64,000 nucleotides of DNA. Origin: Patescibacteria group bacterium (GTDB lineage: Bacteria > Patescibacteriota > Microgenomatia > UBA10105 > UBA927). How positions within the stretch are numbered: position 1 is the stretch's first letter; the number at the start of each line of letters is the position of its first letter. The position numbers were made by a program, and so were the translations under genes. The notes beneath the pieces were generated by a model. The model had not been told where the DNA came from. It worked only from the letters and a program-made list of their open reading frames with translations, and did not search any database. Location: contig JBMOPU010000012.1 of NCBI GenBank assembly GCA_049322955.1, positions 311,032 through 375,031 of the forward strand, read 5' to 3'. This document shows, in pieces, positions 1-64,000 of this stretch.

Positions 1-3196
<3,196 letters not shown>

Positions 3197-3651
3197 TTAA
3201 ATGAGTATTTTCACGAATTCCCGCATAATAATATTTAGCTTCATTTATATATATCAATTTATATCATTGCTCAATTATTTTTGATTTATAATTCATGGTA
3301 ATGCCGCAATGTCATGATGACATGTAGGGAAAAACGCGGTTATCGTTTGGAGCCTTGTGACAGCCTTAATTCGTATTAGCCCTATAGTGCACTAGTGATA
3401 AGTCTTATAGTATATAATGGGTGTGAAAGCGATCCGGGTGAGCGAATGAATATCCTCTACGGTTTTTTTATCCTCAATCACGGAAACCATCAGAGGCAAA
3501 TAGGGTGGTTGGCAAATCTGTTTGATCAGTGCTAACTTTGTATCAGCCTATTAGAACGTGCTATATATTATTTATGGATCAAAAGTGTTTAACAGACAGC
3601 GTATATCTTCCTTCCGAGAATAAAATATATGATTGATTTTTTATTTTTTTC

Positions 3652-3681
3652 TTGTCAAAACAAGCTAAAATTCGCTACATT
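3652..3681 (+). promoter_or_regulatory. Putative sigma70-like promoter upstream of leuS
   Basis: TTGTCA (3652-3657), 18-nt spacer, TACATT (3676-3681), in the AT-rich divergent intergenic region 3101-3749. Confidence 0.3.
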
Positions 3682-3749
3682 CCAAAAATTCCTCTTGCTT
3701 CCTCCGTATAACTCGGTATACTTAAGTGGCACGTTTGGAGTGCACGTCT

Positions 3750-6284
3750 ATGTCAGATAAGTATCCGCATGTCGAAATTGAGGCTAAATGGCAGAAGACC
3801 TGGAGTGATGAAAAAGTCTATACCATTGACCTTGCAAAGGCTAAAAAGCCGTTCTATAACCTCATGATGTTTCCGTATCCTTCTGCGGAAGGCTTGCATG
3901 TCGGCAATATGTATGCATTCACCGGGACTGATATATACGGACGTTTCATGCGCATGCAAGGGTATGATGTATTTGAGCCGATCGGTCTCGACGGCTTTGG
4001 TATCCATAGTGAGAATTATGCGTTTAAAGTAGGAAAACACCCGGTAGAACAAGCGAAACGCAGTGAACAGAACTTCTATCGTCAACTTTCGCTCATAGGG
4101 TCCATGTATGACTGGTCCCGAACGGTGGAGACGTATGATCCCGGATATTATCGGTGGACGCAGTGGTTGTTTGTCCAGATGTTTCGTCACGGACTCGCAT
4201 ATCGCGCAAAAGCGGAGGTGAATTGGTGCCCTTCGTGTAAAACGGTCTTGGCCGATGAACAGGTGATTGAAGAAAAATGCGAAAGATGCGGGAATATTGT
4301 CACAAAAAGAGCATTAGAACAGTGGTTTTTTAGAATTACCGCATATGCGGGAAAACTGCTGGAAAATATTTCGAAGCTAAAATGGTCAGAAAAAGTATTG
4401 GTTGCCCAAGAGCATTGGATCGGGAAAAAAGAGGGGATTAACATCACCTACCCCGTTGTGGACGAAAAAGGAAACAATATTGGCGAGGTTATATGTTTTA
4501 CTACAAGACCGGATACCAATTTTGGTGCCACATTCATCGTTTTGGCTCCCGAGCACCCCTTTATCAGTACCATTGAAAGAGTGATAAAAAAGGAAAATCT
4601 TGCTCTGTTGCGCCAATATATAAAAGAAACCCAAAAAATGTCTTCCGAGGATCGTATCGCGCAGGGGAGAAAAAAGACAGGAGTTGCTACGGGTTTGTAC
4701 TGTATTAATCAACTTACAGGACAAAAGGTTCCTCTTTATATCTCCGATTTCGTCGTGATGGGAGTGGGTACGGGGGCTGTTGTTGGTGTCCCGGGACATG
4801 ATCTCCGAGATTTTGAGTTTGCGCAATCCATGGGATTACCGGTTGTCCGTGTGGTTGTGGGTGCAGACGGAAATACAGGTCCCATTACGAAACCGGACCA
4901 GGTACAGGAGGATGAAGGTATCATGATTAACTCCGATTTTCTGGATGGGGTGGCGATAACAGAAGCCATCGAAAAGATGAAAGATCATTTAGAACAAAAA
5001 GGCTGGGGAAAGCGTGTCACTACGTATCATTTGCGAGATTGGCTCATCAGTCGTCAACGATATTGGGGTCCTCCCATACCGATGATCCGTTGCGGTACGT
5101 GTGAGAAGGCCGGCAAAGGAGAACGTGCCGACATGCCGGGCTGGTACACTGTTCCGGATGATCAGCTACCGGTGACGCTTCCCGTTATTGAAGATTATAA
5201 ACCGGGAGATGACGGGGTTGCTCCTCTTGCAAAACATAAGGAATTCTATGAAACTACCTGTCCCGGATGCGGAGGCAAAGCAACCAGAGAGACGGATGTT
5301 TCTGATACATTTTTAGATAGTTCGTGGTACTTTTTACGATATCCTTCCGTCGGTTCTTTGACGGCTGATACTAGTCCATTTGATCCCGCACTCACGAAAC
5401 AATGGCTACCGGTAAGCATGTACACCGGAGGAGCAGAGCATAGTGTTCTGCATCTTATGTACAGCAGATTTGTGACCATGGCGCTCAAGGAGTGGGGGTA
5501 TCTTGATTTTGATGAGCCGTTTCCAAACTTTTTTGCGCATGGACTGGTGATCAAAGAGGGCGCCAAGATGAGCAAAAGTAAAGGAAACGTCGTCAATCCC
5601 GATGAGTATATCAAACTATATGGAACAGATGCTCTGCGGATGTATCTTATGTTCATGGGACCCTTCTCCGAAGGAGGAGATTTTCGGGATACGGGGATGG
5701 AGGGGATGTCCCGATGGGTCGGAAGAGTTTGGCGCATGGCAACAGCCTCATTAGAATCTGGCACTGCCATTGATACGAGTGCTGTCGTACTGAAATCGCT
5801 TCATAAAACCATCAAGAAGGTAGGTGAGGATACCGCCAAAAGACATTACAATACGGCAATCGCGGCCATGATGGAGTTCACAAATTTGGTGAATGACCAT
5901 GGTGGCACTCTTCCTGTGCCGTTGCTAAAAATGTTTCTGCTTATTCTGGCGCCCTATGCGCCGCATCTTGCCGAGGAACTTTGGTCGCGTGCCGAGGCAG
6001 TTGAACACGGTGATGCAAAAGGGAACGCGTTCCGATCCATTCACCAACAGTCTTGGCCGGTTTTTGATCCGCAATATCTTACCGAAGAGAGTATTACCGT
6101 TGTGGTGCAGGTAAATGGCAAAACAAAAGGATCAATAGTGATTGATACGGAAAGTGCTAGTTTTCAAGAAAAAATTGAGGCCGCTGTCCGTGATTCGGCA
6201 AAAATGCGGAAGTATATTGAAGCGGGTGACATCCGTAAAATAATCTTTGTTCCCGGAAGGCTTATCAACTTTGTCCTCTCCTGA
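3750..6284 (+). CDS. leuS: Leucyl-tRNA synthetase
   Basis: Class I aaRS HIGH-type motif (HVGNMYAFTGTD), KMSKS motif (KMSKSKGNVV), and LeuS-typical WCPSCKTVLADEQV editing/zinc region. The MSDKYPHVEIEAKWQKTW start at ATG 3750 is in frame with the track ORF 3726..6284. Confidence 0.95.
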   Translation: MSDKYPHVEIEAKWQKTWSDEKVYTIDLAKAKKPFYNLMMFPYPSAEGLHVGNMYAFTGTDIYGRFMRMQGYDVFEPIGLDGFGIHSENYAFKVGKHPVEQAKRSEQNFYRQLSLIGSMYDWSRTVETYDPGYYRWTQWLFVQMFRHGLAYRAKAEVNWCPSCKTVLADEQVIEEKCERCGNIVTKRALEQWFFRITAYAGKLLENISKLKWSEKVLVAQEHWIGKKEGINITYPVVDEKGNNIGEVICFTTRPDTNFGATFIVLAPEHPFISTIERVIKKENLALLRQYIKETQKMSSEDRIAQGRKKTGVATGLYCINQLTGQKVPLYISDFVVMGVGTGAVVGVPGHDLRDFEFAQSMGLPVVRVVVGADGNTGPITKPDQVQEDEGIMINSDFLDGVAITEAIEKMKDHLEQKGWGKRVTTYHLRDWLISRQRYWGPPIPMIRCGTCEKAGKGERADMPGWYTVPDDQLPVTLPVIEDYKPGDDGVAPLAKHKEFYETTCPGCGGKATRETDVSDTFLDSSWYFLRYPSVGSLTADTSPFDPALTKQWLPVSMYTGGAEHSVLHLMYSRFVTMALKEWGYLDFDEPFPNFFAHGLVIKEGAKMSKSKGNVVNPDEYIKLYGTDALRMYLMFMGPFSEGGDFRDTGMEGMSRWVGRVWRMATASLESGTAIDTSAVVLKSLHKTIKKVGEDTAKRHYNTAIAAMMEFTNLVNDHGGTLPVPLLKMFLLILAPYAPHLAEELWSRAEAVEHGDAKGNAFRSIHQQSWPVFDPQYLTEESITVVVQVNGKTKGSIVIDTESASFQEKIEAAVRDSAKMRKYIEAGDIRKIIFVPGRLINFVLS

Positions 6285-6347
6285 GGGTTTCGTTTCCGTG
6301 CGTTATCGTACTGCAGTTGGTATTTTCTCGTGATCTAATGATGGCAT

Positions 6348-6953
6348 ATGCCTCACGAGGGAGGGGATCCTTCAGTGTCTGCGGTGTGGCAGATCTATCA
6401 TGTCCCGATTGTTTTGGGAATCTTCAGTCTTCTTTTTATAGTTCTTTCTATAACAATCTTTATAAAAACCTATCAGGATGTTTCTCCTATAGAATTTCGT
6501 GACGGTAATGAAACGGCAACCGGAGCGGCCGAATTGTCTTCAGAAACCAGCATCCTTGTCGACATTCAAGGAGCAATTGTGGCGCCGGGAGTGTACCGGT
6601 TATCGCAGGGCGCCCGGGTGAATGATCTTTTGACCCTCGCCGGCGGTTTTTTGGCGGATGCCGACACGCCGCGAATCAACAAAACACTGAACCGGGCCGC
6701 AATTCTTTCAGACGGTGCCAAGATTTACATCCCTTTTCTCGACGAAGCGACCCCTGCAGATTTGCAGAAATCGCTTATGATATCCATCAATACCGCCAGT
6801 GCCGCGGAATTGGAATCTCTGCCGGGTGTCGGATCAGTTATCGCGGAAAAAATTATTGCCGCGCGGCCGTACTCATCACTTGAAGAATTGGTGCAAAAAA
6901 CGGTGATGTCGGCCTCTCTTTTTGACAAATGCAAAGAACGGCTTGTTTTGTAA
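6348..6953 (+). CDS. comEA: Competence protein ComEA (SLBB + helix-hairpin-helix DNA-binding)
   Basis: N-terminal TM, SLBB-like segment VDIQGAIVAPGVYRLSQGARVNDLLTLAGG, and C-terminal HhH motif INTASAAELESLPGVGSVIAEKIIAAR. Confidence 0.8.
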   Translation: MPHEGGDPSVSAVWQIYHVPIVLGIFSLLFIVLSITIFIKTYQDVSPIEFRDGNETATGAAELSSETSILVDIQGAIVAPGVYRLSQGARVNDLLTLAGGFLADADTPRINKTLNRAAILSDGAKIYIPFLDEATPADLQKSLMISINTASAAELESLPGVGSVIAEKIIAARPYSSLEELVQKTVMSASLFDKCKERLVL

Positions 6954-6956
6954 AAT

Positions 6957-7778
6957 ATGGATCTCTTCAGCGTCAGCGGCTTTGAACGAGTACTTACACG
7001 GGTACTTCCAGAACCGCATGCCGGGCTCATGTCCGGGCTGTTATTTGGCTCCAAAGTGTCACTTTCGCCTGAGTTTATCGAAGCGTTAACGCGAAGCGGC
7101 ACCCTCCATATCGTGGCGTTATCAGGGATGAATATTGCCATTATTGCCAGGCTTATGGAGACAAGTATCGCGTCCGTATGGGGCAAACGCCCGGCGACAC
7201 TAGGTACACTTATGGGTATTGTCTGGTTTGTTTGGTTTGTGGGACCGAGTCCTTCGCTCGTCCGGGCGGCTATCATGGGGGGGATAGCCCTCATGGCGCA
7301 TTTATTCGGACGGCAATACTGGGGGCTCGTGGCTTGGGCGGTGACGGTATGCAGTATGCTCATCATCAACAGAGAGTGGAGTAAGGATCTTTCTTTTCAA
7401 TTATCGGCGCTTGCAACATTGGGGATTATTCTTTTTGGCGGGGGACAGGAAAACGTTGGGGCAAAAAAAAGCTTAGCTGGCAAAGTGTTAGCGGCGGTCA
7501 CGGAAAATATCCGACTGACTCTTGCGGCACAACTGTTTACGGTTCCGCTTATCTTCTGGCAATTCCAGAGGATTTCATTTATCGCTCCGCTATCCAACCT
7601 TATGATCGGATGGATCATCGCACCCCTAACGATTCTCGGTTGGCTGACCGTTTTGGCGGGATTTTTGTGGTTTCCGTTGAGTTATAGCTTATCCTGGTTT
7701 GATTGGATTTTATTGGAATATGTTATCCGGACGGTCTATCTGATGGGTTCTTTCCCATTAGGCAGTCTTGGTCGTTAA
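6957..7778 (+). CDS. comEC: ComEC/Rec2 'competence' integral-membrane domain protein (N-terminal half of a split ComEC)
   Basis: LLFGSKVSLSPEFIEALTRSGTLHIVALSGMNIAIIA matches the ComEC competence-domain signature; polytopic membrane protein; 4 nt downstream of comEA. Confidence 0.75.
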   Translation: MDLFSVSGFERVLTRVLPEPHAGLMSGLLFGSKVSLSPEFIEALTRSGTLHIVALSGMNIAIIARLMETSIASVWGKRPATLGTLMGIVWFVWFVGPSPSLVRAAIMGGIALMAHLFGRQYWGLVAWAVTVCSMLIINREWSKDLSFQLSALATLGIILFGGGQENVGAKKSLAGKVLAAVTENIRLTLAAQLFTVPLIFWQFQRISFIAPLSNLMIGWIIAPLTILGWLTVLAGFLWFPLSYSLSWFDWILLEYVIRTVYLMGSFPLGSLGR

Positions 7779-7933
7779 CTATAACAAAACATATCTACTC
7801 ATGGCTGAAGTATTATTGTCGCTAAAGCCCTGTTTTGTTTGTTATAGGTTTTATGTATTTGATTGTATATTTTGATAATCACAGGATTGTATGCAATAAC
7901 TGTTCATTTAATGAATATGAAAAGAGGTGAATC

Positions 7934-8845
7934 ATGAAGCCGTTGTATTTTGCATACGGTATTCTCGGATTTGCTACAGGTTTTGTACTTTTATTGCATT
8001 TTCTTACGTCACTTCCCGACGGAAAGTTGTATTTGGTCTTTTGTGACGTCGGTCAGGGGGACGCGATATACGCCCGATTGCCCGACGGACGGGACATGCT
8101 CGTTGACGGCGGTCCCAATGAAAAAGTGATCGGTTGTCTTTCCCGACACATGCCTTTTTGGGATAGAACGATTGACCTGGTGTTTCTGACGCATCCGGAA
8201 CGGGATCATATGCAGGGGCTTAACGCGGTTATTGCCCGTTACTCAGTAGGGTCGTTCGTGACGGCACCTTCTCCCGTCTCAAACGAGTTACATAGTCAGT
8301 TGCTGACCATACTTGCAAAAGAAGGCGTTCCGATCAGGCGAGTGACTGCAGGATCGGCGGTGGAGATAGGAGATGTTGCTATTGCCGTCCTATGGCCGTC
8401 GGATGCCTATATTACCCGTATCTCGTCATATGCCGTTTCACCCGGGAGTGCGGTACTGGGTGCTACCGCAAATCTGAACGAAGGTTCATTGGTAACTCGG
8501 ATGACGTACGGCGATTTTTCACTTTTGCTTCCCGGTGATGCCGATACGGCCGTCGAGTCAGAGTATCTACGAAACACGCCGTTAGCAACAAGACCGGTGA
8601 CAGTGCTAAAGGTGCCGCATCACGGGAGTAAGACGGGAATAAGCGAATCATTCTTAAAACGGCTTCAGCCTGATCTGGCAATTCTTTCGGTGGGTAAAAA
8701 TTCCTACGGCCATCCGTCACCGATAGTTCTTGGGTTGTTAGCAGATAATCATATTCGAGTGCTACGTACCGATCAGGAAGGGGATATTCAAATCATCAGC
8801 GATGGCGACAGTTGGAAGGTTGTGCCATCCGGTATGCGTCAGTGA
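7934..8845 (+). CDS. comEC: ComEC C-terminal metallo-beta-lactamase domain protein (separate gene)
   Basis: MBL motifs HPERDHMQG...VPHHGSK and VFCDVGQGDA; its own SD (AAGAGGTG) lies 6 nt upstream of the ATG. The 155-bp AT-rich gap separating it from the competence-domain ORF contains no ORF. Confidence 0.8.
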   Translation: MKPLYFAYGILGFATGFVLLLHFLTSLPDGKLYLVFCDVGQGDAIYARLPDGRDMLVDGGPNEKVIGCLSRHMPFWDRTIDLVFLTHPERDHMQGLNAVIARYSVGSFVTAPSPVSNELHSQLLTILAKEGVPIRRVTAGSAVEIGDVAIAVLWPSDAYITRISSYAVSPGSAVLGATANLNEGSLVTRMTYGDFSLLLPGDADTAVESEYLRNTPLATRPVTVLKVPHHGSKTGISESFLKRLQPDLAILSVGKNSYGHPSPIVLGLLADNHIRVLRTDQEGDIQIISDGDSWKVVPSGMRQ

Positions 8846-8872
8846 CGATTCGGGAGGGGTTTTCCCTCAGTG

Positions 8873-9301
8873 CTACCACCACGACTGGTTGGGGAAAAAA
8901 TGTTCCTCTACCGCAAGATCATATTCCTGTTCACTGTCATATTTTTCATACCAGGAAAGAATTGTTTCCAGTTGGTGGCGTCTGAGCCTGGTCATGCGGT
9001 CAACCCATGATATTTCCGAATCCAGTATGCCGCGAAGAATATCCCGGTTAACAAATTGCGGTGCGGATGCGTTCTTTGCCGATGTGTGCGCCGCTTCTGC
9101 GGCTTTGGCGATCGTTTCGATTGCGTCGTCGTCATATCGCATGTTTCGCAACAGTGTGGGAATACGTCTGTTCCGTTTTGTTTCGAGGGCCAGGGCGGCC
9201 GCCTGGGCGGTAACCGATGCGGGGTAGTTACGGCTCACATCGCTAAACAGACGCATCGCTTCTTGGTGTTTTGATGGAAGGCGCGAATGATATCGTTCCA
9301 T
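8873..9301 (-). CDS. Hypothetical protein
   Basis: 142-aa ORF whose sequence looks protein-like, whereas the overlapping plus ORF 8802..9227 is low-complexity; convergent with comEC. Confidence 0.45.
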   Translation of the reverse strand: MERYHSRLPSKHQEAMRLFSDVSRNYPASVTAQAAALALETKRNRRIPTLLRNMRYDDDAIETIAKAAEAAHTSAKNASAPQFVNRDILRGILDSEISWVDRMTRLRRHQLETILSWYEKYDSEQEYDLAVEEHFFPNQSWW

Positions 9302-9379
9302 TGTTCAACGTCCCTTTTGGTCGGGGAATGAAGATATTTTACGATATCTTTTGATCACTTGACAACATGTACATCCTGT

Positions 9380-9645
9380 AGTAAAGTATTCGCACAAGTG
9401 AATAGGCGATGATGGTGTCGAGCACCGGAGCCGGTTTCTGAAGAAAGGATCCCTCCTCATCGGCGGGAGACAAGTAAGAAACAGTAGTTGAGGGAAAAGA
9501 TATCTTCCGTCAAGGCATATACGGGGATTTTTTGTTTTTTTACAAAACAATCTTTTCCGAACTTGGGGTGGCACCACGCGAACACACGTCCCCTTGGACT
9601 TCTCTCGGTCTTTACCGGGAGAGATCCAAGGGGATTTTTTGTGGG
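9380..9645 (+). promoter_or_regulatory. T-box-like riboswitch leader (antiterminator/terminator) upstream of the argH-argG-TCase-TCase-argS cluster
   Basis: tGGGGUGGCACCaCGCG at 9564-9580 resembles the T-box consensus AGGGUGGNACCGCG. It can form an antiterminator: helix GGGG(9565-68)/CCCC(9590-93) with a 7-nt bulge UGGCACC (= consensus UGGNACC). It overlaps a competing terminator hairpin UCCCCUUGGA...UCCAAGGGG followed by UUUUUU (9590-9640). Stem I and the specifier loop are not resolved. Confidence 0.4.
9590..9640 (+). terminator. Intrinsic terminator hairpin of the leader (attenuator)
   Basis: ccccttgga...tccaagggg stem followed by the T6 run at 9635-9640, 35 nt before the argH start. Confidence 0.5.
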
Positions 9646-9674
9646 TTTGATGACACGGTAACGTATCAAAAATT

Positions 9675-11198
9675 ATGAAAACTCAACCGATGACAACGTT
9701 ATGGGGAAGCGCATTTACACAAATGCCGTCAGGTGCGGTGCTGTCTTTTACCGCGGGGCGTGATACCGCCGATATTCCCATGGCCGACACGGCGCTATTG
9801 CCGTATGACGTCTGGGTGAACACCGCCCATGTCGTCATGCTCGCCAAAACCAAATGTATCCCCGTGGGTTCTGCAACAAAACTTCTTTCCGGTCTTGCGG
9901 CACTGGAAAAACTTGTTGATGCGGGCAAATTTCCCCTGGATCCTCTCAAGGAAGACGTCCACACCAACGTCGAAGCATGGTTAACCGAGGAGTTGGGAAG
10001 CGCTGTTGCGGGCACGCTCCACACGGCAAGAAGCAGAAATGATCAGATCGTTTGCGATATGCGACTCTTCATGCGGGACGGGGCGATAACGGTTATTGAA
10101 AATACCCTGGTGCTCATCAAGACATTGCTTGCCAAAGCCGAAAAAACAAAAGGAATAGTCATGCCGGGTTTTACGCATCATCAGCATGCCATGGTGACGA
10201 CGTTGGGGCATGTATTGTCGGGATTTGCGGCTATGTTGCTTCGTGATGTCGAACGTTTTGAAGCGTGGTACGAACGGTATAACCATAGCCCGTTGGGCAA
10301 TATGGCATCGTACGGGACAAGTTATCCCATTGATAAAAAAATGACGGCCGAGTGTCTGGGGTTTGACGGCCCCGACTATCATTCGATCGATGCCATTACC
10401 AACCGCTGGGAGGCGGAAGCGGATTTGGCATTTGCCGTAACGGTGCTTATGAACCACCTCTCGACCGTTTCAGAAACCCTTGTCCTGCTTTCGATGACGG
10501 AATTCGGCATGGTGACGATACACGAAACATATAGTACGGGAAGCTCGGTGATGCCGCAGAAGAAAAATCCCGATGTGCTGGAGGTCGTTAAAGGGAAAGC
10601 CGCACTGGTAAGCGGGCAACTGATGAGTCTTGTCGCCCTGGGTAAAGGATCCTTCATCGGCTATAACCGGGATTCACAGTGGGCAAAATATATCATCATG
10701 GATGTTTTGCGCGAGTGTAGTGCCGCTCCCGTGCTCATTTCCGGGGTAATCGGGACAATGACCGTCAATGAGAAAGCAATGGCATCGTGGTGTCACACAG
10801 GAGGCATCGGTGCGACGGTACTTATGGAACAACTTGCGCAGACCTCCAGGCTTCCTCTGCGTCAGGCTAAAACGGTGGTGGAACAGGCGATAAAGGAGTG
10901 CGGCAATACGGGGACGATCACCCATTCTTCCCTTATTGGCGCCATGAAAGACCAATCGCGTACCTCTTTTCCTCCCGCGGCAGAACAGGTGATGGCCTGG
11001 CAGGATCCGCATACGATGGTGGGGTTGATGAAATCACTGGGAAGCCCCGGCAAGAAAAGTATGAAAACGGTACTAAAAAAGCTTACGCGAACTCTGCATC
11101 AGGATATAACTTGGCTCGGGAAGCAAAAACAACACCTCCACGAGGCAAAAGCGAAGCTGAACGATATGAAGGCCGCGTTGATGAAAGGAGGTGAATAA
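9675..11198 (+). CDS. argH: Argininosuccinate lyase
   Basis: Fumarate-lyase family signature GSSVMPQKKNPD and ArgH-like N-terminal region (LPYDVWVNTAHVVML). Confidence 0.9.
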   Translation: MKTQPMTTLWGSAFTQMPSGAVLSFTAGRDTADIPMADTALLPYDVWVNTAHVVMLAKTKCIPVGSATKLLSGLAALEKLVDAGKFPLDPLKEDVHTNVEAWLTEELGSAVAGTLHTARSRNDQIVCDMRLFMRDGAITVIENTLVLIKTLLAKAEKTKGIVMPGFTHHQHAMVTTLGHVLSGFAAMLLRDVERFEAWYERYNHSPLGNMASYGTSYPIDKKMTAECLGFDGPDYHSIDAITNRWEAEADLAFAVTVLMNHLSTVSETLVLLSMTEFGMVTIHETYSTGSSVMPQKKNPDVLEVVKGKAALVSGQLMSLVALGKGSFIGYNRDSQWAKYIIMDVLRECSAAPVLISGVIGTMTVNEKAMASWCHTGGIGATVLMEQLAQTSRLPLRQAKTVVEQAIKECGNTGTITHSSLIGAMKDQSRTSFPPAAEQVMAWQDPHTMVGLMKSLGSPGKKSMKTVLKKLTRTLHQDITWLGKQKQHLHEAKAKLNDMKAALMKGGE

Positions 11199-11200
11199 CT

Positions 11201-12448
11201 ATGAAACAACAAACAACGTATCAAAAGGTCGCCTCATATGAGGCGAAAAAAGGAAAAATTAAAAAAGTGTTATTACTCTATAGCGGCGGACTTGATACAA
11301 GCGTCATGCTCAAATGGATCATCGATACCTACGGTGTCGAGGTGATTACGCTTACCATGGACTTGGGACAACAGGGGGATGATCTTCTCGCCATTCAAAA
11401 AAAAGCGCGCAAATTCGGTGCAAAGAAAGCAATTGTCATGGATGTGAAAGATGAATTCGCGGAAAAGTATATAAGTTGGGGGATTAAGGCAAACGCCAGT
11501 TATCAGGGCGAGTATCACCTTTCTACCCCCATCGGTCGTGCCATAACGGCGGCCAAGGCTATTGAGGTGGCGGCCATGGTGGGCGCCGATGTCGTGGCAC
11601 ACGGCTGTACCGGAAAAGGGAATGATCAGGTGCGGTTCGAGGGCTATATGTTAGCGCTTAATCCCGCAATCAAAATCATCGCGCCCGTTCGTGAATGGAA
11701 CATGGACAGGAATGAAGAAATCGCGTATGCGGAAAAACACGGGATTCCCGTGCCCGCATCCGTCGATTTTCCCTACAGCGTTGATGACAATATGTGGGGA
11801 ATGACCTGGGAAGGCGGGGAGATTGAAGACCCGAAGTATATTCCCAAGATAGAAAAATTTTTGACGACCTATACGCTTGCCAAGCATGCTCCTGATACCG
11901 AAGAGTTTGTCACAATCACCTTCACAAAAGGTATTCCGACAAAGCTCAACGGGAAGTCTATGAAACTTGCTTCTCTTATTACCGCGTTAAACGGTATTGC
12001 AGGCAAACACGGGGTCGGGGTTGTCCATCTGGTCGAGGATCGGTTGATCGGGTTAAAAGACCGCGGGGTCTATGAGTTGCCTGCGGGACACGTCATTATC
12101 AGTGCCCATAAGGCGCTCGAACAATACGTATCGACAAGGGATCTCAATGAGTTGAAAAATCAGCTCGACATCAAATGGGCATATCTTTGTTATGGTGCGA
12201 AATGGTTTGATCCTGTTATGACGGCAATCAATGCGTTCAACGATACCGTCAATAAGATGGTAAGCGGGGAAGTAACCGTGAAGTTGTATAAAGGTACGGC
12301 GACCGTGGTTGCCATGCAATCGCCGTATGCGATGCACCATGCATCATTTACGACCGCCGGAGGCTACCAGTACAATGTGAATGCCAGCGCGGGATTTATC
12401 GAGGTGTACTCACTGCAGATGAAGCTCGCCAACCAGCGGAGAACATAA
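11201..12448 (+). CDS. argG: Argininosuccinate synthase
   Basis: PP-loop motif VLLLYSGGLDTSVMLKWI plus ArgG-like downstream blocks; starts 3 nt after argH. Confidence 0.9.
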   Translation: MKQQTTYQKVASYEAKKGKIKKVLLLYSGGLDTSVMLKWIIDTYGVEVITLTMDLGQQGDDLLAIQKKARKFGAKKAIVMDVKDEFAEKYISWGIKANASYQGEYHLSTPIGRAITAAKAIEVAAMVGADVVAHGCTGKGNDQVRFEGYMLALNPAIKIIAPVREWNMDRNEEIAYAEKHGIPVPASVDFPYSVDDNMWGMTWEGGEIEDPKYIPKIEKFLTTYTLAKHAPDTEEFVTITFTKGIPTKLNGKSMKLASLITALNGIAGKHGVGVVHLVEDRLIGLKDRGVYELPAGHVIISAHKALEQYVSTRDLNELKNQLDIKWAYLCYGAKWFDPVMTAINAFNDTVNKMVSGEVTVKLYKGTATVVAMQSPYAMHHASFTTAGGYQYNVNASAGFIEVYSLQMKLANQRRT

Positions 12449-12514
12449 TGAAGGGAATCCGGAAAGGGAGGTTCTCGAGGCCTCCCGCTCCGGTACGACG
12501 AAGAAAGGAGTACG

Positions 12515-13507
12515 ATGAAGCTATCACTCAAAGGAAAAGATTTTATTGCAGAACAGGAATGGAGCAAAGCAGAGCTTCAGGCCGCTATTTCTTTGGCAAT
12601 CACCCTAAAGAAGAAATTTCGCCTGAAACAGCCGACCCCATATCTATTGCATCAAACGCTCTATCTGTTATTTTTTTTCAGCTCAACCCGGACGCGCACC
12701 AGTTTTGAAGCGGCGATGGATCACTTGGGCGGTAACTCGCATGATCTTACCCCCGACAAGCTCCAGATTGCCCATGGAGATACGCCGAAAGAGATAGGAA
12801 AGATTCTTTCTTCCTACGGGCATGGCATTGCCATACGGCATTGTGATTGGGGCGAAGGGAATGCGTATATCCGTGAGGTTGCCAAACACTCGACGGCGCC
12901 GGTTTTTAACATGCAGTGCGATATCTACCATCCGTTTCAAGCAATGGCAGACCTTATGACGATTCTTGAAAAGAAAAAAACGGTAAAGAACAAAAAAATC
13001 GTCATGTCCTGGGCGTACGCCAATAGCTACACCAAGCCGATATCGGTGCCGCAGTCGTTTTTGTTGCTTTTGACGAAATTCGGTGCGGATATTACGCTGG
13101 CACATCCTAAAGAGTTTATGCTCATGCCCGAGGTTATGGCGCAGGCGACGGAGAACGCCAGGCAAACGGGAGGGTCGGTCGCCGTGACCCATAGCATGGA
13201 AGAAGCATTTACCGACGCGGATGTGGTCTATCCCAAAAGCTGGGGACCGCTCGTTACGACGAGTGACCCCAAAAAATGCACGCGCATTGCGGCAAAATAC
13301 AAACACTGGATATGTGACGAACGGATGATGAGGTTAGCCAAAAAAGATGCCATTTATATGCACTGTCTGCCTGCCGATCGCGGGGTGGAGGTAACGGATG
13401 CCGTTATTGATGGTGCACAATCGGTAGTGTATGATCAGGCGGAAAATCGAATGCATGTACAAAAAGCGATTCTCGCGCTTACCATGGGGAATAAAAAATT
13501 GATATAA
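12515..13507 (+). CDS. Transcarbamylase of the YgeW-like/'unknown TCase' type: carbamoyl-phosphate motifs intact, ornithine SMG loop replaced
   Basis: STRTRTSFE, HPFQ and HCLPADRG are present, but DxxxSMG is replaced by YPKSWGP. IAHGDT and NAYIREV are as I recall for E. coli YgeW (from memory). SD GAAAGGAG lies 6 nt upstream. Confidence 0.8.
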   Translation: MKLSLKGKDFIAEQEWSKAELQAAISLAITLKKKFRLKQPTPYLLHQTLYLLFFFSSTRTRTSFEAAMDHLGGNSHDLTPDKLQIAHGDTPKEIGKILSSYGHGIAIRHCDWGEGNAYIREVAKHSTAPVFNMQCDIYHPFQAMADLMTILEKKKTVKNKKIVMSWAYANSYTKPISVPQSFLLLLTKFGADITLAHPKEFMLMPEVMAQATENARQTGGSVAVTHSMEEAFTDADVVYPKSWGPLVTTSDPKKCTRIAAKYKHWICDERMMRLAKKDAIYMHCLPADRGVEVTDAVIDGAQSVVYDQAENRMHVQKAILALTMGNKKLI

Positions 13508-13511
13508 CCGT

Positions 13512-14474
13512 ATGAAACAAAAACAACTTCTTTCCATTACTGATCTTTCCCGCCGGGATATCCTGGATATCTTGGCGATTGCCGCAAAGCTGAAGCGACA
13601 GCTCAAGAAAACCGGCAAAAATCGTCCGGTGCTGAAAGGAAAAACACTGATACACATTTATGAGAAGCCGAGTCTACGGACGCACGCATCATTTGATATC
13701 GGTATGTTTCAGCTCGGAGGGCATGCCCTGTATTTGGGACCCGAGCATATCGGATTAGGCGTGCGCGAGCCTGTGGAACATGCCGCAAATGTCTTGTCCC
13801 GTATGGGCAACGTTATTATGGCGCGGGTCTATCGTCATGAGACCGTGACGGAACTTGCCGAGCATTCGCTCGTTCCCGTCATCAACGGACTTTCCGACCG
13901 TGAGCACCCGTGCCAGATCCTTGCTGATCTTATGACCATGGTCGAACACAAGAAACGCCTGACCGGTCTTCGTGTCGCATTTATAGGGGACGGGGAAAAC
14001 AACGTCACCCATTCGCTTGCTCTTGCCTGCGGCTTATTAGGGATGCATTTCGTTGCCGCCAGTCCTAAAGGATACAAAATGAACAAAACCATATCAGAAA
14101 TGGCAAAAAAACTGGCCGCAACGTATGGGGGGTCAGTTACCGAAGTGGTCGATCCCGTTGCCGCGGTGAAAGATGCCGACGTCGTCTATACCGATACCTG
14201 GATTTCCATGGGAGACGAAAAACAGAAAAAAACCCGGCTTTCCGCATTTGCCAAATATCAGGTCAACGATCGCCTGATGCATAAAGCCAAGCCTGATGCG
14301 ATTTTTATGCACGATATGCCCGCTTATCTTGAAAATGAGGTAACGCCATCGGTATTTAACGGCGTGCAATCCGTGGTATATGATCAAGCGGAGAATCGAT
14401 TGCATGCACAAAAAGGGCTCCTGGTGTTTTTGCTCAGGGGAAAATCGGGAAAGAAGGAAAAGAAGAAGGGATGA
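13512..14474 (+). CDS. Ornithine-carbamoyltransferase-like paralog with degenerate carbamoyl-phosphate motifs
   Basis: Collinear with ArgI/ArgF: HPCQ and the ornithine loop DTWISMGDE are conserved, but STRTR is SLRTH and HCLP is HDMP. Confidence 0.8.
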   Translation: MKQKQLLSITDLSRRDILDILAIAAKLKRQLKKTGKNRPVLKGKTLIHIYEKPSLRTHASFDIGMFQLGGHALYLGPEHIGLGVREPVEHAANVLSRMGNVIMARVYRHETVTELAEHSLVPVINGLSDREHPCQILADLMTMVEHKKRLTGLRVAFIGDGENNVTHSLALACGLLGMHFVAASPKGYKMNKTISEMAKKLAATYGGSVTEVVDPVAAVKDADVVYTDTWISMGDEKQKKTRLSAFAKYQVNDRLMHKAKPDAIFMHDMPAYLENEVTPSVFNGVQSVVYDQAENRLHAQKGLLVFLLRGKSGKKEKKKG

Positions 14475-14533
14475 CGGTGTGTATATGGTTTGCCGAAAAT
14501 CTCGCCAAAGGGGGGCGTGATAGAATATATTCT

Positions 14534-16384
14534 ATGAAACTTGCACTGGAACAATTATTTACCAAGGTACTTGCCACTATGGACGTTGTCGATGTCCCTC
14601 CCGCGGTTATGGCAACCGAAGACGCAACGCTCGGCGACTACACCACCAATGTTGCCCTGCGACTTGCAAAACCGCTGAAAAAATCTCCGAAAGACGTTGC
14701 ACTACAGGTTAAAAACATTCTTGATTCGGCAATTAAAGCGGTTAGGCACGATGATGGTGATCATAATATGTCAGATAGCAATCAAAATAGTGCATGGATA
14801 CCGGAGATGAAAAGCGTGCTACAGGATATTGATAGGATAGAGGTGGCGGGTCCGGGCTTTCTCAACCTCTTTGTGACCGAAGCAAGCCTAAGCACTTCAG
14901 TAAATCGAGTGCTAAAAGATGGGGAGCGCTATGGAACAAGCTCCGCAGGTACTCACCCTCAGGCGGGCAGGCAACAACCTATCGTGTTGAAGCTGGACGG
15001 TATCGCAAACCCCGGTCCGAAGCGGGTCATGGTAGAGTTTGCGCATCCCAATACGCACAAAGCCTTCCACATCGGTCATTTGCGCAATATAACGACCGGA
15101 GAGAGTCTGGTGCGACTCCTTGAAGCTACCGGGCACGAAGTGGTGCGCGCCAATTATCAAGGTGATGTGGGGATGCATATTGCCAAATGCCTTTGGGCGA
15201 TGACGCACTTAGCCGATTGCAATCCGGACTCCGTGCGCGGCAAGGAAATTCATGTCCGGGTTGAGTTTTTGGGGAAGGCATATGCCGCGGGAAGTACCCG
15301 CTATGAAACGGATGAAACGGTAAAAAAAGAAACGGGCGACATCAACAAGCAAATTTATGCCAAGGATCCGGTTATCTACCCTCTCTATCAGGAAACACGG
15401 TCATGGAGCCTTGAATATTTTGACGGGATATATAAGCGGGTCGGCACACACTATGATCGGTTCTACTTTGAGAGTGAGTTTTACGAGAAAGGGAAAGCAT
15501 TTGTGGCAGACGGGGTAAAAAAGGGGATTTTTGTCGAAAGTGACGGGGCAATCATTTTCCCGGGAGAAAAATACGGCCTGCATAATCGGGTATTTATCAC
15601 CAAAGAAGGGAACGCCACGTACGAAGGGAAGGAAATCGGGTTGGGGAGGGCACAGTTTGATGAATATCAGCCCGACCTTGTCATGCATGTGGTGGGTCCT
15701 GAACAGGCAGGATATTTCCAGGTGTTATTTGCGGCACTTGCCCGTATGTTCCCCGATACCGAAGGAAAGGAATATCATAAAAAATACGGTTGGGTGAAAT
15801 TAAAGCACGGCAAAATGAGTAGCCGCACCGGGCAGGTGGTACTGGGGGAATGGTTACTTGATGAGGCAAAGAAATCAATCTATGAGATACTAAAACAAAA
15901 TAAATCAAAATATACCAAAGAAGAACAGGATGACATTGCCGAAAAAGGGGCGATTGCCGCGGTGAAATATGCGTTTCTGCGCGTGGGCACCGATCAGGAA
16001 ATTGCGTTTGATCTCAAGGAATCCGTCGCGTTTGACGGAGACTCCGGTCCGTATCTTCTGTATTCATATGCCCGCTGTAACAGTGTGTTGAAAAAAGCGG
16101 GAAGTAACGGCAGTATTGCCGCGGACACGGTGTTCAACACTGAGGAACGCGCTCTTGCGCGATTTTTGAGCTTTTTTCCCGATCTGGTCTCCGATGCCGC
16201 CGCGAACCTATCACCCAATATACTGTGCACCTATTTATATAGGCTGACCTCGTTGTTTAATGTGTTCTACCAGAAGCATCCGATAGCCGAAACACCGCAT
16301 CGCTTAGCACTTACGGCGGCGTGTGCCCAAGTGGTACATAACGGATTATCCCTTTTGGGTATTTCGACGGTAGAGAGGATGTAA
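14534..16384 (+). CDS. argS: Arginyl-tRNA synthetase
   Basis: Class I HIGH motif (HIGHLRNITTGE), KMSSRTG, and C-terminal DALR anticodon-binding region. The MKLALEQLF start at 14534 is in frame with track ORF 14471..16384; ATG 14471 overlaps the upstream stop (ATGA). Confidence 0.9.
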   Translation: MKLALEQLFTKVLATMDVVDVPPAVMATEDATLGDYTTNVALRLAKPLKKSPKDVALQVKNILDSAIKAVRHDDGDHNMSDSNQNSAWIPEMKSVLQDIDRIEVAGPGFLNLFVTEASLSTSVNRVLKDGERYGTSSAGTHPQAGRQQPIVLKLDGIANPGPKRVMVEFAHPNTHKAFHIGHLRNITTGESLVRLLEATGHEVVRANYQGDVGMHIAKCLWAMTHLADCNPDSVRGKEIHVRVEFLGKAYAAGSTRYETDETVKKETGDINKQIYAKDPVIYPLYQETRSWSLEYFDGIYKRVGTHYDRFYFESEFYEKGKAFVADGVKKGIFVESDGAIIFPGEKYGLHNRVFITKEGNATYEGKEIGLGRAQFDEYQPDLVMHVVGPEQAGYFQVLFAALARMFPDTEGKEYHKKYGWVKLKHGKMSSRTGQVVLGEWLLDEAKKSIYEILKQNKSKYTKEEQDDIAEKGAIAAVKYAFLRVGTDQEIAFDLKESVAFDGDSGPYLLYSYARCNSVLKKAGSNGSIAADTVFNTEERALARFLSFFPDLVSDAAANLSPNILCTYLYRLTSLFNVFYQKHPIAETPHRLALTAACAQVVHNGLSLLGISTVERM

Positions 16385-16389
16385 GCACA

Positions 16390-16716
16390 TTATTGCTTCG
16401 CAGGAACGGCAACCGTTATACCAAACTGGTCGGCGAGCCCCGTAGAAAGAATTTTTCCCCGTACGGTTTCATGCATGCCTGCAAATTGCACTTCGGTAAA
16501 TCCTGCGGCCAAGGCTTCTGATCTTGCATGGAGGAGAGCAGACAATCCCGTATTGTTTATCGTTTCGTAACGGCTGATATCAATCGTGAGAGTTTCGCGC
16601 CTCTCCATCGGGGTTTCCTTGATAAGACGACGGAGTTTATCGTTTAGCGTACGGCGTAAGACATCTACATTCGCATTCGTGATACTGCGATGCCGTAACT
16701 CGGGGATGATCATCAC
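16390..16716 (-). CDS. STAS-domain protein (anti-sigma-factor antagonist-like)
   Basis: LTIDISRYETINNTGLSALLHARSEALAAGFTEVQFAGMHETV resembles the SpoIIAA/STAS fold; convergent with argS. Confidence 0.55.
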   Translation of the reverse strand: MMIIPELRHRSITNANVDVLRRTLNDKLRRLIKETPMERRETLTIDISRYETINNTGLSALLHARSEALAAGFTEVQFAGMHETVRGKILSTGLADQFGITVAVPAKQ

Positions 16717-16811
16717 GGGCTATTATAGGGCGCAAGGCCGATATGTCAACTCAGTCATACATATCGCCGATGCATTGCAGGAGCATATACGGAGGTATAT
16801 TGTGAGGCTGA

Positions 16812-17300
16812 ATGTCGAATACTCACCTCCCGTTGCCATGTCAGCGTTTGCAACAGATTGATGCTTCCGTGTGTAATCGTAAGGAAGGATGCGGTTTTCC
16901 CTTGGGTCAGACCGGTTGTTTTACGCGTTTGTTGGCGGAGCACCGGGGGGCTCTCGGAAGATTGCTCCCGACGGGATACCGGGCTTGGGATGAAGGAAGT
17001 AACGGAAAAAAGCGCGTTTTGATCGCATCCCCCTTATTCCACGAGCCGCTCCCTGATTGTGCGGAAGCGGATGATTTATCGTTGGCTATCGCCGGTACAA
17101 AAGCGGTAAATAATGCCGCCCGTTCAATTAGAACGCTCTTGCATACTCATGGATCAAACGGAAGAAACGGCGGCGGTGCAGAAGACGTGGAAGGCGATGA
17201 GGATAGGCCGGAACGGGCGAGAACGTTTTATGGCGTATCGGTAATGGAAGTCGAAGATGATGCGCGTCGCAAGGTTGGGAAGGAAATGCTCGGGGAATAA
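16812..17300 (+). CDS. Hypothetical protein
   Basis: 162-aa ORF with no recognisable domain; followed by a candidate terminator. Confidence 0.3.
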   Translation: MSNTHLPLPCQRLQQIDASVCNRKEGCGFPLGQTGCFTRLLAEHRGALGRLLPTGYRAWDEGSNGKKRVLIASPLFHEPLPDCAEADDLSLAIAGTKAVNNAARSIRTLLHTHGSNGRNGGGAEDVEGDEDRPERARTFYGVSVMEVEDDARRKVGKEMLGE

Positions 17301-17399
17301 AATCTTACCAGCTGGCTATGTGCTATCCCGACGACCCCTGTTTTGGAGATAACCGCACTTTTCACACAAGCCTCCTATTTTGTTTTGGGATTACACAGT

Positions 17400-17435
17400 A
17401 CCACGGAAAAAAATCCCGTGGTTTGTACGATTCTT
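17400..17435 (+). terminator. Candidate intrinsic terminator
   Basis: accacgg-aaaaaaatc-ccgtggt hairpin followed by ttgtacgattctt. Confidence 0.3.
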
Positions 17436-17475
17436 CACAAAAAAATAATGATAATTATGGTATTTTTATACGCCT

Positions 17476-17946
17476 ATGGCATGGACCGACAAAGAAGAGA
17501 AATCCTGGTTTGAGCAATGGTGGCGGTATCATCATCCGCAGTCACAGGAACTGGATGCCGTGCATGAGCGTAAGGCGCGGTTTCGCGGTTTTTGGGGCAA
17601 TGCTTCCCGTTTGTTTCCCCGTCACACCCCCCGGCCGGGGTCCCGATGGCTCAGTGCCCGTCAGGCCGAAGCGGTAGAGTCGTGGTTTGAAGAGCACGAC
17701 ATCCTGACGCATTGTCCCGTTCCGGGGAGAAAAGGATTAACTCCTGCAGTCGGCACTACTGAGGTAACGGTGGCGGAAGGCAACGGGGAACCTGTGGTGT
17801 TTTCTGCCCAGCAAGCCGATAAGATAACTGCCGAAGCGGTGCTTTCATTCGGGAAGAAAATGCGCAGTATGATCGGTACAACCAATTTTCGCAGGCTTCA
17901 ACAGGGGAGCGTCCGTCAACGTGAAGAGGATGAAGTGGGATTTTGA
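17476..17946 (+). CDS. Hypothetical protein
   Basis: 156-aa ORF, Trp-rich N-terminus, no recognisable domain. Confidence 0.35.
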   Translation: MAWTDKEEKSWFEQWWRYHHPQSQELDAVHERKARFRGFWGNASRLFPRHTPRPGSRWLSARQAEAVESWFEEHDILTHCPVPGRKGLTPAVGTTEVTVAEGNGEPVVFSAQQADKITAEAVLSFGKKMRSMIGTTNFRRLQQGSVRQREEDEVGF

Positions 17947-18483
17947 TGCCATACCGCTCTTTCAGTTGCCCCACAAAGCCGTTGGTGTATTGAAGTCGTG
18001 GAAAATATTGCCCTCACATCCCGCACGGAGCCTGGTCTAACTGTTCGGGCTTCGCATGTCCGTCTTTTCCGATGAGGTGACAAAAGTTGTTGTTGCCGTC
18101 TCCTGAGGTTGCGTCGATGTGGAAAAGGTGACTGCACCAGTGTGATCCACCCTCAGGGGGAGGATTACACCGGGCTTTTCCATTAGCAAGGCAGAGCTTT
18201 ATAGTCCTTCGGGGATCCATTCCGATGGGATGGTCTATAGTCACGGTAATCGGCTGAGTTTCTCCGGCCATGTGATTATTATAGGATATATTGCCGTCAA
18301 ATGCAAGAGAAAATGTCCGCAGAAGAGGTGAGAGGGAGGGAAGCAGTCGTGGTGTTGAGCTCGGCGAAATATTTCGGCACAACCATTCAGTTGCGTGCTC
18401 ATACAGGGAAGGGTTAGTCCGTTAGGGACGATTATCGGTTTAGAAAATGCCTTTCCCTGTCCTGAAAAAAGAAAAAGATGCCG

Positions 18484-19728
18484 TTACCACCCCATGATTT
18501 GACCGATAAGCCCCAGTGATGAGGCAATGACGATAACTACCGCGCTTCCTGCAAGTAACCAATTCTGTGCCTTGTTATTGACGTGCGTGCCCATAATCGC
18601 TTCGTTGTTGGCAAACTGGTAGAGAAAAAAGAAAATGACCGGAAGGATTGATCCGTTGATGAAGTTGGCCGCAAGGGTAATCGTGAAGAGTGAAACATTC
18701 GGCAGAAGTGCTATGACGGTGCCGATGAGCAGTTGAATCAGGAGCGTTGTATAAAACAATTTGCTTTTTCTCAATGTTTCGTCCAGTGATCCCGAATAGC
18801 CGAAAAATTCTGAGAAGGCGTAGGCGGTAGTAAGTGCGACGATGACGCATCCGAGCATTCCCGCAAACAAAAGGCCCGCGCCGAACAGAATACCCGCAAA
18901 ATCCCCGGCAAACGGGCGGATTGCCATTGCGGCCCCCGCCGCATCGGTAATCTGGATACGATGGGTGAATATCGTTGCCGCAACGGCAACCATAATGAAG
19001 AACGACAAGAGGTCGGTGATGATCGCGCCGACATATACTTCCAGTCGGCTGTATTTAAGTTGCTCGACGGTCAGACGCTTATCTTTCATGTATGAGTTGA
19101 TGAAAAACTGTCCCCACGCGGTGATCGTCGTTCCGATGACCGCAATACCGGTATAGAGAAGTTTCGGGGACAATTCGCCCGACGGGATAGCAAGCGATTG
19201 CACGGCAAGGGGCCAATCCGGTTTCGCCATAAATGCCGAGGCAACATAGGTACCGTAAAAAGCGATAAGCACAAAGAAGAACCGTTCGACGATGCTATAT
19301 GAAGCAAGCGCGACGAACAGAAATAACCCGACGATAATCGCCGGCAGAAATGCGTACGGATTCAGTCCGAAGAGAATAAGTGCCGATTTGAGACCCGCCA
19401 CATTCATCACAACAACGGCGAGATTGACGAAAAATAATAAGCCATACATAAGCAATGCGACCCGTACGCCGTACCGTTCCCGGATAAGGTCGGCAAGACC
19501 TTTCTCCGCGACGATGGCGATACGCGCGCCGATTTCCTGTGTTACCGCAAGAAGAATCGTCATCGGAACGAGGATAATGAAGATCTGGTACCCGAAGGTG
19601 GCCGCCGCCATCGTGTACGTCGACACACCCGCGGCATCATTATCGGCGACCGCGGTAATAATGCCCGGCCCGATGATGGTGAGGGCAAGCAGAATGCGGC
19701 GTTTCCAGTTGTCGAACCAGTAGTGCAT
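18484..19728 (-). CDS. NRAMP-family divalent metal (Mn2+/Fe2+) transporter
   Basis: About 11 TM segments; NRAMP-like N-terminal motif GPGIITAVADNDAAG; overall MntH-like architecture. Confidence 0.8.
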   Translation of the reverse strand: MHYWFDNWKRRILLALTIIGPGIITAVADNDAAGVSTYTMAAATFGYQIFIILVPMTILLAVTQEIGARIAIVAEKGLADLIRERYGVRVALLMYGLLFFVNLAVVVMNVAGLKSALILFGLNPYAFLPAIIVGLFLFVALASYSIVERFFFVLIAFYGTYVASAFMAKPDWPLAVQSLAIPSGELSPKLLYTGIAVIGTTITAWGQFFINSYMKDKRLTVEQLKYSRLEVYVGAIITDLLSFFIMVAVAATIFTHRIQITDAAGAAMAIRPFAGDFAGILFGAGLLFAGMLGCVIVALTTAYAFSEFFGYSGSLDETLRKSKLFYTTLLIQLLIGTVIALLPNVSLFTITLAANFINGSILPVIFFFLYQFANNEAIMGTHVNNKAQNWLLAGSAVVIVIASSLGLIGQIMGW

Positions 19729-19733
19729 AGGTA

Positions 19734-20978
19734 TTAGGTAAATCGTTCCTGCATACTTTCCACAAGATCGTCGATGGTTACTATTCCCAACAGCCCTCTC
19801 CGGTCATTGATGATCGGCAAGCTATAAATTTTATACTTGATCATTTTTTTCATGGCAATCTCCGGAGGAGTCGTGAGATATACGGCAACAACGTTGGGAA
19901 TCATGAATTTATACATCGGGGTTTCCCCATCTGCCATTAGCAACTCATGCAGATTACATACCCCCACGAGTTCTTTTTTCTTATTGATGACATATATGTA
20001 GGTAAGCGGGGTAGCCAGTGTCGTGTCGCGCTTCATGCGGCGCCGAACCGAGGCCGCGGTTTCTTCCGGTTCCGCGGTGAAAAATTCCGTGGTAGCCAAC
20101 GATCCGATATCCGTCGTCGAAAGGTTTAACAGGTAATCGATCCGCTCTTTAGCGTCCGGAGTAAGGAGCGGGGTAATCATTGCTCGCCGGCGTTCGGAAA
20201 GGGTTAAGAGAATATCGACGGCCTCATCGGGATCGACAAGCGACAGAATGCTCGCCGCGTGTTTTGGTTGGATACTCCGCAACAGTTCCCGTTGTCTGCT
20301 CACATTGAGGTTTTGAATCACTTCGGCTTCGTATTCGTTGGGCAACAGATCAAGAATTCGGCGGAGGTTTTTGACGGACAACCGTTCCAGATGGTCGGCC
20401 AAGTCTTCGGGGGCGAGTTTTGTAAGCTTGTCTTCTTCACGCTTGAGCTGAACTTTCCCCCGGGAAAGTTCAATCGGTTGGATATTTTCCCACGGGAGAA
20501 AATCACTCCGCAGACTTGTGCCGAAACGCGATACCTGGCGGTTCAGCCACTGCTCCAGTTTGAGCCAGCGGGCTATTCCCAGTATGCCGACGTCGACACC
20601 GGCTATCACAAAATACGGCTTGTCCTGGATCACGACATCGTTGACCCGCACGACTTTATTGCCCTTAATATCGATAATCTGCTGGTCAAGCAAATGAATG
20701 CGGACGGAAAGTTCGTTTTCCGCGACTCCCACCGTCTCGTATCCCGGAGAGAGCGCAATGGTGTCGTTAATGGATCGCATGCTCGATACGGGAACCAGGA
20801 TGTGACCTACCTTCGTATCGATCCGAAGCTTTGTGATGAGCGGTTGATCGGTGGCAAGAAAGGCAAAATCGGTTAATTTCCCGATGGTTTTGCCGTCGGC
20901 ACTTACCACTTTCTTGTTTGCCAGTTCCGCAAAATACAACATAGTTAGATTGTGATCCTTACGCTTGCGAGAAGTCAA
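19734..20978 (-). CDS. Cytoplasmic PRC-barrel + MgtE N-terminal + tandem CBS domain protein (no membrane domain)
   Basis: N-terminal PRC-barrel-like repeats (VVSADGKTIGKLTDFAF...; IIDIKGNKVVRVNDVVI), then an MgtE_N-like helical region and two CBS domains (LGIVTIDDLVE); no TM segments. Probable start is MLYFAEL at 20942 (SD AAGGA upstream). Confidence 0.7.
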   Translation of the reverse strand: MTSRKRKDHNLTMLYFAELANKKVVSADGKTIGKLTDFAFLATDQPLITKLRIDTKVGHILVPVSSMRSINDTIALSPGYETVGVAENELSVRIHLLDQQIIDIKGNKVVRVNDVVIQDKPYFVIAGVDVGILGIARWLKLEQWLNRQVSRFGTSLRSDFLPWENIQPIELSRGKVQLKREEDKLTKLAPEDLADHLERLSVKNLRRILDLLPNEYEAEVIQNLNVSRQRELLRSIQPKHAASILSLVDPDEAVDILLTLSERRRAMITPLLTPDAKERIDYLLNLSTTDIGSLATTEFFTAEPEETAASVRRRMKRDTTLATPLTYIYVINKKKELVGVCNLHELLMADGETPMYKFMIPNVVAVYLTTPPEIAMKKMIKYKIYSLPIINDRRGLLGIVTIDDLVESMQERFT

Positions 20979-20993
20979 TAATCGTGTTCGGGC

Positions 20994-22097
20994 TTATGCG
21001 GGGGATTCTTCTTTTTCACGAAGAAGCGAGAGTACTCTGGCATGGATTTCGGGAGTACGACTGACGACAAACGGTATGCGGAACGAATCTCCCTCATGTC
21101 GTTCAATCATTCTTCGTATTCCTGCGGCAATAGCAAGCGGATTGCCGTCTTTGTCGGATACGGAAAATCCTAATTGTTCCGCCGCCTGGATCCAAATTGC
21201 CACTTCATACCAGGGATTGCCTTTAAACGGGTCGACCACGGCATCAATCGTGCCTTCGGCAAGTCCCAAAATGCTGTAGCCGCTCGTGCAGTCCATTGCC
21301 CAAATGCCCTCGTGTTCGGTAAAAAGGGGTAACTGACGCATTTTGTGCATGCGCCGGGTCAGTGTCGCTATCCGGAGCGGTCGGGGGGTATCGTTTGTTT
21401 CGTGTTGGTGTTGTGCATCGGCTTTAAAAGTACGCACGGTCCCGTTGTCATTTTCGATCAGGATAAAACCGTGGTCCACGAGACTGGCGATACCGACCGC
21501 TTGCACGATGCCGTTCCGGTCATAGACGGCGATACCGGTGGTTTGCACGCGATCTTTTTTCTGTATCGAACTGGTCATATCCAAGGGATCAATCACGGCA
21601 AAGCGCTTTCCCTCTTGTACCTGTCCGTCTTCTTCCTTTGCATTCTGCCATTTGGCGCTTTCTTCAGAACGGATCCATAAGCCCGGGATATCTGTGTTTT
21701 GCTCCGCGAGTTGTTCGGCAATAATGGTGCCGATCTCATCGATGCTTCGTTCGGGATTATACTCTTGACCTCCTATAGGCAGAAGAAAATCAGCGCCGAT
21801 TTTCTGCAGATCATCCAAAACAGGGTGGAGGAGTCCTCTTGTGGCTAACAGGTACGTGGCGACGAACTTTCCTTCGGGGGTTTTTGCCATTTCCGCCGAT
21901 TCGGCCTCTAACTTGGCGATGGCGATAGCCTCGGGCACGCGGCGGATGATGCTTTCAAACGTCATCTGCTCCGGCTCGATCATCGGGTGCAATCGCTCGG
22001 CATGAGAGTGCATAAACGGATTATAGGCCTTAAATGGCCTATAATGCAAGTAGTATGATATGGTTTGAAATATTTGTGGCGCTTCGATCGGTATCAC
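20994..22097 (-). CDS. Inositol monophosphatase / FIG-family phosphatase
   Basis: Metal-binding motifs VIDPLDMTS (DPxD) and WAMDCTSGYSILGLAEG (WD-x-AG-like). Confidence 0.65.
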   Translation of the reverse strand: MIPIEAPQIFQTISYYLHYRPFKAYNPFMHSHAERLHPMIEPEQMTFESIIRRVPEAIAIAKLEAESAEMAKTPEGKFVATYLLATRGLLHPVLDDLQKIGADFLLPIGGQEYNPERSIDEIGTIIAEQLAEQNTDIPGLWIRSEESAKWQNAKEEDGQVQEGKRFAVIDPLDMTSSIQKKDRVQTTGIAVYDRNGIVQAVGIASLVDHGFILIENDNGTVRTFKADAQHQHETNDTPRPLRIATLTRRMHKMRQLPLFTEHEGIWAMDCTSGYSILGLAEGTIDAVVDPFKGNPWYEVAIWIQAAEQLGFSVSDKDGNPLAIAAGIRRMIERHEGDSFRIPFVVSRTPEIHARVLSLLREKEESPA

Positions 22098-22417
22098 GCC
22101 TCCGGGGAATCGATATCCGTATGGTGAACCTTGCCGCGGAGCGGTCGGGGATTTCCCTGGTGCCTGCGGGGTTCGCGGCTGTCACTTGTTGCTGAAGAGA
22201 GCAGGAGGGCTTCATCTGATACGGCAATAGTATGTCCGCGATCGGTTACCGTACAAAATCCGATATTCATTTGGGCGAGGTTACGTACCTGTTTCCAATG
22301 CACGCCGAACATTTTCGCTATGGCATCCGTGTCCAGCGTACAGCCTTGCTGGCTGGCAAGATACGCAAGTATTTGTTGGCTTTTTGACTGTTCCTTTTTC
22401 ATCGTTTGATATGCCAA
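22094..22417 (-). CDS. Small winged-helix-like protein
   Basis: QQILAYLASQQGCTLDTDAIAKMFGVHWKQVRNLAQMNIGF resembles a wHTH; 4-nt overlap with the IMPase gene. Confidence 0.4.
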   Translation of the reverse strand: MAYQTMKKEQSKSQQILAYLASQQGCTLDTDAIAKMFGVHWKQVRNLAQMNIGFCTVTDRGHTIAVSDEALLLSSATSDSREPRRHQGNPRPLRGKVHHTDIDSPEA

Positions 22418-22719
22418 TTCCAGCGCTTTACGCCGTTTGACACACCTCTTCCGTCGCCGTTGTCCTTATCGGGTTTTACCCGGTGGGTATTGCTGATAAG
22501 TAGCGCATCGGGAACGACTTTTATTCTTCCGTTTTCAATATGTACCTGTCCGGTTTGTTCCTTGAGCATTTTTTCGAGCGTGAGCCGGTGTAATCCGGTC
22601 ATTTCACCCGCGGATTGGTAAAAAATCTCCAGATCCAACCCTTCCTGATCGCCTGCGTAATTTTGGAGAAGCGATAATACCAATCGCTTCATATATTTTG
22701 GTCCCGTTTCTTTGCTCAT
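22399..22719 (-). CDS. Small winged-helix-like protein (paralog-like neighbour)
   Basis: Start taken at MSKETGPKY (22719) with TATAAT about 12 nt upstream; LVLSLLQNYAGDQEGLDLEIFYQSAGEMTGLHRLTLEKML...NGRIKVV is wHTH-like. Confidence 0.45.
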   Translation of the reverse strand: MSKETGPKYMKRLVLSLLQNYAGDQEGLDLEIFYQSAGEMTGLHRLTLEKMLKEQTGQVHIENGRIKVVPDALLISNTHRVKPDKDNGDGRGVSNGVKRWNWHIKR

Positions 22720-22752
22720 AGATGAGAAAAGTATTATACTACAGGACGTATT

Positions 22753-23583
22753 ATGAGGCCAGAGAGGGAACAATCATCGCCGTCGACGCAAAAAAAAGAG
22801 AGTGTATCGGAACATCCGGTACGAGTTCAGCTTTGGCGTGCGTTGGAGCAGGCAACGCTTGAAAAGGAATACACCCCCGATAAAGAACGGCAAAAAACGG
22901 TATTTGACCGCATCAGCTGGGATACGTTCGTTGAAGAAATTGCCAAAGAATCAACCGGGACGGGTGAGGGAGCAGGGAAGCGGTTACGCGGGAAGCTTTT
23001 TGAAATGCTTATCCAGGCCGACCCGGCGTTCGGTCAACGCAGTGCGCTCGAAAAAGAACTTCTGGCGTTGGCGCACAACCCCGACGCATTCGGTTTGGGA
23101 CGGCTCCTGGGGCATCACCGAAATCCCGATATGGCATTTCTTCTGGTCCAAAAAGGAAACGGCGTGGAAATAACGGGCGTAGGGGAATCAAAGTTAGGGC
23201 TGTTAAATGAACGTTCCTATAAACAGCTTTCCGAAACGGGTTTTGCCCGCGGGGTAAAGGCGCTCGTTTCCGTCGTCAATACGCTACCTGATCCTGAACG
23301 CCACGGGTTAGTTGAAGTGGCAAAGGCAAGGAAAATAGTAGGGGAAAATACGCCGCTACTTACCGTTTCTCCCGAATTCACACAGCTGTTGGTGGTGCCG
23401 GCAAACCGTAATATTGCCTGGCATAGCAGTCTCATAAATCGCAAGGAATTTTCCATGGAAGGAAGACAGCGGTTCTATGAACTCTTAAGCGATATTCGCC
23501 ATATGCGTACGGCAAACGCGGCGTTTTCGACTGCAGAAGTGAGCGCAATGGCAAATGCGCTGAGGTCGGCAGACACGCACTGA
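22753..23583 (+). CDS. Hypothetical protein
   Basis: 276-aa ORF divergent from the wHTH pair; no recognisable domain. Confidence 0.5.
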   Translation: MRPEREQSSPSTQKKESVSEHPVRVQLWRALEQATLEKEYTPDKERQKTVFDRISWDTFVEEIAKESTGTGEGAGKRLRGKLFEMLIQADPAFGQRSALEKELLALAHNPDAFGLGRLLGHHRNPDMAFLLVQKGNGVEITGVGESKLGLLNERSYKQLSETGFARGVKALVSVVNTLPDPERHGLVEVAKARKIVGENTPLLTVSPEFTQLLVVPANRNIAWHSSLINRKEFSMEGRQRFYELLSDIRHMRTANAAFSTAEVSAMANALRSADTH

Positions 23584-23584
23584 G

Positions 23585-24136
23585 TTATCGCCGCCTTTTT
23601 CCGGTGAACAGCAGAAAGGGGTGATCACCGCGAATACCTTTTTTTTCGGGAATTTCTACAATCTGCTGGGTGACGATCGTGAAGCCTTCCTTTTTTGCCG
23701 CATTTATCATATTGGAATTTTGAAGTTGCGGAAGCGGTGAAAGCGGAAAACTATTGGTGCACACCGTCAGCCCGCCGCCGATCCGTAAAATTCTTCTTGC
23801 CTCCCCGAATGCCTGGCTTGGATTACCGAAGAGAATGCTGTTGGCAAAAAACACATGATCAACCGATTCGTCATCGAGTCCGATATGCGCCATATCCGCG
23901 GCCACGCCGGTACCGATTTTTCCCGCTTTGCGTCCGGTGCGGATGGCCAGAGAATCTATGTCCAGGGCAATCACGGTTGCGCCGAATACTGAAAGAGCCT
24001 GGGTGTCATCGCCGACGAGCGCTCCTACTTCTACGAGCGATCTGCCTGCCGCCGCACGGGCGACATCGGTGATGATGTCACTCCACGGACGTATTTCAAC
24101 GGGTTGCCGTCTTCGCCGTTCAAAAAACCAGCTCAT
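23585..24136 (-). CDS. Class I SAM-dependent methyltransferase
   Basis: Motif I-like VEVGALVGDDT and motif II-like ATVIALDIDSLAI; about 180 aa, typical MTase_11/25 size. Confidence 0.6.
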   Translation of the reverse strand: MSWFFERRRRQPVEIRPWSDIITDVARAAAGRSLVEVGALVGDDTQALSVFGATVIALDIDSLAIRTGRKAGKIGTGVAADMAHIGLDDESVDHVFFANSILFGNPSQAFGEARRILRIGGGLTVCTNSFPLSPLPQLQNSNMINAAKKEGFTIVTQQIVEIPEKKGIRGDHPFLLFTGKRRR

Positions 24137-24206
24137 GAGAGTATTATAACCTATAGTATAAAAATAGCAATCAATGCTGATCTTTACTCATCGTAATCGC
24201 GCTGTC

Positions 24207-24234
24207 TTGCAATATACCGATTCGGTCGTTATAC
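24207..24234 (+). promoter_or_regulatory. Putative promoter
   Basis: TTGCAA, 16-nt spacer, TTATAC, upstream of the small ORF at 24255. Confidence 0.3.
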
Positions 24235-24254
24235 CCCCCCGGGAGGAAAAAAAT

Positions 24255-24491
24255 ATGGCAGCAAAAGCAGAAGTTACCAAAACCGTTCGTGATGCCGCAC
24301 GGGCACTTTTTCAGAAAGAGGGGAGATCATTGCCGCAAGGCGGTGAGGCGTTTGACTTGTCGGAAAGCGATTTAACGGATTTGGCGGCGCGCGGTTTCCT
24401 TCGGCGTAGCGGATCCGGCGCGGGTGACGGGTGGGAAGTAGATTCGGAGGTCGCGGCAGAGCTCGGGCTGTCCGAGTATGATTATTCCTGA
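24255..24491 (+). CDS. Small hypothetical protein (78 aa)
   Basis: ATG preceded by GGGAGGAAAAAAAT (strong SD); in frame with track ORF 24174..24491. Confidence 0.5.
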   Translation: MAAKAEVTKTVRDAARALFQKEGRSLPQGGEAFDLSESDLTDLAARGFLRRSGSGAGDGWEVDSEVAAELGLSEYDYS

Positions 24492-24880
24492 AAAAACTTT
24501 GCGGCTTCTTCCCTGGCTTTTTTGATTCGTGCTCGTAGCGCTGCTTGACGAAGACAATGCGGTAGGACGTTTTGTTCTTTTCTTTTCAAGAAGCCTTCGA
24601 CGCCCTCGGATGTTTGCTCATGAAAATTTCCGTTTAACAGCATCCCCATCTGATCGTTGATGTCGGCTTGCCCCAAACAAGCCTCGTCGGTTCCTTTACA
24701 GCCGAATGCTGATGTGCAGGTTTCCGGAGTCGTAGCCATAATGCGAATTATAGGCTATTTTAAGGAAAATAACAAGGAGAAGTAAAAAATATTAGCCTCA
24801 GGTCGTATTGTTACGGCTAAGAGGGACACGAAAAAAGAACCGCCGCAGAATTATGAGGCCACGCATGATAAAATACCTCC

Positions 24881-26752
24881 ATGTCTGACCAGTCACACAT
24901 CAGAAACTTTGCGATTATTGCCCACATCGATCACGGCAAAAGTACGCTTGCTGACCGCCTGTTGGAAATGACGGGAACCGTTGCCAGGCGCGAAATGCAG
25001 GAACAATTGCTGGACAGTAACCCCATTGAACGGGAGCGGGGGATCACGATTAAGCTTGCTCCCGTCCGCATGGAGTGGCAGGGATATACCTTAAATCTTA
25101 TCGACACCCCGGGACATGTGGACTTTGGGTACGAAGTAAGCAGATCTCTTGCCGCCTGTGAGGGGGCGCTTCTTGTTGTCGATGCTACCCAGGGCGTACA
25201 GGCGCAGACGCTCGCGAATCTTCATCAGGCACGGCTCCACAACCTGACGATCATCCCGCTCTTAAACAAAATTGACATGCCGCATGCCAGGGTAGAGGAA
25301 ACAAAAGGGGAACTCCGCGCATTGGGCTTTGCCGATGAGGAGATGATTGAAATCTCGGCAAAAACGGGTATGAATGTCGATAAAGTACTGGCCGCTGTGC
25401 TTGAACGAATCCCTCCGCCGAGCGGTAATCCTGCAAACCCGCTTCGGGCACTTATTTTTTCTTCGCACTATGACACGCATAAGGGAGTGGTGGTTTTTGT
25501 TCGTATAGTTGATGGTTCGATACGGTTTGATCCCACATTGCGCGTGCGATTTATGGCGACAAAGAGTGATGTGGCGCCGATTGAACTCGGGGTCTTTTCA
25601 CCGGCCATGCACGCGGTGAGCGATCTGAGATGCGGTGAGGTCGGCTACATCGCCACGGGACTGAAGGACGTCAAACTTGCCAAGGTGGGAGACACGGTGA
25701 CGGTGGGGAATATGAGCGGTACCAAAAATGAGCATCTCGTTGCCGCAGATGAGCCGCTTGCCGGGTACAAGGAGCCCAAGCCGATGGTGTTTTTGGGCTT
25801 GTTTCCCATGGCGGCCGATGAATATCAGGATTCCCGTGAGGCAATGGAAAAACTCCAGTTATCCGACAGCGCATTCACGTTCCGTCCGATCTCATCACTT
25901 GCGCTCGGGAACGGATTCCACTGCGGATTTTTGGGGCTTCTGCATGCCGAGGTGGTACAGGAGCGGATACTTCGGGAGTTTGATCTCACCATGCTGGCGA
26001 CCAGCCCGTCGGTCGAGTATCGGGTGACGCTCAAAAAAGGTGTTGATTACCATAAATTGGGCTTTACCCATAATCACATTGTTTCCCATGTTGATGATCA
26101 GGTCACCGTCAGTATCCAATCGGCAACAGAGCTTCCCGATCCGACATATATCGAAAGGGTAGAAGAGCCCATGATGCAGGTATCTATCTATAGTCCCAAG
26201 CGATTTGTGGGAGCCATCATGCAACTGGCCGTCGAAAAGCGCGGTGAATATGTGGATTTGGGATATGTGGGAGATCAGGCACAATTTACCTACCTTATCC
26301 CGCTTTCAGAGATGATTGTGGACTTTTTTGACCGGTTAAAGTCGGTGACGGAAGGGTATGCGAGTCTTGATTATGAATTTTTTGAATGGAGTACGGCCAA
26401 AGTCGTAAAAGTAGATATCCTGGTCAATAAAGAAAAGGTTGATGCGTTTTCCTTCCTGGTGCTGGAGCAAGCCGCGGTAGTGCGAAGTCGTGATATTGTG
26501 GACCGTTTAGCCGCGGTCATTCCGAAACAGCAATTTGAAATCCCCATTCAGGCGGCCATCGGCGGCTCGGTCATCGCGCGTGCGGATGTCAAAGGATTCA
26601 GGAAGGACGTTATTCAAAAGTTGTACGGAGGAGACCGAACCCGCAAAGATAAGCTCTTAAAAAAGCAAAAAAAAGGAAAAGCAAAAATGAAAATGATCGG
26701 AGCGGTGGAAATACCCCAAAGTGCATTCTTTGCCGTTCTCAAACGGGGATAA
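24881..26752 (+). CDS. lepA: Elongation factor 4 (LepA)
   Basis: Translational GTPase G1 motif AHIDHGKST, DTPGHVDF, NKID; LepA-specific C-terminal tail ...KKQKKGKAKMKMIGAVEIPQSAF. Confidence 0.95.
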   Translation: MSDQSHIRNFAIIAHIDHGKSTLADRLLEMTGTVARREMQEQLLDSNPIERERGITIKLAPVRMEWQGYTLNLIDTPGHVDFGYEVSRSLAACEGALLVVDATQGVQAQTLANLHQARLHNLTIIPLLNKIDMPHARVEETKGELRALGFADEEMIEISAKTGMNVDKVLAAVLERIPPPSGNPANPLRALIFSSHYDTHKGVVVFVRIVDGSIRFDPTLRVRFMATKSDVAPIELGVFSPAMHAVSDLRCGEVGYIATGLKDVKLAKVGDTVTVGNMSGTKNEHLVAADEPLAGYKEPKPMVFLGLFPMAADEYQDSREAMEKLQLSDSAFTFRPISSLALGNGFHCGFLGLLHAEVVQERILREFDLTMLATSPSVEYRVTLKKGVDYHKLGFTHNHIVSHVDDQVTVSIQSATELPDPTYIERVEEPMMQVSIYSPKRFVGAIMQLAVEKRGEYVDLGYVGDQAQFTYLIPLSEMIVDFFDRLKSVTEGYASLDYEFFEWSTAKVVKVDILVNKEKVDAFSFLVLEQAAVVRSRDIVDRLAAVIPKQQFEIPIQAAIGGSVIARADVKGFRKDVIQKLYGGDRTRKDKLLKKQKKGKAKMKMIGAVEIPQSAFFAVLKRG

Positions 26753-26807
26753 CCGTCCTTTGTTGTGTTTTATTATATTTCGATATATTTTGATATAATG
26801 ATGGGAT

Positions 26808-27266
26808 ATGCCGGCAATTGAAGCGCGCGAACCCGTTCCCGGAGCATCGGTCAGAAAAAAACTTGACGGTCTGCGAGTACAGCTCGGAAAAAATCTCGGA
26901 TGGTTTGAAATGCCGTCCGGGGTATCCGTTGTCATGCATACGCCGGTCGAGATATCGCAGGAAACGGACTCTTACGAGTTGCTTCGTATTCTCGGGCAGT
27001 CGAATCGGCTGGAACTTCCCTTTGTTTATCGGATAGCCGCGCGCCTTCCTCATGCGACCAGAGAACTGAGTGTAGGAACCTACGGCTTTCATGAAACGGA
27101 GATGCTCAAGTCCTTTTGGCTTACCCATAATCAGGATATGATGATAACTCCGACGAGTGCCGGAGATGAAGTTTTCTACAATGACACGTTGATGGAAAAT
27201 GGGTTTTCGGTTCCGTCGCCCGGCACCGAAACGGTCGTCTTTGAAGCCTTAAAAATGCTTCTATAA
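26808..27266 (+). CDS. Hypothetical protein
   Basis: 152-aa ORF downstream of lepA. Confidence 0.4.
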   Translation: MPAIEAREPVPGASVRKKLDGLRVQLGKNLGWFEMPSGVSVVMHTPVEISQETDSYELLRILGQSNRLELPFVYRIAARLPHATRELSVGTYGFHETEMLKSFWLTHNQDMMITPTSAGDEVFYNDTLMENGFSVPSPGTETVVFEALKMLL

Positions 27267-27329
27267 CGGTCGCTTTTGCAGAATACGGATGGAGAAGGGG
27301 GATAGCTCATAGGCAATCGTTGTGGTTTC

Positions 27330-28430
27330 TTGTATAGTGGCAGTATGGCGGAAATTCATTTTGGGAGTTTTGATGCCGCGCGTGCCATGAAAAACCCTGA
27401 AAAGGGCACACCGTCCGTTGCGGAACCTCTCGCAGTTCGTGACATCCATTATCTCGCCTCAATGCTTCTCGGGGACGGAAAAAAGCCGGCGGTACTGAAT
27501 AAGGAATCCACCGAATGGGTCGATAAGCGGGTACGCGGAGTGAAATATAAGGGGGTGAACGTCGTGACCGTCGATTGGGACGGGGTACACGAACCCGTTG
27601 TCGACGACACGATGGATAAACTGCTCAAAAGTACCGTGCCGACGGGAGTCGTCGTCGAATACTTTACCCCGGAACTCGCCGCTCGGGCAAAGGCGGTGCC
27701 GATTGTCGGCGGCATATTGGAAAAGAAGGTAACCGAGCCCGTGAAAAACGAAAAAGATATAAAGGGACGGGCGCACTACCGCAACCAATATAAACGTCGC
27801 CTGTATTTCGGAAAAACCATGACGGACGGGCTCGCCGAATCGGGAGTTCCCGCGCTTTGCTTTGACATTGCCAACAAGCCTTTGTATATGCTCCTTCGTG
27901 ATGGTGCGGTGATTGGCGAAAAACTATTGGGGACGGCCCTGGGAAAAACAATTGATATTGAAGCCGCAAAGCGCAATATTGACACCAAGGGCCTGTATGC
28001 CAAGTTGGGTTCGGATATTCCCTCGTGGTGGTATTTTTCGAAGCTTATTATGCAAATGGCCAGGAAGGGTATCTATGATCCGAAAAAACTCTCGGTACTG
28101 GATACGTTCCAACTGCACCTGGAGGACGCAAGGCGACTTGTCATCGCGGAAGGAATCACCCAGCACATTGATCGGGGAGTTGCCGACGGGGTCTTGAAAA
28201 AGGACGCAACCATTCTGGTAGTGTATCCCGAAGCGCATAATTTGCGGATCAGAAACTACATGGAACGGGTGACCAAAAAAGACGGCGGGTTGCCGCTTGC
28301 GGTGAAAGACCTCGCATATCGATTGGTGTCTGATCCGATTTTGGAATTTAAGGAACGGGCATATCAATATAAGGACGGTGCATGGCAGAAAACGGGAGTA
28401 TATGGCATTAAACGGCACACAAAAGCGTAG
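27330..28430 (+). CDS. Hypothetical protein
   Basis: 366-aa ORF, no recognisable motif. Confidence 0.5.
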   Translation: MYSGSMAEIHFGSFDAARAMKNPEKGTPSVAEPLAVRDIHYLASMLLGDGKKPAVLNKESTEWVDKRVRGVKYKGVNVVTVDWDGVHEPVVDDTMDKLLKSTVPTGVVVEYFTPELAARAKAVPIVGGILEKKVTEPVKNEKDIKGRAHYRNQYKRRLYFGKTMTDGLAESGVPALCFDIANKPLYMLLRDGAVIGEKLLGTALGKTIDIEAAKRNIDTKGLYAKLGSDIPSWWYFSKLIMQMARKGIYDPKKLSVLDTFQLHLEDARRLVIAEGITQHIDRGVADGVLKKDATILVVYPEAHNLRIRNYMERVTKKDGGLPLAVKDLAYRLVSDPILEFKERAYQYKDGAWQKTGVYGIKRHTKA

Positions 28431-28479
28431 TCATTGACAAACGGTGCCGGAAACGTAAAGATAATATTCAGGCACTTAT

Positions 28480-29013
28480 ATGGCAACAAAGTTATTGCCC
28501 TCCATGAGATTCTTCGGCTTGTTTGCCTTGTTTTCATTTGTCACCGGTTTTGTGCTTATCGTTGCCTCGCAACGCAATACCGAGCGTCGCTCGCAGGCAT
28601 CCAACGGACCCTACGCGTGTGACGTCGCCTGCTCGCCTGCCGCGGGAGGGATCGGCGGAGCGGCATGTATCGCCTGTATGCAGGCACAGACAACACCGTC
28701 AATCAGCATAAAACCGTCAGTCAGCCCGACACCTGCAGACAAATGTCCTTATGCCTATAGAGAGAAATGCTACTCAACTATGGGACAAGTTAATAATGCG
28801 AGGCACAACTATAATAACAGTCAGACCGTGTTATGTTATCTTCCCGGTTATTGTCCGCCAGTTGCCGAGCCGGTACCGCTGGGGCCGTGTGAGCACATAT
28901 ACGGAGGACGTTGTTATGCGAGTGCGGAAGATGCGGAAAGAGCTGAATACCTCGCAACAAAAGGCCCCAATGATCCCCCGATAGAAGCTCCCGTGCCGAT
29001 AGATCTCAATTAA
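28480..29013 (+). CDS. Cys-rich secreted/membrane-anchored small protein
   Basis: N-terminal hydrophobic segment FFGLFALFSFVTGFVLIVA followed by about 16 Cys in 150 aa (CDVACSP...CIACM...CPYAYREKCY...CYLPGYCPP). Confidence 0.5.
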   Translation: MATKLLPSMRFFGLFALFSFVTGFVLIVASQRNTERRSQASNGPYACDVACSPAAGGIGGAACIACMQAQTTPSISIKPSVSPTPADKCPYAYREKCYSTMGQVNNARHNYNNSQTVLCYLPGYCPPVAEPVPLGPCEHIYGGRCYASAEDAERAEYLATKGPNDPPIEAPVPIDLN

Positions 29014-29055
29014 CACGAGACACGTAACCGCAAACGGCAAAGTAACGCTTTGGCG

Positions 29056-29421
29056 TTAAGTGCGTTTCCAGAAGAGGAGGGGTCGCGGTCGGTGAAGAAA
29101 TCTTTTTCGTAGCAAAAATCCGAGCGAGGCATCGGCGGGCTGTTCACTTCGTACTCCTTCCATCCAACCATCACCCTCGGGTTGCAGGATTTCGTATTCG
29201 ACCGTTCTTCCCTGTGTTATGCCTATAATGCTTGCGGCCATCTCCGCATACCTTTCGGGGGAAACACTCGGATGAAGCGTAATAATTGCTTCGTTAGATC
29301 CGCTTGTTGTGGAAAGTCCGCGAACACGGATGCGGGATCCCTGAAGTGTGATGTTTCCATTTTTTTCAACGATCGGGAGTCCGGGCGTAAGTACTTCAAT
29401 AGAAAGTTTGGATAGCGACAT
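29056..29421 (-). CDS. Hypothetical protein
   Basis: 121-aa ORF. Confidence 0.35.
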   Translation of the reverse strand: MSLSKLSIEVLTPGLPIVEKNGNITLQGSRIRVRGLSTTSGSNEAIITLHPSVSPERYAEMAASIIGITQGRTVEYEILQPEGDGWMEGVRSEQPADASLGFLLRKRFLHRPRPLLFWKRT

Positions 29422-29608
29422 AGGTCACGGTGAATTATATCCTATAATGCGATATTTGTGAAGCTGTTGATGGCGTTCCTTCAGAGCGTTTTTTCAGCAA
29501 CGCATACGATGGTCCAGATATGAATTCAAGCATGCTCCATGGGCAATGGATGTGCGAGATGTGCATAAAATCGGTTGGGTATCTCACAATAATTCATAGC
29601 CGATCATC

Positions 29609-30349
29609 TTATCGTACCAGACGGCGCTTTGTGAGGGATTCCACCAATCTGATGGAACCTACGGAGAGGAAAAAAAGCAGTATGTTAAGAAGCGCCACGT
29701 ATCCTAGGATAGTACCCGTAGAGCGTAAAAATTGCGTGACCGCGAACAGCGTAATTTCCGTGAGATTAATGCGAATACCGATAAGAAAGAGCGCAATACT
29801 CACGAGGGCAAGTACCCCGACTACCGGCCAAAATCCTTCCAGGTCTTCGGGCGAAGAAAACATAGTATTGGAGACTGCGAAAAACGCGTATCCCATAAGC
29901 ACAAAGAGATACACGCCGTAACTCGTCAAAAGTATGCCGTTTTGCGCATCAAGAGCTACCTGCTCCCATACGCCGGGAAGAAAATACGAAAGTAATCCCA
30001 GAATGCCCAGTCCCACGAATACGGGAGCAATACCGATGATTGCCCGACGGATCGGATCGGATTGGGCGATTGATACACTCCCTGTCCGCACATTTTTTTC
30101 TTCGATACCCTCGGGAACAAGAGTTAACCCGCTTGTTCGAACGCCCAGTATTTCTGCGGTAAAAAGATGGGCAAGTTCATGAATGACCGTACCCGGAAAA
30201 AATATAATGGACAGAAATCCTACGGCGACGGGACGCGATTTGGTGAGGAGAAATGCCGCAATAAACAGGTTTTGGGTGAGTTTGCGGGAAAGGATGTAGA
30301 GTCCGATAAGTTCAACGCAAATGATGACGATAAAAACGATCATAGCCAT
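29609..30349 (-). CDS. Integral-membrane HExxH zinc metalloprotease-like protein
   Basis: Polytopic; HELAH motif within a TM-flanked segment (VIHELAHLFTAEILG), reminiscent of M50/site-2-protease-like enzymes. Confidence 0.55.
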   Translation of the reverse strand: MAMIVFIVIICVELIGLYILSRKLTQNLFIAAFLLTKSRPVAVGFLSIIFFPGTVIHELAHLFTAEILGVRTSGLTLVPEGIEEKNVRTGSVSIAQSDPIRRAIIGIAPVFVGLGILGLLSYFLPGVWEQVALDAQNGILLTSYGVYLFVLMGYAFFAVSNTMFSSPEDLEGFWPVVGVLALVSIALFLIGIRINLTEITLFAVTQFLRSTGTILGYVALLNILLFFLSVGSIRLVESLTKRRLVR

Positions 30350-30357
30350 TCCAGTAT

Positions 30358-30726
30358 ATGCGATATTCGTGCCGCCGTGGTATAGTATGTCGCAATATGC
30401 GTACAGTGACCCTCCTCATGGATCCCAAAAAGCCCACCTATAATTTACGGGTCATGGAGGATGACGGTGCCCGCAACAACCTTGGTGAGTGGCCAACGCA
30501 ACGGGGTGCACGGCGGCGGCTTTCGGCGGTGGTAGGGGAGGGGAAAACACTCCGCATCGGGTTATTTGATAGTGATTGTCTTTCCGCCGTTACTTCTGTC
30601 CGTGTTACCGAAGGACGGGTGTTGTATAACGGAAAACGGGTATTGCCGGTTTTTGGCACCACCTGGGAAGGATTATTTCAGGAAGTCCGCATCGTCCCTT
30701 CGCTTTTTGCAAAAAAAGAAAAATAA
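30358..30726 (+). CDS. Hypothetical protein
   Basis: 122-aa ORF. Confidence 0.3.
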   Translation: MRYSCRRGIVCRNMRTVTLLMDPKKPTYNLRVMEDDGARNNLGEWPTQRGARRRLSAVVGEGKTLRIGLFDSDCLSAVTSVRVTEGRVLYNGKRVLPVFGTTWEGLFQEVRIVPSLFAKKEK

Positions 30727-30735
30727 GTCGCGGTA

Positions 30736-31614
30736 TTAGTGACCGCCGGTGTGTTCGGCCGATTCGGGCGTAGCAATTTGGATAAATGCCTGCAATCCTA
30801 CCGCGGCATAGACGATTCCCATGGTGACCTGGTCGGAGAGCTGACTGGGAGGCTTTTCGGCCTTTTTCACTTCGCCGAACATTTCTGATGCTTTTTTCAT
30901 ATTTTCGGGAGTTTTGGGGATACCCGCAAGATCCAGCATAACGTTCGGGCTGGGGGATAGCTTCGTAAATCCTTCAACGCCCGTGAGCTGTTTCCAGGTC
31001 ATGGCCGCAAGCTCGTTATTGGTCTGTAATAGTTGTGCTACCGCAGGAACACTGTCCCGCGAACCGCTTCTGATGCTGTCGGCAATATCAGGAGGAAGCG
31101 GATTTTCCGGGTGTAACGTATTGTACTGTTCGAGGATAGGAAGTATCGCACTTTCCTGCGGGTTAGCGGGGGGGATGTTGAGATCGTTGATTTTTGTTTG
31201 CAGTTCGACAAGTTTGAGTGCGGTATCGGAAGGCAGTCCATCCGTTTCCATGGCCGCAAGCGCGCGAAGCGCACCCATTTGCATTTCGTTGCCGAGCGGC
31301 GTATCCGCCGCTTGCGTCGCGATGGCATTGACAAGCAGACGCATATCCTTGAGTTCCAGAAGAATGGTATTTGCTTCCGCAAGCAGTGCGGTTGCGGCTT
31401 CCCGGGAGGGCAGTGCTTCAGTTTTTGCCGCCGTAGCCTCATGGACGGGGACGCCTTTGGCTATTTGTTCGAGGGTCCCTCTGGCTTCCGCTTTTCTTCG
31501 ATCATTGCTTTTTACGGTGCCCGATGATTTCTCTTTTGGCGCCGCCACCTGCGGCTTCGGTGTTTCGGGTTTCGGTTGAGGAGGTAATCCTTCCATTTTG
31601 ACGGGTTCCGGCAT
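30736..31614 (-). CDS. Hypothetical protein
   Basis: 292-aa ORF with a Pro/Lys-rich N-terminus. Confidence 0.5.
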   Translation of the reverse strand: MPEPVKMEGLPPQPKPETPKPQVAAPKEKSSGTVKSNDRRKAEARGTLEQIAKGVPVHEATAAKTEALPSREAATALLAEANTILLELKDMRLLVNAIATQAADTPLGNEMQMGALRALAAMETDGLPSDTALKLVELQTKINDLNIPPANPQESAILPILEQYNTLHPENPLPPDIADSIRSGSRDSVPAVAQLLQTNNELAAMTWKQLTGVEGFTKLSPSPNVMLDLAGIPKTPENMKKASEMFGEVKKAEKPPSQLSDQVTMGIVYAAVGLQAFIQIATPESAEHTGGH

Positions 31615-31658
31615 ACCTCTAGTATAGGCAGAAAGGATAAGACGGCGTCAAGCGTGTT

Positions 31659-33071
31659 TTGCTTTTGCTTTTTTCGGTATTGGGATATGATAGCCATATG
31701 CCAGAGCGCTCTGAGTCACCGAATACGATACCGGCAAAACGACCGGTGGTGGAGCGGGTGCTGTACGGTGTCGGGAAATTTGTCGAGCGACATACTCCTA
31801 CGGCACATGCCGACCGCATTATCACCGTTATCAATCGATACATTATTCCGAAACTTTCTCCCGAAAAACGCCAGTGGGTGGGCAAACACAAGGATGCGAT
31901 AGAAACGGCCGCGGTTGTGGCGGGGGTGGGTATTACGGCGACGGAAATAACGCTTGCGACTGTTTGTACCGTGCGTATGGCGGGGAGATTTCGTGAAGTA
32001 ATGGAGCAAATCAAGGCAAGCAAACGGGCAAGAAGCCTTCGCGAGTCGAAGATCACCTCTCACGAAAAACTGAAATCCGTAGCCAAATGGAAAAAGCCGA
32101 AAGGGGAATCGATTGTTCCGGATGCGCATGTTCCCGTTGTGTTTGACAGAACCGATGAACTGTTTATGATCCAGGAACTTTCCCAAGATCCGAAGTGGCA
32201 GGATATCCCTACGGTACGGGCATTTCTTGACGGAACATTGCAATTGCGTGAAAACGAATTCGTTGATTGGGCGCGTCTCGGATTGCCCGATCCGAATAAG
32301 ATCCAGGCGAAAACAAAGGTGCGAAAAGGGAGAATTGCACCGTACGTTCCTCCGGTCGACAGTTATGCCTCAAGGAAACTCCCTACGGCGGCAGAGCCGA
32401 TTGTTGCCAAAGCTCCCGGACTCGGCGATAAAATTCGTGACAAACTTCGGGGAATTTGGCCGTGGTCACTCGAAAATCAGATACTTCGGGCACACCGGAA
32501 GCGCATCGCGACGACGAAGGCTTTGAGCGAAAAGCGCGCACAGGATTCGGCGCGCAAGGCACAACAAAAAATATGGGATGAGGAACGGGCACGGATGCTC
32601 CTTAAACGAACCCAGGAAATGGAACGGGATCACCAGGAACGGTTACAGCAGGGAATTCAAAAAGGAATTGCCGAGCGTCTGCGACGGGAACATCTTGCGG
32701 AACTTGCCGCAAAGGGGAGCGTCATCGACACCGAGTTGGCTAAAAAAAGCCCCGCACTGGTGGCGGCTATTGCCGAAAAAGTGGCAACCCTTCCAACCAA
32801 TGAAACCACCATTACCCGCGATCTCACCGCGCTACTGGTCAATATAGAAAAGAACCCGCAGGTATTCGCACCGCTTGTTGAAAAAGTGTCGGTCGCAGGT
32901 GACGGCACCGACGGACTGCGCGCCGCCTCACAGCTCCTGGAGAAGGCATACAACAGCCAGAAAGGGGTAAAGAAAATCGATGGGGCTTATACGACAAAAT
33001 TCACGACCCTTGCCGCATTTTGGTTACAAAGACTCGGACAAGTGGGATTAGATCTGTTGCGGGGGAAATGA
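31659..33071 (+). CDS. Hypothetical membrane-anchored coiled-coil protein
   Basis: One TM (AIETAAVVAGVGITATEITLATV) and a long charged helical region; likely start is MPERSE at about 31698. Confidence 0.5.
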   Translation: MLLLFSVLGYDSHMPERSESPNTIPAKRPVVERVLYGVGKFVERHTPTAHADRIITVINRYIIPKLSPEKRQWVGKHKDAIETAAVVAGVGITATEITLATVCTVRMAGRFREVMEQIKASKRARSLRESKITSHEKLKSVAKWKKPKGESIVPDAHVPVVFDRTDELFMIQELSQDPKWQDIPTVRAFLDGTLQLRENEFVDWARLGLPDPNKIQAKTKVRKGRIAPYVPPVDSYASRKLPTAAEPIVAKAPGLGDKIRDKLRGIWPWSLENQILRAHRKRIATTKALSEKRAQDSARKAQQKIWDEERARMLLKRTQEMERDHQERLQQGIQKGIAERLRREHLAELAAKGSVIDTELAKKSPALVAAIAEKVATLPTNETTITRDLTALLVNIEKNPQVFAPLVEKVSVAGDGTDGLRAASQLLEKAYNSQKGVKKIDGAYTTKFTTLAAFWLQRLGQVGLDLLRGK

Positions 33072-33115
33072 AGATCCCGGCATTGTTTTATACACGCTCG
33101 TGAAGCAAGGATGTT

Positions 33116-33697
33116 TTGCAACGGTCGAATAATACCTCTATACTTATTTGTGTTATGGACTACAAACAACTTTTTGATCGATGGGTACTGCTCACGACGC
33201 TTCCCGAGGAAGACAGGAAAGCGCTGGTGGAGCGTATTCATACCGAAGTGACCACATCCGTACAGGCGTTTGCCGGTCTTGCCGCCGTTGAAATAGATAA
33301 AACACTCGCCGACGCATCCTATGAAAAAAAGGAAGCATACGTCAAAACGGCCGCTCCCGTCTTGGCACTCGCGGCTTTTGACGGGTATCTTTTGTCTCTC
33401 ATGGAGCGGGGAATCAACCCGCAAACAACCGATCTTGCGGGCGTCGAGAAAACGTCAGGATTGGGCGAACGGTGGTCAGCGGGTTACGGCAAAGACCAGA
33501 ACATGACAATCCTCAAGGAGATTGATCCGATCATTCTGTTGATACTCGCCAAAATGCAGGAAGTGCGGGTGAATCAGATGCTATCGTTCTATCCTGAAAT
33601 TATCGAACTTCCCTACAAAGTAACCGAAAAGCTCCATCAATACATCGGTTGGGCGGTGAATCAGGGATATGTATTGGGAGTCATGGAACAGTCCTAA
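33116..33697 (+). CDS. Hypothetical protein
   Basis: 193-aa ORF; likely start is MDYKQLF at about 33155. Confidence 0.45.
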   Translation: MQRSNNTSILICVMDYKQLFDRWVLLTTLPEEDRKALVERIHTEVTTSVQAFAGLAAVEIDKTLADASYEKKEAYVKTAAPVLALAAFDGYLLSLMERGINPQTTDLAGVEKTSGLGERWSAGYGKDQNMTILKEIDPIILLILAKMQEVRVNQMLSFYPEIIELPYKVTEKLHQYIGWAVNQGYVLGVMEQS

Positions 33698-33709
33698 ATC
33701 TTCACGATT

Positions 33710-34843
33710 ATGCCCGAAGCTGTCGTTGGTGCCACTACATCGGATATTACTCATCAGCAAAAAACCAAAGAGGGATCACTGACTATTGAGTATCATACCC
33801 ACGATTCGATCGCCAATACGATCGGACATATCCTTGCTGTTCCCACCGTTCATACATTGTTGTGGACATGGGACAGCGCGTTTAAAAATCCTCCGAAAGA
33901 ATTGGCGGATCAACTGTTTGATCGGTATAAGGATGTGCCGTGGAAAGGCGACGTGCTGGTGCGGGTAGGGCATGCGTCCATCATCGGCGATATGCAACGT
34001 GCGCTTGCCCGGAACGAATCCGTACGGGGAAGACCCTGGCGTCTTAAAGATATTCCGGGAAGAGTTGCCGAAACATTCGGCAAACTGGGAATAGCGTTTT
34101 TTACTTTTTTCTCGACCGCGGCGGCAAAGTTTTTGCGTACCGACTTTTATAACCCCTATGCAAACGTCGCCACGGTGTATCATCCGAAGCTCGGTGTCGG
34201 CATGCATGAATTGGGGCACGCGGAGTTTTTTAATCAACGGGATAACGTAAGCAGGGTGGGACTCCTCATCATGGATTGGTTGGGATTGAATGTGGGCAAA
34301 GATATCGTGGTGCCGGTCCCTTTTTTCCGCTCATTTACTGAATACAAAGCAAGTCAGATTGCTATGCAACGGTTTAAAACGGACGAAGAGCGGCGTGAGG
34401 GGTTGAAGATACTCGAAGGTGCATGGGCAACTTACCTGTTCAGCGATGTTTTGAGTTTATCCTTTTTACCCAAACCGGTGACCGAGGCTATCGGATCCGT
34501 CTTATCGTATCCCGCATCGGTCGCGGGACACCTGATGAATAGACTGTATCCAAAAAAAGACCAGCGGTTCAGCTATATATTTTCCGGCAAAGCCGGATCC
34601 GGCTTTGCCGGAGAGGGGAATGTGGGGTTACAACATAATCAGCCCGTAGAAAAGAAGAGGGTATCCAAAAAGCCTGCAGTACCCGATCTCTCGGCGCATC
34701 AGGTACTTGTTGCGACCGCAAAAGCGCCCTCATCGGGCAAGGAGACTGCCGTAGAAGGCAAAGGGGGACGTCAGTTTAGTGACGAACCGTTAAAAAACGG
34801 CAAACGCCCGCTTCATAGTAACACCCACCGCATCACCTTTTAG
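33710..34843 (+). CDS. Zincin-like HExxH metallopeptidase-like protein
   Basis: VGMHELGHAEFF (HExxH); C-terminal tail ...LHSNTHRITF is shared with the next ORF. Confidence 0.5.
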   Translation: MPEAVVGATTSDITHQQKTKEGSLTIEYHTHDSIANTIGHILAVPTVHTLLWTWDSAFKNPPKELADQLFDRYKDVPWKGDVLVRVGHASIIGDMQRALARNESVRGRPWRLKDIPGRVAETFGKLGIAFFTFFSTAAAKFLRTDFYNPYANVATVYHPKLGVGMHELGHAEFFNQRDNVSRVGLLIMDWLGLNVGKDIVVPVPFFRSFTEYKASQIAMQRFKTDEERREGLKILEGAWATYLFSDVLSLSFLPKPVTEAIGSVLSYPASVAGHLMNRLYPKKDQRFSYIFSGKAGSGFAGEGNVGLQHNQPVEKKRVSKKPAVPDLSAHQVLVATAKAPSSGKETAVEGKGGRQFSDEPLKNGKRPLHSNTHRITF

Positions 34844-34858
34844 GAATATACCGGTATC

Positions 34859-35131
34859 GTGACCCGTTGCCTTGTTATTTTTTCATCCCTTTACTACAAT
34901 GATAGTTTCCGACGCAAAAAACCTATGGCCCATCACGAAATATCCCAAGACGAAGTTCCAGGCGGTTCTGCGGAGCACGAGGAATCTCACGGCACGCATC
35001 ATGCGGAACACGGAGAGGCTTCCGCAAGTCTCATGACAATCGAACAGGCACACCATAACAAACATCATCGTCAGATGCATCGGACACTGCGGTGGCCGAT
35101 CCACAGTAATACCCCGCGGATTACATTCTAA
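34859..35131 (+). CDS. Small His-rich protein
   Basis: MAHHEISQDE...HGTHHAEHGE...HHNKHHRQMH; ends ...IHSNTPRITF. Confidence 0.4.
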   Translation: MTRCLVIFSSLYYNDSFRRKKPMAHHEISQDEVPGGSAEHEESHGTHHAEHGEASASLMTIEQAHHNKHHRQMHRTLRWPIHSNTPRITF

Positions 35132-35282
35132 AGAATAACGGTGGCGTTATGCGTGCGCTATTTGGTATATTTCCTGCATTTTAGCAATCTTATATATCTC
35201 ACTGCTAATTAGCACTCTATTCTTCGATATTGATAATACAAAAGCCGTTTGTATATATCCGGCTTATTATTCCTAGTCGTAC

Positions 35283-38200
35283 ATGACTGAAATGGTATAC
35301 AATAGCGCTATGAGCAAGATCATCGCGCGTTGGCTTCGTGCGCATATCGGTTTGGTCTTTCTGGTCGGATTTCTTTTTTGGATCACCGTTACCGGTCTTC
35401 AGCCTGATTTCCTGCTTATCGGATGGGATAATTATTCTTCATATCTGGGTGGCACCGACGGGATTTTTCGTACGATTTTTTCTACCTGGCGTGCTTATCG
35501 GGGGATCGGAGTGCCGGGAGATAGTGAGAGTACTGACGCGGTGCGGCAGATTCTCCTTTTTGCGTTGACTCCCTTTGTCACGGAGCCCATGCGGGACCAG
35601 GTATATATCATGGCATGCTTATGGGTGGGCGTGCTCTCCCTCTATGTGCTTGTAAAGCGTTTGGCGGGTCGTTATATCGAGGCAAACGAAGGTGCGATAG
35701 ATATCGCGGCGGCCTTTTCCGGATTTATGTATGCCGCCAATCTCAACACTATATCCACATTCTATTTTCCGATAATTACGTACATCACGCGCTATGCATC
35801 GATACCCCTTCTTGTACTGGTGTTTGATAAGGTACTGCATGACCGACCGCTTGGGATACGGACAATTGCATTCTTTATTGGGGCGGTATTGTTTTCTGCG
35901 GGAAGCTTTATTACCGCTACGGTATTTTTTACGACCGGCATCCTATTAGGGCTGTATGTGCTATTTCAGGGTGCAGGCAGGCGCGGGTTCCTTTTGTTTT
36001 TTGTATTTGTCTGTCTTAATGCGTTTTGGCTCGTGCCCTTTGCCAACTATACACGGGAAAAATCAGCGAGCCTCAGGCTTGCACCGGTGTTTATTGACAC
36101 CAACGAAGCACAGCTGAACCAATCACCCCAATCGTACAGCCTGTGGAAACAGCTCATTTTGTATCCTAATTTTTTCTACACCCGTTATACAAGGGTGAGT
36201 GACGAACGGAGTGCTCCCTTATTTCCCCTCACGGAATATATTGATAGCGTTCAGGGGCAGACGGTTTTGGGCGTTTTTCCGGCGATAGCGCTTCTTGGGG
36301 TGGGGCTGATATTTCTTGCGAAGAGAAAGTATTACAGGATATTTTGGATTCCCGCAACATATTTGTTATTTATTATACTCTCATCGCAGGAACAATCCCC
36401 GTTGGGATTTATTCCCGCACTTTTAAACAAGATTCCTTACTTTAAGGTGGTATTCCGGTTCGGCGATACCAAGTTCCATCCGTATATCGCTTTTGCGGGG
36501 AGTTTAGCAGTCGGCGTCTTTACAGTGCTTACTCTTCGTGGCGTACGACATATTCGTCGGGCGGCAACCACTCTCTCTGCAGTGCTTGGGATATTTCTTG
36601 TGGTAGTCCCTCTGGTGTCGGTGTATCGCACGTATTTGACCGGGGATTTTCTTCCGAAATATCTGATGGTGCAGTTGCCGCAGGCATACCGCACTGCGGC
36701 AACACGTATCGACAACGATCCTGCAAACGGGCGAGTACTGCACTTGCCGTATGATCCTCAACTGTATTGGCGTTCGCATACCTGGGGATATATGGGCTCG
36801 GCATTTGTCCAATATATGCTCAAAAATCCGTATTTGGACAAAACATTTGAGCCGGCAAGTCTGGAAACAACCGGTATGTTTTTGGAATTGTCCTCGATCA
36901 TCCGGGATGCAAACCAAGTGGTGGGGGAAGCATTGGAAAAACGTGCGGATGCGCTTTTGGCGCATTTGATTCGTCACCGGATTTCCTGGGTCATGTTTGA
37001 TGAGTCGGTGAGTCCTGAAATGCGGATACGGAATATGCGCTATTGGGGGTCATTTAATACGACCGACTCGTCAATACTTCTCGAAACGCTTGCATCCGCC
37101 GGCAAGGTTACCCGTGCGGCGGAATACCCGATTGATCTCGAGCCGATTGCAAAAGAGTACACAAGACTCCTCGGACAGCAACCGCAAGGACCACTCGGGA
37201 AGCCACGATTGATTTTGTATCGCGTGAATGACAACATGACGACGGTAGAATTTACCGATAGCGCAGTTGCCGCCGTTCCTTCGACTGCGGGAGTGATCCC
37301 TGCCGCCAACAATGCGGTAACCCTCCAACCGAGTGTTGATTCTGATACATTATTATATCCATTGTTATACAAAGACTTAGTCGTGGAACCCCGTAAAGAG
37401 GGGATGCAATTGGCACATCCGACCGATTTTCTCTCCGCAGGAACCGGTAACATGCTGACGGTAGCGTCGGGGTCGGGTGCCGCGGTTGAAATCCGTATGA
37501 AGAAGGAAGGAGAAAACGCTCTTCTCACGTTTTACAAAATCGAAGCTCCGAATATCGGAGTCCGTTCATTTTCAACCCTTCTTACTGCCGTTCGTTTGCC
37601 GCTCCGGCTTCTCAGAGATGCTCTTGAGGTAGCGAATGATGCGGGGATGTATCTTTCAGACTGGCATATTCTCGGACATGACAGATTGAGCGATATCCGC
37701 CTCATGATCGGCGATGTCGTGCTTCCTGTGCCGGTATTGACGAGTGAGGAAGAGCAGGTAGTCGGATCGGTATATCTGCCGTCGTCCTCGGTAAATGTGA
37801 CGGTACTGCGCCGCAACAAGCAGGTTGCGATGAATTTGTCGGCATTGCATCTTACCGATATGCCGAATTGTTTCGGTGATCGAACCGGCGGGTATGAGTA
37901 TGAGGTGACGGGTACGCAATCAGGTCAGCTGACCCTGAGAAGTCAGAACGGATCTACCTGTCTTGTGTACCCCGTTTCCGACGGAAATGCAAAACACGTC
38001 GAAATCCGTTTGGAGTATCGTGCAAATCAGGTGAATGAAACCGTAGATAACCCCGGTGCAGTTCCCCAAGTGGCAAACTATGTGTCGCAATTGACGAAAC
38101 CGAACCTATTAAGCCTCTGTATCGGTGTACAAACAGGGGATATGTGTCTGAACAAACATCAGATCCTGTCGATGGGGAATGAAGGTACGGTAGTTATTCC

Positions 38201-39305
38201 CTCGGAAATAACCGGTCAGCAGTTCACTCATTTACGGATGGCAACGGTGCCCGTCGGCAAACAAACGCAGGAACTCACCCTTACCGGAGGGATGCTCTCG
38301 TATTTTGATGCGGTTAGGGTTTTTGCAGTGACGGTACCCCAACGGGCATACACTGCCGAGATTACACCGGCGGGTGATAATTTCCATGTCACCATTCCGC
38401 CGCTCCTTTCGTCGGGATCGTATTATCGAAGCGCCGCTGACGGTTGGTTTGTGTCCAATCGTCCCTGCGAGACGAGTGGCGGCTATCGGACGACGCGGCG
38501 ACTGTCGGGTGGCATGCTGAGTTATATCGCTGATTGCTACAATGAATTTTCACTCCAATTGCCGTTTAACAGCGCATCGGCAAAATTATGGTCGGTTTCG
38601 TACGCACTCTTTTCAGGAAAGTATCCGTTATTCATGCTTGGCGACCCGTTCGGGCATTACGTGAACCAGTACCTTTCGTTGTATCAGGGATACCCGGAGG
38701 TGCCGGGAATGCTTTCGCTCCAGGCACCACAGCAATGGTACCGACCCTATGCCGGGGATACCGTGCAGAGCATCGTACGCGGAACGATTCCTGCTCAGGC
38801 GTATGTTTTGGTTCCTGCCGTACCCGAACTTACCGATACTCGTGCCAAATCCTATACGATCCATCAGGATAGCAAAAATACGGGGATGGTGGGGTTATAT
38901 GACACCCGCATTACGGAGTTTCCCGCTTCGTGGCACCACATGGCGGTGCAACGAGGAAATCCGGAGAAGACGTATGCGGTGCCGGGTTCCGTTACATCCC
39001 GCGATATCTTGCCGTCTTTGACCGAAGTGACTCTCGCGAAGGGTACCAATGCAGATAACTCCTTTTTATTGGTACAGCGTTCGGGATTTGACCGACAATG
39101 GGCCGCGTACAGAGATGTATGGTCCCTCATCGTTGATAGCAACGCGATCCGTCCCGTCCGATGCGGGGGTACCTTTAACTGTTATGCGCTTCCGTCAGAT
39201 AGCGGCCGATGGTACCTGTTTTATACCCCGGAACGTTTGGCAATCATCGGCTGGCTTGTCACCATTTTGAGCGCCGCCATTTTTGCATACAAGTGGCGCA
39301 GATAG
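35283..39305 (+). CDS. Giant polytopic membrane protein with a large extracytoplasmic C-terminal domain (GT-C-like glycosyltransferase candidate)
   Basis: About 12 predicted TM helices in the first ~450 aa, an ~850-aa soluble region, and a final C-terminal TM (IIGWLVTILSAAIFAY); the architecture resembles GT-C/YfhO/ArnT-type transferases. Confidence 0.65.
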   Translation: MTEMVYNSAMSKIIARWLRAHIGLVFLVGFLFWITVTGLQPDFLLIGWDNYSSYLGGTDGIFRTIFSTWRAYRGIGVPGDSESTDAVRQILLFALTPFVTEPMRDQVYIMACLWVGVLSLYVLVKRLAGRYIEANEGAIDIAAAFSGFMYAANLNTISTFYFPIITYITRYASIPLLVLVFDKVLHDRPLGIRTIAFFIGAVLFSAGSFITATVFFTTGILLGLYVLFQGAGRRGFLLFFVFVCLNAFWLVPFANYTREKSASLRLAPVFIDTNEAQLNQSPQSYSLWKQLILYPNFFYTRYTRVSDERSAPLFPLTEYIDSVQGQTVLGVFPAIALLGVGLIFLAKRKYYRIFWIPATYLLFIILSSQEQSPLGFIPALLNKIPYFKVVFRFGDTKFHPYIAFAGSLAVGVFTVLTLRGVRHIRRAATTLSAVLGIFLVVVPLVSVYRTYLTGDFLPKYLMVQLPQAYRTAATRIDNDPANGRVLHLPYDPQLYWRSHTWGYMGSAFVQYMLKNPYLDKTFEPASLETTGMFLELSSIIRDANQVVGEALEKRADALLAHLIRHRISWVMFDESVSPEMRIRNMRYWGSFNTTDSSILLETLASAGKVTRAAEYPIDLEPIAKEYTRLLGQQPQGPLGKPRLILYRVNDNMTTVEFTDSAVAAVPSTAGVIPAANNAVTLQPSVDSDTLLYPLLYKDLVVEPRKEGMQLAHPTDFLSAGTGNMLTVASGSGAAVEIRMKKEGENALLTFYKIEAPNIGVRSFSTLLTAVRLPLRLLRDALEVANDAGMYLSDWHILGHDRLSDIRLMIGDVVLPVPVLTSEEEQVVGSVYLPSSSVNVTVLRRNKQVAMNLSALHLTDMPNCFGDRTGGYEYEVTGTQSGQLTLRSQNGSTCLVYPVSDGNAKHVEIRLEYRANQVNETVDNPGAVPQVANYVSQLTKPNLLSLCIGVQTGDMCLNKHQILSMGNEGTVVIPSEITGQQFTHLRMATVPVGKQTQELTLTGGMLSYFDAVRVFAVTVPQRAYTAEITPAGDNFHVTIPPLLSSGSYYRSAADGWFVSNRPCETSGGYRTTRRLSGGMLSYIADCYNEFSLQLPFNSASAKLWSVSYALFSGKYPLFMLGDPFGHYVNQYLSLYQGYPEVPGMLSLQAPQQWYRPYAGDTVQSIVRGTIPAQAYVLVPAVPELTDTRAKSYTIHQDSKNTGMVGLYDTRITEFPASWHHMAVQRGNPEKTYAVPGSVTSRDILPSLTEVTLAKGTNADNSFLLVQRSGFDRQWAAYRDVWSLIVDSNAIRPVRCGGTFNCYALPSDSGRWYLFYTPERLAIIGWLVTILSAAIFAYKWRR

Positions 39306-40147
39306 TCCCGCTGTTCAAGCGAAAACGCGATGACACGCTTCATGACGCGGTAAAAGTCCCAGATAAACTCCGGAGGCAACATCATGCTCGCCATGTACTG
39401 GATAATCCAGTACAGGTGGATATACCACGGTGCCTTTTCGATATACGTATCCGTCCAGTTATGCATGGCAAACGTCGCTTCCGCGAGTTTGCGGAAATGT
39501 TTCCATGACGCGGCATTTTTATGCCATCGGACGTTGACGAGCGGCCGCTGGATGTTGGCAAGTTTGCCGTACTGGGCGATCCGATACCACAAATGCGTGT
39601 CGTCCGCCGGCCAAAATGCCTGCAGGTATCCGCCCGCTTTTATGGCGATTTTTTTTCGATACATGACGGTGGGATCAGCGAACGGACTGACGATATACCA
39701 CAGTTTGCGGATCTGGGCGTCGGTTTTTAAGAATTTGACGATCTGCTCGCTCCCGTCATCCGTGAACAATCGTATCCATGATCCGACCGCCGCCACGTCT
39801 TTGTGTTTCTCAAGATATTCAACCTCGGTGGCAATCCGGTGAGGTAACATGAGATCGTCCTGGTTCAGGCGGCAGATGTATTCTCCTTTGGCTTTTTCGA
39901 GCGCAAAATTGAGTACCCGCGACAACCCCCGGTTCTGGGGGAATTGGTAGAACCGTACGCGCTGATATTTCTTTTCCAGCGCCCTACAGATTCTGCGGCT
40001 GTGATCGGAACTGCCGTCATCGACGAGCAGGACTTCAAAGTTTTGATAAGTACTTTTAAACACGCTTTGCACCGCCGCCTCCAGATAGGGGGCGCCGTTA
40101 AAGACCGGAATCACCACCGACACGGTCGGTTTCGGATACTTTTTCAT
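39221..40147 (-). CDS. GT2-family glycosyltransferase (polyprenyl-phosphate sugar synthase-like)
   Basis: VSVVIPVFNGAPYLEAAVQSVFKSTYQNFEVLLVDDGSSDHS...LNQDDL (DxD); start MKKYPKP at 40147 with SD AAAGGAG 7 nt upstream; 3' end overlaps the convergent giant gene by about 85 bp. Confidence 0.85.
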   Translation of the reverse strand: MKKYPKPTVSVVIPVFNGAPYLEAAVQSVFKSTYQNFEVLLVDDGSSDHSRRICRALEKKYQRVRFYQFPQNRGLSRVLNFALEKAKGEYICRLNQDDLMLPHRIATEVEYLEKHKDVAAVGSWIRLFTDDGSEQIVKFLKTDAQIRKLWYIVSPFADPTVMYRKKIAIKAGGYLQAFWPADDTHLWYRIAQYGKLANIQRPLVNVRWHKNAASWKHFRKLAEATFAMHNWTDTYIEKAPWYIHLYWIIQYMASMMLPPEFIWDFYRVMKRVIAFSLEQRDYLRHLYAKMAALKMVTSQPMIAKRSGV

Positions 40148-40381
40148 AGGTACTCCTTTCTTTCTATGATGATTCATAGATTGAGTTTTGTACTCCCTGC
40201 GCCCCCGAAAGTGTCTCTCGGGAGAGCGGGGAGAGGCATACAGGAATGACACACAAGTGTCATTGAGCTATTGCTCATATGGTCTCTCCTGGTTATGTAG
40301 CGGTCTCCAAAAAGGAGTCCACTCAATAACCGTAAAAGAGGCTCTGCGCAAGCGCAGAGCCTCTCTTTATATTAGCGTGGG

Positions 40382-41725
40382 TCAGTCCCACCAGTCGAAA
40401 TCGTCAGCAGGGCTGAACGCATCCTTCACGGTGAAAACTGCCCAGTCGGCTGAAAATTCGGTCACGCTGTCTTCCATGACGAAATACAGCACGCGGTACC
40501 CGCCGAGCGTATTGAGTTCGGTGATTTTCATCAGGTTCGGGTCGGTCACACCGGCGCTTGTCACGATGAACGTGTTCCACTTGGTTTCGTGGGTGCCGCG
40601 TTCATACACGACGCTGGGAAGCAGTCCGAGCATTTCGAACAGCTTGGCGCTTCGGTTGTCCGTGATGTACTTTTCGAATTCCGCGTTGGACATCGGCTTG
40701 AGTGACTCGGTGCCTGCTTTTGCCGTGGTTTTTGCTTCCGTCAGGTTGCTATACCCGGGGTATGCATGGCAGAGTTTGACGCCAGAGAACGGGTGGTACA
40801 CGTTGAGCGAGCCGGTGCGGCGTGCGATGTACAGCGACTTGCCATCTGCACGCGTTATTTCAGCCCAGCCGGTGCCGACTTGTCCCGTCTGCGTCCACAC
40901 GAGCGTCTTGCCCGCGACTGCGTGAACGGTAGCATCCCAGCCCCAGGCGAAGCGAGCATCAGCATTCAGGTTGACGTCATCGTCGAGGAGCGCGAAGAGT
41001 TCCTCCGTGCCCATGTTATCCTGAATTTGCTTGGTGACCTTGCTGGAATTTTCGCAAGCCTCGGCTTCGATGTTGCCCTTGACCAGCATGGGAGTTCCCT
41101 TGCGTGGCTCTGTCTCGCCGGTCCAGTTTTTGAGCGTGATGTATGCGAGACCGGTTTTAACCGTCTCTGTGCTGTTGGGTGGCAGGAGGTAAATGCCAGT
41201 GTCGCCTTCGACGCAGAACTTCACGATTTTTCCACCGTGGGTCGGGTCGGCGTCACGATAATTACCGGTCCAGAACAGCACAACCTCATCAGCCTTGGTC
41301 TTGAGCGTTCCGCCGTTTTCCCAGCGCACCGGATTCTTCGGATAGACGTAGAGTGTGTCCAGCCGGTTGGTGTAGATGGCGTGGTAGTCTGGCGCGCATC
41401 CGGTCAGGAACTGTGCGGCGTATTCCCATTGGGTAGTATCCAACACGGACCCGAAGGGCTTGGTTTCGACAGGTTCATCCAACAGGTCGAGAGCCTCGGC
41501 CCGTTCCAGAATGAACTCGGTTGACACGCTGGTATATCCGTCGACATTGAATGTCGGCGGCGCATCATCAGCCTGAGCGGCGACGATGACCCACATGGGT
41601 GGCGTCCAGTCCGCGGGCGGCTGGTTGGATTGGGCAGACACGCTGGTAGGCGCGAATGCCGCGAAAAGCAGGCTCAACGTCATGAAAAGCACGAAGAGCG
41701 TGTAGGGATTGCGTTTTGTACGCAT
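40382..41725 (-). CDS. Secreted hypothetical protein (signal peptide)
   Basis: N-terminus MRTKRNPYTLFVLFMTLSLLFAAFAPTSVSAQS; GC3-rich codon usage unlike neighbouring genes. Confidence 0.6.
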   Translation of the reverse strand: MRTKRNPYTLFVLFMTLSLLFAAFAPTSVSAQSNQPPADWTPPMWVIVAAQADDAPPTFNVDGYTSVSTEFILERAEALDLLDEPVETKPFGSVLDTTQWEYAAQFLTGCAPDYHAIYTNRLDTLYVYPKNPVRWENGGTLKTKADEVVLFWTGNYRDADPTHGGKIVKFCVEGDTGIYLLPPNSTETVKTGLAYITLKNWTGETEPRKGTPMLVKGNIEAEACENSSKVTKQIQDNMGTEELFALLDDDVNLNADARFAWGWDATVHAVAGKTLVWTQTGQVGTGWAEITRADGKSLYIARRTGSLNVYHPFSGVKLCHAYPGYSNLTEAKTTAKAGTESLKPMSNAEFEKYITDNRSAKLFEMLGLLPSVVYERGTHETKWNTFIVTSAGVTDPNLMKITELNTLGGYRVLYFVMEDSVTEFSADWAVFTVKDAFSPADDFDWWD

Positions 41726-41858
41726 TGTGGTACCTTAACCTTTCTTTCGTAATCTAGTTTGATTTGGATTCGATTGTTTTGGAACAGTATTCAGTTGTTA
41801 CCCCTATTGACCACCTCCTTTTCGTTGGTGTTTCTAACAGGCCTTGCGGTCGGTTAGA

Positions 41859-41972
41859 CTAGTCTTGCTTTTTCTTCTTGGGCCTGAAAATATAGGCGCC
41901 AATTCCAGCAAACACGATTGACGTGACCACGATGATGATCACGATTTCCGCAGGCGTCGGTTTCCATTCCAT
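41859..41972 (-). CDS. Small single-TM protein (37 aa)
   Basis: MEWKPTPAEIVIIIVVTSIVFAGIGAYIFRPKKKKQD; SD AAGGAG 7 nt upstream of the ATG; lies upstream of the secreted-protein gene on the same strand. Confidence 0.5.
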   Translation of the reverse strand: MEWKPTPAEIVIIIVVTSIVFAGIGAYIFRPKKKKQD

Positions 41973-42119
41973 GACTCTTCTCCTTTCGATCTAAGATTTC
42001 GGGCTAACAATAAAATGTTGCCCTTTGGCGAATAACAATACATTTCTGTACTGGAATTTTTTCTTTCTTGTCTTGTTTTGTGTGATATTTTCCCCACTAA
42101 TTATTGGTATCTTAAAAAA

Positions 42120-42775
42120 GATATTTCTTTCCCCCGATCCGCACAGATATGTGTCTGTACAGAGTGGGGGAAAGAAGCGGGGTTAAATCGTCCCGAAAGG
42201 AGATCCGGTTGTCTCGCAGAGCGAGATCACGCTTCGCGTGACCGTAAATATAAAGAGAGATAATCAATCGCACAAAGCGGTATTTTCGAATCCACGAAAA
42301 GCGTGAACCGCGAAAGGCGCGTTTTGCGATGATTGTAATAAGTAAGCTAAAACGACTCCATGGAGGAGCGACTCATTCCTGTCCCGCGAAGCGGGACAAG
42401 CCTAAGTACGCTTTTTCTCTATGAATCGAAAAAAGCTACTTATTCCTGTATGCCTTGTTAAAGAGCCTACGGTGTAATTCGTCGTTCGGACGCGATTGTC
42501 CGTGGACGATACGCCATAGTCTGAGGTGTTAGCCCCAGAAAAGAATCCCGCCACACCACAACTGTTGGCCTGCCGTCCGCGAGTGCGACACGGCGGGACT
42601 CATTTCCGAGGGTAAAACTGTCTATTTACTTGTCAAACCATTTGTTTTCCTCAATCCGGCTCATGTTTATGAGCTGGGCTGGGGAAAAGGCTCGATTTAG
42701 TAACTCACATTTGAGTAACAGGCATCGAGCCAATGTGAGAGAGTTGATCCCGATAAATCGGGAAAGTCAAATAAG
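42120..42775 (+). ncRNA. Candidate large structured non-coding RNA (unclassified); strand uncertain
   Basis: About 650 bp with no credible ORF but many stable hairpins: ctttccccc...gggggaaag, tcacgc-TTCG-gcgtga, cacg-aaaag-cgtg, gtcccgc-gaa-gcgggac, tcccgcc...ggcggga, ggctcgat...atcgagcc. Immediately followed by an intrinsic terminator. Confidence 0.3.
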
Positions 42776-42805
42776 GACCAGACCGAAATCTGGTCCTTTT
42801 TGTGT
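42775..42805. terminator. Bidirectional intrinsic terminator
   Basis: ggaccagaccgaaatctggtcc hairpin followed by TTTTT on the plus strand; on the minus strand the same hairpin is followed by uuauuug, directly after the stop of 42809..43321. Confidence 0.5.
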
Positions 42806-42808
42806 TGA

Positions 42809-43321
42809 CTATGCCTCTTGTTGAGGCAAGGATGGTATGAGAATGCCCTCCATAATGATGGTGGTGGTGCCGGAGGTACAGGTTATGTGAACGCTGTTCG
42901 GATTGGTTTCGAGTGATTGGTTGCCCGTTGGTTGGACGGATACGTCACCTTGACCGAAATCAGCGGCGCATGTGTACTCGGGCGGTACGCTCCAGCTGAC
43001 GAATTGACCATTGTATTCGATGAACATCGAAATAGTCGTTCCGTCAGTGAATGTTGCCGTTGCATTCTGCATTTCAGTGGTGTTGCAGGTGAATCCGTCG
43101 GGGAATTTGTCTGATTCCACGACGTATATAGACATGGTTTCCCCGATGGGACACTCCACGTAAAATTCACCGCTGGTTTCAACCGAGACGAGCGGACATC
43201 CGCCGAACAGCAAAAAAAGCGGCAGGATACCCTTAAGTAAGCTTATCAGTTTCATTGCTCTGCTCCACGATAAAGTTAGTCTGAGACCGACTCGGTGGTA
43301 CTGATTCGGTCTCAGTTGCAT
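42809..43321 (-). CDS. Putative lipoprotein / secreted protein
   Basis: Likely start MKLISLLKGILPLFLLFGGCPLVS (about 43255) with a lipobox-like FGGC; GC-rich. Confidence 0.55.
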   Translation of the reverse strand: MQLRPNQYHRVGLRLTLSWSRAMKLISLLKGILPLFLLFGGCPLVSVETSGEFYVECPIGETMSIYVVESDKFPDGFTCNTTEMQNATATFTDGTTISMFIEYNGQFVSWSVPPEYTCAADFGQGDVSVQPTGNQSLETNPNSVHITCTSGTTTIIMEGILIPSLPQQEA

Positions 43322-43323
43322 GG

Positions 43324-44796
43324 TTACTTCAGCCAGGCTTCCGCTGAAACAGTGAACTCGCCGACGGTATATTCGAGGCTTACGACACTCGAGTTCATGA
43401 CTGCGCGAAGCACGTCATTCGTAGCGGTTTTTTCAGCGTGCCCTGCGGCGATGCTGGTGCCCGTGAGCGTGAATGTCGGGGTGCCATAGGCTCCCGGATT
43501 GTCGATGAGCACGGCGTACATGCCGTTGTTGCCGACGCGGTCAAGCGTGATGAGCAGTTGACCGTAGGCGCCCGGAATGACCAGCGTGTCGACAGGCTCG
43601 TCTTGATAGGTCAAGCCTTTCGCACAGTACGGCGTGCCGAGCAACGGACCAGTGACGGTGTATGTCACATCTTGGTCGTTGTTACTGCAGGACACCGTGC
43701 TTGTGCTTACCGGCACTTCGCCTGTCACCGTCATATTGATGGTCGGTGTAATGGTCGGGCGTGGTGTGCGGGTCGCTGTTGCAGGCGGCGTGTTGGTCGG
43801 CGTGGGCGGAAGCAGATGGTGCTCGTCGAATTCCGCAAGCGGCATGATATTGCCAATTGCGTGGTCGCCGCTCCAGAACAGTTCGACCTCGTTGTAGCCT
43901 TCTGCATACACGTTTACCTGTGAGAACATCCACTTCCACATCTTCCGCACTTGTGCGGGTGTAATTGATGTTTGCTGTACCGCATCTTCCGTTCCGTAAT
44001 AAATCGGGAACGACGCGCGGTCAGTGGTCGGGCATGGCGAAAACATGGAGTTCACCACGAACACGATGGTGCGCACCGTTGAGCCCTTGCAAGTGAATGT
44101 TTCGATGGCGCCGTATTGGTAGGTCACCAATTGGTTGTCGGTGAGTTCGTCCCAGTCTTCGGCGGGCATGAACGTACCCATCGGCACATCCTGCTCCTTG
44201 TAGTCAATGGTGACCGTGAACGGTAAGTTCTGGTAGATGGGCGCCGGTGACTCGTCAAGCGTCGCATAGTAATACTGGAAGCCCTTCGGCGCGATGCTCA
44301 GCAGGTCGTCGGCATTCGCCCCGACAAAATACTGGAATTCGCTGACGGCTTCTTCAACATCTATCGTGACATCCGTCGGGATGCGCCACGTGATGTAGGT
44401 GCCTTTCAGGAATTGTACGGTCATGCGGTCGTCAATGAAGCCGAGGGTGAAATACCCATCATGCTTCACGAGAATGACTTCCCTGTAGGCTTCCGTGTTA
44501 TGGCGTGTCCCTTCCGGGTCGTGCGAGTTCTCATCGAACGTGCGTCCGAGGAATTCGACAGCCCCACCGTCAAAGAACAACGGGTCTATTTTTTTGAGTT
44601 CTTCAAGACCCGGGTTCGGAATTTCGGTTGCGGTGGGTGAGTTGGTCGGTGACGGCGCGATGGTCGACGTTTTGGTCGGCTGGTTGGTTGCGGTTGCAGG
44701 CGCGGTCGCGGTGGCGGTCGGTTGACTTCCACATGCGGCGAGCACCATTGATGCAACGACGAGCAGGCTCAAAAGAGCCCAAAGTCTCTTGGACAT
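43324..44796 (-). CDS. Lipoprotein with Pro/Thr-rich linkers
   Basis: Signal plus lipobox MSKRLWALLSLLVVASMVLAACGS; PT linkers (TATATAPATATNQPTKTSTIAPSPTNSPTAT; PPTPTNTPPATATRTPRPTITPT); GC-rich. Confidence 0.65.
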   Translation of the reverse strand: MSKRLWALLSLLVVASMVLAACGSQPTATATAPATATNQPTKTSTIAPSPTNSPTATEIPNPGLEELKKIDPLFFDGGAVEFLGRTFDENSHDPEGTRHNTEAYREVILVKHDGYFTLGFIDDRMTVQFLKGTYITWRIPTDVTIDVEEAVSEFQYFVGANADDLLSIAPKGFQYYYATLDESPAPIYQNLPFTVTIDYKEQDVPMGTFMPAEDWDELTDNQLVTYQYGAIETFTCKGSTVRTIVFVVNSMFSPCPTTDRASFPIYYGTEDAVQQTSITPAQVRKMWKWMFSQVNVYAEGYNEVELFWSGDHAIGNIMPLAEFDEHHLLPPTPTNTPPATATRTPRPTITPTINMTVTGEVPVSTSTVSCSNNDQDVTYTVTGPLLGTPYCAKGLTYQDEPVDTLVIPGAYGQLLITLDRVGNNGMYAVLIDNPGAYGTPTFTLTGTSIAAGHAEKTATNDVLRAVMNSSVVSLEYTVGEFTVSAEAWLK

Positions 44797-45483
44797 GGTT
44801 TCTCCTGTTTGTGTGTGACCTCAGCGTTAGCCTCGGCCTTTGGATTGTTGAGCGCCGGAGGCGCTTTCAAATTTCTCAACCCCCTAAATAGGCGGATGAG
44901 TCCAATCAATTCCCTCGGGGTAAACCCCTTTATCGGGAATGGACATAAAGGTGGTGTATTTGTTTGTTCTACCTCTCTTGTTGGTGTTTGGATTGGTTGT
45001 TTCAAAAAGAATTTTTATCCCCTCGATAAATTCTTCTTTGTTTTTATTTCCCCTCTGTGTGTATATGAATCTGTTGATTCTTTTATATCCCCCGCACTAT
45101 GCCGATGATTATCGGAACAGAGCGGGGGATACGTATCAAAAAGGGGCAATCCGAAAGGAAAAAGGTGACAAAAACGCACCGTATTGACGGATTTGCAGGA
45201 GAAATCATGCTATTTTTTGCAACACAATTTTTTCTATTCAACTCTCTCTGTTAAGGTGCCTTTTGGCCAAAAGCAGAGAAAACCGCAATTGGTTTGTCTG
45301 CCTACAGACCAAAAGAACCACGGGCGCCTAACTTTTAGGCACGCGTGTGACCGGTTCATCACCGGAAGCGAGGCGAGATAAAGATCCCGTCTCGCTCCTG
45401 GGGACGATCGTTATCAGTCATTTATTAAAAGTGCTAGCTTACTTTGTTCTCCTTATATTGACGCCTTAATCTTATTTTTTTAC

Positions 45484-45516
45484 ACAAAAAAACCGGCTAC
45501 GATATCTGCCGGTTTC
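45484..45516 (-). terminator. Intrinsic terminator of the DUF11 surface-protein gene
   Basis: Minus-strand hairpin aaccggcagatatcgtagccggtt followed by tttttttgtgtaaaaaaa. Confidence 0.55.
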
Positions 45517-45590
45517 TGTTGCGTTATCTATTGGTTATAAGTTGCTTTGTTTTTTTGGCCGGCAGACCATTTTTAGATTGTCCTGATAGC

Positions 45591-46253
45591 TCAGGGCCGA
45601 ATAGCTCCTTTTGCAAGAATCCCAAACCCAATGATAGCCAAAGCGATAAAGGGGAGCATATATGCGTAGTCTTCAAATCCCGCGACCGGAAGGGTGGTGG
45701 CACCCAATACTTTGGTTTGGACACACAAGCTGGACGTATCTTCATCAGATCGATTTTCCGGTGCCGTGACCGTAACCTTGTTAACCACATCACAGGTAAG
45801 ATCCTGAGGGAATACCGAGATATCCTTCACCTTCACTAGAATTCGGTTATGTACGGTGGCACCCGCCTTGAGATCAGAGATTTCATACGTAAGCTTGTGT
45901 GCACTTGCCTCATATCGTCCGGGACCTGAGACAAACAAGACCTGAGACGGTAAAAAGTCAATGATGGTCACCGTCGCATAGTCAGTGGTACTGGTATTGG
46001 TAACGGCGATGTCGTACTCCACTTCACTGTTGGGTGAATACGCGGCATCGTAGGCCGTCAGATTTTCAACAAACAGATTAACATTGGTGGGGTATCGCAC
46101 CTTTTTATTGATAACAACGTTGTTTGTCGGACATTCTACCGAGGTTCCGTATTGGTTCGTGCAGTTTTCGCCGTCATAGGCATGTACGGCGGGCACAAGG
46201 AGCGCCATGGCGCCGAGAAGCGAAACAAGTGCGATAGTGTGTTTTGATTTCAT
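45591..46253 (-). CDS. Surface protein with DUF11-like domain and C-terminal sortase-type sorting signal
   Basis: Signal peptide MKSKHTIALVSLLGAMALLVPAVHA; DUF11-like block DIAVTNTSTTDYATVTIIDFLPSQVLFVSGPG; C-terminal LPVAG + hydrophobic stretch + KGAIRP tail. Confidence 0.65.
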   Translation of the reverse strand: MKSKHTIALVSLLGAMALLVPAVHAYDGENCTNQYGTSVECPTNNVVINKKVRYPTNVNLFVENLTAYDAAYSPNSEVEYDIAVTNTSTTDYATVTIIDFLPSQVLFVSGPGRYEASAHKLTYEISDLKAGATVHNRILVKVKDISVFPQDLTCDVVNKVTVTAPENRSDEDTSSLCVQTKVLGATTLPVAGFEDYAYMLPFIALAIIGFGILAKGAIRP

Positions 46254-46330
46254 ACTATATAGTTTGCGCTAGTTGTGAAACTAGTCTGAGGACTATATCA
46301 CAACGACACATCAGTGTCAAGTGTTATAGG

Positions 46331-46774
46331 CTATTTACCGAAAGGCTTGTCCAGTACGGTATATTTGTTCCGGGTAACGGTGGTGCCGTCTTTAAGGGTT
46401 TTTTTGCTGGTTAATTCAAGTTCAATTTGCTCGACATCAGCCCGAGGTGACGCACGTCTTATGAGCTCCCAGGTGAGTTGGATGCTTTTATCTGCGATTT
46501 GGATCATATACAGGTTGGGGAGCAATTTGGAGTGGGTACTGCTTTCTGATCCTTTTTTGTGGATGGTATATTTGACGGTGATATCTTCCTTTTTACTGCG
46601 CCCGACAAGCTCTGTGGTCAGTGCCGTCAGCCCGCCGATGATTCCGCCCGCGGCGTAGCCCTGCAAGCTCAAAAAACCCATACCGGTGGCAAATCCGATT
46701 GCCGCCCCTTCTGCCGCTCCCACAGCCGTGACTGTGGCTATCTCGCGTAAATTTTTGAGAGTTTCTTTTTGCAT
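46331..46774 (-). CDS. Glycine-zipper small protein
   Basis: Start MQKETLK (46774) with TATAAT about 10 nt upstream; AVGAAEGAAIGFATGMGFLSLQGYAAGGIIGGLTA (GxxxG repeats). Confidence 0.5.
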   Translation of the reverse strand: MQKETLKNLREIATVTAVGAAEGAAIGFATGMGFLSLQGYAAGGIIGGLTALTTELVGRSKKEDITVKYTIHKKGSESSTHSKLLPNLYMIQIADKSIQLTWELIRRASPRADVEQIELELTSKKTLKDGTTVTRNKYTVLDKPFGK

Positions 46775-46805
46775 GGACGTGATTATATCACCAACCCGCA
46801 ATTGC

Positions 46806-47102
46806 TTAGCCGGCCACGGGTTCGTGCGGCGGTTCAGGCAGTGGTTGCGGTTCGGCGTACGGGTGAAATTCGGTGTGCGGGTACGTCGGATCCATCTGTG
46901 CCAGCCATCCCACGGTGCGGATATATTCCGCGGCACCGTGTGCGAGCGGCTCGGCGGCATAGGCGGTGACGCCGCCTATAACGGCACCTACCGCAATTCC
47001 CACCGGGGAGGCGCCGGCCCCGATCAACGCTCCTTCCAGTGCCCCTACCGCGGTAAGGGTGAGCCGCTTTGTTTTGGTGTCGGGCAACTGTTCTTTGCTC
47101 AT
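46806..47102 (-). CDS. Glycine-zipper small protein (paralog)
   Basis: AVGALEGALIGAGASPVGIAVGAVIGGVTAYAAEP; the 98-aa ORF precedes the 46331..46774 ORF on the same strand. Confidence 0.5.
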   Translation of the reverse strand: MSKEQLPDTKTKRLTLTAVGALEGALIGAGASPVGIAVGAVIGGVTAYAAEPLAHGAAEYIRTVGWLAQMDPTYPHTEFHPYAEPQPLPEPPHEPVAG

Positions 47103-47111
47103 GCCGTCTTG

Positions 47112-47993
47112 TTAAATCGCCTCATTTTGTTCTTCCACCAAGTCAGCAAAAATCAGCAAACGCTCGGTAGTGGAGCCAGGAGGCCAACAGGTCTGTAAAA
47201 TGAGGCGTTTTTGGCCTGCCTGAGGAGCAAGATAGGATACTTCGGTGGGACTTACCACCTGCTTGCCGGTGATTTCATACCGATAGGAAGAGCCCTTGTA
47301 ATAGATAAGGATCGTATCCTTTACCTCAAGATTCTTCAAAAGGTAAAACACGGCATTCAAATCACCCACAAACCAGTCGTAATTGGTGGAGTGAGAAAAA
47401 AGATACACCGTACCCTCTTCGTCGGGGAAGTACGAGAGGGAAGAGTGGGCGATTCCTTTTTGGAGTGCGGCCAGATATTCGCCCGGTTTGGTGGGATTGA
47501 CCGCAGGAATAACCCCGGCGTTAATGCCCACCTTCGGCACGATCAGCGAAAAGTCTTTGTTGACGGGATCGATTGAAGCGCCTTCGGGCGTTTTGAGCGG
47601 GTCAAACGCCGCGGGAACTGCGGGTTTTTGGGTCGTTTCGGTAGCTATCTGCGTTCGGTCGGTCGGGAGCCATGTTCGAACGACGGAAATTACCCCGTCG
47701 AGATGCTGTACCAAGGCTTTCTGATAGGTTGGTAACGTTCGTTGTACCTGAAGTGCGGCATATCTTGCCTCAAGTCGAATACGCGGCGTTAAGGGGCCCG
47801 TAAGACCTCCCAGGGCAAGTGCAAGCATGCCGATACCGAGGGTGGTTACCCATGAGTGATTTGTCGTGTTTTTCGGTACGGCAACGGGCGACGGCGTACG
47901 ACGCAGTTTTGTGGTCGTTCGGGCGGGAGTAAGCACCGGAATACCGGGTCGGTAGTCCCAGTCGTGATAGTAGATGATGCCTGATGTTTGCAT
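47112..47993 (-). CDS. Sortase (class E/F-like transpeptidase)
   Basis: N-terminal TM; catalytic motifs LFSHSTNYDW (His), RLILQTCWPPGST (TLxTC Cys), conserved Arg downstream. Confidence 0.8.
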   Translation of the reverse strand: MQTSGIIYYHDWDYRPGIPVLTPARTTTKLRRTPSPVAVPKNTTNHSWVTTLGIGMLALALGGLTGPLTPRIRLEARYAALQVQRTLPTYQKALVQHLDGVISVVRTWLPTDRTQIATETTQKPAVPAAFDPLKTPEGASIDPVNKDFSLIVPKVGINAGVIPAVNPTKPGEYLAALQKGIAHSSLSYFPDEEGTVYLFSHSTNYDWFVGDLNAVFYLLKNLEVKDTILIYYKGSSYRYEITGKQVVSPTEVSYLAPQAGQKRLILQTCWPPGSTTERLLIFADLVEEQNEAI

Positions 47994-48063
47994 AGCCGTA
48001 CCGCAGAAACGGTAAGCACGGATTATACACTATAAGCCATTTATGGGCAACTTGGCGAAGGTA

Positions 48064-48444
48064 TTACCAGGTATTTATGATGCGATGTGCCCGATAGTAT
48101 CGGCCGTCGCTTCCTTGCGAGTAGATTCGCTGATCGGGTGTCACCACTCGGGTTTGTAGCGGTTTGGTTTGCGAAATAAACGGAGCGGCAGGCTCAGTGA
48201 GGACGGTGTTGTCGAGTTCAATAAGTTCGTATTGCGAAAAAGGGCCGTTTGCGGCGGCTTGGCGTGCGGCGGTGGCGCCGTCTCCCGTGCAGGTAAAAGA
48301 AAGGCATTCCCAGGGTTGCAATTCCTCATATCTATTGACCGGTACGGTGCCGTTACTTTCCGCGTTCAATACGGTGGGAGTAAGCTCCGTGTGGCAACGG
48401 CGTTTAATCGGGCAGGCGCGGCAAATGGCATATTCTTTCTTCAT
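48064..48444 (-). CDS. Hypothetical Cys-containing small protein (putative zinc ribbon)
   Basis: Start MKKEYAICRACPIKRRCHTE (48444); CxxC...C-H cluster; avoids overlap with the divergent 48560 gene. Confidence 0.4.
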   Translation of the reverse strand: MKKEYAICRACPIKRRCHTELTPTVLNAESNGTVPVNRYEELQPWECLSFTCTGDGATAARQAAANGPFSQYELIELDNTVLTEPAAPFISQTKPLQTRVVTPDQRIYSQGSDGRYYRAHRIINTW

Positions 48445-48559
48445 AACGGGACGAAATAGCCGAAGAAATGAGGCAGAAGTATATACTATGAGATAGTTAT
48501 TTGCAACTATTGTCGGGTCTGTTTGCAAAATCAACGGGAGGAAGTATATACTCCGACCC

Positions 48560-49324
48560 ATGCAAGTTGAGCGCCGCCAAACGCCGGAAACCGCTGAATT
48601 CACCCGCTACGGGAGGGACGGCTCGCGCCTGACCGTCGAACGGTTCGGCAAGGAACCGACCAGCATGTTTGTGGCGGGTATCCACGGAGACGAATACGAA
48701 ATTATTCCGCCGCTTAAACGAATCCTCGAACAACGAACGGCAACAAAACCGCAACTTTTCGGATCGCATATTCGGGTGATGGAAGCGTTTCCCAAGGCCC
48801 TCCATGGGAAAAGCAGAAAATCGGATGATGTTGATCTCAACAGGCAGTTCGGGGTCAAGCATTATCCCGATTATCCGCAGGCAAAATTGCTCGCCGATTG
48901 TTTGCTCGAGCATAAAAGTCTCACGACGCTGTTTTCGTTTCACGAAGATCTCGAAGAAGACCGGTTCTATTTCTACTATCAACCTTCGCGGGATGATACG
49001 GGGGAGCTTGATCCGACCATCGAAAAACTTCGCGGGAACCTGATCGCACGGGTCGAAGCGATGGGCATCCCGTTATATGACGGCATTGATGATATCGATT
49101 TGGGATACTGGGTGGATCGGGGATTCTGCGCGGTGGCCGCAGATTCATCGCATGATGACACGTTCGAAATGTGGGCGATACGCAACGAATTACACGATCA
49201 TCCGTCCATGAAACGGGCATTTTTGTTTGAAGTACCGGGCAAACTCCCCGTGGCAAAGAAAGAACTCCTGTTACAAGCGATCATGGATACGTTTGTGGAA
49301 CCGTATTTAGCGGCAATGGCTTAA
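48560..49324 (+). CDS. AstE/AspA (succinylglutamate desuccinylase/aspartoacylase) M14-like zinc hydrolase family protein
   Basis: FVAGIHGDEYE (HGxE zinc motif) and DLNRQF. Confidence 0.6.
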   Translation: MQVERRQTPETAEFTRYGRDGSRLTVERFGKEPTSMFVAGIHGDEYEIIPPLKRILEQRTATKPQLFGSHIRVMEAFPKALHGKSRKSDDVDLNRQFGVKHYPDYPQAKLLADCLLEHKSLTTLFSFHEDLEEDRFYFYYQPSRDDTGELDPTIEKLRGNLIARVEAMGIPLYDGIDDIDLGYWVDRGFCAVAADSSHDDTFEMWAIRNELHDHPSMKRAFLFEVPGKLPVAKKELLLQAIMDTFVEPYLAAMA

Positions 49325-49580
49325 ACAAGGTGATTATTCTTTCGGAGTGACGTATTTTACCGACGGCCGGCATTCGGCAAGACGCTGGGAAATACCGAGG
49401 TTTGCGGTACCGCCGCCACGTCCGTAGTTTTTCTTTTTATCAGCACTGCCGAAAATACTGATCGGTGATCCCTCTTTACGGGGAGATGCTCCTTCAGCCG
49501 GGAGATTTTGGTTACCGGGGAGGCCGCGGATGCTGATTTGAAAAATTCTGATTGCCATAAGGCTACGAAGTATAGCAAAA

Positions 49581-50093
49581 TTATAGGCTTTTAACAAATT
49601 TAGTCATCGTCACGCCTTCAATAGTGACATTTCCTTGGGGGACATACCCCTGGCTCGTGAAGAGTTTGATGCTTTTTTCGTTGGTCGGTTTAATCATTGC
49701 CCGGATACCCGTTAGTCCCACGACTTCTTTGGCATAGGTATGTATTGCCGCTACCGTCATGGTGCCGATGCCACGGCTTTGATACTCTTTTTCGCCGATC
49801 ACGATCCCTATTTCACCCGTCGTACTCGGGGCATGGTCCTGTCGCAGGTTCACAAAGCCGATCAGTTTGCCGTCTGCCACGATGGAAAAATAATGTCTGC
49901 GTGGGTCATTGGCGGCGTTGTAGAGCCATTGGTTGATATCCTCGGCTTTCGTCGGGAGGTCGTTCCACATCCATTTTCTGATGTCGGGATCATTGATCCA
50001 GGTAACCCAGGATGCGAGCGTTTCGCGGGTATGTTGCACCGGCTCCAAATGGATCGAAACGGTGTGTTTGAGAGTTTCCTGTTTAGCGGCCAT
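49581..50093 (-). CDS. GNAT-family N-acetyltransferase
   Basis: Acetyl-CoA-binding motif QSRGIGTMTV, RimL-like size (170 aa). Confidence 0.65.
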   Translation of the reverse strand: MAAKQETLKHTVSIHLEPVQHTRETLASWVTWINDPDIRKWMWNDLPTKAEDINQWLYNAANDPRRHYFSIVADGKLIGFVNLRQDHAPSTTGEIGIVIGEKEYQSRGIGTMTVAAIHTYAKEVVGLTGIRAMIKPTNEKSIKLFTSQGYVPQGNVTIEGVTMTKFVKSL

Positions 50094-50188
50094 AATTGTC
50101 GCGGGAGTATAACAGATAAGCCTATAGGAAGCAATTCTTTGACGGATAAATATTGACGATTTGATGTTTTTTGATACAATAGGGCTCT

Positions 50189-50482
50189 ATGAGTGCACGG
50201 AAAGAACCTGGTTCGAAATTTGCCTTCTTACTTCCCGTTGAAAAATATACCGATGCGAAAGGTCGATCGCGGATGCGGGCGGTAGTGGGCGGAGATGTTG
50301 AGGCCAGAGATGCGTTGGTAAAGCATCTTGAAGAAACCGCGGATGCGCATGTGGAGACGCCGGAAGAAACCGAGCGGGCAAAAATGTTTTCAGGGTTCGG
50401 CAATGGGAGAATGGACGCTTCCCGCGGTTCCCGTACGAAAGTTGTGTATAAACGCGGCACGGGTTGGGTAAGCAACAACTAA
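50189..50482 (+). CDS. Hypothetical protein
   Basis: 97-aa ORF. Confidence 0.3.
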   Translation: MSARKEPGSKFAFLLPVEKYTDAKGRSRMRAVVGGDVEARDALVKHLEETADAHVETPEETERAKMFSGFGNGRMDASRGSRTKVVYKRGTGWVSNN

Positions 50483-50545
50483 ACCCGTATATTTTCTCCT
50501 ATATTGTCTTGCATTCCCACGAATGTCGACGTATGATAGCCCCCA

Positions 50546-50950
50546 ATGTCAGATAATCTGGAACGGCGCGTCACACTCCGATTATTCCCCAGTAATCCCC
50601 GATATGACGGGGAAGTCGTAGCGATTCCCGTTGAATACGGCGTCAAGCTTCCGATTCGAGCCAAAAATTTGCGTACGAGAGGCGAAGTGATTTTTACCCC
50701 GCAAGGGCAAGTGATTTTTGATCACGCCATCGCAAAAGTGCGTCCTGCTCCGGGAGAAGAGGGACGGTTCGAGTTTGTGGAAAGCGACGGTGTGGATGAA
50801 GAACAGATCGGGGGAGGTCGTCGGGAGTTTCGCGTGCAACCGGGAGGGGTTGCGGGAGTATGGCCGCGCGAGACGCAAACGGATCGATTTCTCCATGCGG
50901 GTCGCCGATTTCTCCGACTGGAAATAGCATCACTCCTTACCGACGGATAA
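50546..50950 (+). CDS. Hypothetical protein
   Basis: 134-aa ORF. Confidence 0.35.
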   Translation: MSDNLERRVTLRLFPSNPRYDGEVVAIPVEYGVKLPIRAKNLRTRGEVIFTPQGQVIFDHAIAKVRPAPGEEGRFEFVESDGVDEEQIGGGRREFRVQPGGVAGVWPRETQTDRFLHAGRRFLRLEIASLLTDG

Positions 50951-50956
50951 CCCGTA

Positions 50957-51310
50957 TCACGACTGATCGATGTTGTTCGGATCGGTGGGGTTACCGTCAC
51001 TGTCGGGCAAGCGAGGGATTCTTCGGGTACCGAATGAAAATCCCCGTCGGTGTTCACCGATATCAACCGCCATCTCCCGCAGTGCCGCCGCTCGGTTGTC
51101 TCTCTCTTCCGCTTCGGCAAGAAGGGATTCGACCGATGCCGTCCATAGGTAGCCTTTATTTTTGTTCCCGGCGCGTATAAGGAAGCCCCGTCTTACCAAT
51201 TCATTGAGATTCGGCCGGGGTACATCGGTTTGAAATTCGTAAAAGGGTGTTTCCTGACCGAATTCCTTGTAAGCCTCCCGTACGCGCTCTAAATCGATTT
51301 TCCATGCCAT
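50957..51310 (-). CDS. Hypothetical protein
   Basis: 117-aa ORF. Confidence 0.35.
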   Translation of the reverse strand: MAWKIDLERVREAYKEFGQETPFYEFQTDVPRPNLNELVRRGFLIRAGNKNKGYLWTASVESLLAEAEERDNRAAALREMAVDIGEHRRGFSFGTRRIPRLPDSDGNPTDPNNIDQS

Positions 51311-51379
51311 AGCAAGAACAAATTATAGGATATTTATATGATGATGTGCAAATCGGGGCGATAGGGGAAAGACGCTCCC

Positions 51380-54300
51380 TTATGACGATTGTTTTTTGGC
51401 AAACGTTACCTGAAGTTTGTCGCCGACCACATCGATACGGCTTGCTTTCCACTTTTGGTCGATACGACCGTCAAGATGGGTCAATACTAAGTCGTTAAAG
51501 TGATCCAAGCTTTCATGAATGGTTTTTTGCCATGGGCGCGCGAGCATAGGCAGATGAATATTCAGGCTGTCTTTTTGCACCACGAGACCCTTTGCGGGAT
51601 CGGTTGCGAGGGTACCGCTAAACTTTGCCTCTCCCACGATCGTTTTTGCCTTCATATCGGCAAGTTTGACCGTGTCGCCTTCGATCATGATTTTTCCTTC
51701 GGTAATTCTGGCACCGGGAAGCTCCACCGAAGTTTTGACGTAATCCATGAGTTCTCCCGGAGTCAATGCTACTCCTGCGGCATTTTCTCCCGATTTATTT
51801 AACACATAGTTGATGCGGTCTTCGACGCCGCTCGGGAGTTGCTCCGGTGCGGGGGTGGGTTGTTCGGCGGTAACGGGTGTTTCAATAACAGGCGTTTCCT
51901 CGATCGGGAGTGATGATGCAACCGCTTCTGCAGATTTCTCCGATTGTTGTATATTTGCGGTTTCCTGCATGGTAGGTGTTTCAGATTGAACCGTGTTTTC
52001 TGCGGCGGCAATCCCCGTTGTTGTTGGTGCTTCTTCAATGACCGGTTGCTCAACCGGTTGTTCTCCCGCAAGCGTCGTTAGCTCATCTCTTGGTGTTTCC
52101 GGAACCGGTTGGGTTGCCTCAACGATTTTCGGTGCGGCTTCTTTGGCAAATGCCTCGACATCAGTGAGTGCCCGCATATTTGCTTCCAGCATGTTCATGT
52201 CAGTTATTATGACCTGTCCGTCGGTGATTTCATAGGATATCCCCAAGGTATCCATCGTTCGCTTAAAGTAGGCATCAAACCGTTCGGGATTGGTGGTTTT
52301 CAGCGTGGGATACATATTGGCGTACATGTTGGAAAGATGCGTCTGTAACTGATCCTTTGAATAGGTTTCACTTGCCCGTTTTGCCATATCTTCCCAGGTC
52401 ATATCTTTATAAACCTCATTTGTCTGATACGGAGTCTCGGGATCAGCACTTCCAAGCTGTTGCAAATGCGCGTAGACGGTTTCGGTTGGATCGATGGTGG
52501 CCGTCATGGTAGGTAGTACCGTGGTGGTATCGCTACTGCCGCGCGCCGTATGAATCATCCATGCCATCTCACGATCCTCCGCAATCCTGGTGTCGGGGTT
52601 ATATCCGCCGACGGCCGCGAGACTTCCCGCTTTTGTGGCAATATTACCGCTATAAACCCCCGGAACACCTGCGGTATCCCCATGGCGAACCAGACTATCC
52701 ATCAATTCAAATGCCCGATGCTGGGCAAAAAGAAGCGGGAACTCTTCATAGGCTTTTTGGGGAAGCTCATAACTTCCGCTCACCATATCCAGTGACGGAT
52801 TCTGATCAAATGCATCTACGGCACTTGCGATATACGTCTCGGCGATGGTGTTGCCTGTGCCGTTATCGGCGATGACGGCAACATCGGAAGCATCGGTGGG
52901 AAGTGTTGCGATACGGGACAGGGCAACATTTGTTACATCCCGTTTCACCCGACCTGACGTGGGTGCTTCCTGATAGGAATGGGTAAGATATAAGACGCGC
53001 ATTTCCGGATGGTCTGCGATAAACCTCGTAACTTCCGATTTTGTATCGCCGGGAAGCGTCTCACTGACGGTGCCGTCGGGGGAGGCGACGTGCGCGTCAA
53101 AGACGATAAATTCCGTTTTTTCAGGAGCAAGCGGCGTGCCGTCGGTTGCCTTTTGTCCGACATACCGTGATAAGCGCTGGTAAATATTGCCGCCTGCCTG
53201 TGATACGGGAATCGTCACCACTGCGCGAACATCGGGGTTCATCGGGGGTAAGTCACCCGTCAGTAATTGTTCGACTGTAGTAATTTCGTCGGGAGTGAGC
53301 GTCGAAAGATACCAGGCCACTTCTTCCTGCTGGTGTAATGTTGCCTGCGGATTTTCCGTAAGCCGCGGGGATTTTCGGGTTTCCATGGATTCCCGGGTCA
53401 CATAGGAACTTTCCATACCGAATGGGCTTAAAAGCGTCTCGCCCGGTTTCATTTTTGCTTCGATAATTTCTCCGGTAGCCGCTTCGAGTACTTCACGATA
53501 CGGGATAAATACGGGGTACCAAGGTGCCTCCGGTGCCCCCGCTTCGCGGGCAATAGTAGTTACCGTCTCGGTAACGGGAACGGTGAGTTCTTTGGCAAAA
53601 ATTTGTCCCGGTTGATCTTCTCCGTAGACATAATTCAGCGTAAGCTGGTGAATCGGCACCGATGTTTCTGCCGCCGAAGGCACGACCGTATGAACGGTCT
53701 GCTCTGCATTACTCGCGCCGAGTTTCTCAAGAAGCGGAGCGAGTTCCTGTTGGGTAGGAAGGTCGCTATCCCGTCCGAAATAGCCCATGCGCAGTAACAA
53801 CGCTTCCACCTTATCGTCCTGTGATCCCGTTTCCAGCGTATGAAGCGCTTCCATCGGGGCTTTGCCGCTTTCGATGAGCGATTGGTAATGCGTGATTGCC
53901 GCATCATTCATTTCGCTGATGTGTTTTATGGCATCCGCGCTAAACAGTTCCCGCGGTACGTGAATGGTGGCATCCTGAGGAATCCTGGCCAAATCCAATT
54001 CCTGTACCTGGGTGTCGCCGAAGGTTGCCGGTCGCAGATGTTCGTTTATGTAGTTTTCGTGACTGCCCTCCGGAACCGTAATATTGGCGTTATGCTCGTT
54101 ATAGGTGTACAGGCGAAACATGTTTTTAACGCTGTTTGCCGTAGCGATTCTGTTATCACCCTCCGCTTGGTTTAAGAAATGATCCCATAATCCGCCTTCC
54201 TTGAGGTTGGACGCTTTGATGTCGATCATGGGCCCCGTCGGGGAGCTCGTCTCAACAAATGGTGCCGTCGTATTCGATTCAAGCGCAACCGTGTGATGGA

Positions 54301-57199
54301 GCGGTGTGGTTATCTCATACCCCTGTTTGGCCAGATCTGCTTTCAAATTGGCAATATCGACGGGTTGCCCCAGTAATTCTCCCTTATCGGAAATATTAAC
54401 GGTGGCGATCACGTGATCTTTGGTATCGAGAATTTGCCAGTTATGTGCGCTTTCAATGTATTTCATGTCATAGCCGTCAGGAAGCGATGCCGTGATCGGT
54501 GTGCCGTTTGGCGCGGTAAGATGAGGGATCTGCACCACATCGTGAGCACTGGTGATAACCTCTCCCGCTTTGTGCGGCTCGGAGACCGTCATCCCCAGTT
54601 TTTCCAGCGTCGACTTGAGCTGTTCGTCAGTGAGATTTGTGCCGATGACATGATCCGATTGCCCGTTAACGTTTTCGGCAAGAGAAAGATCAATTTTCGC
54701 GTCATACAATGTTTGTCCGTTCTCGACGTGCTGAGTAAGCGTTAGCTCTTTCGGAATCTGGTACGTCGCATGATCTAAGGTAACGGTGTGTTCCGCCGTC
54801 GGCGTGGAAAGCGGAATCTTGGCGACGTGTTCTGTTGTTTCCGTGGTTGCGTGCACCTCGCCCAAACTGCCTAATGCGTGTAATGTGCCGCCGATGGCCG
54901 CGCCTATGACGCCCGCTTTGACGCCGTATTTAACGGCCTCAATGCGCGCCTCGCTTTTGAACTCCTCCATAATCGCATCAAGCCCCATGGCTTTCTGTTC
55001 GTCGGTGAGCGATGCTCCCGCAAAAGGCCAACGTCGCTTTATGATTGCCGCCTCCGGTGCATACGATGCCACAAGATTGAGCGTCGCTTTAATCGGATCG
55101 TCCTGTGATTCCAGCGCGTTCACTCCTTCACGAAGTATCTGCGTTTGACCGGTGGTCAGTTTGACCATGAAATCGGGGAATGCATTGCCTCCGAGTACTC
55201 CCTCCGCCTGTTCGGCATGACCGGATAAATAGGTTTCGAGGTCTCCTAACGCTTTGTTTGCGGTGATATCGAGTGCCGCCCGTTCACTTTCGATAGCCTC
55301 CCTATTTGAAAATCGGATGAGACCGACACGTTTTGGACCCGTTTCACTGACCGCTTTTCTTGCGTGGAGATCAGCCACGGTCGCAAACGCACTGCGGAGT
55401 TCATCGTCCGTCAGGGTCGCTTTGATCTGATCGCCGTCGTATAGAGTGGACTTGAGCGTCGTTATCATTTCGGATGCAGAGCGTTGTTGTACGGCAAATT
55501 TTTCAAACCATGCGCGTTTCTTCTGTGCTTCGGTAAATGTCGCTCCCGATTCCTTTTCACGAAGGTGAGTCAAATAGTCACGGTGCAATTGTCCGTATTC
55601 GCGCCATCCGGCAAATGCTCCTCCCGCGGCGCTTCCCGTAAGAAGTGCCAACGGTCCCACTCGAAACGGCATGGTTTTGACAAAGTTAAGTGCTGAAAGT
55701 GCGATAGCGACGCCCGAACCGATGGTCGCTTCGTTAAAGACCAGGGGAACCAAGACATGCTTCTTATTCAGCCAATCTGCTATTTCGCGAATCTGTCCGA
55801 CGCCTTTTTCGACGGCGGTCGGTTCCATGCTCGTGACTTCTCCCATGGCGCCCAGTCCCAGCCGGATTTGCATGCTATCTATCGCCTCGTCCAAATTGGC
55901 GAGTCCGCCTTCGTGAGACATCTTTGTGCGGAGGGTTTCTGCCGCATCAAAAAGACTCGAACTATATAGTTCTGCTTCAGCAAAAATATCAGGGCGGGTA
56001 TTTTTTAGCGTCGCATTGAAGAATTCTTTTGCTCGTTTGTCGAATTCTTCTTTGGTCGTAATGCCGCCGCTTGCGTACTCTTTGAGTAACGATTGTATGC
56101 CGGAAACAAGGGGAGCATGATCGGCGTTTTCCGGGTCCAATATCTCCAATTTTTCGCCGAGTTGCTTTCTGATAAACTGATCCGCCTTTTCCATGTCGGC
56201 ACCGAATCGCATGCGTACCGCTTTGGCTTCCCGTTCAAATGTTTCCCGGCCTTTGATTTCTCCGGCGGCTTTCATGGCGCCCATTTCTTCAAGTGCCATT
56301 GTTTGTACTGCGGTTCGCATCCCTAACTTGTCTTTCAGCCAGTCCACCGCACGGGTTCCCGCGCGAACAAGGAAGTTGGAATCGGCGAGTTTTTTATCGT
56401 ATGCGGCTTTGGCTCTCGCTTCTGCGAGACGGATCGCGTCTTCGGCAAACGGTGTTTCGGCCGCAATCAGGAGATCATGGTAATATTGCCGGGCTTTTTC
56501 ATGGAAATAAATACCCCCGACGGATTGTTTCCAGATAGTGGTAAAGATCAGTTCATGGAGCCCGTGCACGGAATCCTTGGTTTTTTCCCATAACGTTTTC
56601 GTCGCATCCGCGTGTTCTTGCGAACGGGGAGTGACCATTTTTTGCATGCTCCGGTCGGCAAGATCAACCGCGCGTGTTTCGTAGGCCTTAAGACCCACGA
56701 TCGTTATCGTGTTGGGATCTTCGGTAAGGCTCTCTAACACGTTTCTTGCCTCTTTTGTGGGCAATACGGGGGGAGTTTCCGGAAGGGTAAGTTTGGGTTC
56801 GGGTGCTATCGGTTCGACCGCTTGTTCTCCCGGTACTTCCGCAAAAGGTGTTAAGGATAGCTCGCTTTTGCCGATGACATGATTGGCGCCCGTTTCATCG
56901 GTCCATTGGAGACCGGAAATTTTATCCCACGATACTTCGTCAAAATCGTTGAGATTCGTAAGCGGCTTATCGACCATGAGCCCTTCTTCACCCTTTTTGC
57001 GACTTGCTTCCGAAACAAGCGGCACGATGCTTCCTACGCCGTCATTGGCGCGCTTTTCAGCCGGCAGAACGGTCACCGAGGTGATCTCCTGTTCACCGAT
57101 CTTAACGGGAGTGGCAAGATGAATCGGCGTTTCTCCCACGATGACCGACTGCGGGAGCAGTGTTTCCGGATGCGGTTGTTGAGGAATCGGTTCGGTCAT
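51380..57199 (-). CDS. Giant (1939 aa) hypothetical membrane-associated protein
   Basis: Single continuous ORF; hydrophobic segments near residues ~480-560 and ~790-820 (ATIGSGVAIALSALNF; VKAGVIGAAIGGTLHALG); the remainder is charged/Ala-rich helical; a weak GT-A-like ...GGYNPDTRIAEDREMAWMI block near the C-terminal third; last gene of a co-directional operon. Confidence 0.7.
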   Translation of the reverse strand: MTEPIPQQPHPETLLPQSVIVGETPIHLATPVKIGEQEITSVTVLPAEKRANDGVGSIVPLVSEASRKKGEEGLMVDKPLTNLNDFDEVSWDKISGLQWTDETGANHVIGKSELSLTPFAEVPGEQAVEPIAPEPKLTLPETPPVLPTKEARNVLESLTEDPNTITIVGLKAYETRAVDLADRSMQKMVTPRSQEHADATKTLWEKTKDSVHGLHELIFTTIWKQSVGGIYFHEKARQYYHDLLIAAETPFAEDAIRLAEARAKAAYDKKLADSNFLVRAGTRAVDWLKDKLGMRTAVQTMALEEMGAMKAAGEIKGRETFEREAKAVRMRFGADMEKADQFIRKQLGEKLEILDPENADHAPLVSGIQSLLKEYASGGITTKEEFDKRAKEFFNATLKNTRPDIFAEAELYSSSLFDAAETLRTKMSHEGGLANLDEAIDSMQIRLGLGAMGEVTSMEPTAVEKGVGQIREIADWLNKKHVLVPLVFNEATIGSGVAIALSALNFVKTMPFRVGPLALLTGSAAGGAFAGWREYGQLHRDYLTHLREKESGATFTEAQKKRAWFEKFAVQQRSASEMITTLKSTLYDGDQIKATLTDDELRSAFATVADLHARKAVSETGPKRVGLIRFSNREAIESERAALDITANKALGDLETYLSGHAEQAEGVLGGNAFPDFMVKLTTGQTQILREGVNALESQDDPIKATLNLVASYAPEAAIIKRRWPFAGASLTDEQKAMGLDAIMEEFKSEARIEAVKYGVKAGVIGAAIGGTLHALGSLGEVHATTETTEHVAKIPLSTPTAEHTVTLDHATYQIPKELTLTQHVENGQTLYDAKIDLSLAENVNGQSDHVIGTNLTDEQLKSTLEKLGMTVSEPHKAGEVITSAHDVVQIPHLTAPNGTPITASLPDGYDMKYIESAHNWQILDTKDHVIATVNISDKGELLGQPVDIANLKADLAKQGYEITTPLHHTVALESNTTAPFVETSSPTGPMIDIKASNLKEGGLWDHFLNQAEGDNRIATANSVKNMFRLYTYNEHNANITVPEGSHENYINEHLRPATFGDTQVQELDLARIPQDATIHVPRELFSADAIKHISEMNDAAITHYQSLIESGKAPMEALHTLETGSQDDKVEALLLRMGYFGRDSDLPTQQELAPLLEKLGASNAEQTVHTVVPSAAETSVPIHQLTLNYVYGEDQPGQIFAKELTVPVTETVTTIAREAGAPEAPWYPVFIPYREVLEAATGEIIEAKMKPGETLLSPFGMESSYVTRESMETRKSPRLTENPQATLHQQEEVAWYLSTLTPDEITTVEQLLTGDLPPMNPDVRAVVTIPVSQAGGNIYQRLSRYVGQKATDGTPLAPEKTEFIVFDAHVASPDGTVSETLPGDTKSEVTRFIADHPEMRVLYLTHSYQEAPTSGRVKRDVTNVALSRIATLPTDASDVAVIADNGTGNTIAETYIASAVDAFDQNPSLDMVSGSYELPQKAYEEFPLLFAQHRAFELMDSLVRHGDTAGVPGVYSGNIATKAGSLAAVGGYNPDTRIAEDREMAWMIHTARGSSDTTTVLPTMTATIDPTETVYAHLQQLGSADPETPYQTNEVYKDMTWEDMAKRASETYSKDQLQTHLSNMYANMYPTLKTTNPERFDAYFKRTMDTLGISYEITDGQVIITDMNMLEANMRALTDVEAFAKEAAPKIVEATQPVPETPRDELTTLAGEQPVEQPVIEEAPTTTGIAAAENTVQSETPTMQETANIQQSEKSAEAVASSLPIEETPVIETPVTAEQPTPAPEQLPSGVEDRINYVLNKSGENAAGVALTPGELMDYVKTSVELPGARITEGKIMIEGDTVKLADMKAKTIVGEAKFSGTLATDPAKGLVVQKDSLNIHLPMLARPWQKTIHESLDHFNDLVLTHLDGRIDQKWKASRIDVVGDKLQVTFAKKQSS

Positions 57200-57200
57200 A

Positions 57201-57683
57201 TCAGTTCGATGAATCTTCCGCTCCTAAATACAGGGAACGAAAATCGGCAAAAATCTGGGCAACCAGGATATCGGGTTCCTTGACGTAGGTATTGATAAAC
57301 GTTTGCACCTGTTCCGGCGCGGGATTTGTTTTAATCAGATCGGAAAGCTTACCTACTGCCGTAGGATCAGCCGCACTTACCATCTCAATCGTCCGAAGGG
57401 TTAGATATTGATTCAATCTGTCGGTAAGTTCCCGTTTAATATCGGCATGCGTGGCGTCATCCAGAGGCGTGGCGGCAAATTTTTTGGCAATAAGTTCATC
57501 CACAAAGGATTCCATGGCAGAGGAAGAAACATCCATATAACCACAGTAGGTGACCGTGAGTATGGTGTCAAGGAGGCCACTACTATAAAGGAAGAGGTCA
57601 AAAAACATCAAAAAGAATCTGGTCGGGGAGAGATTGATATAGTCTTTTGGTTCACGGACAATATGCCGTTTATTTGCCGGCAC
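57201..57683 (-). CDS. Hypothetical protein (operon with giant protein)
   Basis: 160-aa ORF; its stop is 1 nt from the start of the giant gene. Confidence 0.45.
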   Translation of the reverse strand: MPANKRHIVREPKDYINLSPTRFFLMFFDLFLYSSGLLDTILTVTYCGYMDVSSSAMESFVDELIAKKFAATPLDDATHADIKRELTDRLNQYLTLRTIEMVSAADPTAVGKLSDLIKTNPAPEQVQTFINTYVKEPDILVAQIFADFRSLYLGAEDSSN

Positions 57684-58098
57684 GCTTCTTCACCGCGTTC
57701 CAAACGCGTGTCGGGGTTACCGTAAGTTTTTCAAGGTCCTCCTCGGATGTCTGAAAGATGGTAAATGTCCGGAGCAGTTTGAGTGCCCGTTTATGGAGCG
57801 GTTGGTGGGTTTCACCTTTTGTCCGAACGTGCGTGAGGGGGATCACCACCCGTTTTGCCCCCTTAGCGATTGCATGCGCCGCGCCGAACGGAATGCATGC
57901 ATCCGCATCCGCACCGTGAAGAACGACGATCGCGTTGTCCACATCCCGCATGGCGGTATGGTACGCGGGATCATGGACGTCCTGTGCCACGTACCAGCCG
58001 TCCTGCTCGCAGGACCTCGCATGTTGGTCCTGATCGGCAAACTCACCCTTGCCGATGAACAATCTGGTCACGCGTGTTTCTTTTCGGTATCCGCTCAT
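57670..58098 (-). CDS. Hypothetical protein, possibly nucleoside 2-deoxyribosyltransferase-like (Rossmann-like) fold
   Basis: DVDNAIVVLHGADADACIPFGAAHAIAKGAKRVVIPL is weakly reminiscent of NDT/YtoQ-like proteins. Confidence 0.4.
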   Translation of the reverse strand: MSGYRKETRVTRLFIGKGEFADQDQHARSCEQDGWYVAQDVHDPAYHTAMRDVDNAIVVLHGADADACIPFGAAHAIAKGAKRVVIPLTHVRTKGETHQPLHKRALKLLRTFTIFQTSEEDLEKLTVTPTRVWNAVKKRAGK

Positions 58099-58149
58099 AG
58101 GTGAAGAAAACTACATCCTAATACACTGTATTATATCAATCTGGTGTGG

Positions 58150-58593
58150 TTAGGAGGATGATGAAGCGGATTTCGTGGACTTGGATGTGCCGGTCCATAC
58201 TAATTTGACATTCCCCGTAATCACCCGGTCCGCAAGCTCTTGCGCCGCTTTATACTGACCGTTTTTTATAAGATTGCTTACCTGGGCAATCGCCGGCTTT
58301 GTGACGCCTTCCTCGTAATCACGAAGGTAGGGGACGATAATATGCGAAATCTCGGAAAAATTATCATCAAGGTGCGGTAAGGTTTTGTAAATCTCCTCAA
58401 GCGACATGCCGGGTTTTAGCCGATCAAGCACAAGTTGGGCAAGAGCCTGTGCACGATCTTCCGTCATTTCCTCGGCTTCCACTTTGGATTTAATAAGATC
58501 CACGATATCCGCCTCTATTTGTTCGCGAATGTCATCAGGAGACATAGATTTTTTTGTCGTTCCGGCCTGCGAGCCGGAATCCATTGATGTCAA
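58150..58593 (-). CDS. Hypothetical acidic protein
   Basis: 147-aa ORF, same operon. Confidence 0.4.
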   Translation of the reverse strand: MTSMDSGSQAGTTKKSMSPDDIREQIEADIVDLIKSKVEAEEMTEDRAQALAQLVLDRLKPGMSLEEIYKTLPHLDDNFSEISHIIVPYLRDYEEGVTKPAIAQVSNLIKNGQYKAAQELADRVITGNVKLVWTGTSKSTKSASSSS

Positions 58594-58668
58594 TCAGTGG
58601 AAGGCGGGGCAAGCGAGAAATTATGATACAGACTCTTGATTTTAGTATCTGTTATTTCGAAACCCGGA

Positions 58669-59559
58669 TCAAGTGGGAGTGGCCGGAGGCGGCGTATCCT
58701 GCTGACGGCTTAACCCGTATCGCTCGGCCGTTGATCTGCCTTGGTGCGAAGGATAGGCAGGCTGGAAATTAGTGATGAGTTGTTCAATTGCCTGCGGGAC
58801 GGCGCCGTACAGAATGCGCAACCGCTCCTCATGGGTGAGGTGTCCCCAAGTTTTGTACTCATGGACGAGGGTCGGCGGCTCGTCGGGGTTCGTTTGGATA
58901 TAGGTACGAAGCGGCGATTCAGTATCAAAAAGTTCGACCGTATCGTTGACGAACGATATACCGCTTGCGGATCTTAAGACGGAATCCGGGCCGTGGCGGC
59001 GGACAAATTCCTGGACGTCCTGGATGGTGAACGGTTTCATTTTGACGGCGGTGCGTACCAGCACTGTGGTCGGGTGCACCGTCGGATCCGTCATATCGAT
59101 GGCGGTAAGCGCGGTACAAAGCTCGGTATTTTTGCCCGACAGTCCCATGGCCCCGTTGACCCGATCGGACATCCACTGAGCGATATTTTTCGGTTTTTCA
59201 TTAACGACCGCGGTATCGTCAAAAATATCTTTGTCATAGGTGATGTTGATGGTGTCGGAATAAATACGGATGATACGGTCGCCTTCCGTGTGGACGTCTC
59301 CCGCATGTCCGGTTTCGACGGTGCCGTTTATGTAGCTTCGGACCATGAGGGCGGAGATATCCTGCATGGCTTTTCGTTCCGCCATTTCAAGCGGCCATTC
59401 GGCAACATTCATATTGACGGGTTTTCTGATGATGTCTTCGGTAAAGTGGGGTAACACTTGGTGCACCCTGTCCGCACCTAATAGGGATGCAAAAGCGTTG
59501 GTGCGTGCCGGTGATGAGGTGACGATATGAAAATGAATTGGTCTCTCTGTGTTTGTCAT
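58669..59559 (-). CDS. Maf-like (Maf/Ham1 nucleotide pyrophosphatase superfamily) protein with C-terminal extension
   Basis: N-terminal IVTSSPARTNAFASLLG aligns with Maf lvLASGSPRRrELL; downstream DT...KP...LSGK...H.V.T pattern matches; about 100 extra C-terminal residues. Confidence 0.55.
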   Translation of the reverse strand: MTNTERPIHFHIVTSSPARTNAFASLLGADRVHQVLPHFTEDIIRKPVNMNVAEWPLEMAERKAMQDISALMVRSYINGTVETGHAGDVHTEGDRIIRIYSDTINITYDKDIFDDTAVVNEKPKNIAQWMSDRVNGAMGLSGKNTELCTALTAIDMTDPTVHPTTVLVRTAVKMKPFTIQDVQEFVRRHGPDSVLRSASGISFVNDTVELFDTESPLRTYIQTNPDEPPTLVHEYKTWGHLTHEERLRILYGAVPQAIEQLITNFQPAYPSHQGRSTAERYGLSRQQDTPPPATPT

Positions 59560-59805
59560 TTCCCGAAAAATAAAAAAATAACCGTGCGCGTTATTTTTAT
59601 GACTGCGGTCGTGGGCAGAGTGACCTTATGAAAGAACACTCTCTTTATACATGCAGGGCACGGATAACGGTCAACTGGGAACAAACGAGAGTATCTATAT
59701 CAAAGTGGCCCAATTTTATAAAAGGAAGGTGATTCACTGAAAAATCCTGTAATTCCTGCATGTCCCACTGGTCAAGAATACCGTTGGCTGGTACTATAAG
59801 AGCCT

Positions 59806-61089
59806 ATGAATACCACACCCCACACCCGCGAGCTTTTACCAAACGGCACCCGACTGATTCTCGTTCCCATGGAAGGGGTGGGAAGTATTGCCACGGCGGT
59901 GATGGTCGGTGTGGGAAGCCGATACGAGACACCGCAAAACAACGGAATATCGCATTTTTTGGAGCACATGGTGTTTAAAGGGACGCAAAAATATCCGACG
60001 ACCGACGACGTCAACAGTATTGAACGCGCGGGGGGACTCCAAAATGCCTATACCGATATCGATGTCACGAATTATCACAATAAAGTGGTGAGTGAGGACT
60101 GGCATTTGGCGCTGGAGATCAATAAAGAACTTGCCGTCAATCCGCGACTTCCCGAAGAATGGGTAGATAAGGAACGCGATGTCATTTTGGAGGAAATGAA
60201 GCGGTATGAAGACGAGCCGGCGAGCAAAGTGGAGGAAGCGTATCATGCGCTCCTGTACCCCGACACCAAACTCGGCATGCGCACCATCGGTGAGGTAAAA
60301 AGTTTGATGAGTGTCGGAGCCAAAGAACTCCGTTCCTATCACGATACCTGGTATGCTCCTGAGCGCACGACCGTGATTCTTGCGGGCAATGTCACCCCGT
60401 ATCGTGATGCCATCACCGCACAGGTGACCGAATGGTTCGGCGCACTTCCCGCGAAAAAAACGGGTGACTTCGAGCGGGTGACGCCGCAACAGAAAGCACC
60501 GCAACTGACCGTGGTGACGAAACCCGATGCGGCGCAGGCGCATCTTATCGTCGGACTTCGTGGTTTTGCCCGTGATAGCGAAGACCGATTTGCCTGGAGC
60601 CTATTTAATCTGATTATGGGCGTTTCCTTTACTTCACGGTTGTTTAAGGAAATTCGCGAAAAGCGGGGGCTTTGCTATCACGTCAGAAGTGGGAGTAGCT
60701 CGTATGCCGATGTCGGCAGTTGGGACATCTATGCCGGTGTTGCGACTGAGAAAGTGGGGGAGACGACGAAGGCAATTATGGAAGAACTCGCCAAGGCAAA
60801 AGACGGGGGAGTAACCGACGAAGAACTGGTCGTTGCAAAAAAGCGGTTAAAGACCATCCTCGCATTCAAAAGCGAAGATCCCGAATTCTGGACGGAATGG
60901 TACGGCAGAAGCGATGTTTTCGGCATGCCGCTGATGACGCTTGAAGACTATATCAAAAAAGTAGAAATGGTAACAAAAGAAGACATCCATGCGTTGATTA
61001 CGAAATACTTCGTGACCAACAACCTCAACATGGCCGTCGTGTGGAATAAGCCAAGGGACGAGAGCTTGATTGCGTTGCTGTCAGTATAA
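59806..61089 (+). CDS. M16-family zinc peptidase (insulinase-like)
   Basis: Inverted zinc motif HFLEHMVFKGT (HxxEH) and downstream E...E; 427 aa. Confidence 0.85.
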   Translation: MNTTPHTRELLPNGTRLILVPMEGVGSIATAVMVGVGSRYETPQNNGISHFLEHMVFKGTQKYPTTDDVNSIERAGGLQNAYTDIDVTNYHNKVVSEDWHLALEINKELAVNPRLPEEWVDKERDVILEEMKRYEDEPASKVEEAYHALLYPDTKLGMRTIGEVKSLMSVGAKELRSYHDTWYAPERTTVILAGNVTPYRDAITAQVTEWFGALPAKKTGDFERVTPQQKAPQLTVVTKPDAAQAHLIVGLRGFARDSEDRFAWSLFNLIMGVSFTSRLFKEIREKRGLCYHVRSGSSSYADVGSWDIYAGVATEKVGETTKAIMEELAKAKDGGVTDEELVVAKKRLKTILAFKSEDPEFWTEWYGRSDVFGMPLMTLEDYIKKVEMVTKEDIHALITKYFVTNNLNMAVVWNKPRDESLIALLSV

Positions 61090-61122
61090 CGATTCTCTTC
61101 TTTGTCTGAGATCTCTACATCG

Positions 61123-61461
61123 CTACCCTGTAGTGTCAAAAAGTACACCTCGGTGCTCGGAAAGCCCGGGAACCAGAGATTCAAGTGCTTCAAAAAACGG
61201 GAGTTGTGCAGATCGCCCTACATGCATACCGGCGATATTAAAATTGTTCCAAGCCTTTCGGAGCGAGTCGCGATCGGTGCCCTGCGGCATCGGGACGGAC
61301 ACAAGTAATTCGCCGGTGGACAGCGGTCGCCGCTGGATTTCCAAAAACGCCCCTGGCTTTTCGGGATAAACCGCCGTGACGATAATATAATTGTCCTTTG
61401 GATGTTCCGCTCGTGCTCGTCTCATAGTGCGGATCATAGGCACCCCGAGCGTAAATGTCAA
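61123..61461 (-). CDS. Hypothetical protein
   Basis: 112-aa ORF. Confidence 0.35.
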   Translation of the reverse strand: MTFTLGVPMIRTMRRARAEHPKDNYIIVTAVYPEKPGAFLEIQRRPLSTGELLVSVPMPQGTDRDSLRKAWNNFNIAGMHVGRSAQLPFFEALESLVPGLSEHRGVLFDTTG

Positions 61462-61508
61462 ATTTTTCCCCTTGACCGATCTTGTACTATAGGTTACAAT
61501 GACCTCCT

Positions 61509-62141
61509 GTGCAGCCTACCATTTTAGGCATCATCGGCAAACCTCTCGCCGGCAAAGACACACAAGCCGATCTTCTTGTCGCAGCCCATCCCGAAGCGGT
61601 CAAAATATCAACCGGACACATTATCCGTGCCGTGCGTGAAGAAGGGGAAACCCATCGCTTTTGGCCGGTACTGGAGCCGTATCTTTCCATGATGGAACAG
61701 GGACTAAAGCTTCCCGACGAGCCCATCCTGCAGATGCTTCGTGATGTGGTGCGCGAACAGGTTGCGGAAGGGAAAAAACTCATCGTGATTGCCGGTTCAC
61801 CCCGCAGTTTCGAACAGCTGGACGGATTTCGCGCCATCGCGGAAGAAACCGGCAGTAAGCTGATGCTGATGCACCTCGATGCCACCAATCAGGAAACGTA
61901 TCGGCGAAGCGCGCTTCGGAACGAAGGCCGCATTGACGATACCCCCGCGGTGCATGCGGTACGCCTTGCCGAATACGAAACGCATGTGCGTCCCGTCTAT
62001 GAGGCGCTCCAGAGTTCGGGAGCGATTATCGAAATTGACGGTATGCGCCCCGTTGAGGAAATATTCCGACGCGTGGAGCAGGAAGTCCGTCGGAGAACCT
62101 TTGAGCCCGAAACATCGCTTCCCGCGATGGCGAAGCGCTGA
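61509..62141 (+). CDS. Adenylate kinase-like nucleoside monophosphate kinase
   Basis: P-loop GIIGKPLAGKDTQ (cf. Adk GAPGSGKGTQ), IVIAGSPR (cf. LLDGFPR), GRIDD (cf. GRxDD). Confidence 0.65.
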   Translation: MQPTILGIIGKPLAGKDTQADLLVAAHPEAVKISTGHIIRAVREEGETHRFWPVLEPYLSMMEQGLKLPDEPILQMLRDVVREQVAEGKKLIVIAGSPRSFEQLDGFRAIAEETGSKLMLMHLDATNQETYRRSALRNEGRIDDTPAVHAVRLAEYETHVRPVYEALQSSGAIIEIDGMRPVEEIFRRVEQEVRRRTFEPETSLPAMAKR

Positions 62142-62405
62142 TCCCCGTTACCACTCCGTTATTTGTCTTTTCGTCTGCAATTCCCGAAGGAATAAGACTC
62201 ATCAGTCCCGCTTGTGTGGCGGGAGAAGACAGGGGATGTAGCGAGTAGCGCGAGAAAAAAGTGATGCTCCACAATACGGAACACAATTTTTTCGTATATC
62301 CCCCCGACAAAGGTATTATTTTTCTTTTCCCGACGCAGAGAGCGCGGGACAAGAAAAAGCGGGAAGTCACCGTACGGTGACTTCCCTTCGTACATTGTGA
62401 TGCTG

Positions 62406-63152
62406 TTATTGCGTGAAGATGACCAACTGACCGTTATTGTAGAGTTCAGCCCAGCGCTGAAGTTTCTTCCATGATGCGATGTCATCGCGTGAATTCGCCG
62501 GTTCGGGCAGGTTGTTGGTCCAGTTGCCGTTGCCGCCGTTGCTGATGCACACATTGGTGGCGCGGATGCGGTTTCTGCCTCCCGTCGGTCCGTCCTTCCA
62601 GTCCCAGTTGAGCAGGTCATGTAGCTCCTGCGCGGTGATTGGCTCGGCGGGCGGCGAAAGAACAACGCCTTGAAGTGACGAGCAATCGGCGCCGGTAGGC
62701 TGGTTGCTTTGCGTGGCACTGCTGACGACGCCGGGTGATGTGGGCGCCGTGGTAGCGTTTCCTGCTTCCATCTGGTTGACGACGCCGTTAGCGACCGCAT
62801 TGTCTGGTAGGGTCTGTCCGCCGTTATTGACCACGGGAACCGTGACCGTGTCATCTGTTTTCTTGACGACGCCGTTAGCGACCGCTTGCTCAGGCAAGGT
62901 CTGACCACCGTTGTTCACGACTGCGCCTGTGTCTTCATTAGCGTTGACCTGCTGTCCGGGCGCTTCGGTCGGACAATTATCGCTTTTCGCCGGGTCGCAC
63001 TTGGCGGCCGCGGATGTGATGCCCAGCGTTCCCAGCATGAGCGCGAGAATCAGCAGGGCGTTAAACCATCTATTTTGTGTGAATGTCATGTTGTCCTCCA
63101 TTTTCCATTCATCATGGAAACGGGGTTTGCCATCGGATGTGACGTGCGTCAT
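62406..63152 (-). CDS. Secreted repeat protein
   Basis: Probable start MTFTQNRWFNALLILALMLGTLGITSAAAKC (signal peptide, possible lipobox); internal duplicated block VVNNGGQTLP(E/D)(Q/N)AVANGVV. Confidence 0.55.
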   Translation of the reverse strand: MTHVTSDGKPRFHDEWKMEDNMTFTQNRWFNALLILALMLGTLGITSAAAKCDPAKSDNCPTEAPGQQVNANEDTGAVVNNGGQTLPEQAVANGVVKKTDDTVTVPVVNNGGQTLPDNAVANGVVNQMEAGNATTAPTSPGVVSSATQSNQPTGADCSSLQGVVLSPPAEPITAQELHDLLNWDWKDGPTGGRNRIRATNVCISNGGNGNWTNNLPEPANSRDDIASWKKLQRWAELYNNGQLVIFTQ

Positions 63153-63585
63153 TAATCCGGTGACCTCTGTTGGTTTTACGGCAACCTCTAGACCACGGGC
63201 AACCCATGGTTTCGATCGGCAATGTCTGTCAGATTGGAAGGCGAAACAGGCTTCCGTTGACAGCTGACTTTTTCAAGATAAGCCCATATGGTGACCTACC
63301 TTGTGTCGTGCTTGGCATCACCTCCTTTGTGTGATGTTTTTAATTTTTTTGTTGAAAAAATGACAATTTCATTTATTCAATTTCCATATTTTCTTTCCCC
63401 ATTTGTATCGTTGTTATTCCCCTTTCTATGGGGAGCAAATACGCTCCGCATAAAGGGGGGAATAACGGTCAGTAGGGGAATACATCATTGGTTTGGAGGT
63501 TGTACGAACTATACCTTTGTCTTGTTAAAGTGCATGCACCGTTTTTCCGTAACTGCCGCGAATAGCAGGGGAAAAAGTTCTGCAT

Positions 63586-63611
63586 AAAAAAACCGGGTTA
63601 TTTGTGCCCGG
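63586..63611 (-). terminator. Intrinsic terminator
   Basis: Minus-strand hairpin ccgggcacaaataacccgg followed by ttttttta, 70 nt downstream of the stop of 63681..63947. Confidence 0.45.
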
Positions 63612-63680
63612 AAGCAATGATTATAGGCTCAGATTAACCCTACTGTCAAGGCTAAATAGGGCAAAAACGAGAGAGCACTG

Positions 63681-63947
63681 CTACCGAAAGTGCCGGGGCT
63701 TGGGCAAAGATATCATGCGGTCCATACGCGGCTGTCTTCGCGGGAATCCGTGGTGTTCGTATTCCTCGGGTGATGCTACCCGCATATGGTGTTTGCGAAA
63801 ATACGCTTCCAGAGCAGGACGGATACTTTCAGGGTCGACGCTTCGGTTAACGATATCGCTGACGTCTGCCAGATGCGGGTGCCCTTTATCGTCAAAAACA
63901 AGGATTTGTTTCAGGGCTTCCGGGATCATCAATTTCCATGATAGCAC
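63681..63947 (-). CDS. Hypothetical protein
   Basis: 88-aa ORF followed by a terminator. Confidence 0.35.
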   Translation of the reverse strand: MLSWKLMIPEALKQILVFDDKGHPHLADVSDIVNRSVDPESIRPALEAYFRKHHMRVASPEEYEHHGFPRRQPRMDRMISLPKPRHFR

Positions 63948-64000
63948 GAGCGTATCGGCGGATTATCTTGTGCGGGGGTATTTTTGGTGTTTTTGGCGTC

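Follow-up and report, generated by a model that had tools for sequence, protein, structure and literature searches.

Introduction

The described proteins closest in fold to the product of the giant gene reported here are GT2 enzymes, among them PcManGT (PDB 6yv7), the catalytic domain of BcsA, hyaluronan and chitin synthases, and GtrB. The giant protein contains a domain predicted to have the same fold, and it resembles these enzymes in a first strand like 'VVTIP', in the acidic residue that follows strand 4 and in having an 'xED' motif where the catalytic base sits. It differs from them in that the domain is embedded at residues ~1320–1700 of a 1939-residue chain, the second Asp of the DXD motif is replaced (D-N-G), and neither the QxxRW motif nor a multi-span channel is present. 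A literature search on giant glycosyltransferases of CPR bacteria found nothing relevant.

The gene immediately upstream encodes a 111-residue protein that is similar to DUF5663 (Pfam PF18908) in its length (~100–110 residues), its all-helical character and a conserved C-terminal 'DF..LY.G' motif, while by itself it scores below Pfam significance. DUF5663 genes occupy the same place, immediately upstream of a homologous large protein. A literature search on DUF5663 returned nothing relevant, and no described function was found.

Two toxin systems are comparable in architecture. LXG toxins have Lap partners, and large clostridial glycosylating toxins contain both a GT-A domain and a hydrophobic delivery region. 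The giant locus shares with the LXG/Lap system small upstream helical partners and a large protein whose N-terminal part is helical and conserved while its C-terminal enzymes vary, and it shares with the clostridial toxins a GT-A domain and a hydrophobic helical region, although the domain order is reversed. Both likenesses concern architecture only; no sequence or fold similarity to either system was detected.

The first gene of the row that ends in the giant gene recalls the Maf/YhdE nucleoside-triphosphate pyrophosphatases (PF02545). Its motif order (S-S-x-x-R, E, K-A, S-D-T, K-P) fits that family by eye, and it differs by an insertion after the K-A motif and a C-terminal extension of ~80 residues. 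In Bacillus, a maf-mre-min arrangement is found.

Gene order of the locus

The window is the whole analysed stretch of DNA, 64,000 nucleotides in length. ORF calling in the window gave a row of five co-directional ORFs on the minus strand, as the original prediction had stated. The spacings of 1–80 nt that it also gave were altered by start correction to gaps of about 123, 51, 133 and 1 nt, because two of the ORFs, called at 160 and 147 aa, were over-extended. The orthologues of the former all begin with MD..., which leaves 111 aa (57201–57536), and those of the latter all begin with MSPDD..., which leaves 131 aa (58150–58545).

The first gene (58669–59559, minus strand) encodes a 296-aa protein, of which roughly the last 80 aa are an extension, and 15 loci of the window clade contain an orthologue. 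Pfam gave no match for the window protein, and NCBIfam gave only a sub-threshold one, to PRK14365 (E = 0.048). Its assignment as Maf-like, made earlier from the window alone, was supported through an orthologue of 62% identity (L008), which matches PF02545 at residues 14–200 with an E value of 3.4e-7 and 30.5 bits, against a gathering score of 27 bits. Another orthologue (L016) reached 18.8 bits. Ser15, Ser16, Arg19, Glu41, Lys63, Asp102 and Lys122 are invariant among 12 orthologues, and these positions were matched to Maf residues by eye only. The profile of the family did not align with canonical Maf of related genomes, and a search of PDB sequences with it gave nothing relevant. A 293-aa gene at the same position in another locus (L023) was considered as a homologue and dropped at 20% identity.

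The Maf-like gene is specific to one subclade, outside which its pairing with the giant gene is not kept; the giant loci of the distant clade lack it. In two loci of the distant clade, a canonical Maf gene lies some kb away beside NDK, and the neighbourhood in the window clade also carries NDK and adenylate-kinase-like genes. Because of this absence and these neighbours, the nucleotide-handling gene looks less like a partner of the giant gene than like part of its housekeeping surroundings.

The next gene (58150–58545, minus strand) encodes a helical protein of 131 aa (about 124 aa in most orthologues) with a mean column identity of 71% over 17 orthologues. It has no Pfam family. Its 373 homologues are all unnamed, and at least 24 of them lie on contigs equal in length to contigs with giant homologues, which points to co-location. 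The gene is co-distributed with the giant gene within this lineage only.

The 142-aa ORF (57670–58098, minus strand) lies in a strain-specific insertion of ~500 bp outside the conserved unit, with a GC content of 56.6% compared with 46–47% in its small neighbours. It is absent from the same site in the closest relative (L006), whose giant protein is 88% identical, and tblastn found no match to it in any giant locus. Only 3 homologues were found among 5.8 billion clustered sequences; these have no Pfam domain, and none is named otherwise than as 'hypothetical protein'. Searches of Pfam, NCBIfam, PADLOC and PHROGs with the ORF gave no match, and neither profiles nor homology lend support to its former description as nucleoside-deoxyribosyltransferase-like. 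Two of the three small genes that had been called ORFans belong to conserved families.

In the model that follows from the original prediction, the row would be a single operon in which the Maf-like and deoxyribosyltransferase-like enzymes cooperate with a giant surface protein. The common direction of the five ORFs, the absence of predicted intrinsic terminators between them on the minus strand and the Maf-like nature of the first gene agree with such an operon. It is contradicted by a conserved promoter-like block inside the row, by the strain-specific 142-aa ORF without family assignment, by the distant clade lacking the Maf-like gene, and by the distant relatives of the giant, which retain only the DUF5663 gene. 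Comparative genomics has largely refuted this model already, and we regard it as very improbable. Across genomes the row does not behave as a single conserved unit, and its conserved core is the 111-aa gene together with the giant gene. The other three are not obligatory components but neighbours at the lineage or strain level only, with conservation falling from the Maf-like to the 124-aa to the 142-aa gene. The two-gene unit recurs in CPR lineages as distant as Paceibacterota.

The DUF5663-like partner and its leader

The 111-aa helical protein is encoded at 57201–57536 (minus strand), with 1 nt between the stop codon and the ATG of the giant gene. The gene is found upstream of the giant in every Gottesmanbacteria-type locus that covers the region. 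Direct hmmscan of Pfam was negative for this protein. Alignment with hhalign connected it to a protein that carries PF18908 (L026; probability 97.7%, E = 1.6e-12) and to a 110-aa protein (L027; probability 99%). In all five distant relatives examined, a DUF5663-type gene directly precedes the core protein, with gaps of 2–25 nt and among unrelated neighbours, and four of these five upstream genes carry PF18908. By these profile comparisons, the 111-aa protein can be assigned as a divergent member of DUF5663.

A DNA alignment of 20 loci revealed a conserved non-coding block (57537–57645, minus strand) directly upstream of the 111-aa gene. Its layout is TTGACA (57571–57566), 17 nt, TACTGT (57548–57543), 6 nt and the ATG; ACTATATCA and TATAGT motifs occur farther upstream within the block. 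The promoter-like pattern abutting the start codon is present in 17 of the 20 loci and in 0.15% of shuffles. A consensus promoter scan of the leader reported only TTGATG-18-TATAGT at 57611–57582. An Rfam search of the window gave no match; the conserved leader is thus not a known RNA family. Because the promoter-like block lies directly upstream in 17 of the 20 loci, the evidence suggests that the 111-aa gene and the giant gene form their own transcription unit with a putative promoter.

Distribution and domain layout of the giant protein

The giant gene (51380–57199 including the stop codon, minus strand) starts with ATG and encodes 1939 aa. ORF calling and the full-length homologues confirm it as a real gene. 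Among its 66 homologues, none of them named, most are full-length, with identities of 32–88%, and 19 loci were found among GTDB species genomes. The genomes are labelled Candidatus Gottesmanbacteria or Patescibacteria, which makes the CPR origin deduced earlier correct. Searches against PDB sequences, both with the whole length and with the family profile, gave no match. The other large ORF of the window (35283–39305) was considered as a relative and proved unrelated. Downstream of giant loci, envelope genes recur (sortase, DUF11/CLIPPER), and GT2 or GT1 genes are present in four loci.

The N-terminal domain (aa 16–120; 56840–57154, minus strand) is rich in β-structure, with eight strands and AF2 pLDDT values of 75–87. 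It is kept throughout the family, and a fold search gave no significant match for it. A Pro-rich variable linker (aa ~121–150) follows. The β-rich region at aa ~785–1000 (54200–54847, minus strand; pLDDT 80–90) contains two small β-α-β units, LTDEQLKSTLEKLGMTV and LKADLAKQGYEIT; it has the lowest conservation among the folded parts and gave only faint matches to B5, LEM and PASTA. A disordered linker rich in Pro, Glu and Thr (aa ~1700–1787; pLDDT <50) leads to the C-terminal α/β domain (aa 1788–1939; 51383–51838, minus strand; pLDDT 77–88). This last domain is missing from the distant clade, and in the relative L023/P0062 an FkbM methyltransferase stands in its place.

Helical core and hydrophobic segments

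The part of the giant protein common to relatives as distant as Paceibacterota is a helical core at aa ~330–660 (55220–56212, minus strand). A profile search of 1.84 billion representatives with this core retrieved 604 clusters at E ≤ 1e-3, of which 417 reach E ≤ 1e-10. Occupancy and conservation were scored over 123 distant members, and the conserved polar residues include Asn489, Glu490, Glu534, His545, Arg547, Arg562, Arg614 and Arg640. The core has no match in Pfam or among PDB sequences. The AF2 model of residues 1–800 has a mean pLDDT of 56 and is of low confidence, and Foldseek gave no match below E = 0.05 with it; no fold could therefore be assigned to the core.

Two hydrophobic stretches had been reported in the giant protein, and segments of this kind are present at aa ~482–532 and ~755–779. 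Their character is marginal. The first (55604–55756, minus strand) is a Gly/Ala-rich, weakly hydrophobic helical hairpin within the core, with a Kyte–Doolittle 19-residue maximum of 1.62 at aa 482 and AF2 pLDDT values below 50; its Asn489 and Glu490 are each 81% conserved among the distant members. The second (54863–54937, minus strand) is a third hydrophobic, Gly-rich helix with a maximum of 1.3, in which Gly759, Gly763 and Gly770 do not vary within the family. In many distant relatives, a hydrophobic helix lies 220–280 aa past the equivalent of Asn489, and in 38 of 124 sequences (the window protein and 123 relatives) no segment reaches a value of 1.5. With maxima this marginal, any membrane spanning by the giant protein is putative.

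The clusters sharing the core carry differing C-terminal domains, which include GT9, FHA, PP2C/SpoIIE, DUF362, weak GT2 and FkbM methyltransferase modules, that is, cytoplasmic enzyme or signalling types. A conserved core with variable modules would also be expected of an exported or host-directed effector, with the core serving for trafficking or membrane insertion, the small helical proteins (one or two) encoded directly upstream as chaperones or adaptors, and the C-terminal enzymes as payload. The hydrophobic hairpin within the helical domain would suit such a protein, as would the CPR lineage, whose cultivated members live as episymbionts. This reading conflicts with the position of the gene, which is conserved amid housekeeping genes in all related genomes, with the conservation of its whole length, and with the lack of an adjacent immunity-like or secretion-system gene. 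FHA and PP2C in relatives are typical cytoplasmic signalling domains, PADLOC and PHROGs gave no match, and no homology was detected behind the LXG and clostridial toxin analogies. We consider an effector rather unlikely. No adhesin, RHS, polymorphic toxin or defence family matched in Pfam, NCBIfam, PADLOC, PHROGs or a PDB profile search, so that the giant protein does not fall into a known adhesin, RHS or toxin family in these collections. Membership in such a family was the outcome that would have spoken against the original reading of the locus as a cell-surface or host-interaction system, and that reading may still apply. A defence-system role of the genes was rejected on the negative PADLOC search.

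The length and helical make-up of the giant protein, its Gly-rich hydrophobic segments and the small helical proteins encoded before it also recall a phage tape-measure protein with upstream chaperone-like genes, and hence a prophage remnant. None of the five proteins has a PHROG match at E ≤ 0.01, capsid, tail and integrase genes are absent nearby, and the housekeeping synteny is stable across genomes. We find this explanation scarcely credible, and it was rejected on the negative PHROGs search and on the BFVD result described below.

GT-A domain

A C-terminal block containing GGYNPDTRIAEDREMAWMI had been noted as GT-A-like. The AF2 model of this region has a mean pLDDT of 75, mostly 80–94 inside the domain, and structure prediction with Foldseek confirmed a GT-A (GT2-like) fold with a helical extension at aa ~1320–1700 (52100–53242, minus strand). 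The best PDB match was PcManGT (6yv7; E = 2e-9), followed by BcsA, hyaluronan synthases, K4CP, WrtF, chitin synthases and GtrB with E values up to 1e-4, and BFVD yielded GT2-type matches only. The window protein has no Pfam GT match, and its match to NCBIfam EpsD (E = 0.0036) has 16.8 bits against a cut-off of 370 bits. Two relatives matched Pfam GT2 and GT21 at E values of about 0.01, below the gathering scores.

The position equivalent to the DXD motif after β4 reads Asp1445-Asn1446-Gly1447 (52859–52867, minus strand) and departs from the canonical motif. In the window clade it is [DE]x[GSA] in 21 of 22 sequences, and the remaining one has no acidic residue, whereas the distant clade has DAD in 8 of 8. 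Catalysis by the GT-A domain is uncertain because the DXD position reads D-N-G in the window clade, and glycosyl transfer may have been lost or altered. Glu1541-Asp1542 of the 'AED' motif (52574–52579, minus strand) occupy what we take to be the position of the GT2 catalytic base. In the alignment of 30 sequences, the second position of this acidic pair within the motif is acidic in all 30 (Asp in 25, Glu in 5).

The degenerate DXD raises the question of a non-catalytic scaffold, in which the GT-A domain is a pseudoenzyme or sugar-binding module, the giant protein has a structural or organising role in the envelope or at the division site, and the Maf-like gene is a distant echo of maf-mre-min. 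The degeneration of the motif in one clade and its retention as DAD in the other fit this explanation, and so do about 600 residues of long conserved helices in the AF2 model and the FHA and PP2C signalling modules of relatives. The acidic residue at the catalytic base and the first acidic residue of DXD are still conserved, which argues for retained chemistry. Moreover, conservation of the Maf-like gene beside the giant gene is confined to one subclade. A pure scaffold seems unlikely to us on balance.

Proposed function

Our tentative proposal, which we hold at somewhat short of an even chance, is that the DUF5663-like protein and the giant protein form a membrane-associated platform for envelope glycosylation or assembly. 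The pair would be transcribed from its own conserved putative promoter and translationally coupled through the 1-nt gap. The core, probably bound by the DUF5663 partner, would keep the giant protein at the cytoplasmic membrane, where the GT-A module may act on, or at least bind, a nucleotide-sugar or envelope acceptor. In relatives, this core would serve to place different C-terminal modules. In favour of the platform are the conservation of the gene pair, also among unrelated neighbours in the distant relatives, the promoter-like block of its own, the wide distribution of the core with its set of conserved polar residues, the GT-A fold with an acidic residue at the catalytic-base position, the cytoplasmic types of C-terminal module in relatives, and the envelope genes that recur nearby.

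Several observations sit poorly with the platform. The D-N-G reading of the DXD position casts doubt on glycosyl transfer. The hydrophobic segments are marginal, and the AF2 confidence there is below 50. No result points to an acceptor or donor. The synteny with sortase and DUF11 genes could be phylogenetic inertia inside one lineage, and neither Pfam nor PDB sequences nor a fold search on a low-confidence model yielded a relative of the core with known function. A third helix that truly spans the membrane would put the GT-A domain on the outside of the cell, apart from the nucleotide-sugars.

A more far-reaching possibility, which we put forward as speculative, is that the DUF5663 protein and the core at aa 330–660 constitute a two-component membrane machine that may be previously undescribed. 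It would be present in at least 600 protein clusters, with relatives as distant as Paceibacterota among them. Its conserved polar residues, which are the Asn-Glu of the hydrophobic hairpin and several near-invariant Arg and Glu, would themselves perform a reaction or a transport step, and lineage-specific enzymes (GT2-like, GT9, FkbM methyltransferase, DUF362, FHA/PP2C) would be plugged on. Such a machine would be central to the CPR envelope or to interaction with the host cell. If it exists, a function would be gained for a Pfam DUF and for several hundred unnamed large proteins, together with a handle on how CPR bacteria build or decorate their envelope; if the giant protein is merely an anchored glycosyltransferase, the gain in annotation is modest.

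CPR genomes are about 1 Mb in size, and a conserved gene of 5.8 kb is a notable share of such a genome. Instead of a loosely described giant protein with ORFans, the locus now presents a unit that is delimited and open to tests, made up of a DUF5663 partner, a helical core in which the conserved residues are mapped, and a GT-A module with one form of the metal-binding motif in the window clade and another in the distant clade. In the Paceibacterota locus (L026), genes for BacA, two VTT/DedA proteins and a GT2-GtrA protein are located close by.

Gene models and distribution of the giant locus

The best-supported reading of the locus is a two-gene cassette consisting of a DUF5663 partner and a modular giant protein. 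The five ORFs of the original prediction are present on the minus strand at 51380–59559, in a region with a GC content of ~50% and no sign of foreign origin. The 1939-aa ORF (51380–57199) is a real gene, as 66 homologues were found among 5.8 billion clustered proteins. They are mostly full-length (1,700–2,140 aa; identity 32–88%) and have neither names nor Pfam domains, with the sole exception of an FkbM methyltransferase in one. The small ORF called at first as 160 aa starts at MD.../MS... in 18 of 18 orthologues, and the frame 5′ of this methionine has no start codon in several loci, although the DNA is conserved; the gene is therefore 57201–57536 (111 aa). Similarly, the ORF called as 147 aa starts at MSPDD... 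in 17 of 17 orthologues, giving 58150–58545 (131 aa). The corrected gaps between the five genes are ~123, 51, 133, and 1 nt, the last lying before the giant.

Among genomes scanned at one per GTDB species, the giant was detected in 19 loci labelled Candidatus Gottesmanbacteria or Patescibacteria group bacterium, which bears out the CPR origin. Several giant-bearing records of one MAG series are labelled “uncultured Gammaproteobacteria”, which we take to be a mislabel, given that both the giants and the genes around them have their orthologues in the Gottesmanbacteria records. Conservation of the window proteins was assessed by tblastn against 25 related loci (L001–L025) and by inspection of the called genes of each. 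The 111-aa gene is located 5′ of the giant in every locus whose sequence covers that region. The 124–131-aa gene is present in most of the 25 loci, including members of the distant clade (L018–L025), and is sometimes separated from the 111-aa gene by additional genes. Only the window clade (15 loci) has the 296-aa gene, which was not found by tblastn in the distant clade, and the 142-aa ORF has no tblastn counterpart in any of the 25 loci.

L006, the closest relative (giant 88% identical), lacks the 142-aa ORF, which sits in the window as a clean ~500-bp insertion between the 124-aa gene and the conserved block preceding the 111-aa gene. The ORF has a GC content of 56.6% versus 46–47% for the small neighbours, only three homologues exist in the whole clustered protein database, and no family was assigned by Pfam, NCBIfam, PADLOC, or PHROGs. 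It therefore lies outside the system, and its supposed likeness to nucleoside deoxyribosyltransferases is unsupported. For the locus as a whole, a prophage origin is disfavoured, with no PHROGs match for any of the five proteins. The interval between the Maf-like and 111-aa genes is a hotspot of lineage-specific insertions: the window has the 142-aa ORF there, L003 a 682-aa gene (5000–7048), and L001 a 224-aa gene on the opposite strand (6821–7495).

Conserved core and DUF5663 partner

Conservation of the giant is highest in residues 1–120 and 160–760 and lowest in residues 780–1000 and 1700–1800. The AF2 model of residues 1–800 was poor (mean pLDDT 56), with a confident beta domain at 16–120 and long helices elsewhere, and gave no significant fold match. 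A profile of these 800 residues, searched against 1.84 billion representative proteins, matched 604 clusters at E ≤ 1e-3, of which 417 remained at E ≤ 1e-10 and 71 at E ≤ 1e-30. Outside the giant's family the match is limited to profile positions ~315–705 and usually falls close to the N-terminus; the proteins concerned are 1,000–3,100 aa long, and one of them is labelled Candidatus Paceibacterota. Alignment of 123 distant members defined a shared core at residues ~330–660, with strong conservation of, among others, G348-E349, Y375, N489-E490, H545, R547, and E639, as well as E534 (95%), G552 (96%), R562 (94%), R614 (94%), L627 (94%), and R640 (95%).

N489-E490 lies within the first hydrophobic helix. 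The hydrophobicity of the giant is marginal (Kyte-Doolittle 19-residue maxima of 1.62 at aa 482 and 1.3 at aa 762). Among 124 scored sequences, comprising that of the window and 123 relatives, 38 have no segment that reaches 1.5, and many of the 124 have a clearer hydrophobic helix 220–280 residues past the Asn-Glu. Membrane association of the giant is plausible.

In all five distant relatives examined, a 102–110-aa gene is found directly upstream with a gap of 2–25 nt, and in four of them it belongs to Pfam PF18908 (DUF5663); the rest of the neighbourhood is unrelated. The window 111-aa protein has no direct Pfam match. The profile of its family matched the DUF5663 protein of the Paceibacterota locus L026 (97.7% probability, E 1.6e-12) and the protein of another distant core-bearing locus, L027 (99% probability), which identifies it as a DUF5663 relative by profile comparison. 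DUF5663 is not mentioned in the literature searched. The pairing of the core with DUF5663 is undescribed and spans Gottesmanbacteria to Paceibacterota.

GT-A domain and other C-terminal modules

Residues 781–1939 were modelled well (mean pLDDT 75) as, in order, beta-rich units with two beta-alpha-beta modules (~785–1000), a helical domain, a GT-A domain, a disordered linker (~1700–1787), and a C-terminal alpha/beta domain. The faint GT-A likeness noted originally was confirmed at the fold level: the top Foldseek matches of the AF2 model in the PDB are exclusively of GT2 type, led by PcManGT (E 2e-9) and followed by BcsA, hyaluronan synthases, chondroitin polymerase, WrtF, chitin synthases, and GtrB. 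A viral structure library gave the same picture, and sequence profiles of Pfam and NCBIfam stayed below family cut-offs for this domain. All 30 aligned sequences are acidic at the catalytic-base position (A-E1541-D1542 in the window giant). The DXD position is D1445-N-G in the window giant, [DE]x[GSA] in 21 of 22 window-clade sequences (the other has no acidic residue), and D-A-D in all eight of the distant clade. The motifs are thus mixed, and the domain may or may not be catalytically competent in the window clade. The degenerate DXD favours one main rival of the cassette reading, a non-catalytic scaffold.

One giant-family member has an FkbM methyltransferase in place of the last domain. 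Among the distant core-bearing proteins, one has GT9, FHA, and PP2C/SpoIIE domains, another has weak GT2 and DUF362 matches, and most have no Pfam match at all. Judging from these differing C-terminal modules, the core behaves as a platform for varied, mostly cytoplasmic-type modules. The other main rival, an exported effector platform, draws on the varying C-termini and on the small partners encoded upstream. Under the cassette reading, the helical core would be the membrane-associated part, and the GT-A module that it presents would serve envelope glycosylation or assembly; the giant is a modular, glycosyltransferase-bearing protein that is probably membrane-associated. The conserved core may possibly be a new machine in its own right.

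Promoter-like block before the 111-aa gene

A DNA alignment of 20 loci shows that conservation of the 110 nt preceding the 111-aa gene extends across clades. The pattern TTGAC-N16-18-[TC]AnnnT-N3-10-ATG, ending at the start codon, is present in 17 of them versus 0.15% of shuffled sequences. In the window (minus strand) it reads TTGACA (57571–57566), 17 nt, TACTGT (57548–57543), 6 nt, and ATG. A promoter scan gave only the neighbouring TTGATG-18-TATAGT, as the −10 element of the TTGACA block is weak relative to the consensus. To judge from the distance between the −10 element and ATG, the mRNA would have a very short leader or none, and no known RNA was found in the block with Rfam. The block and the 1-nt gap to the giant suggest that these two genes make up a separate, translationally coupled unit. 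A five-gene nucleotide-linked operon is disfavoured, since the promoter-like block, present in 17 of 20 loci, would lie inside it and the inserted 142-aa ORF is absent from L006. The original prediction stood in part, as observation and as interpretation: the GT-A and Maf-like assignments, both elements of already known kinds, were retained, and the operon was not.

Further upstream than TTGACA (57537–57645 and equivalents in L001–L025), ACTATATCA and TATAGT are conserved; their cores are reverse-complementary and ~45 nt apart and could be an operator pair. In L007 (~3750–3850) and L020 (~5440–5540) a long inverted repeat, CCAGGTAGTAGAAATTTCGAC ... GTCGAAATTTCACTACCTGG, takes the place of the promoter block; it abuts the start codon of the 111-aa gene and may be a small mobile palindromic element. 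L016 has a ~80-nt insertion (~5560–5655) between the TTGACA/−10 block and that start codon.

Neighbouring genes

The Maf-like match of the window 296-aa protein is sub-threshold, and the assignment is supported by its L008 orthologue (62% identical), which passes the PF02545 gathering score (residues 14–200, 30.5 bits, E 3.4e-7); a second orthologue scored 18.8 bits. S15, S16, R19, E41, K63, D102, and K122 are invariant in 12 orthologues and by eye fit the Maf motif order, an equivalence that explicit profile alignment to Maf did not confirm. A canonical Maf is located beside NDK a few kb upstream in two distant-clade loci. The window-clade neighbourhood contains NDK and two adenylate-kinase-like genes, one of the latter kind being present in the window itself. 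The Maf-like gene thus seems to belong to a housekeeping neighbourhood and not to be the giant's partner.

The 124-aa protein is highly conserved, with 71% mean column identity over 17 orthologues. Its homologues of equal length number 373, none of them named; among the matches listed, at least 24 come from contigs equal in length to those of giant matches, which is rough evidence of co-occurrence. It has no Pfam family and is not next to the distant relatives examined. From this distribution it is a lineage-level accessory.

Downstream of the giant, a sortase (47112–47993, minus strand) and a DUF11/CLIPPER-domain protein (45591–46253, minus strand) stand at a position that they keep in almost every related locus, the distant clade included, and in four loci they are joined by GT2 or GT1 genes. 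In the L026 locus, BacA, VTT/DedA, and GT2-GtrA genes surround the core-bearing gene. This envelope context lends modest support to the cassette reading.

Elsewhere in the window, a second large ORF (35283–39305, plus strand, 1340 aa) showed no relation to the giant in a BLASTP comparison. A collagen-like (Gly-X-Y)n frame of >750 aa, free of interruptions, occupies positions 1–~2250 (minus strand) and continues past the window start; this region has a GC content of 67% versus ~50% elsewhere and is full of 9/18/45/135-nt tandem repeats.
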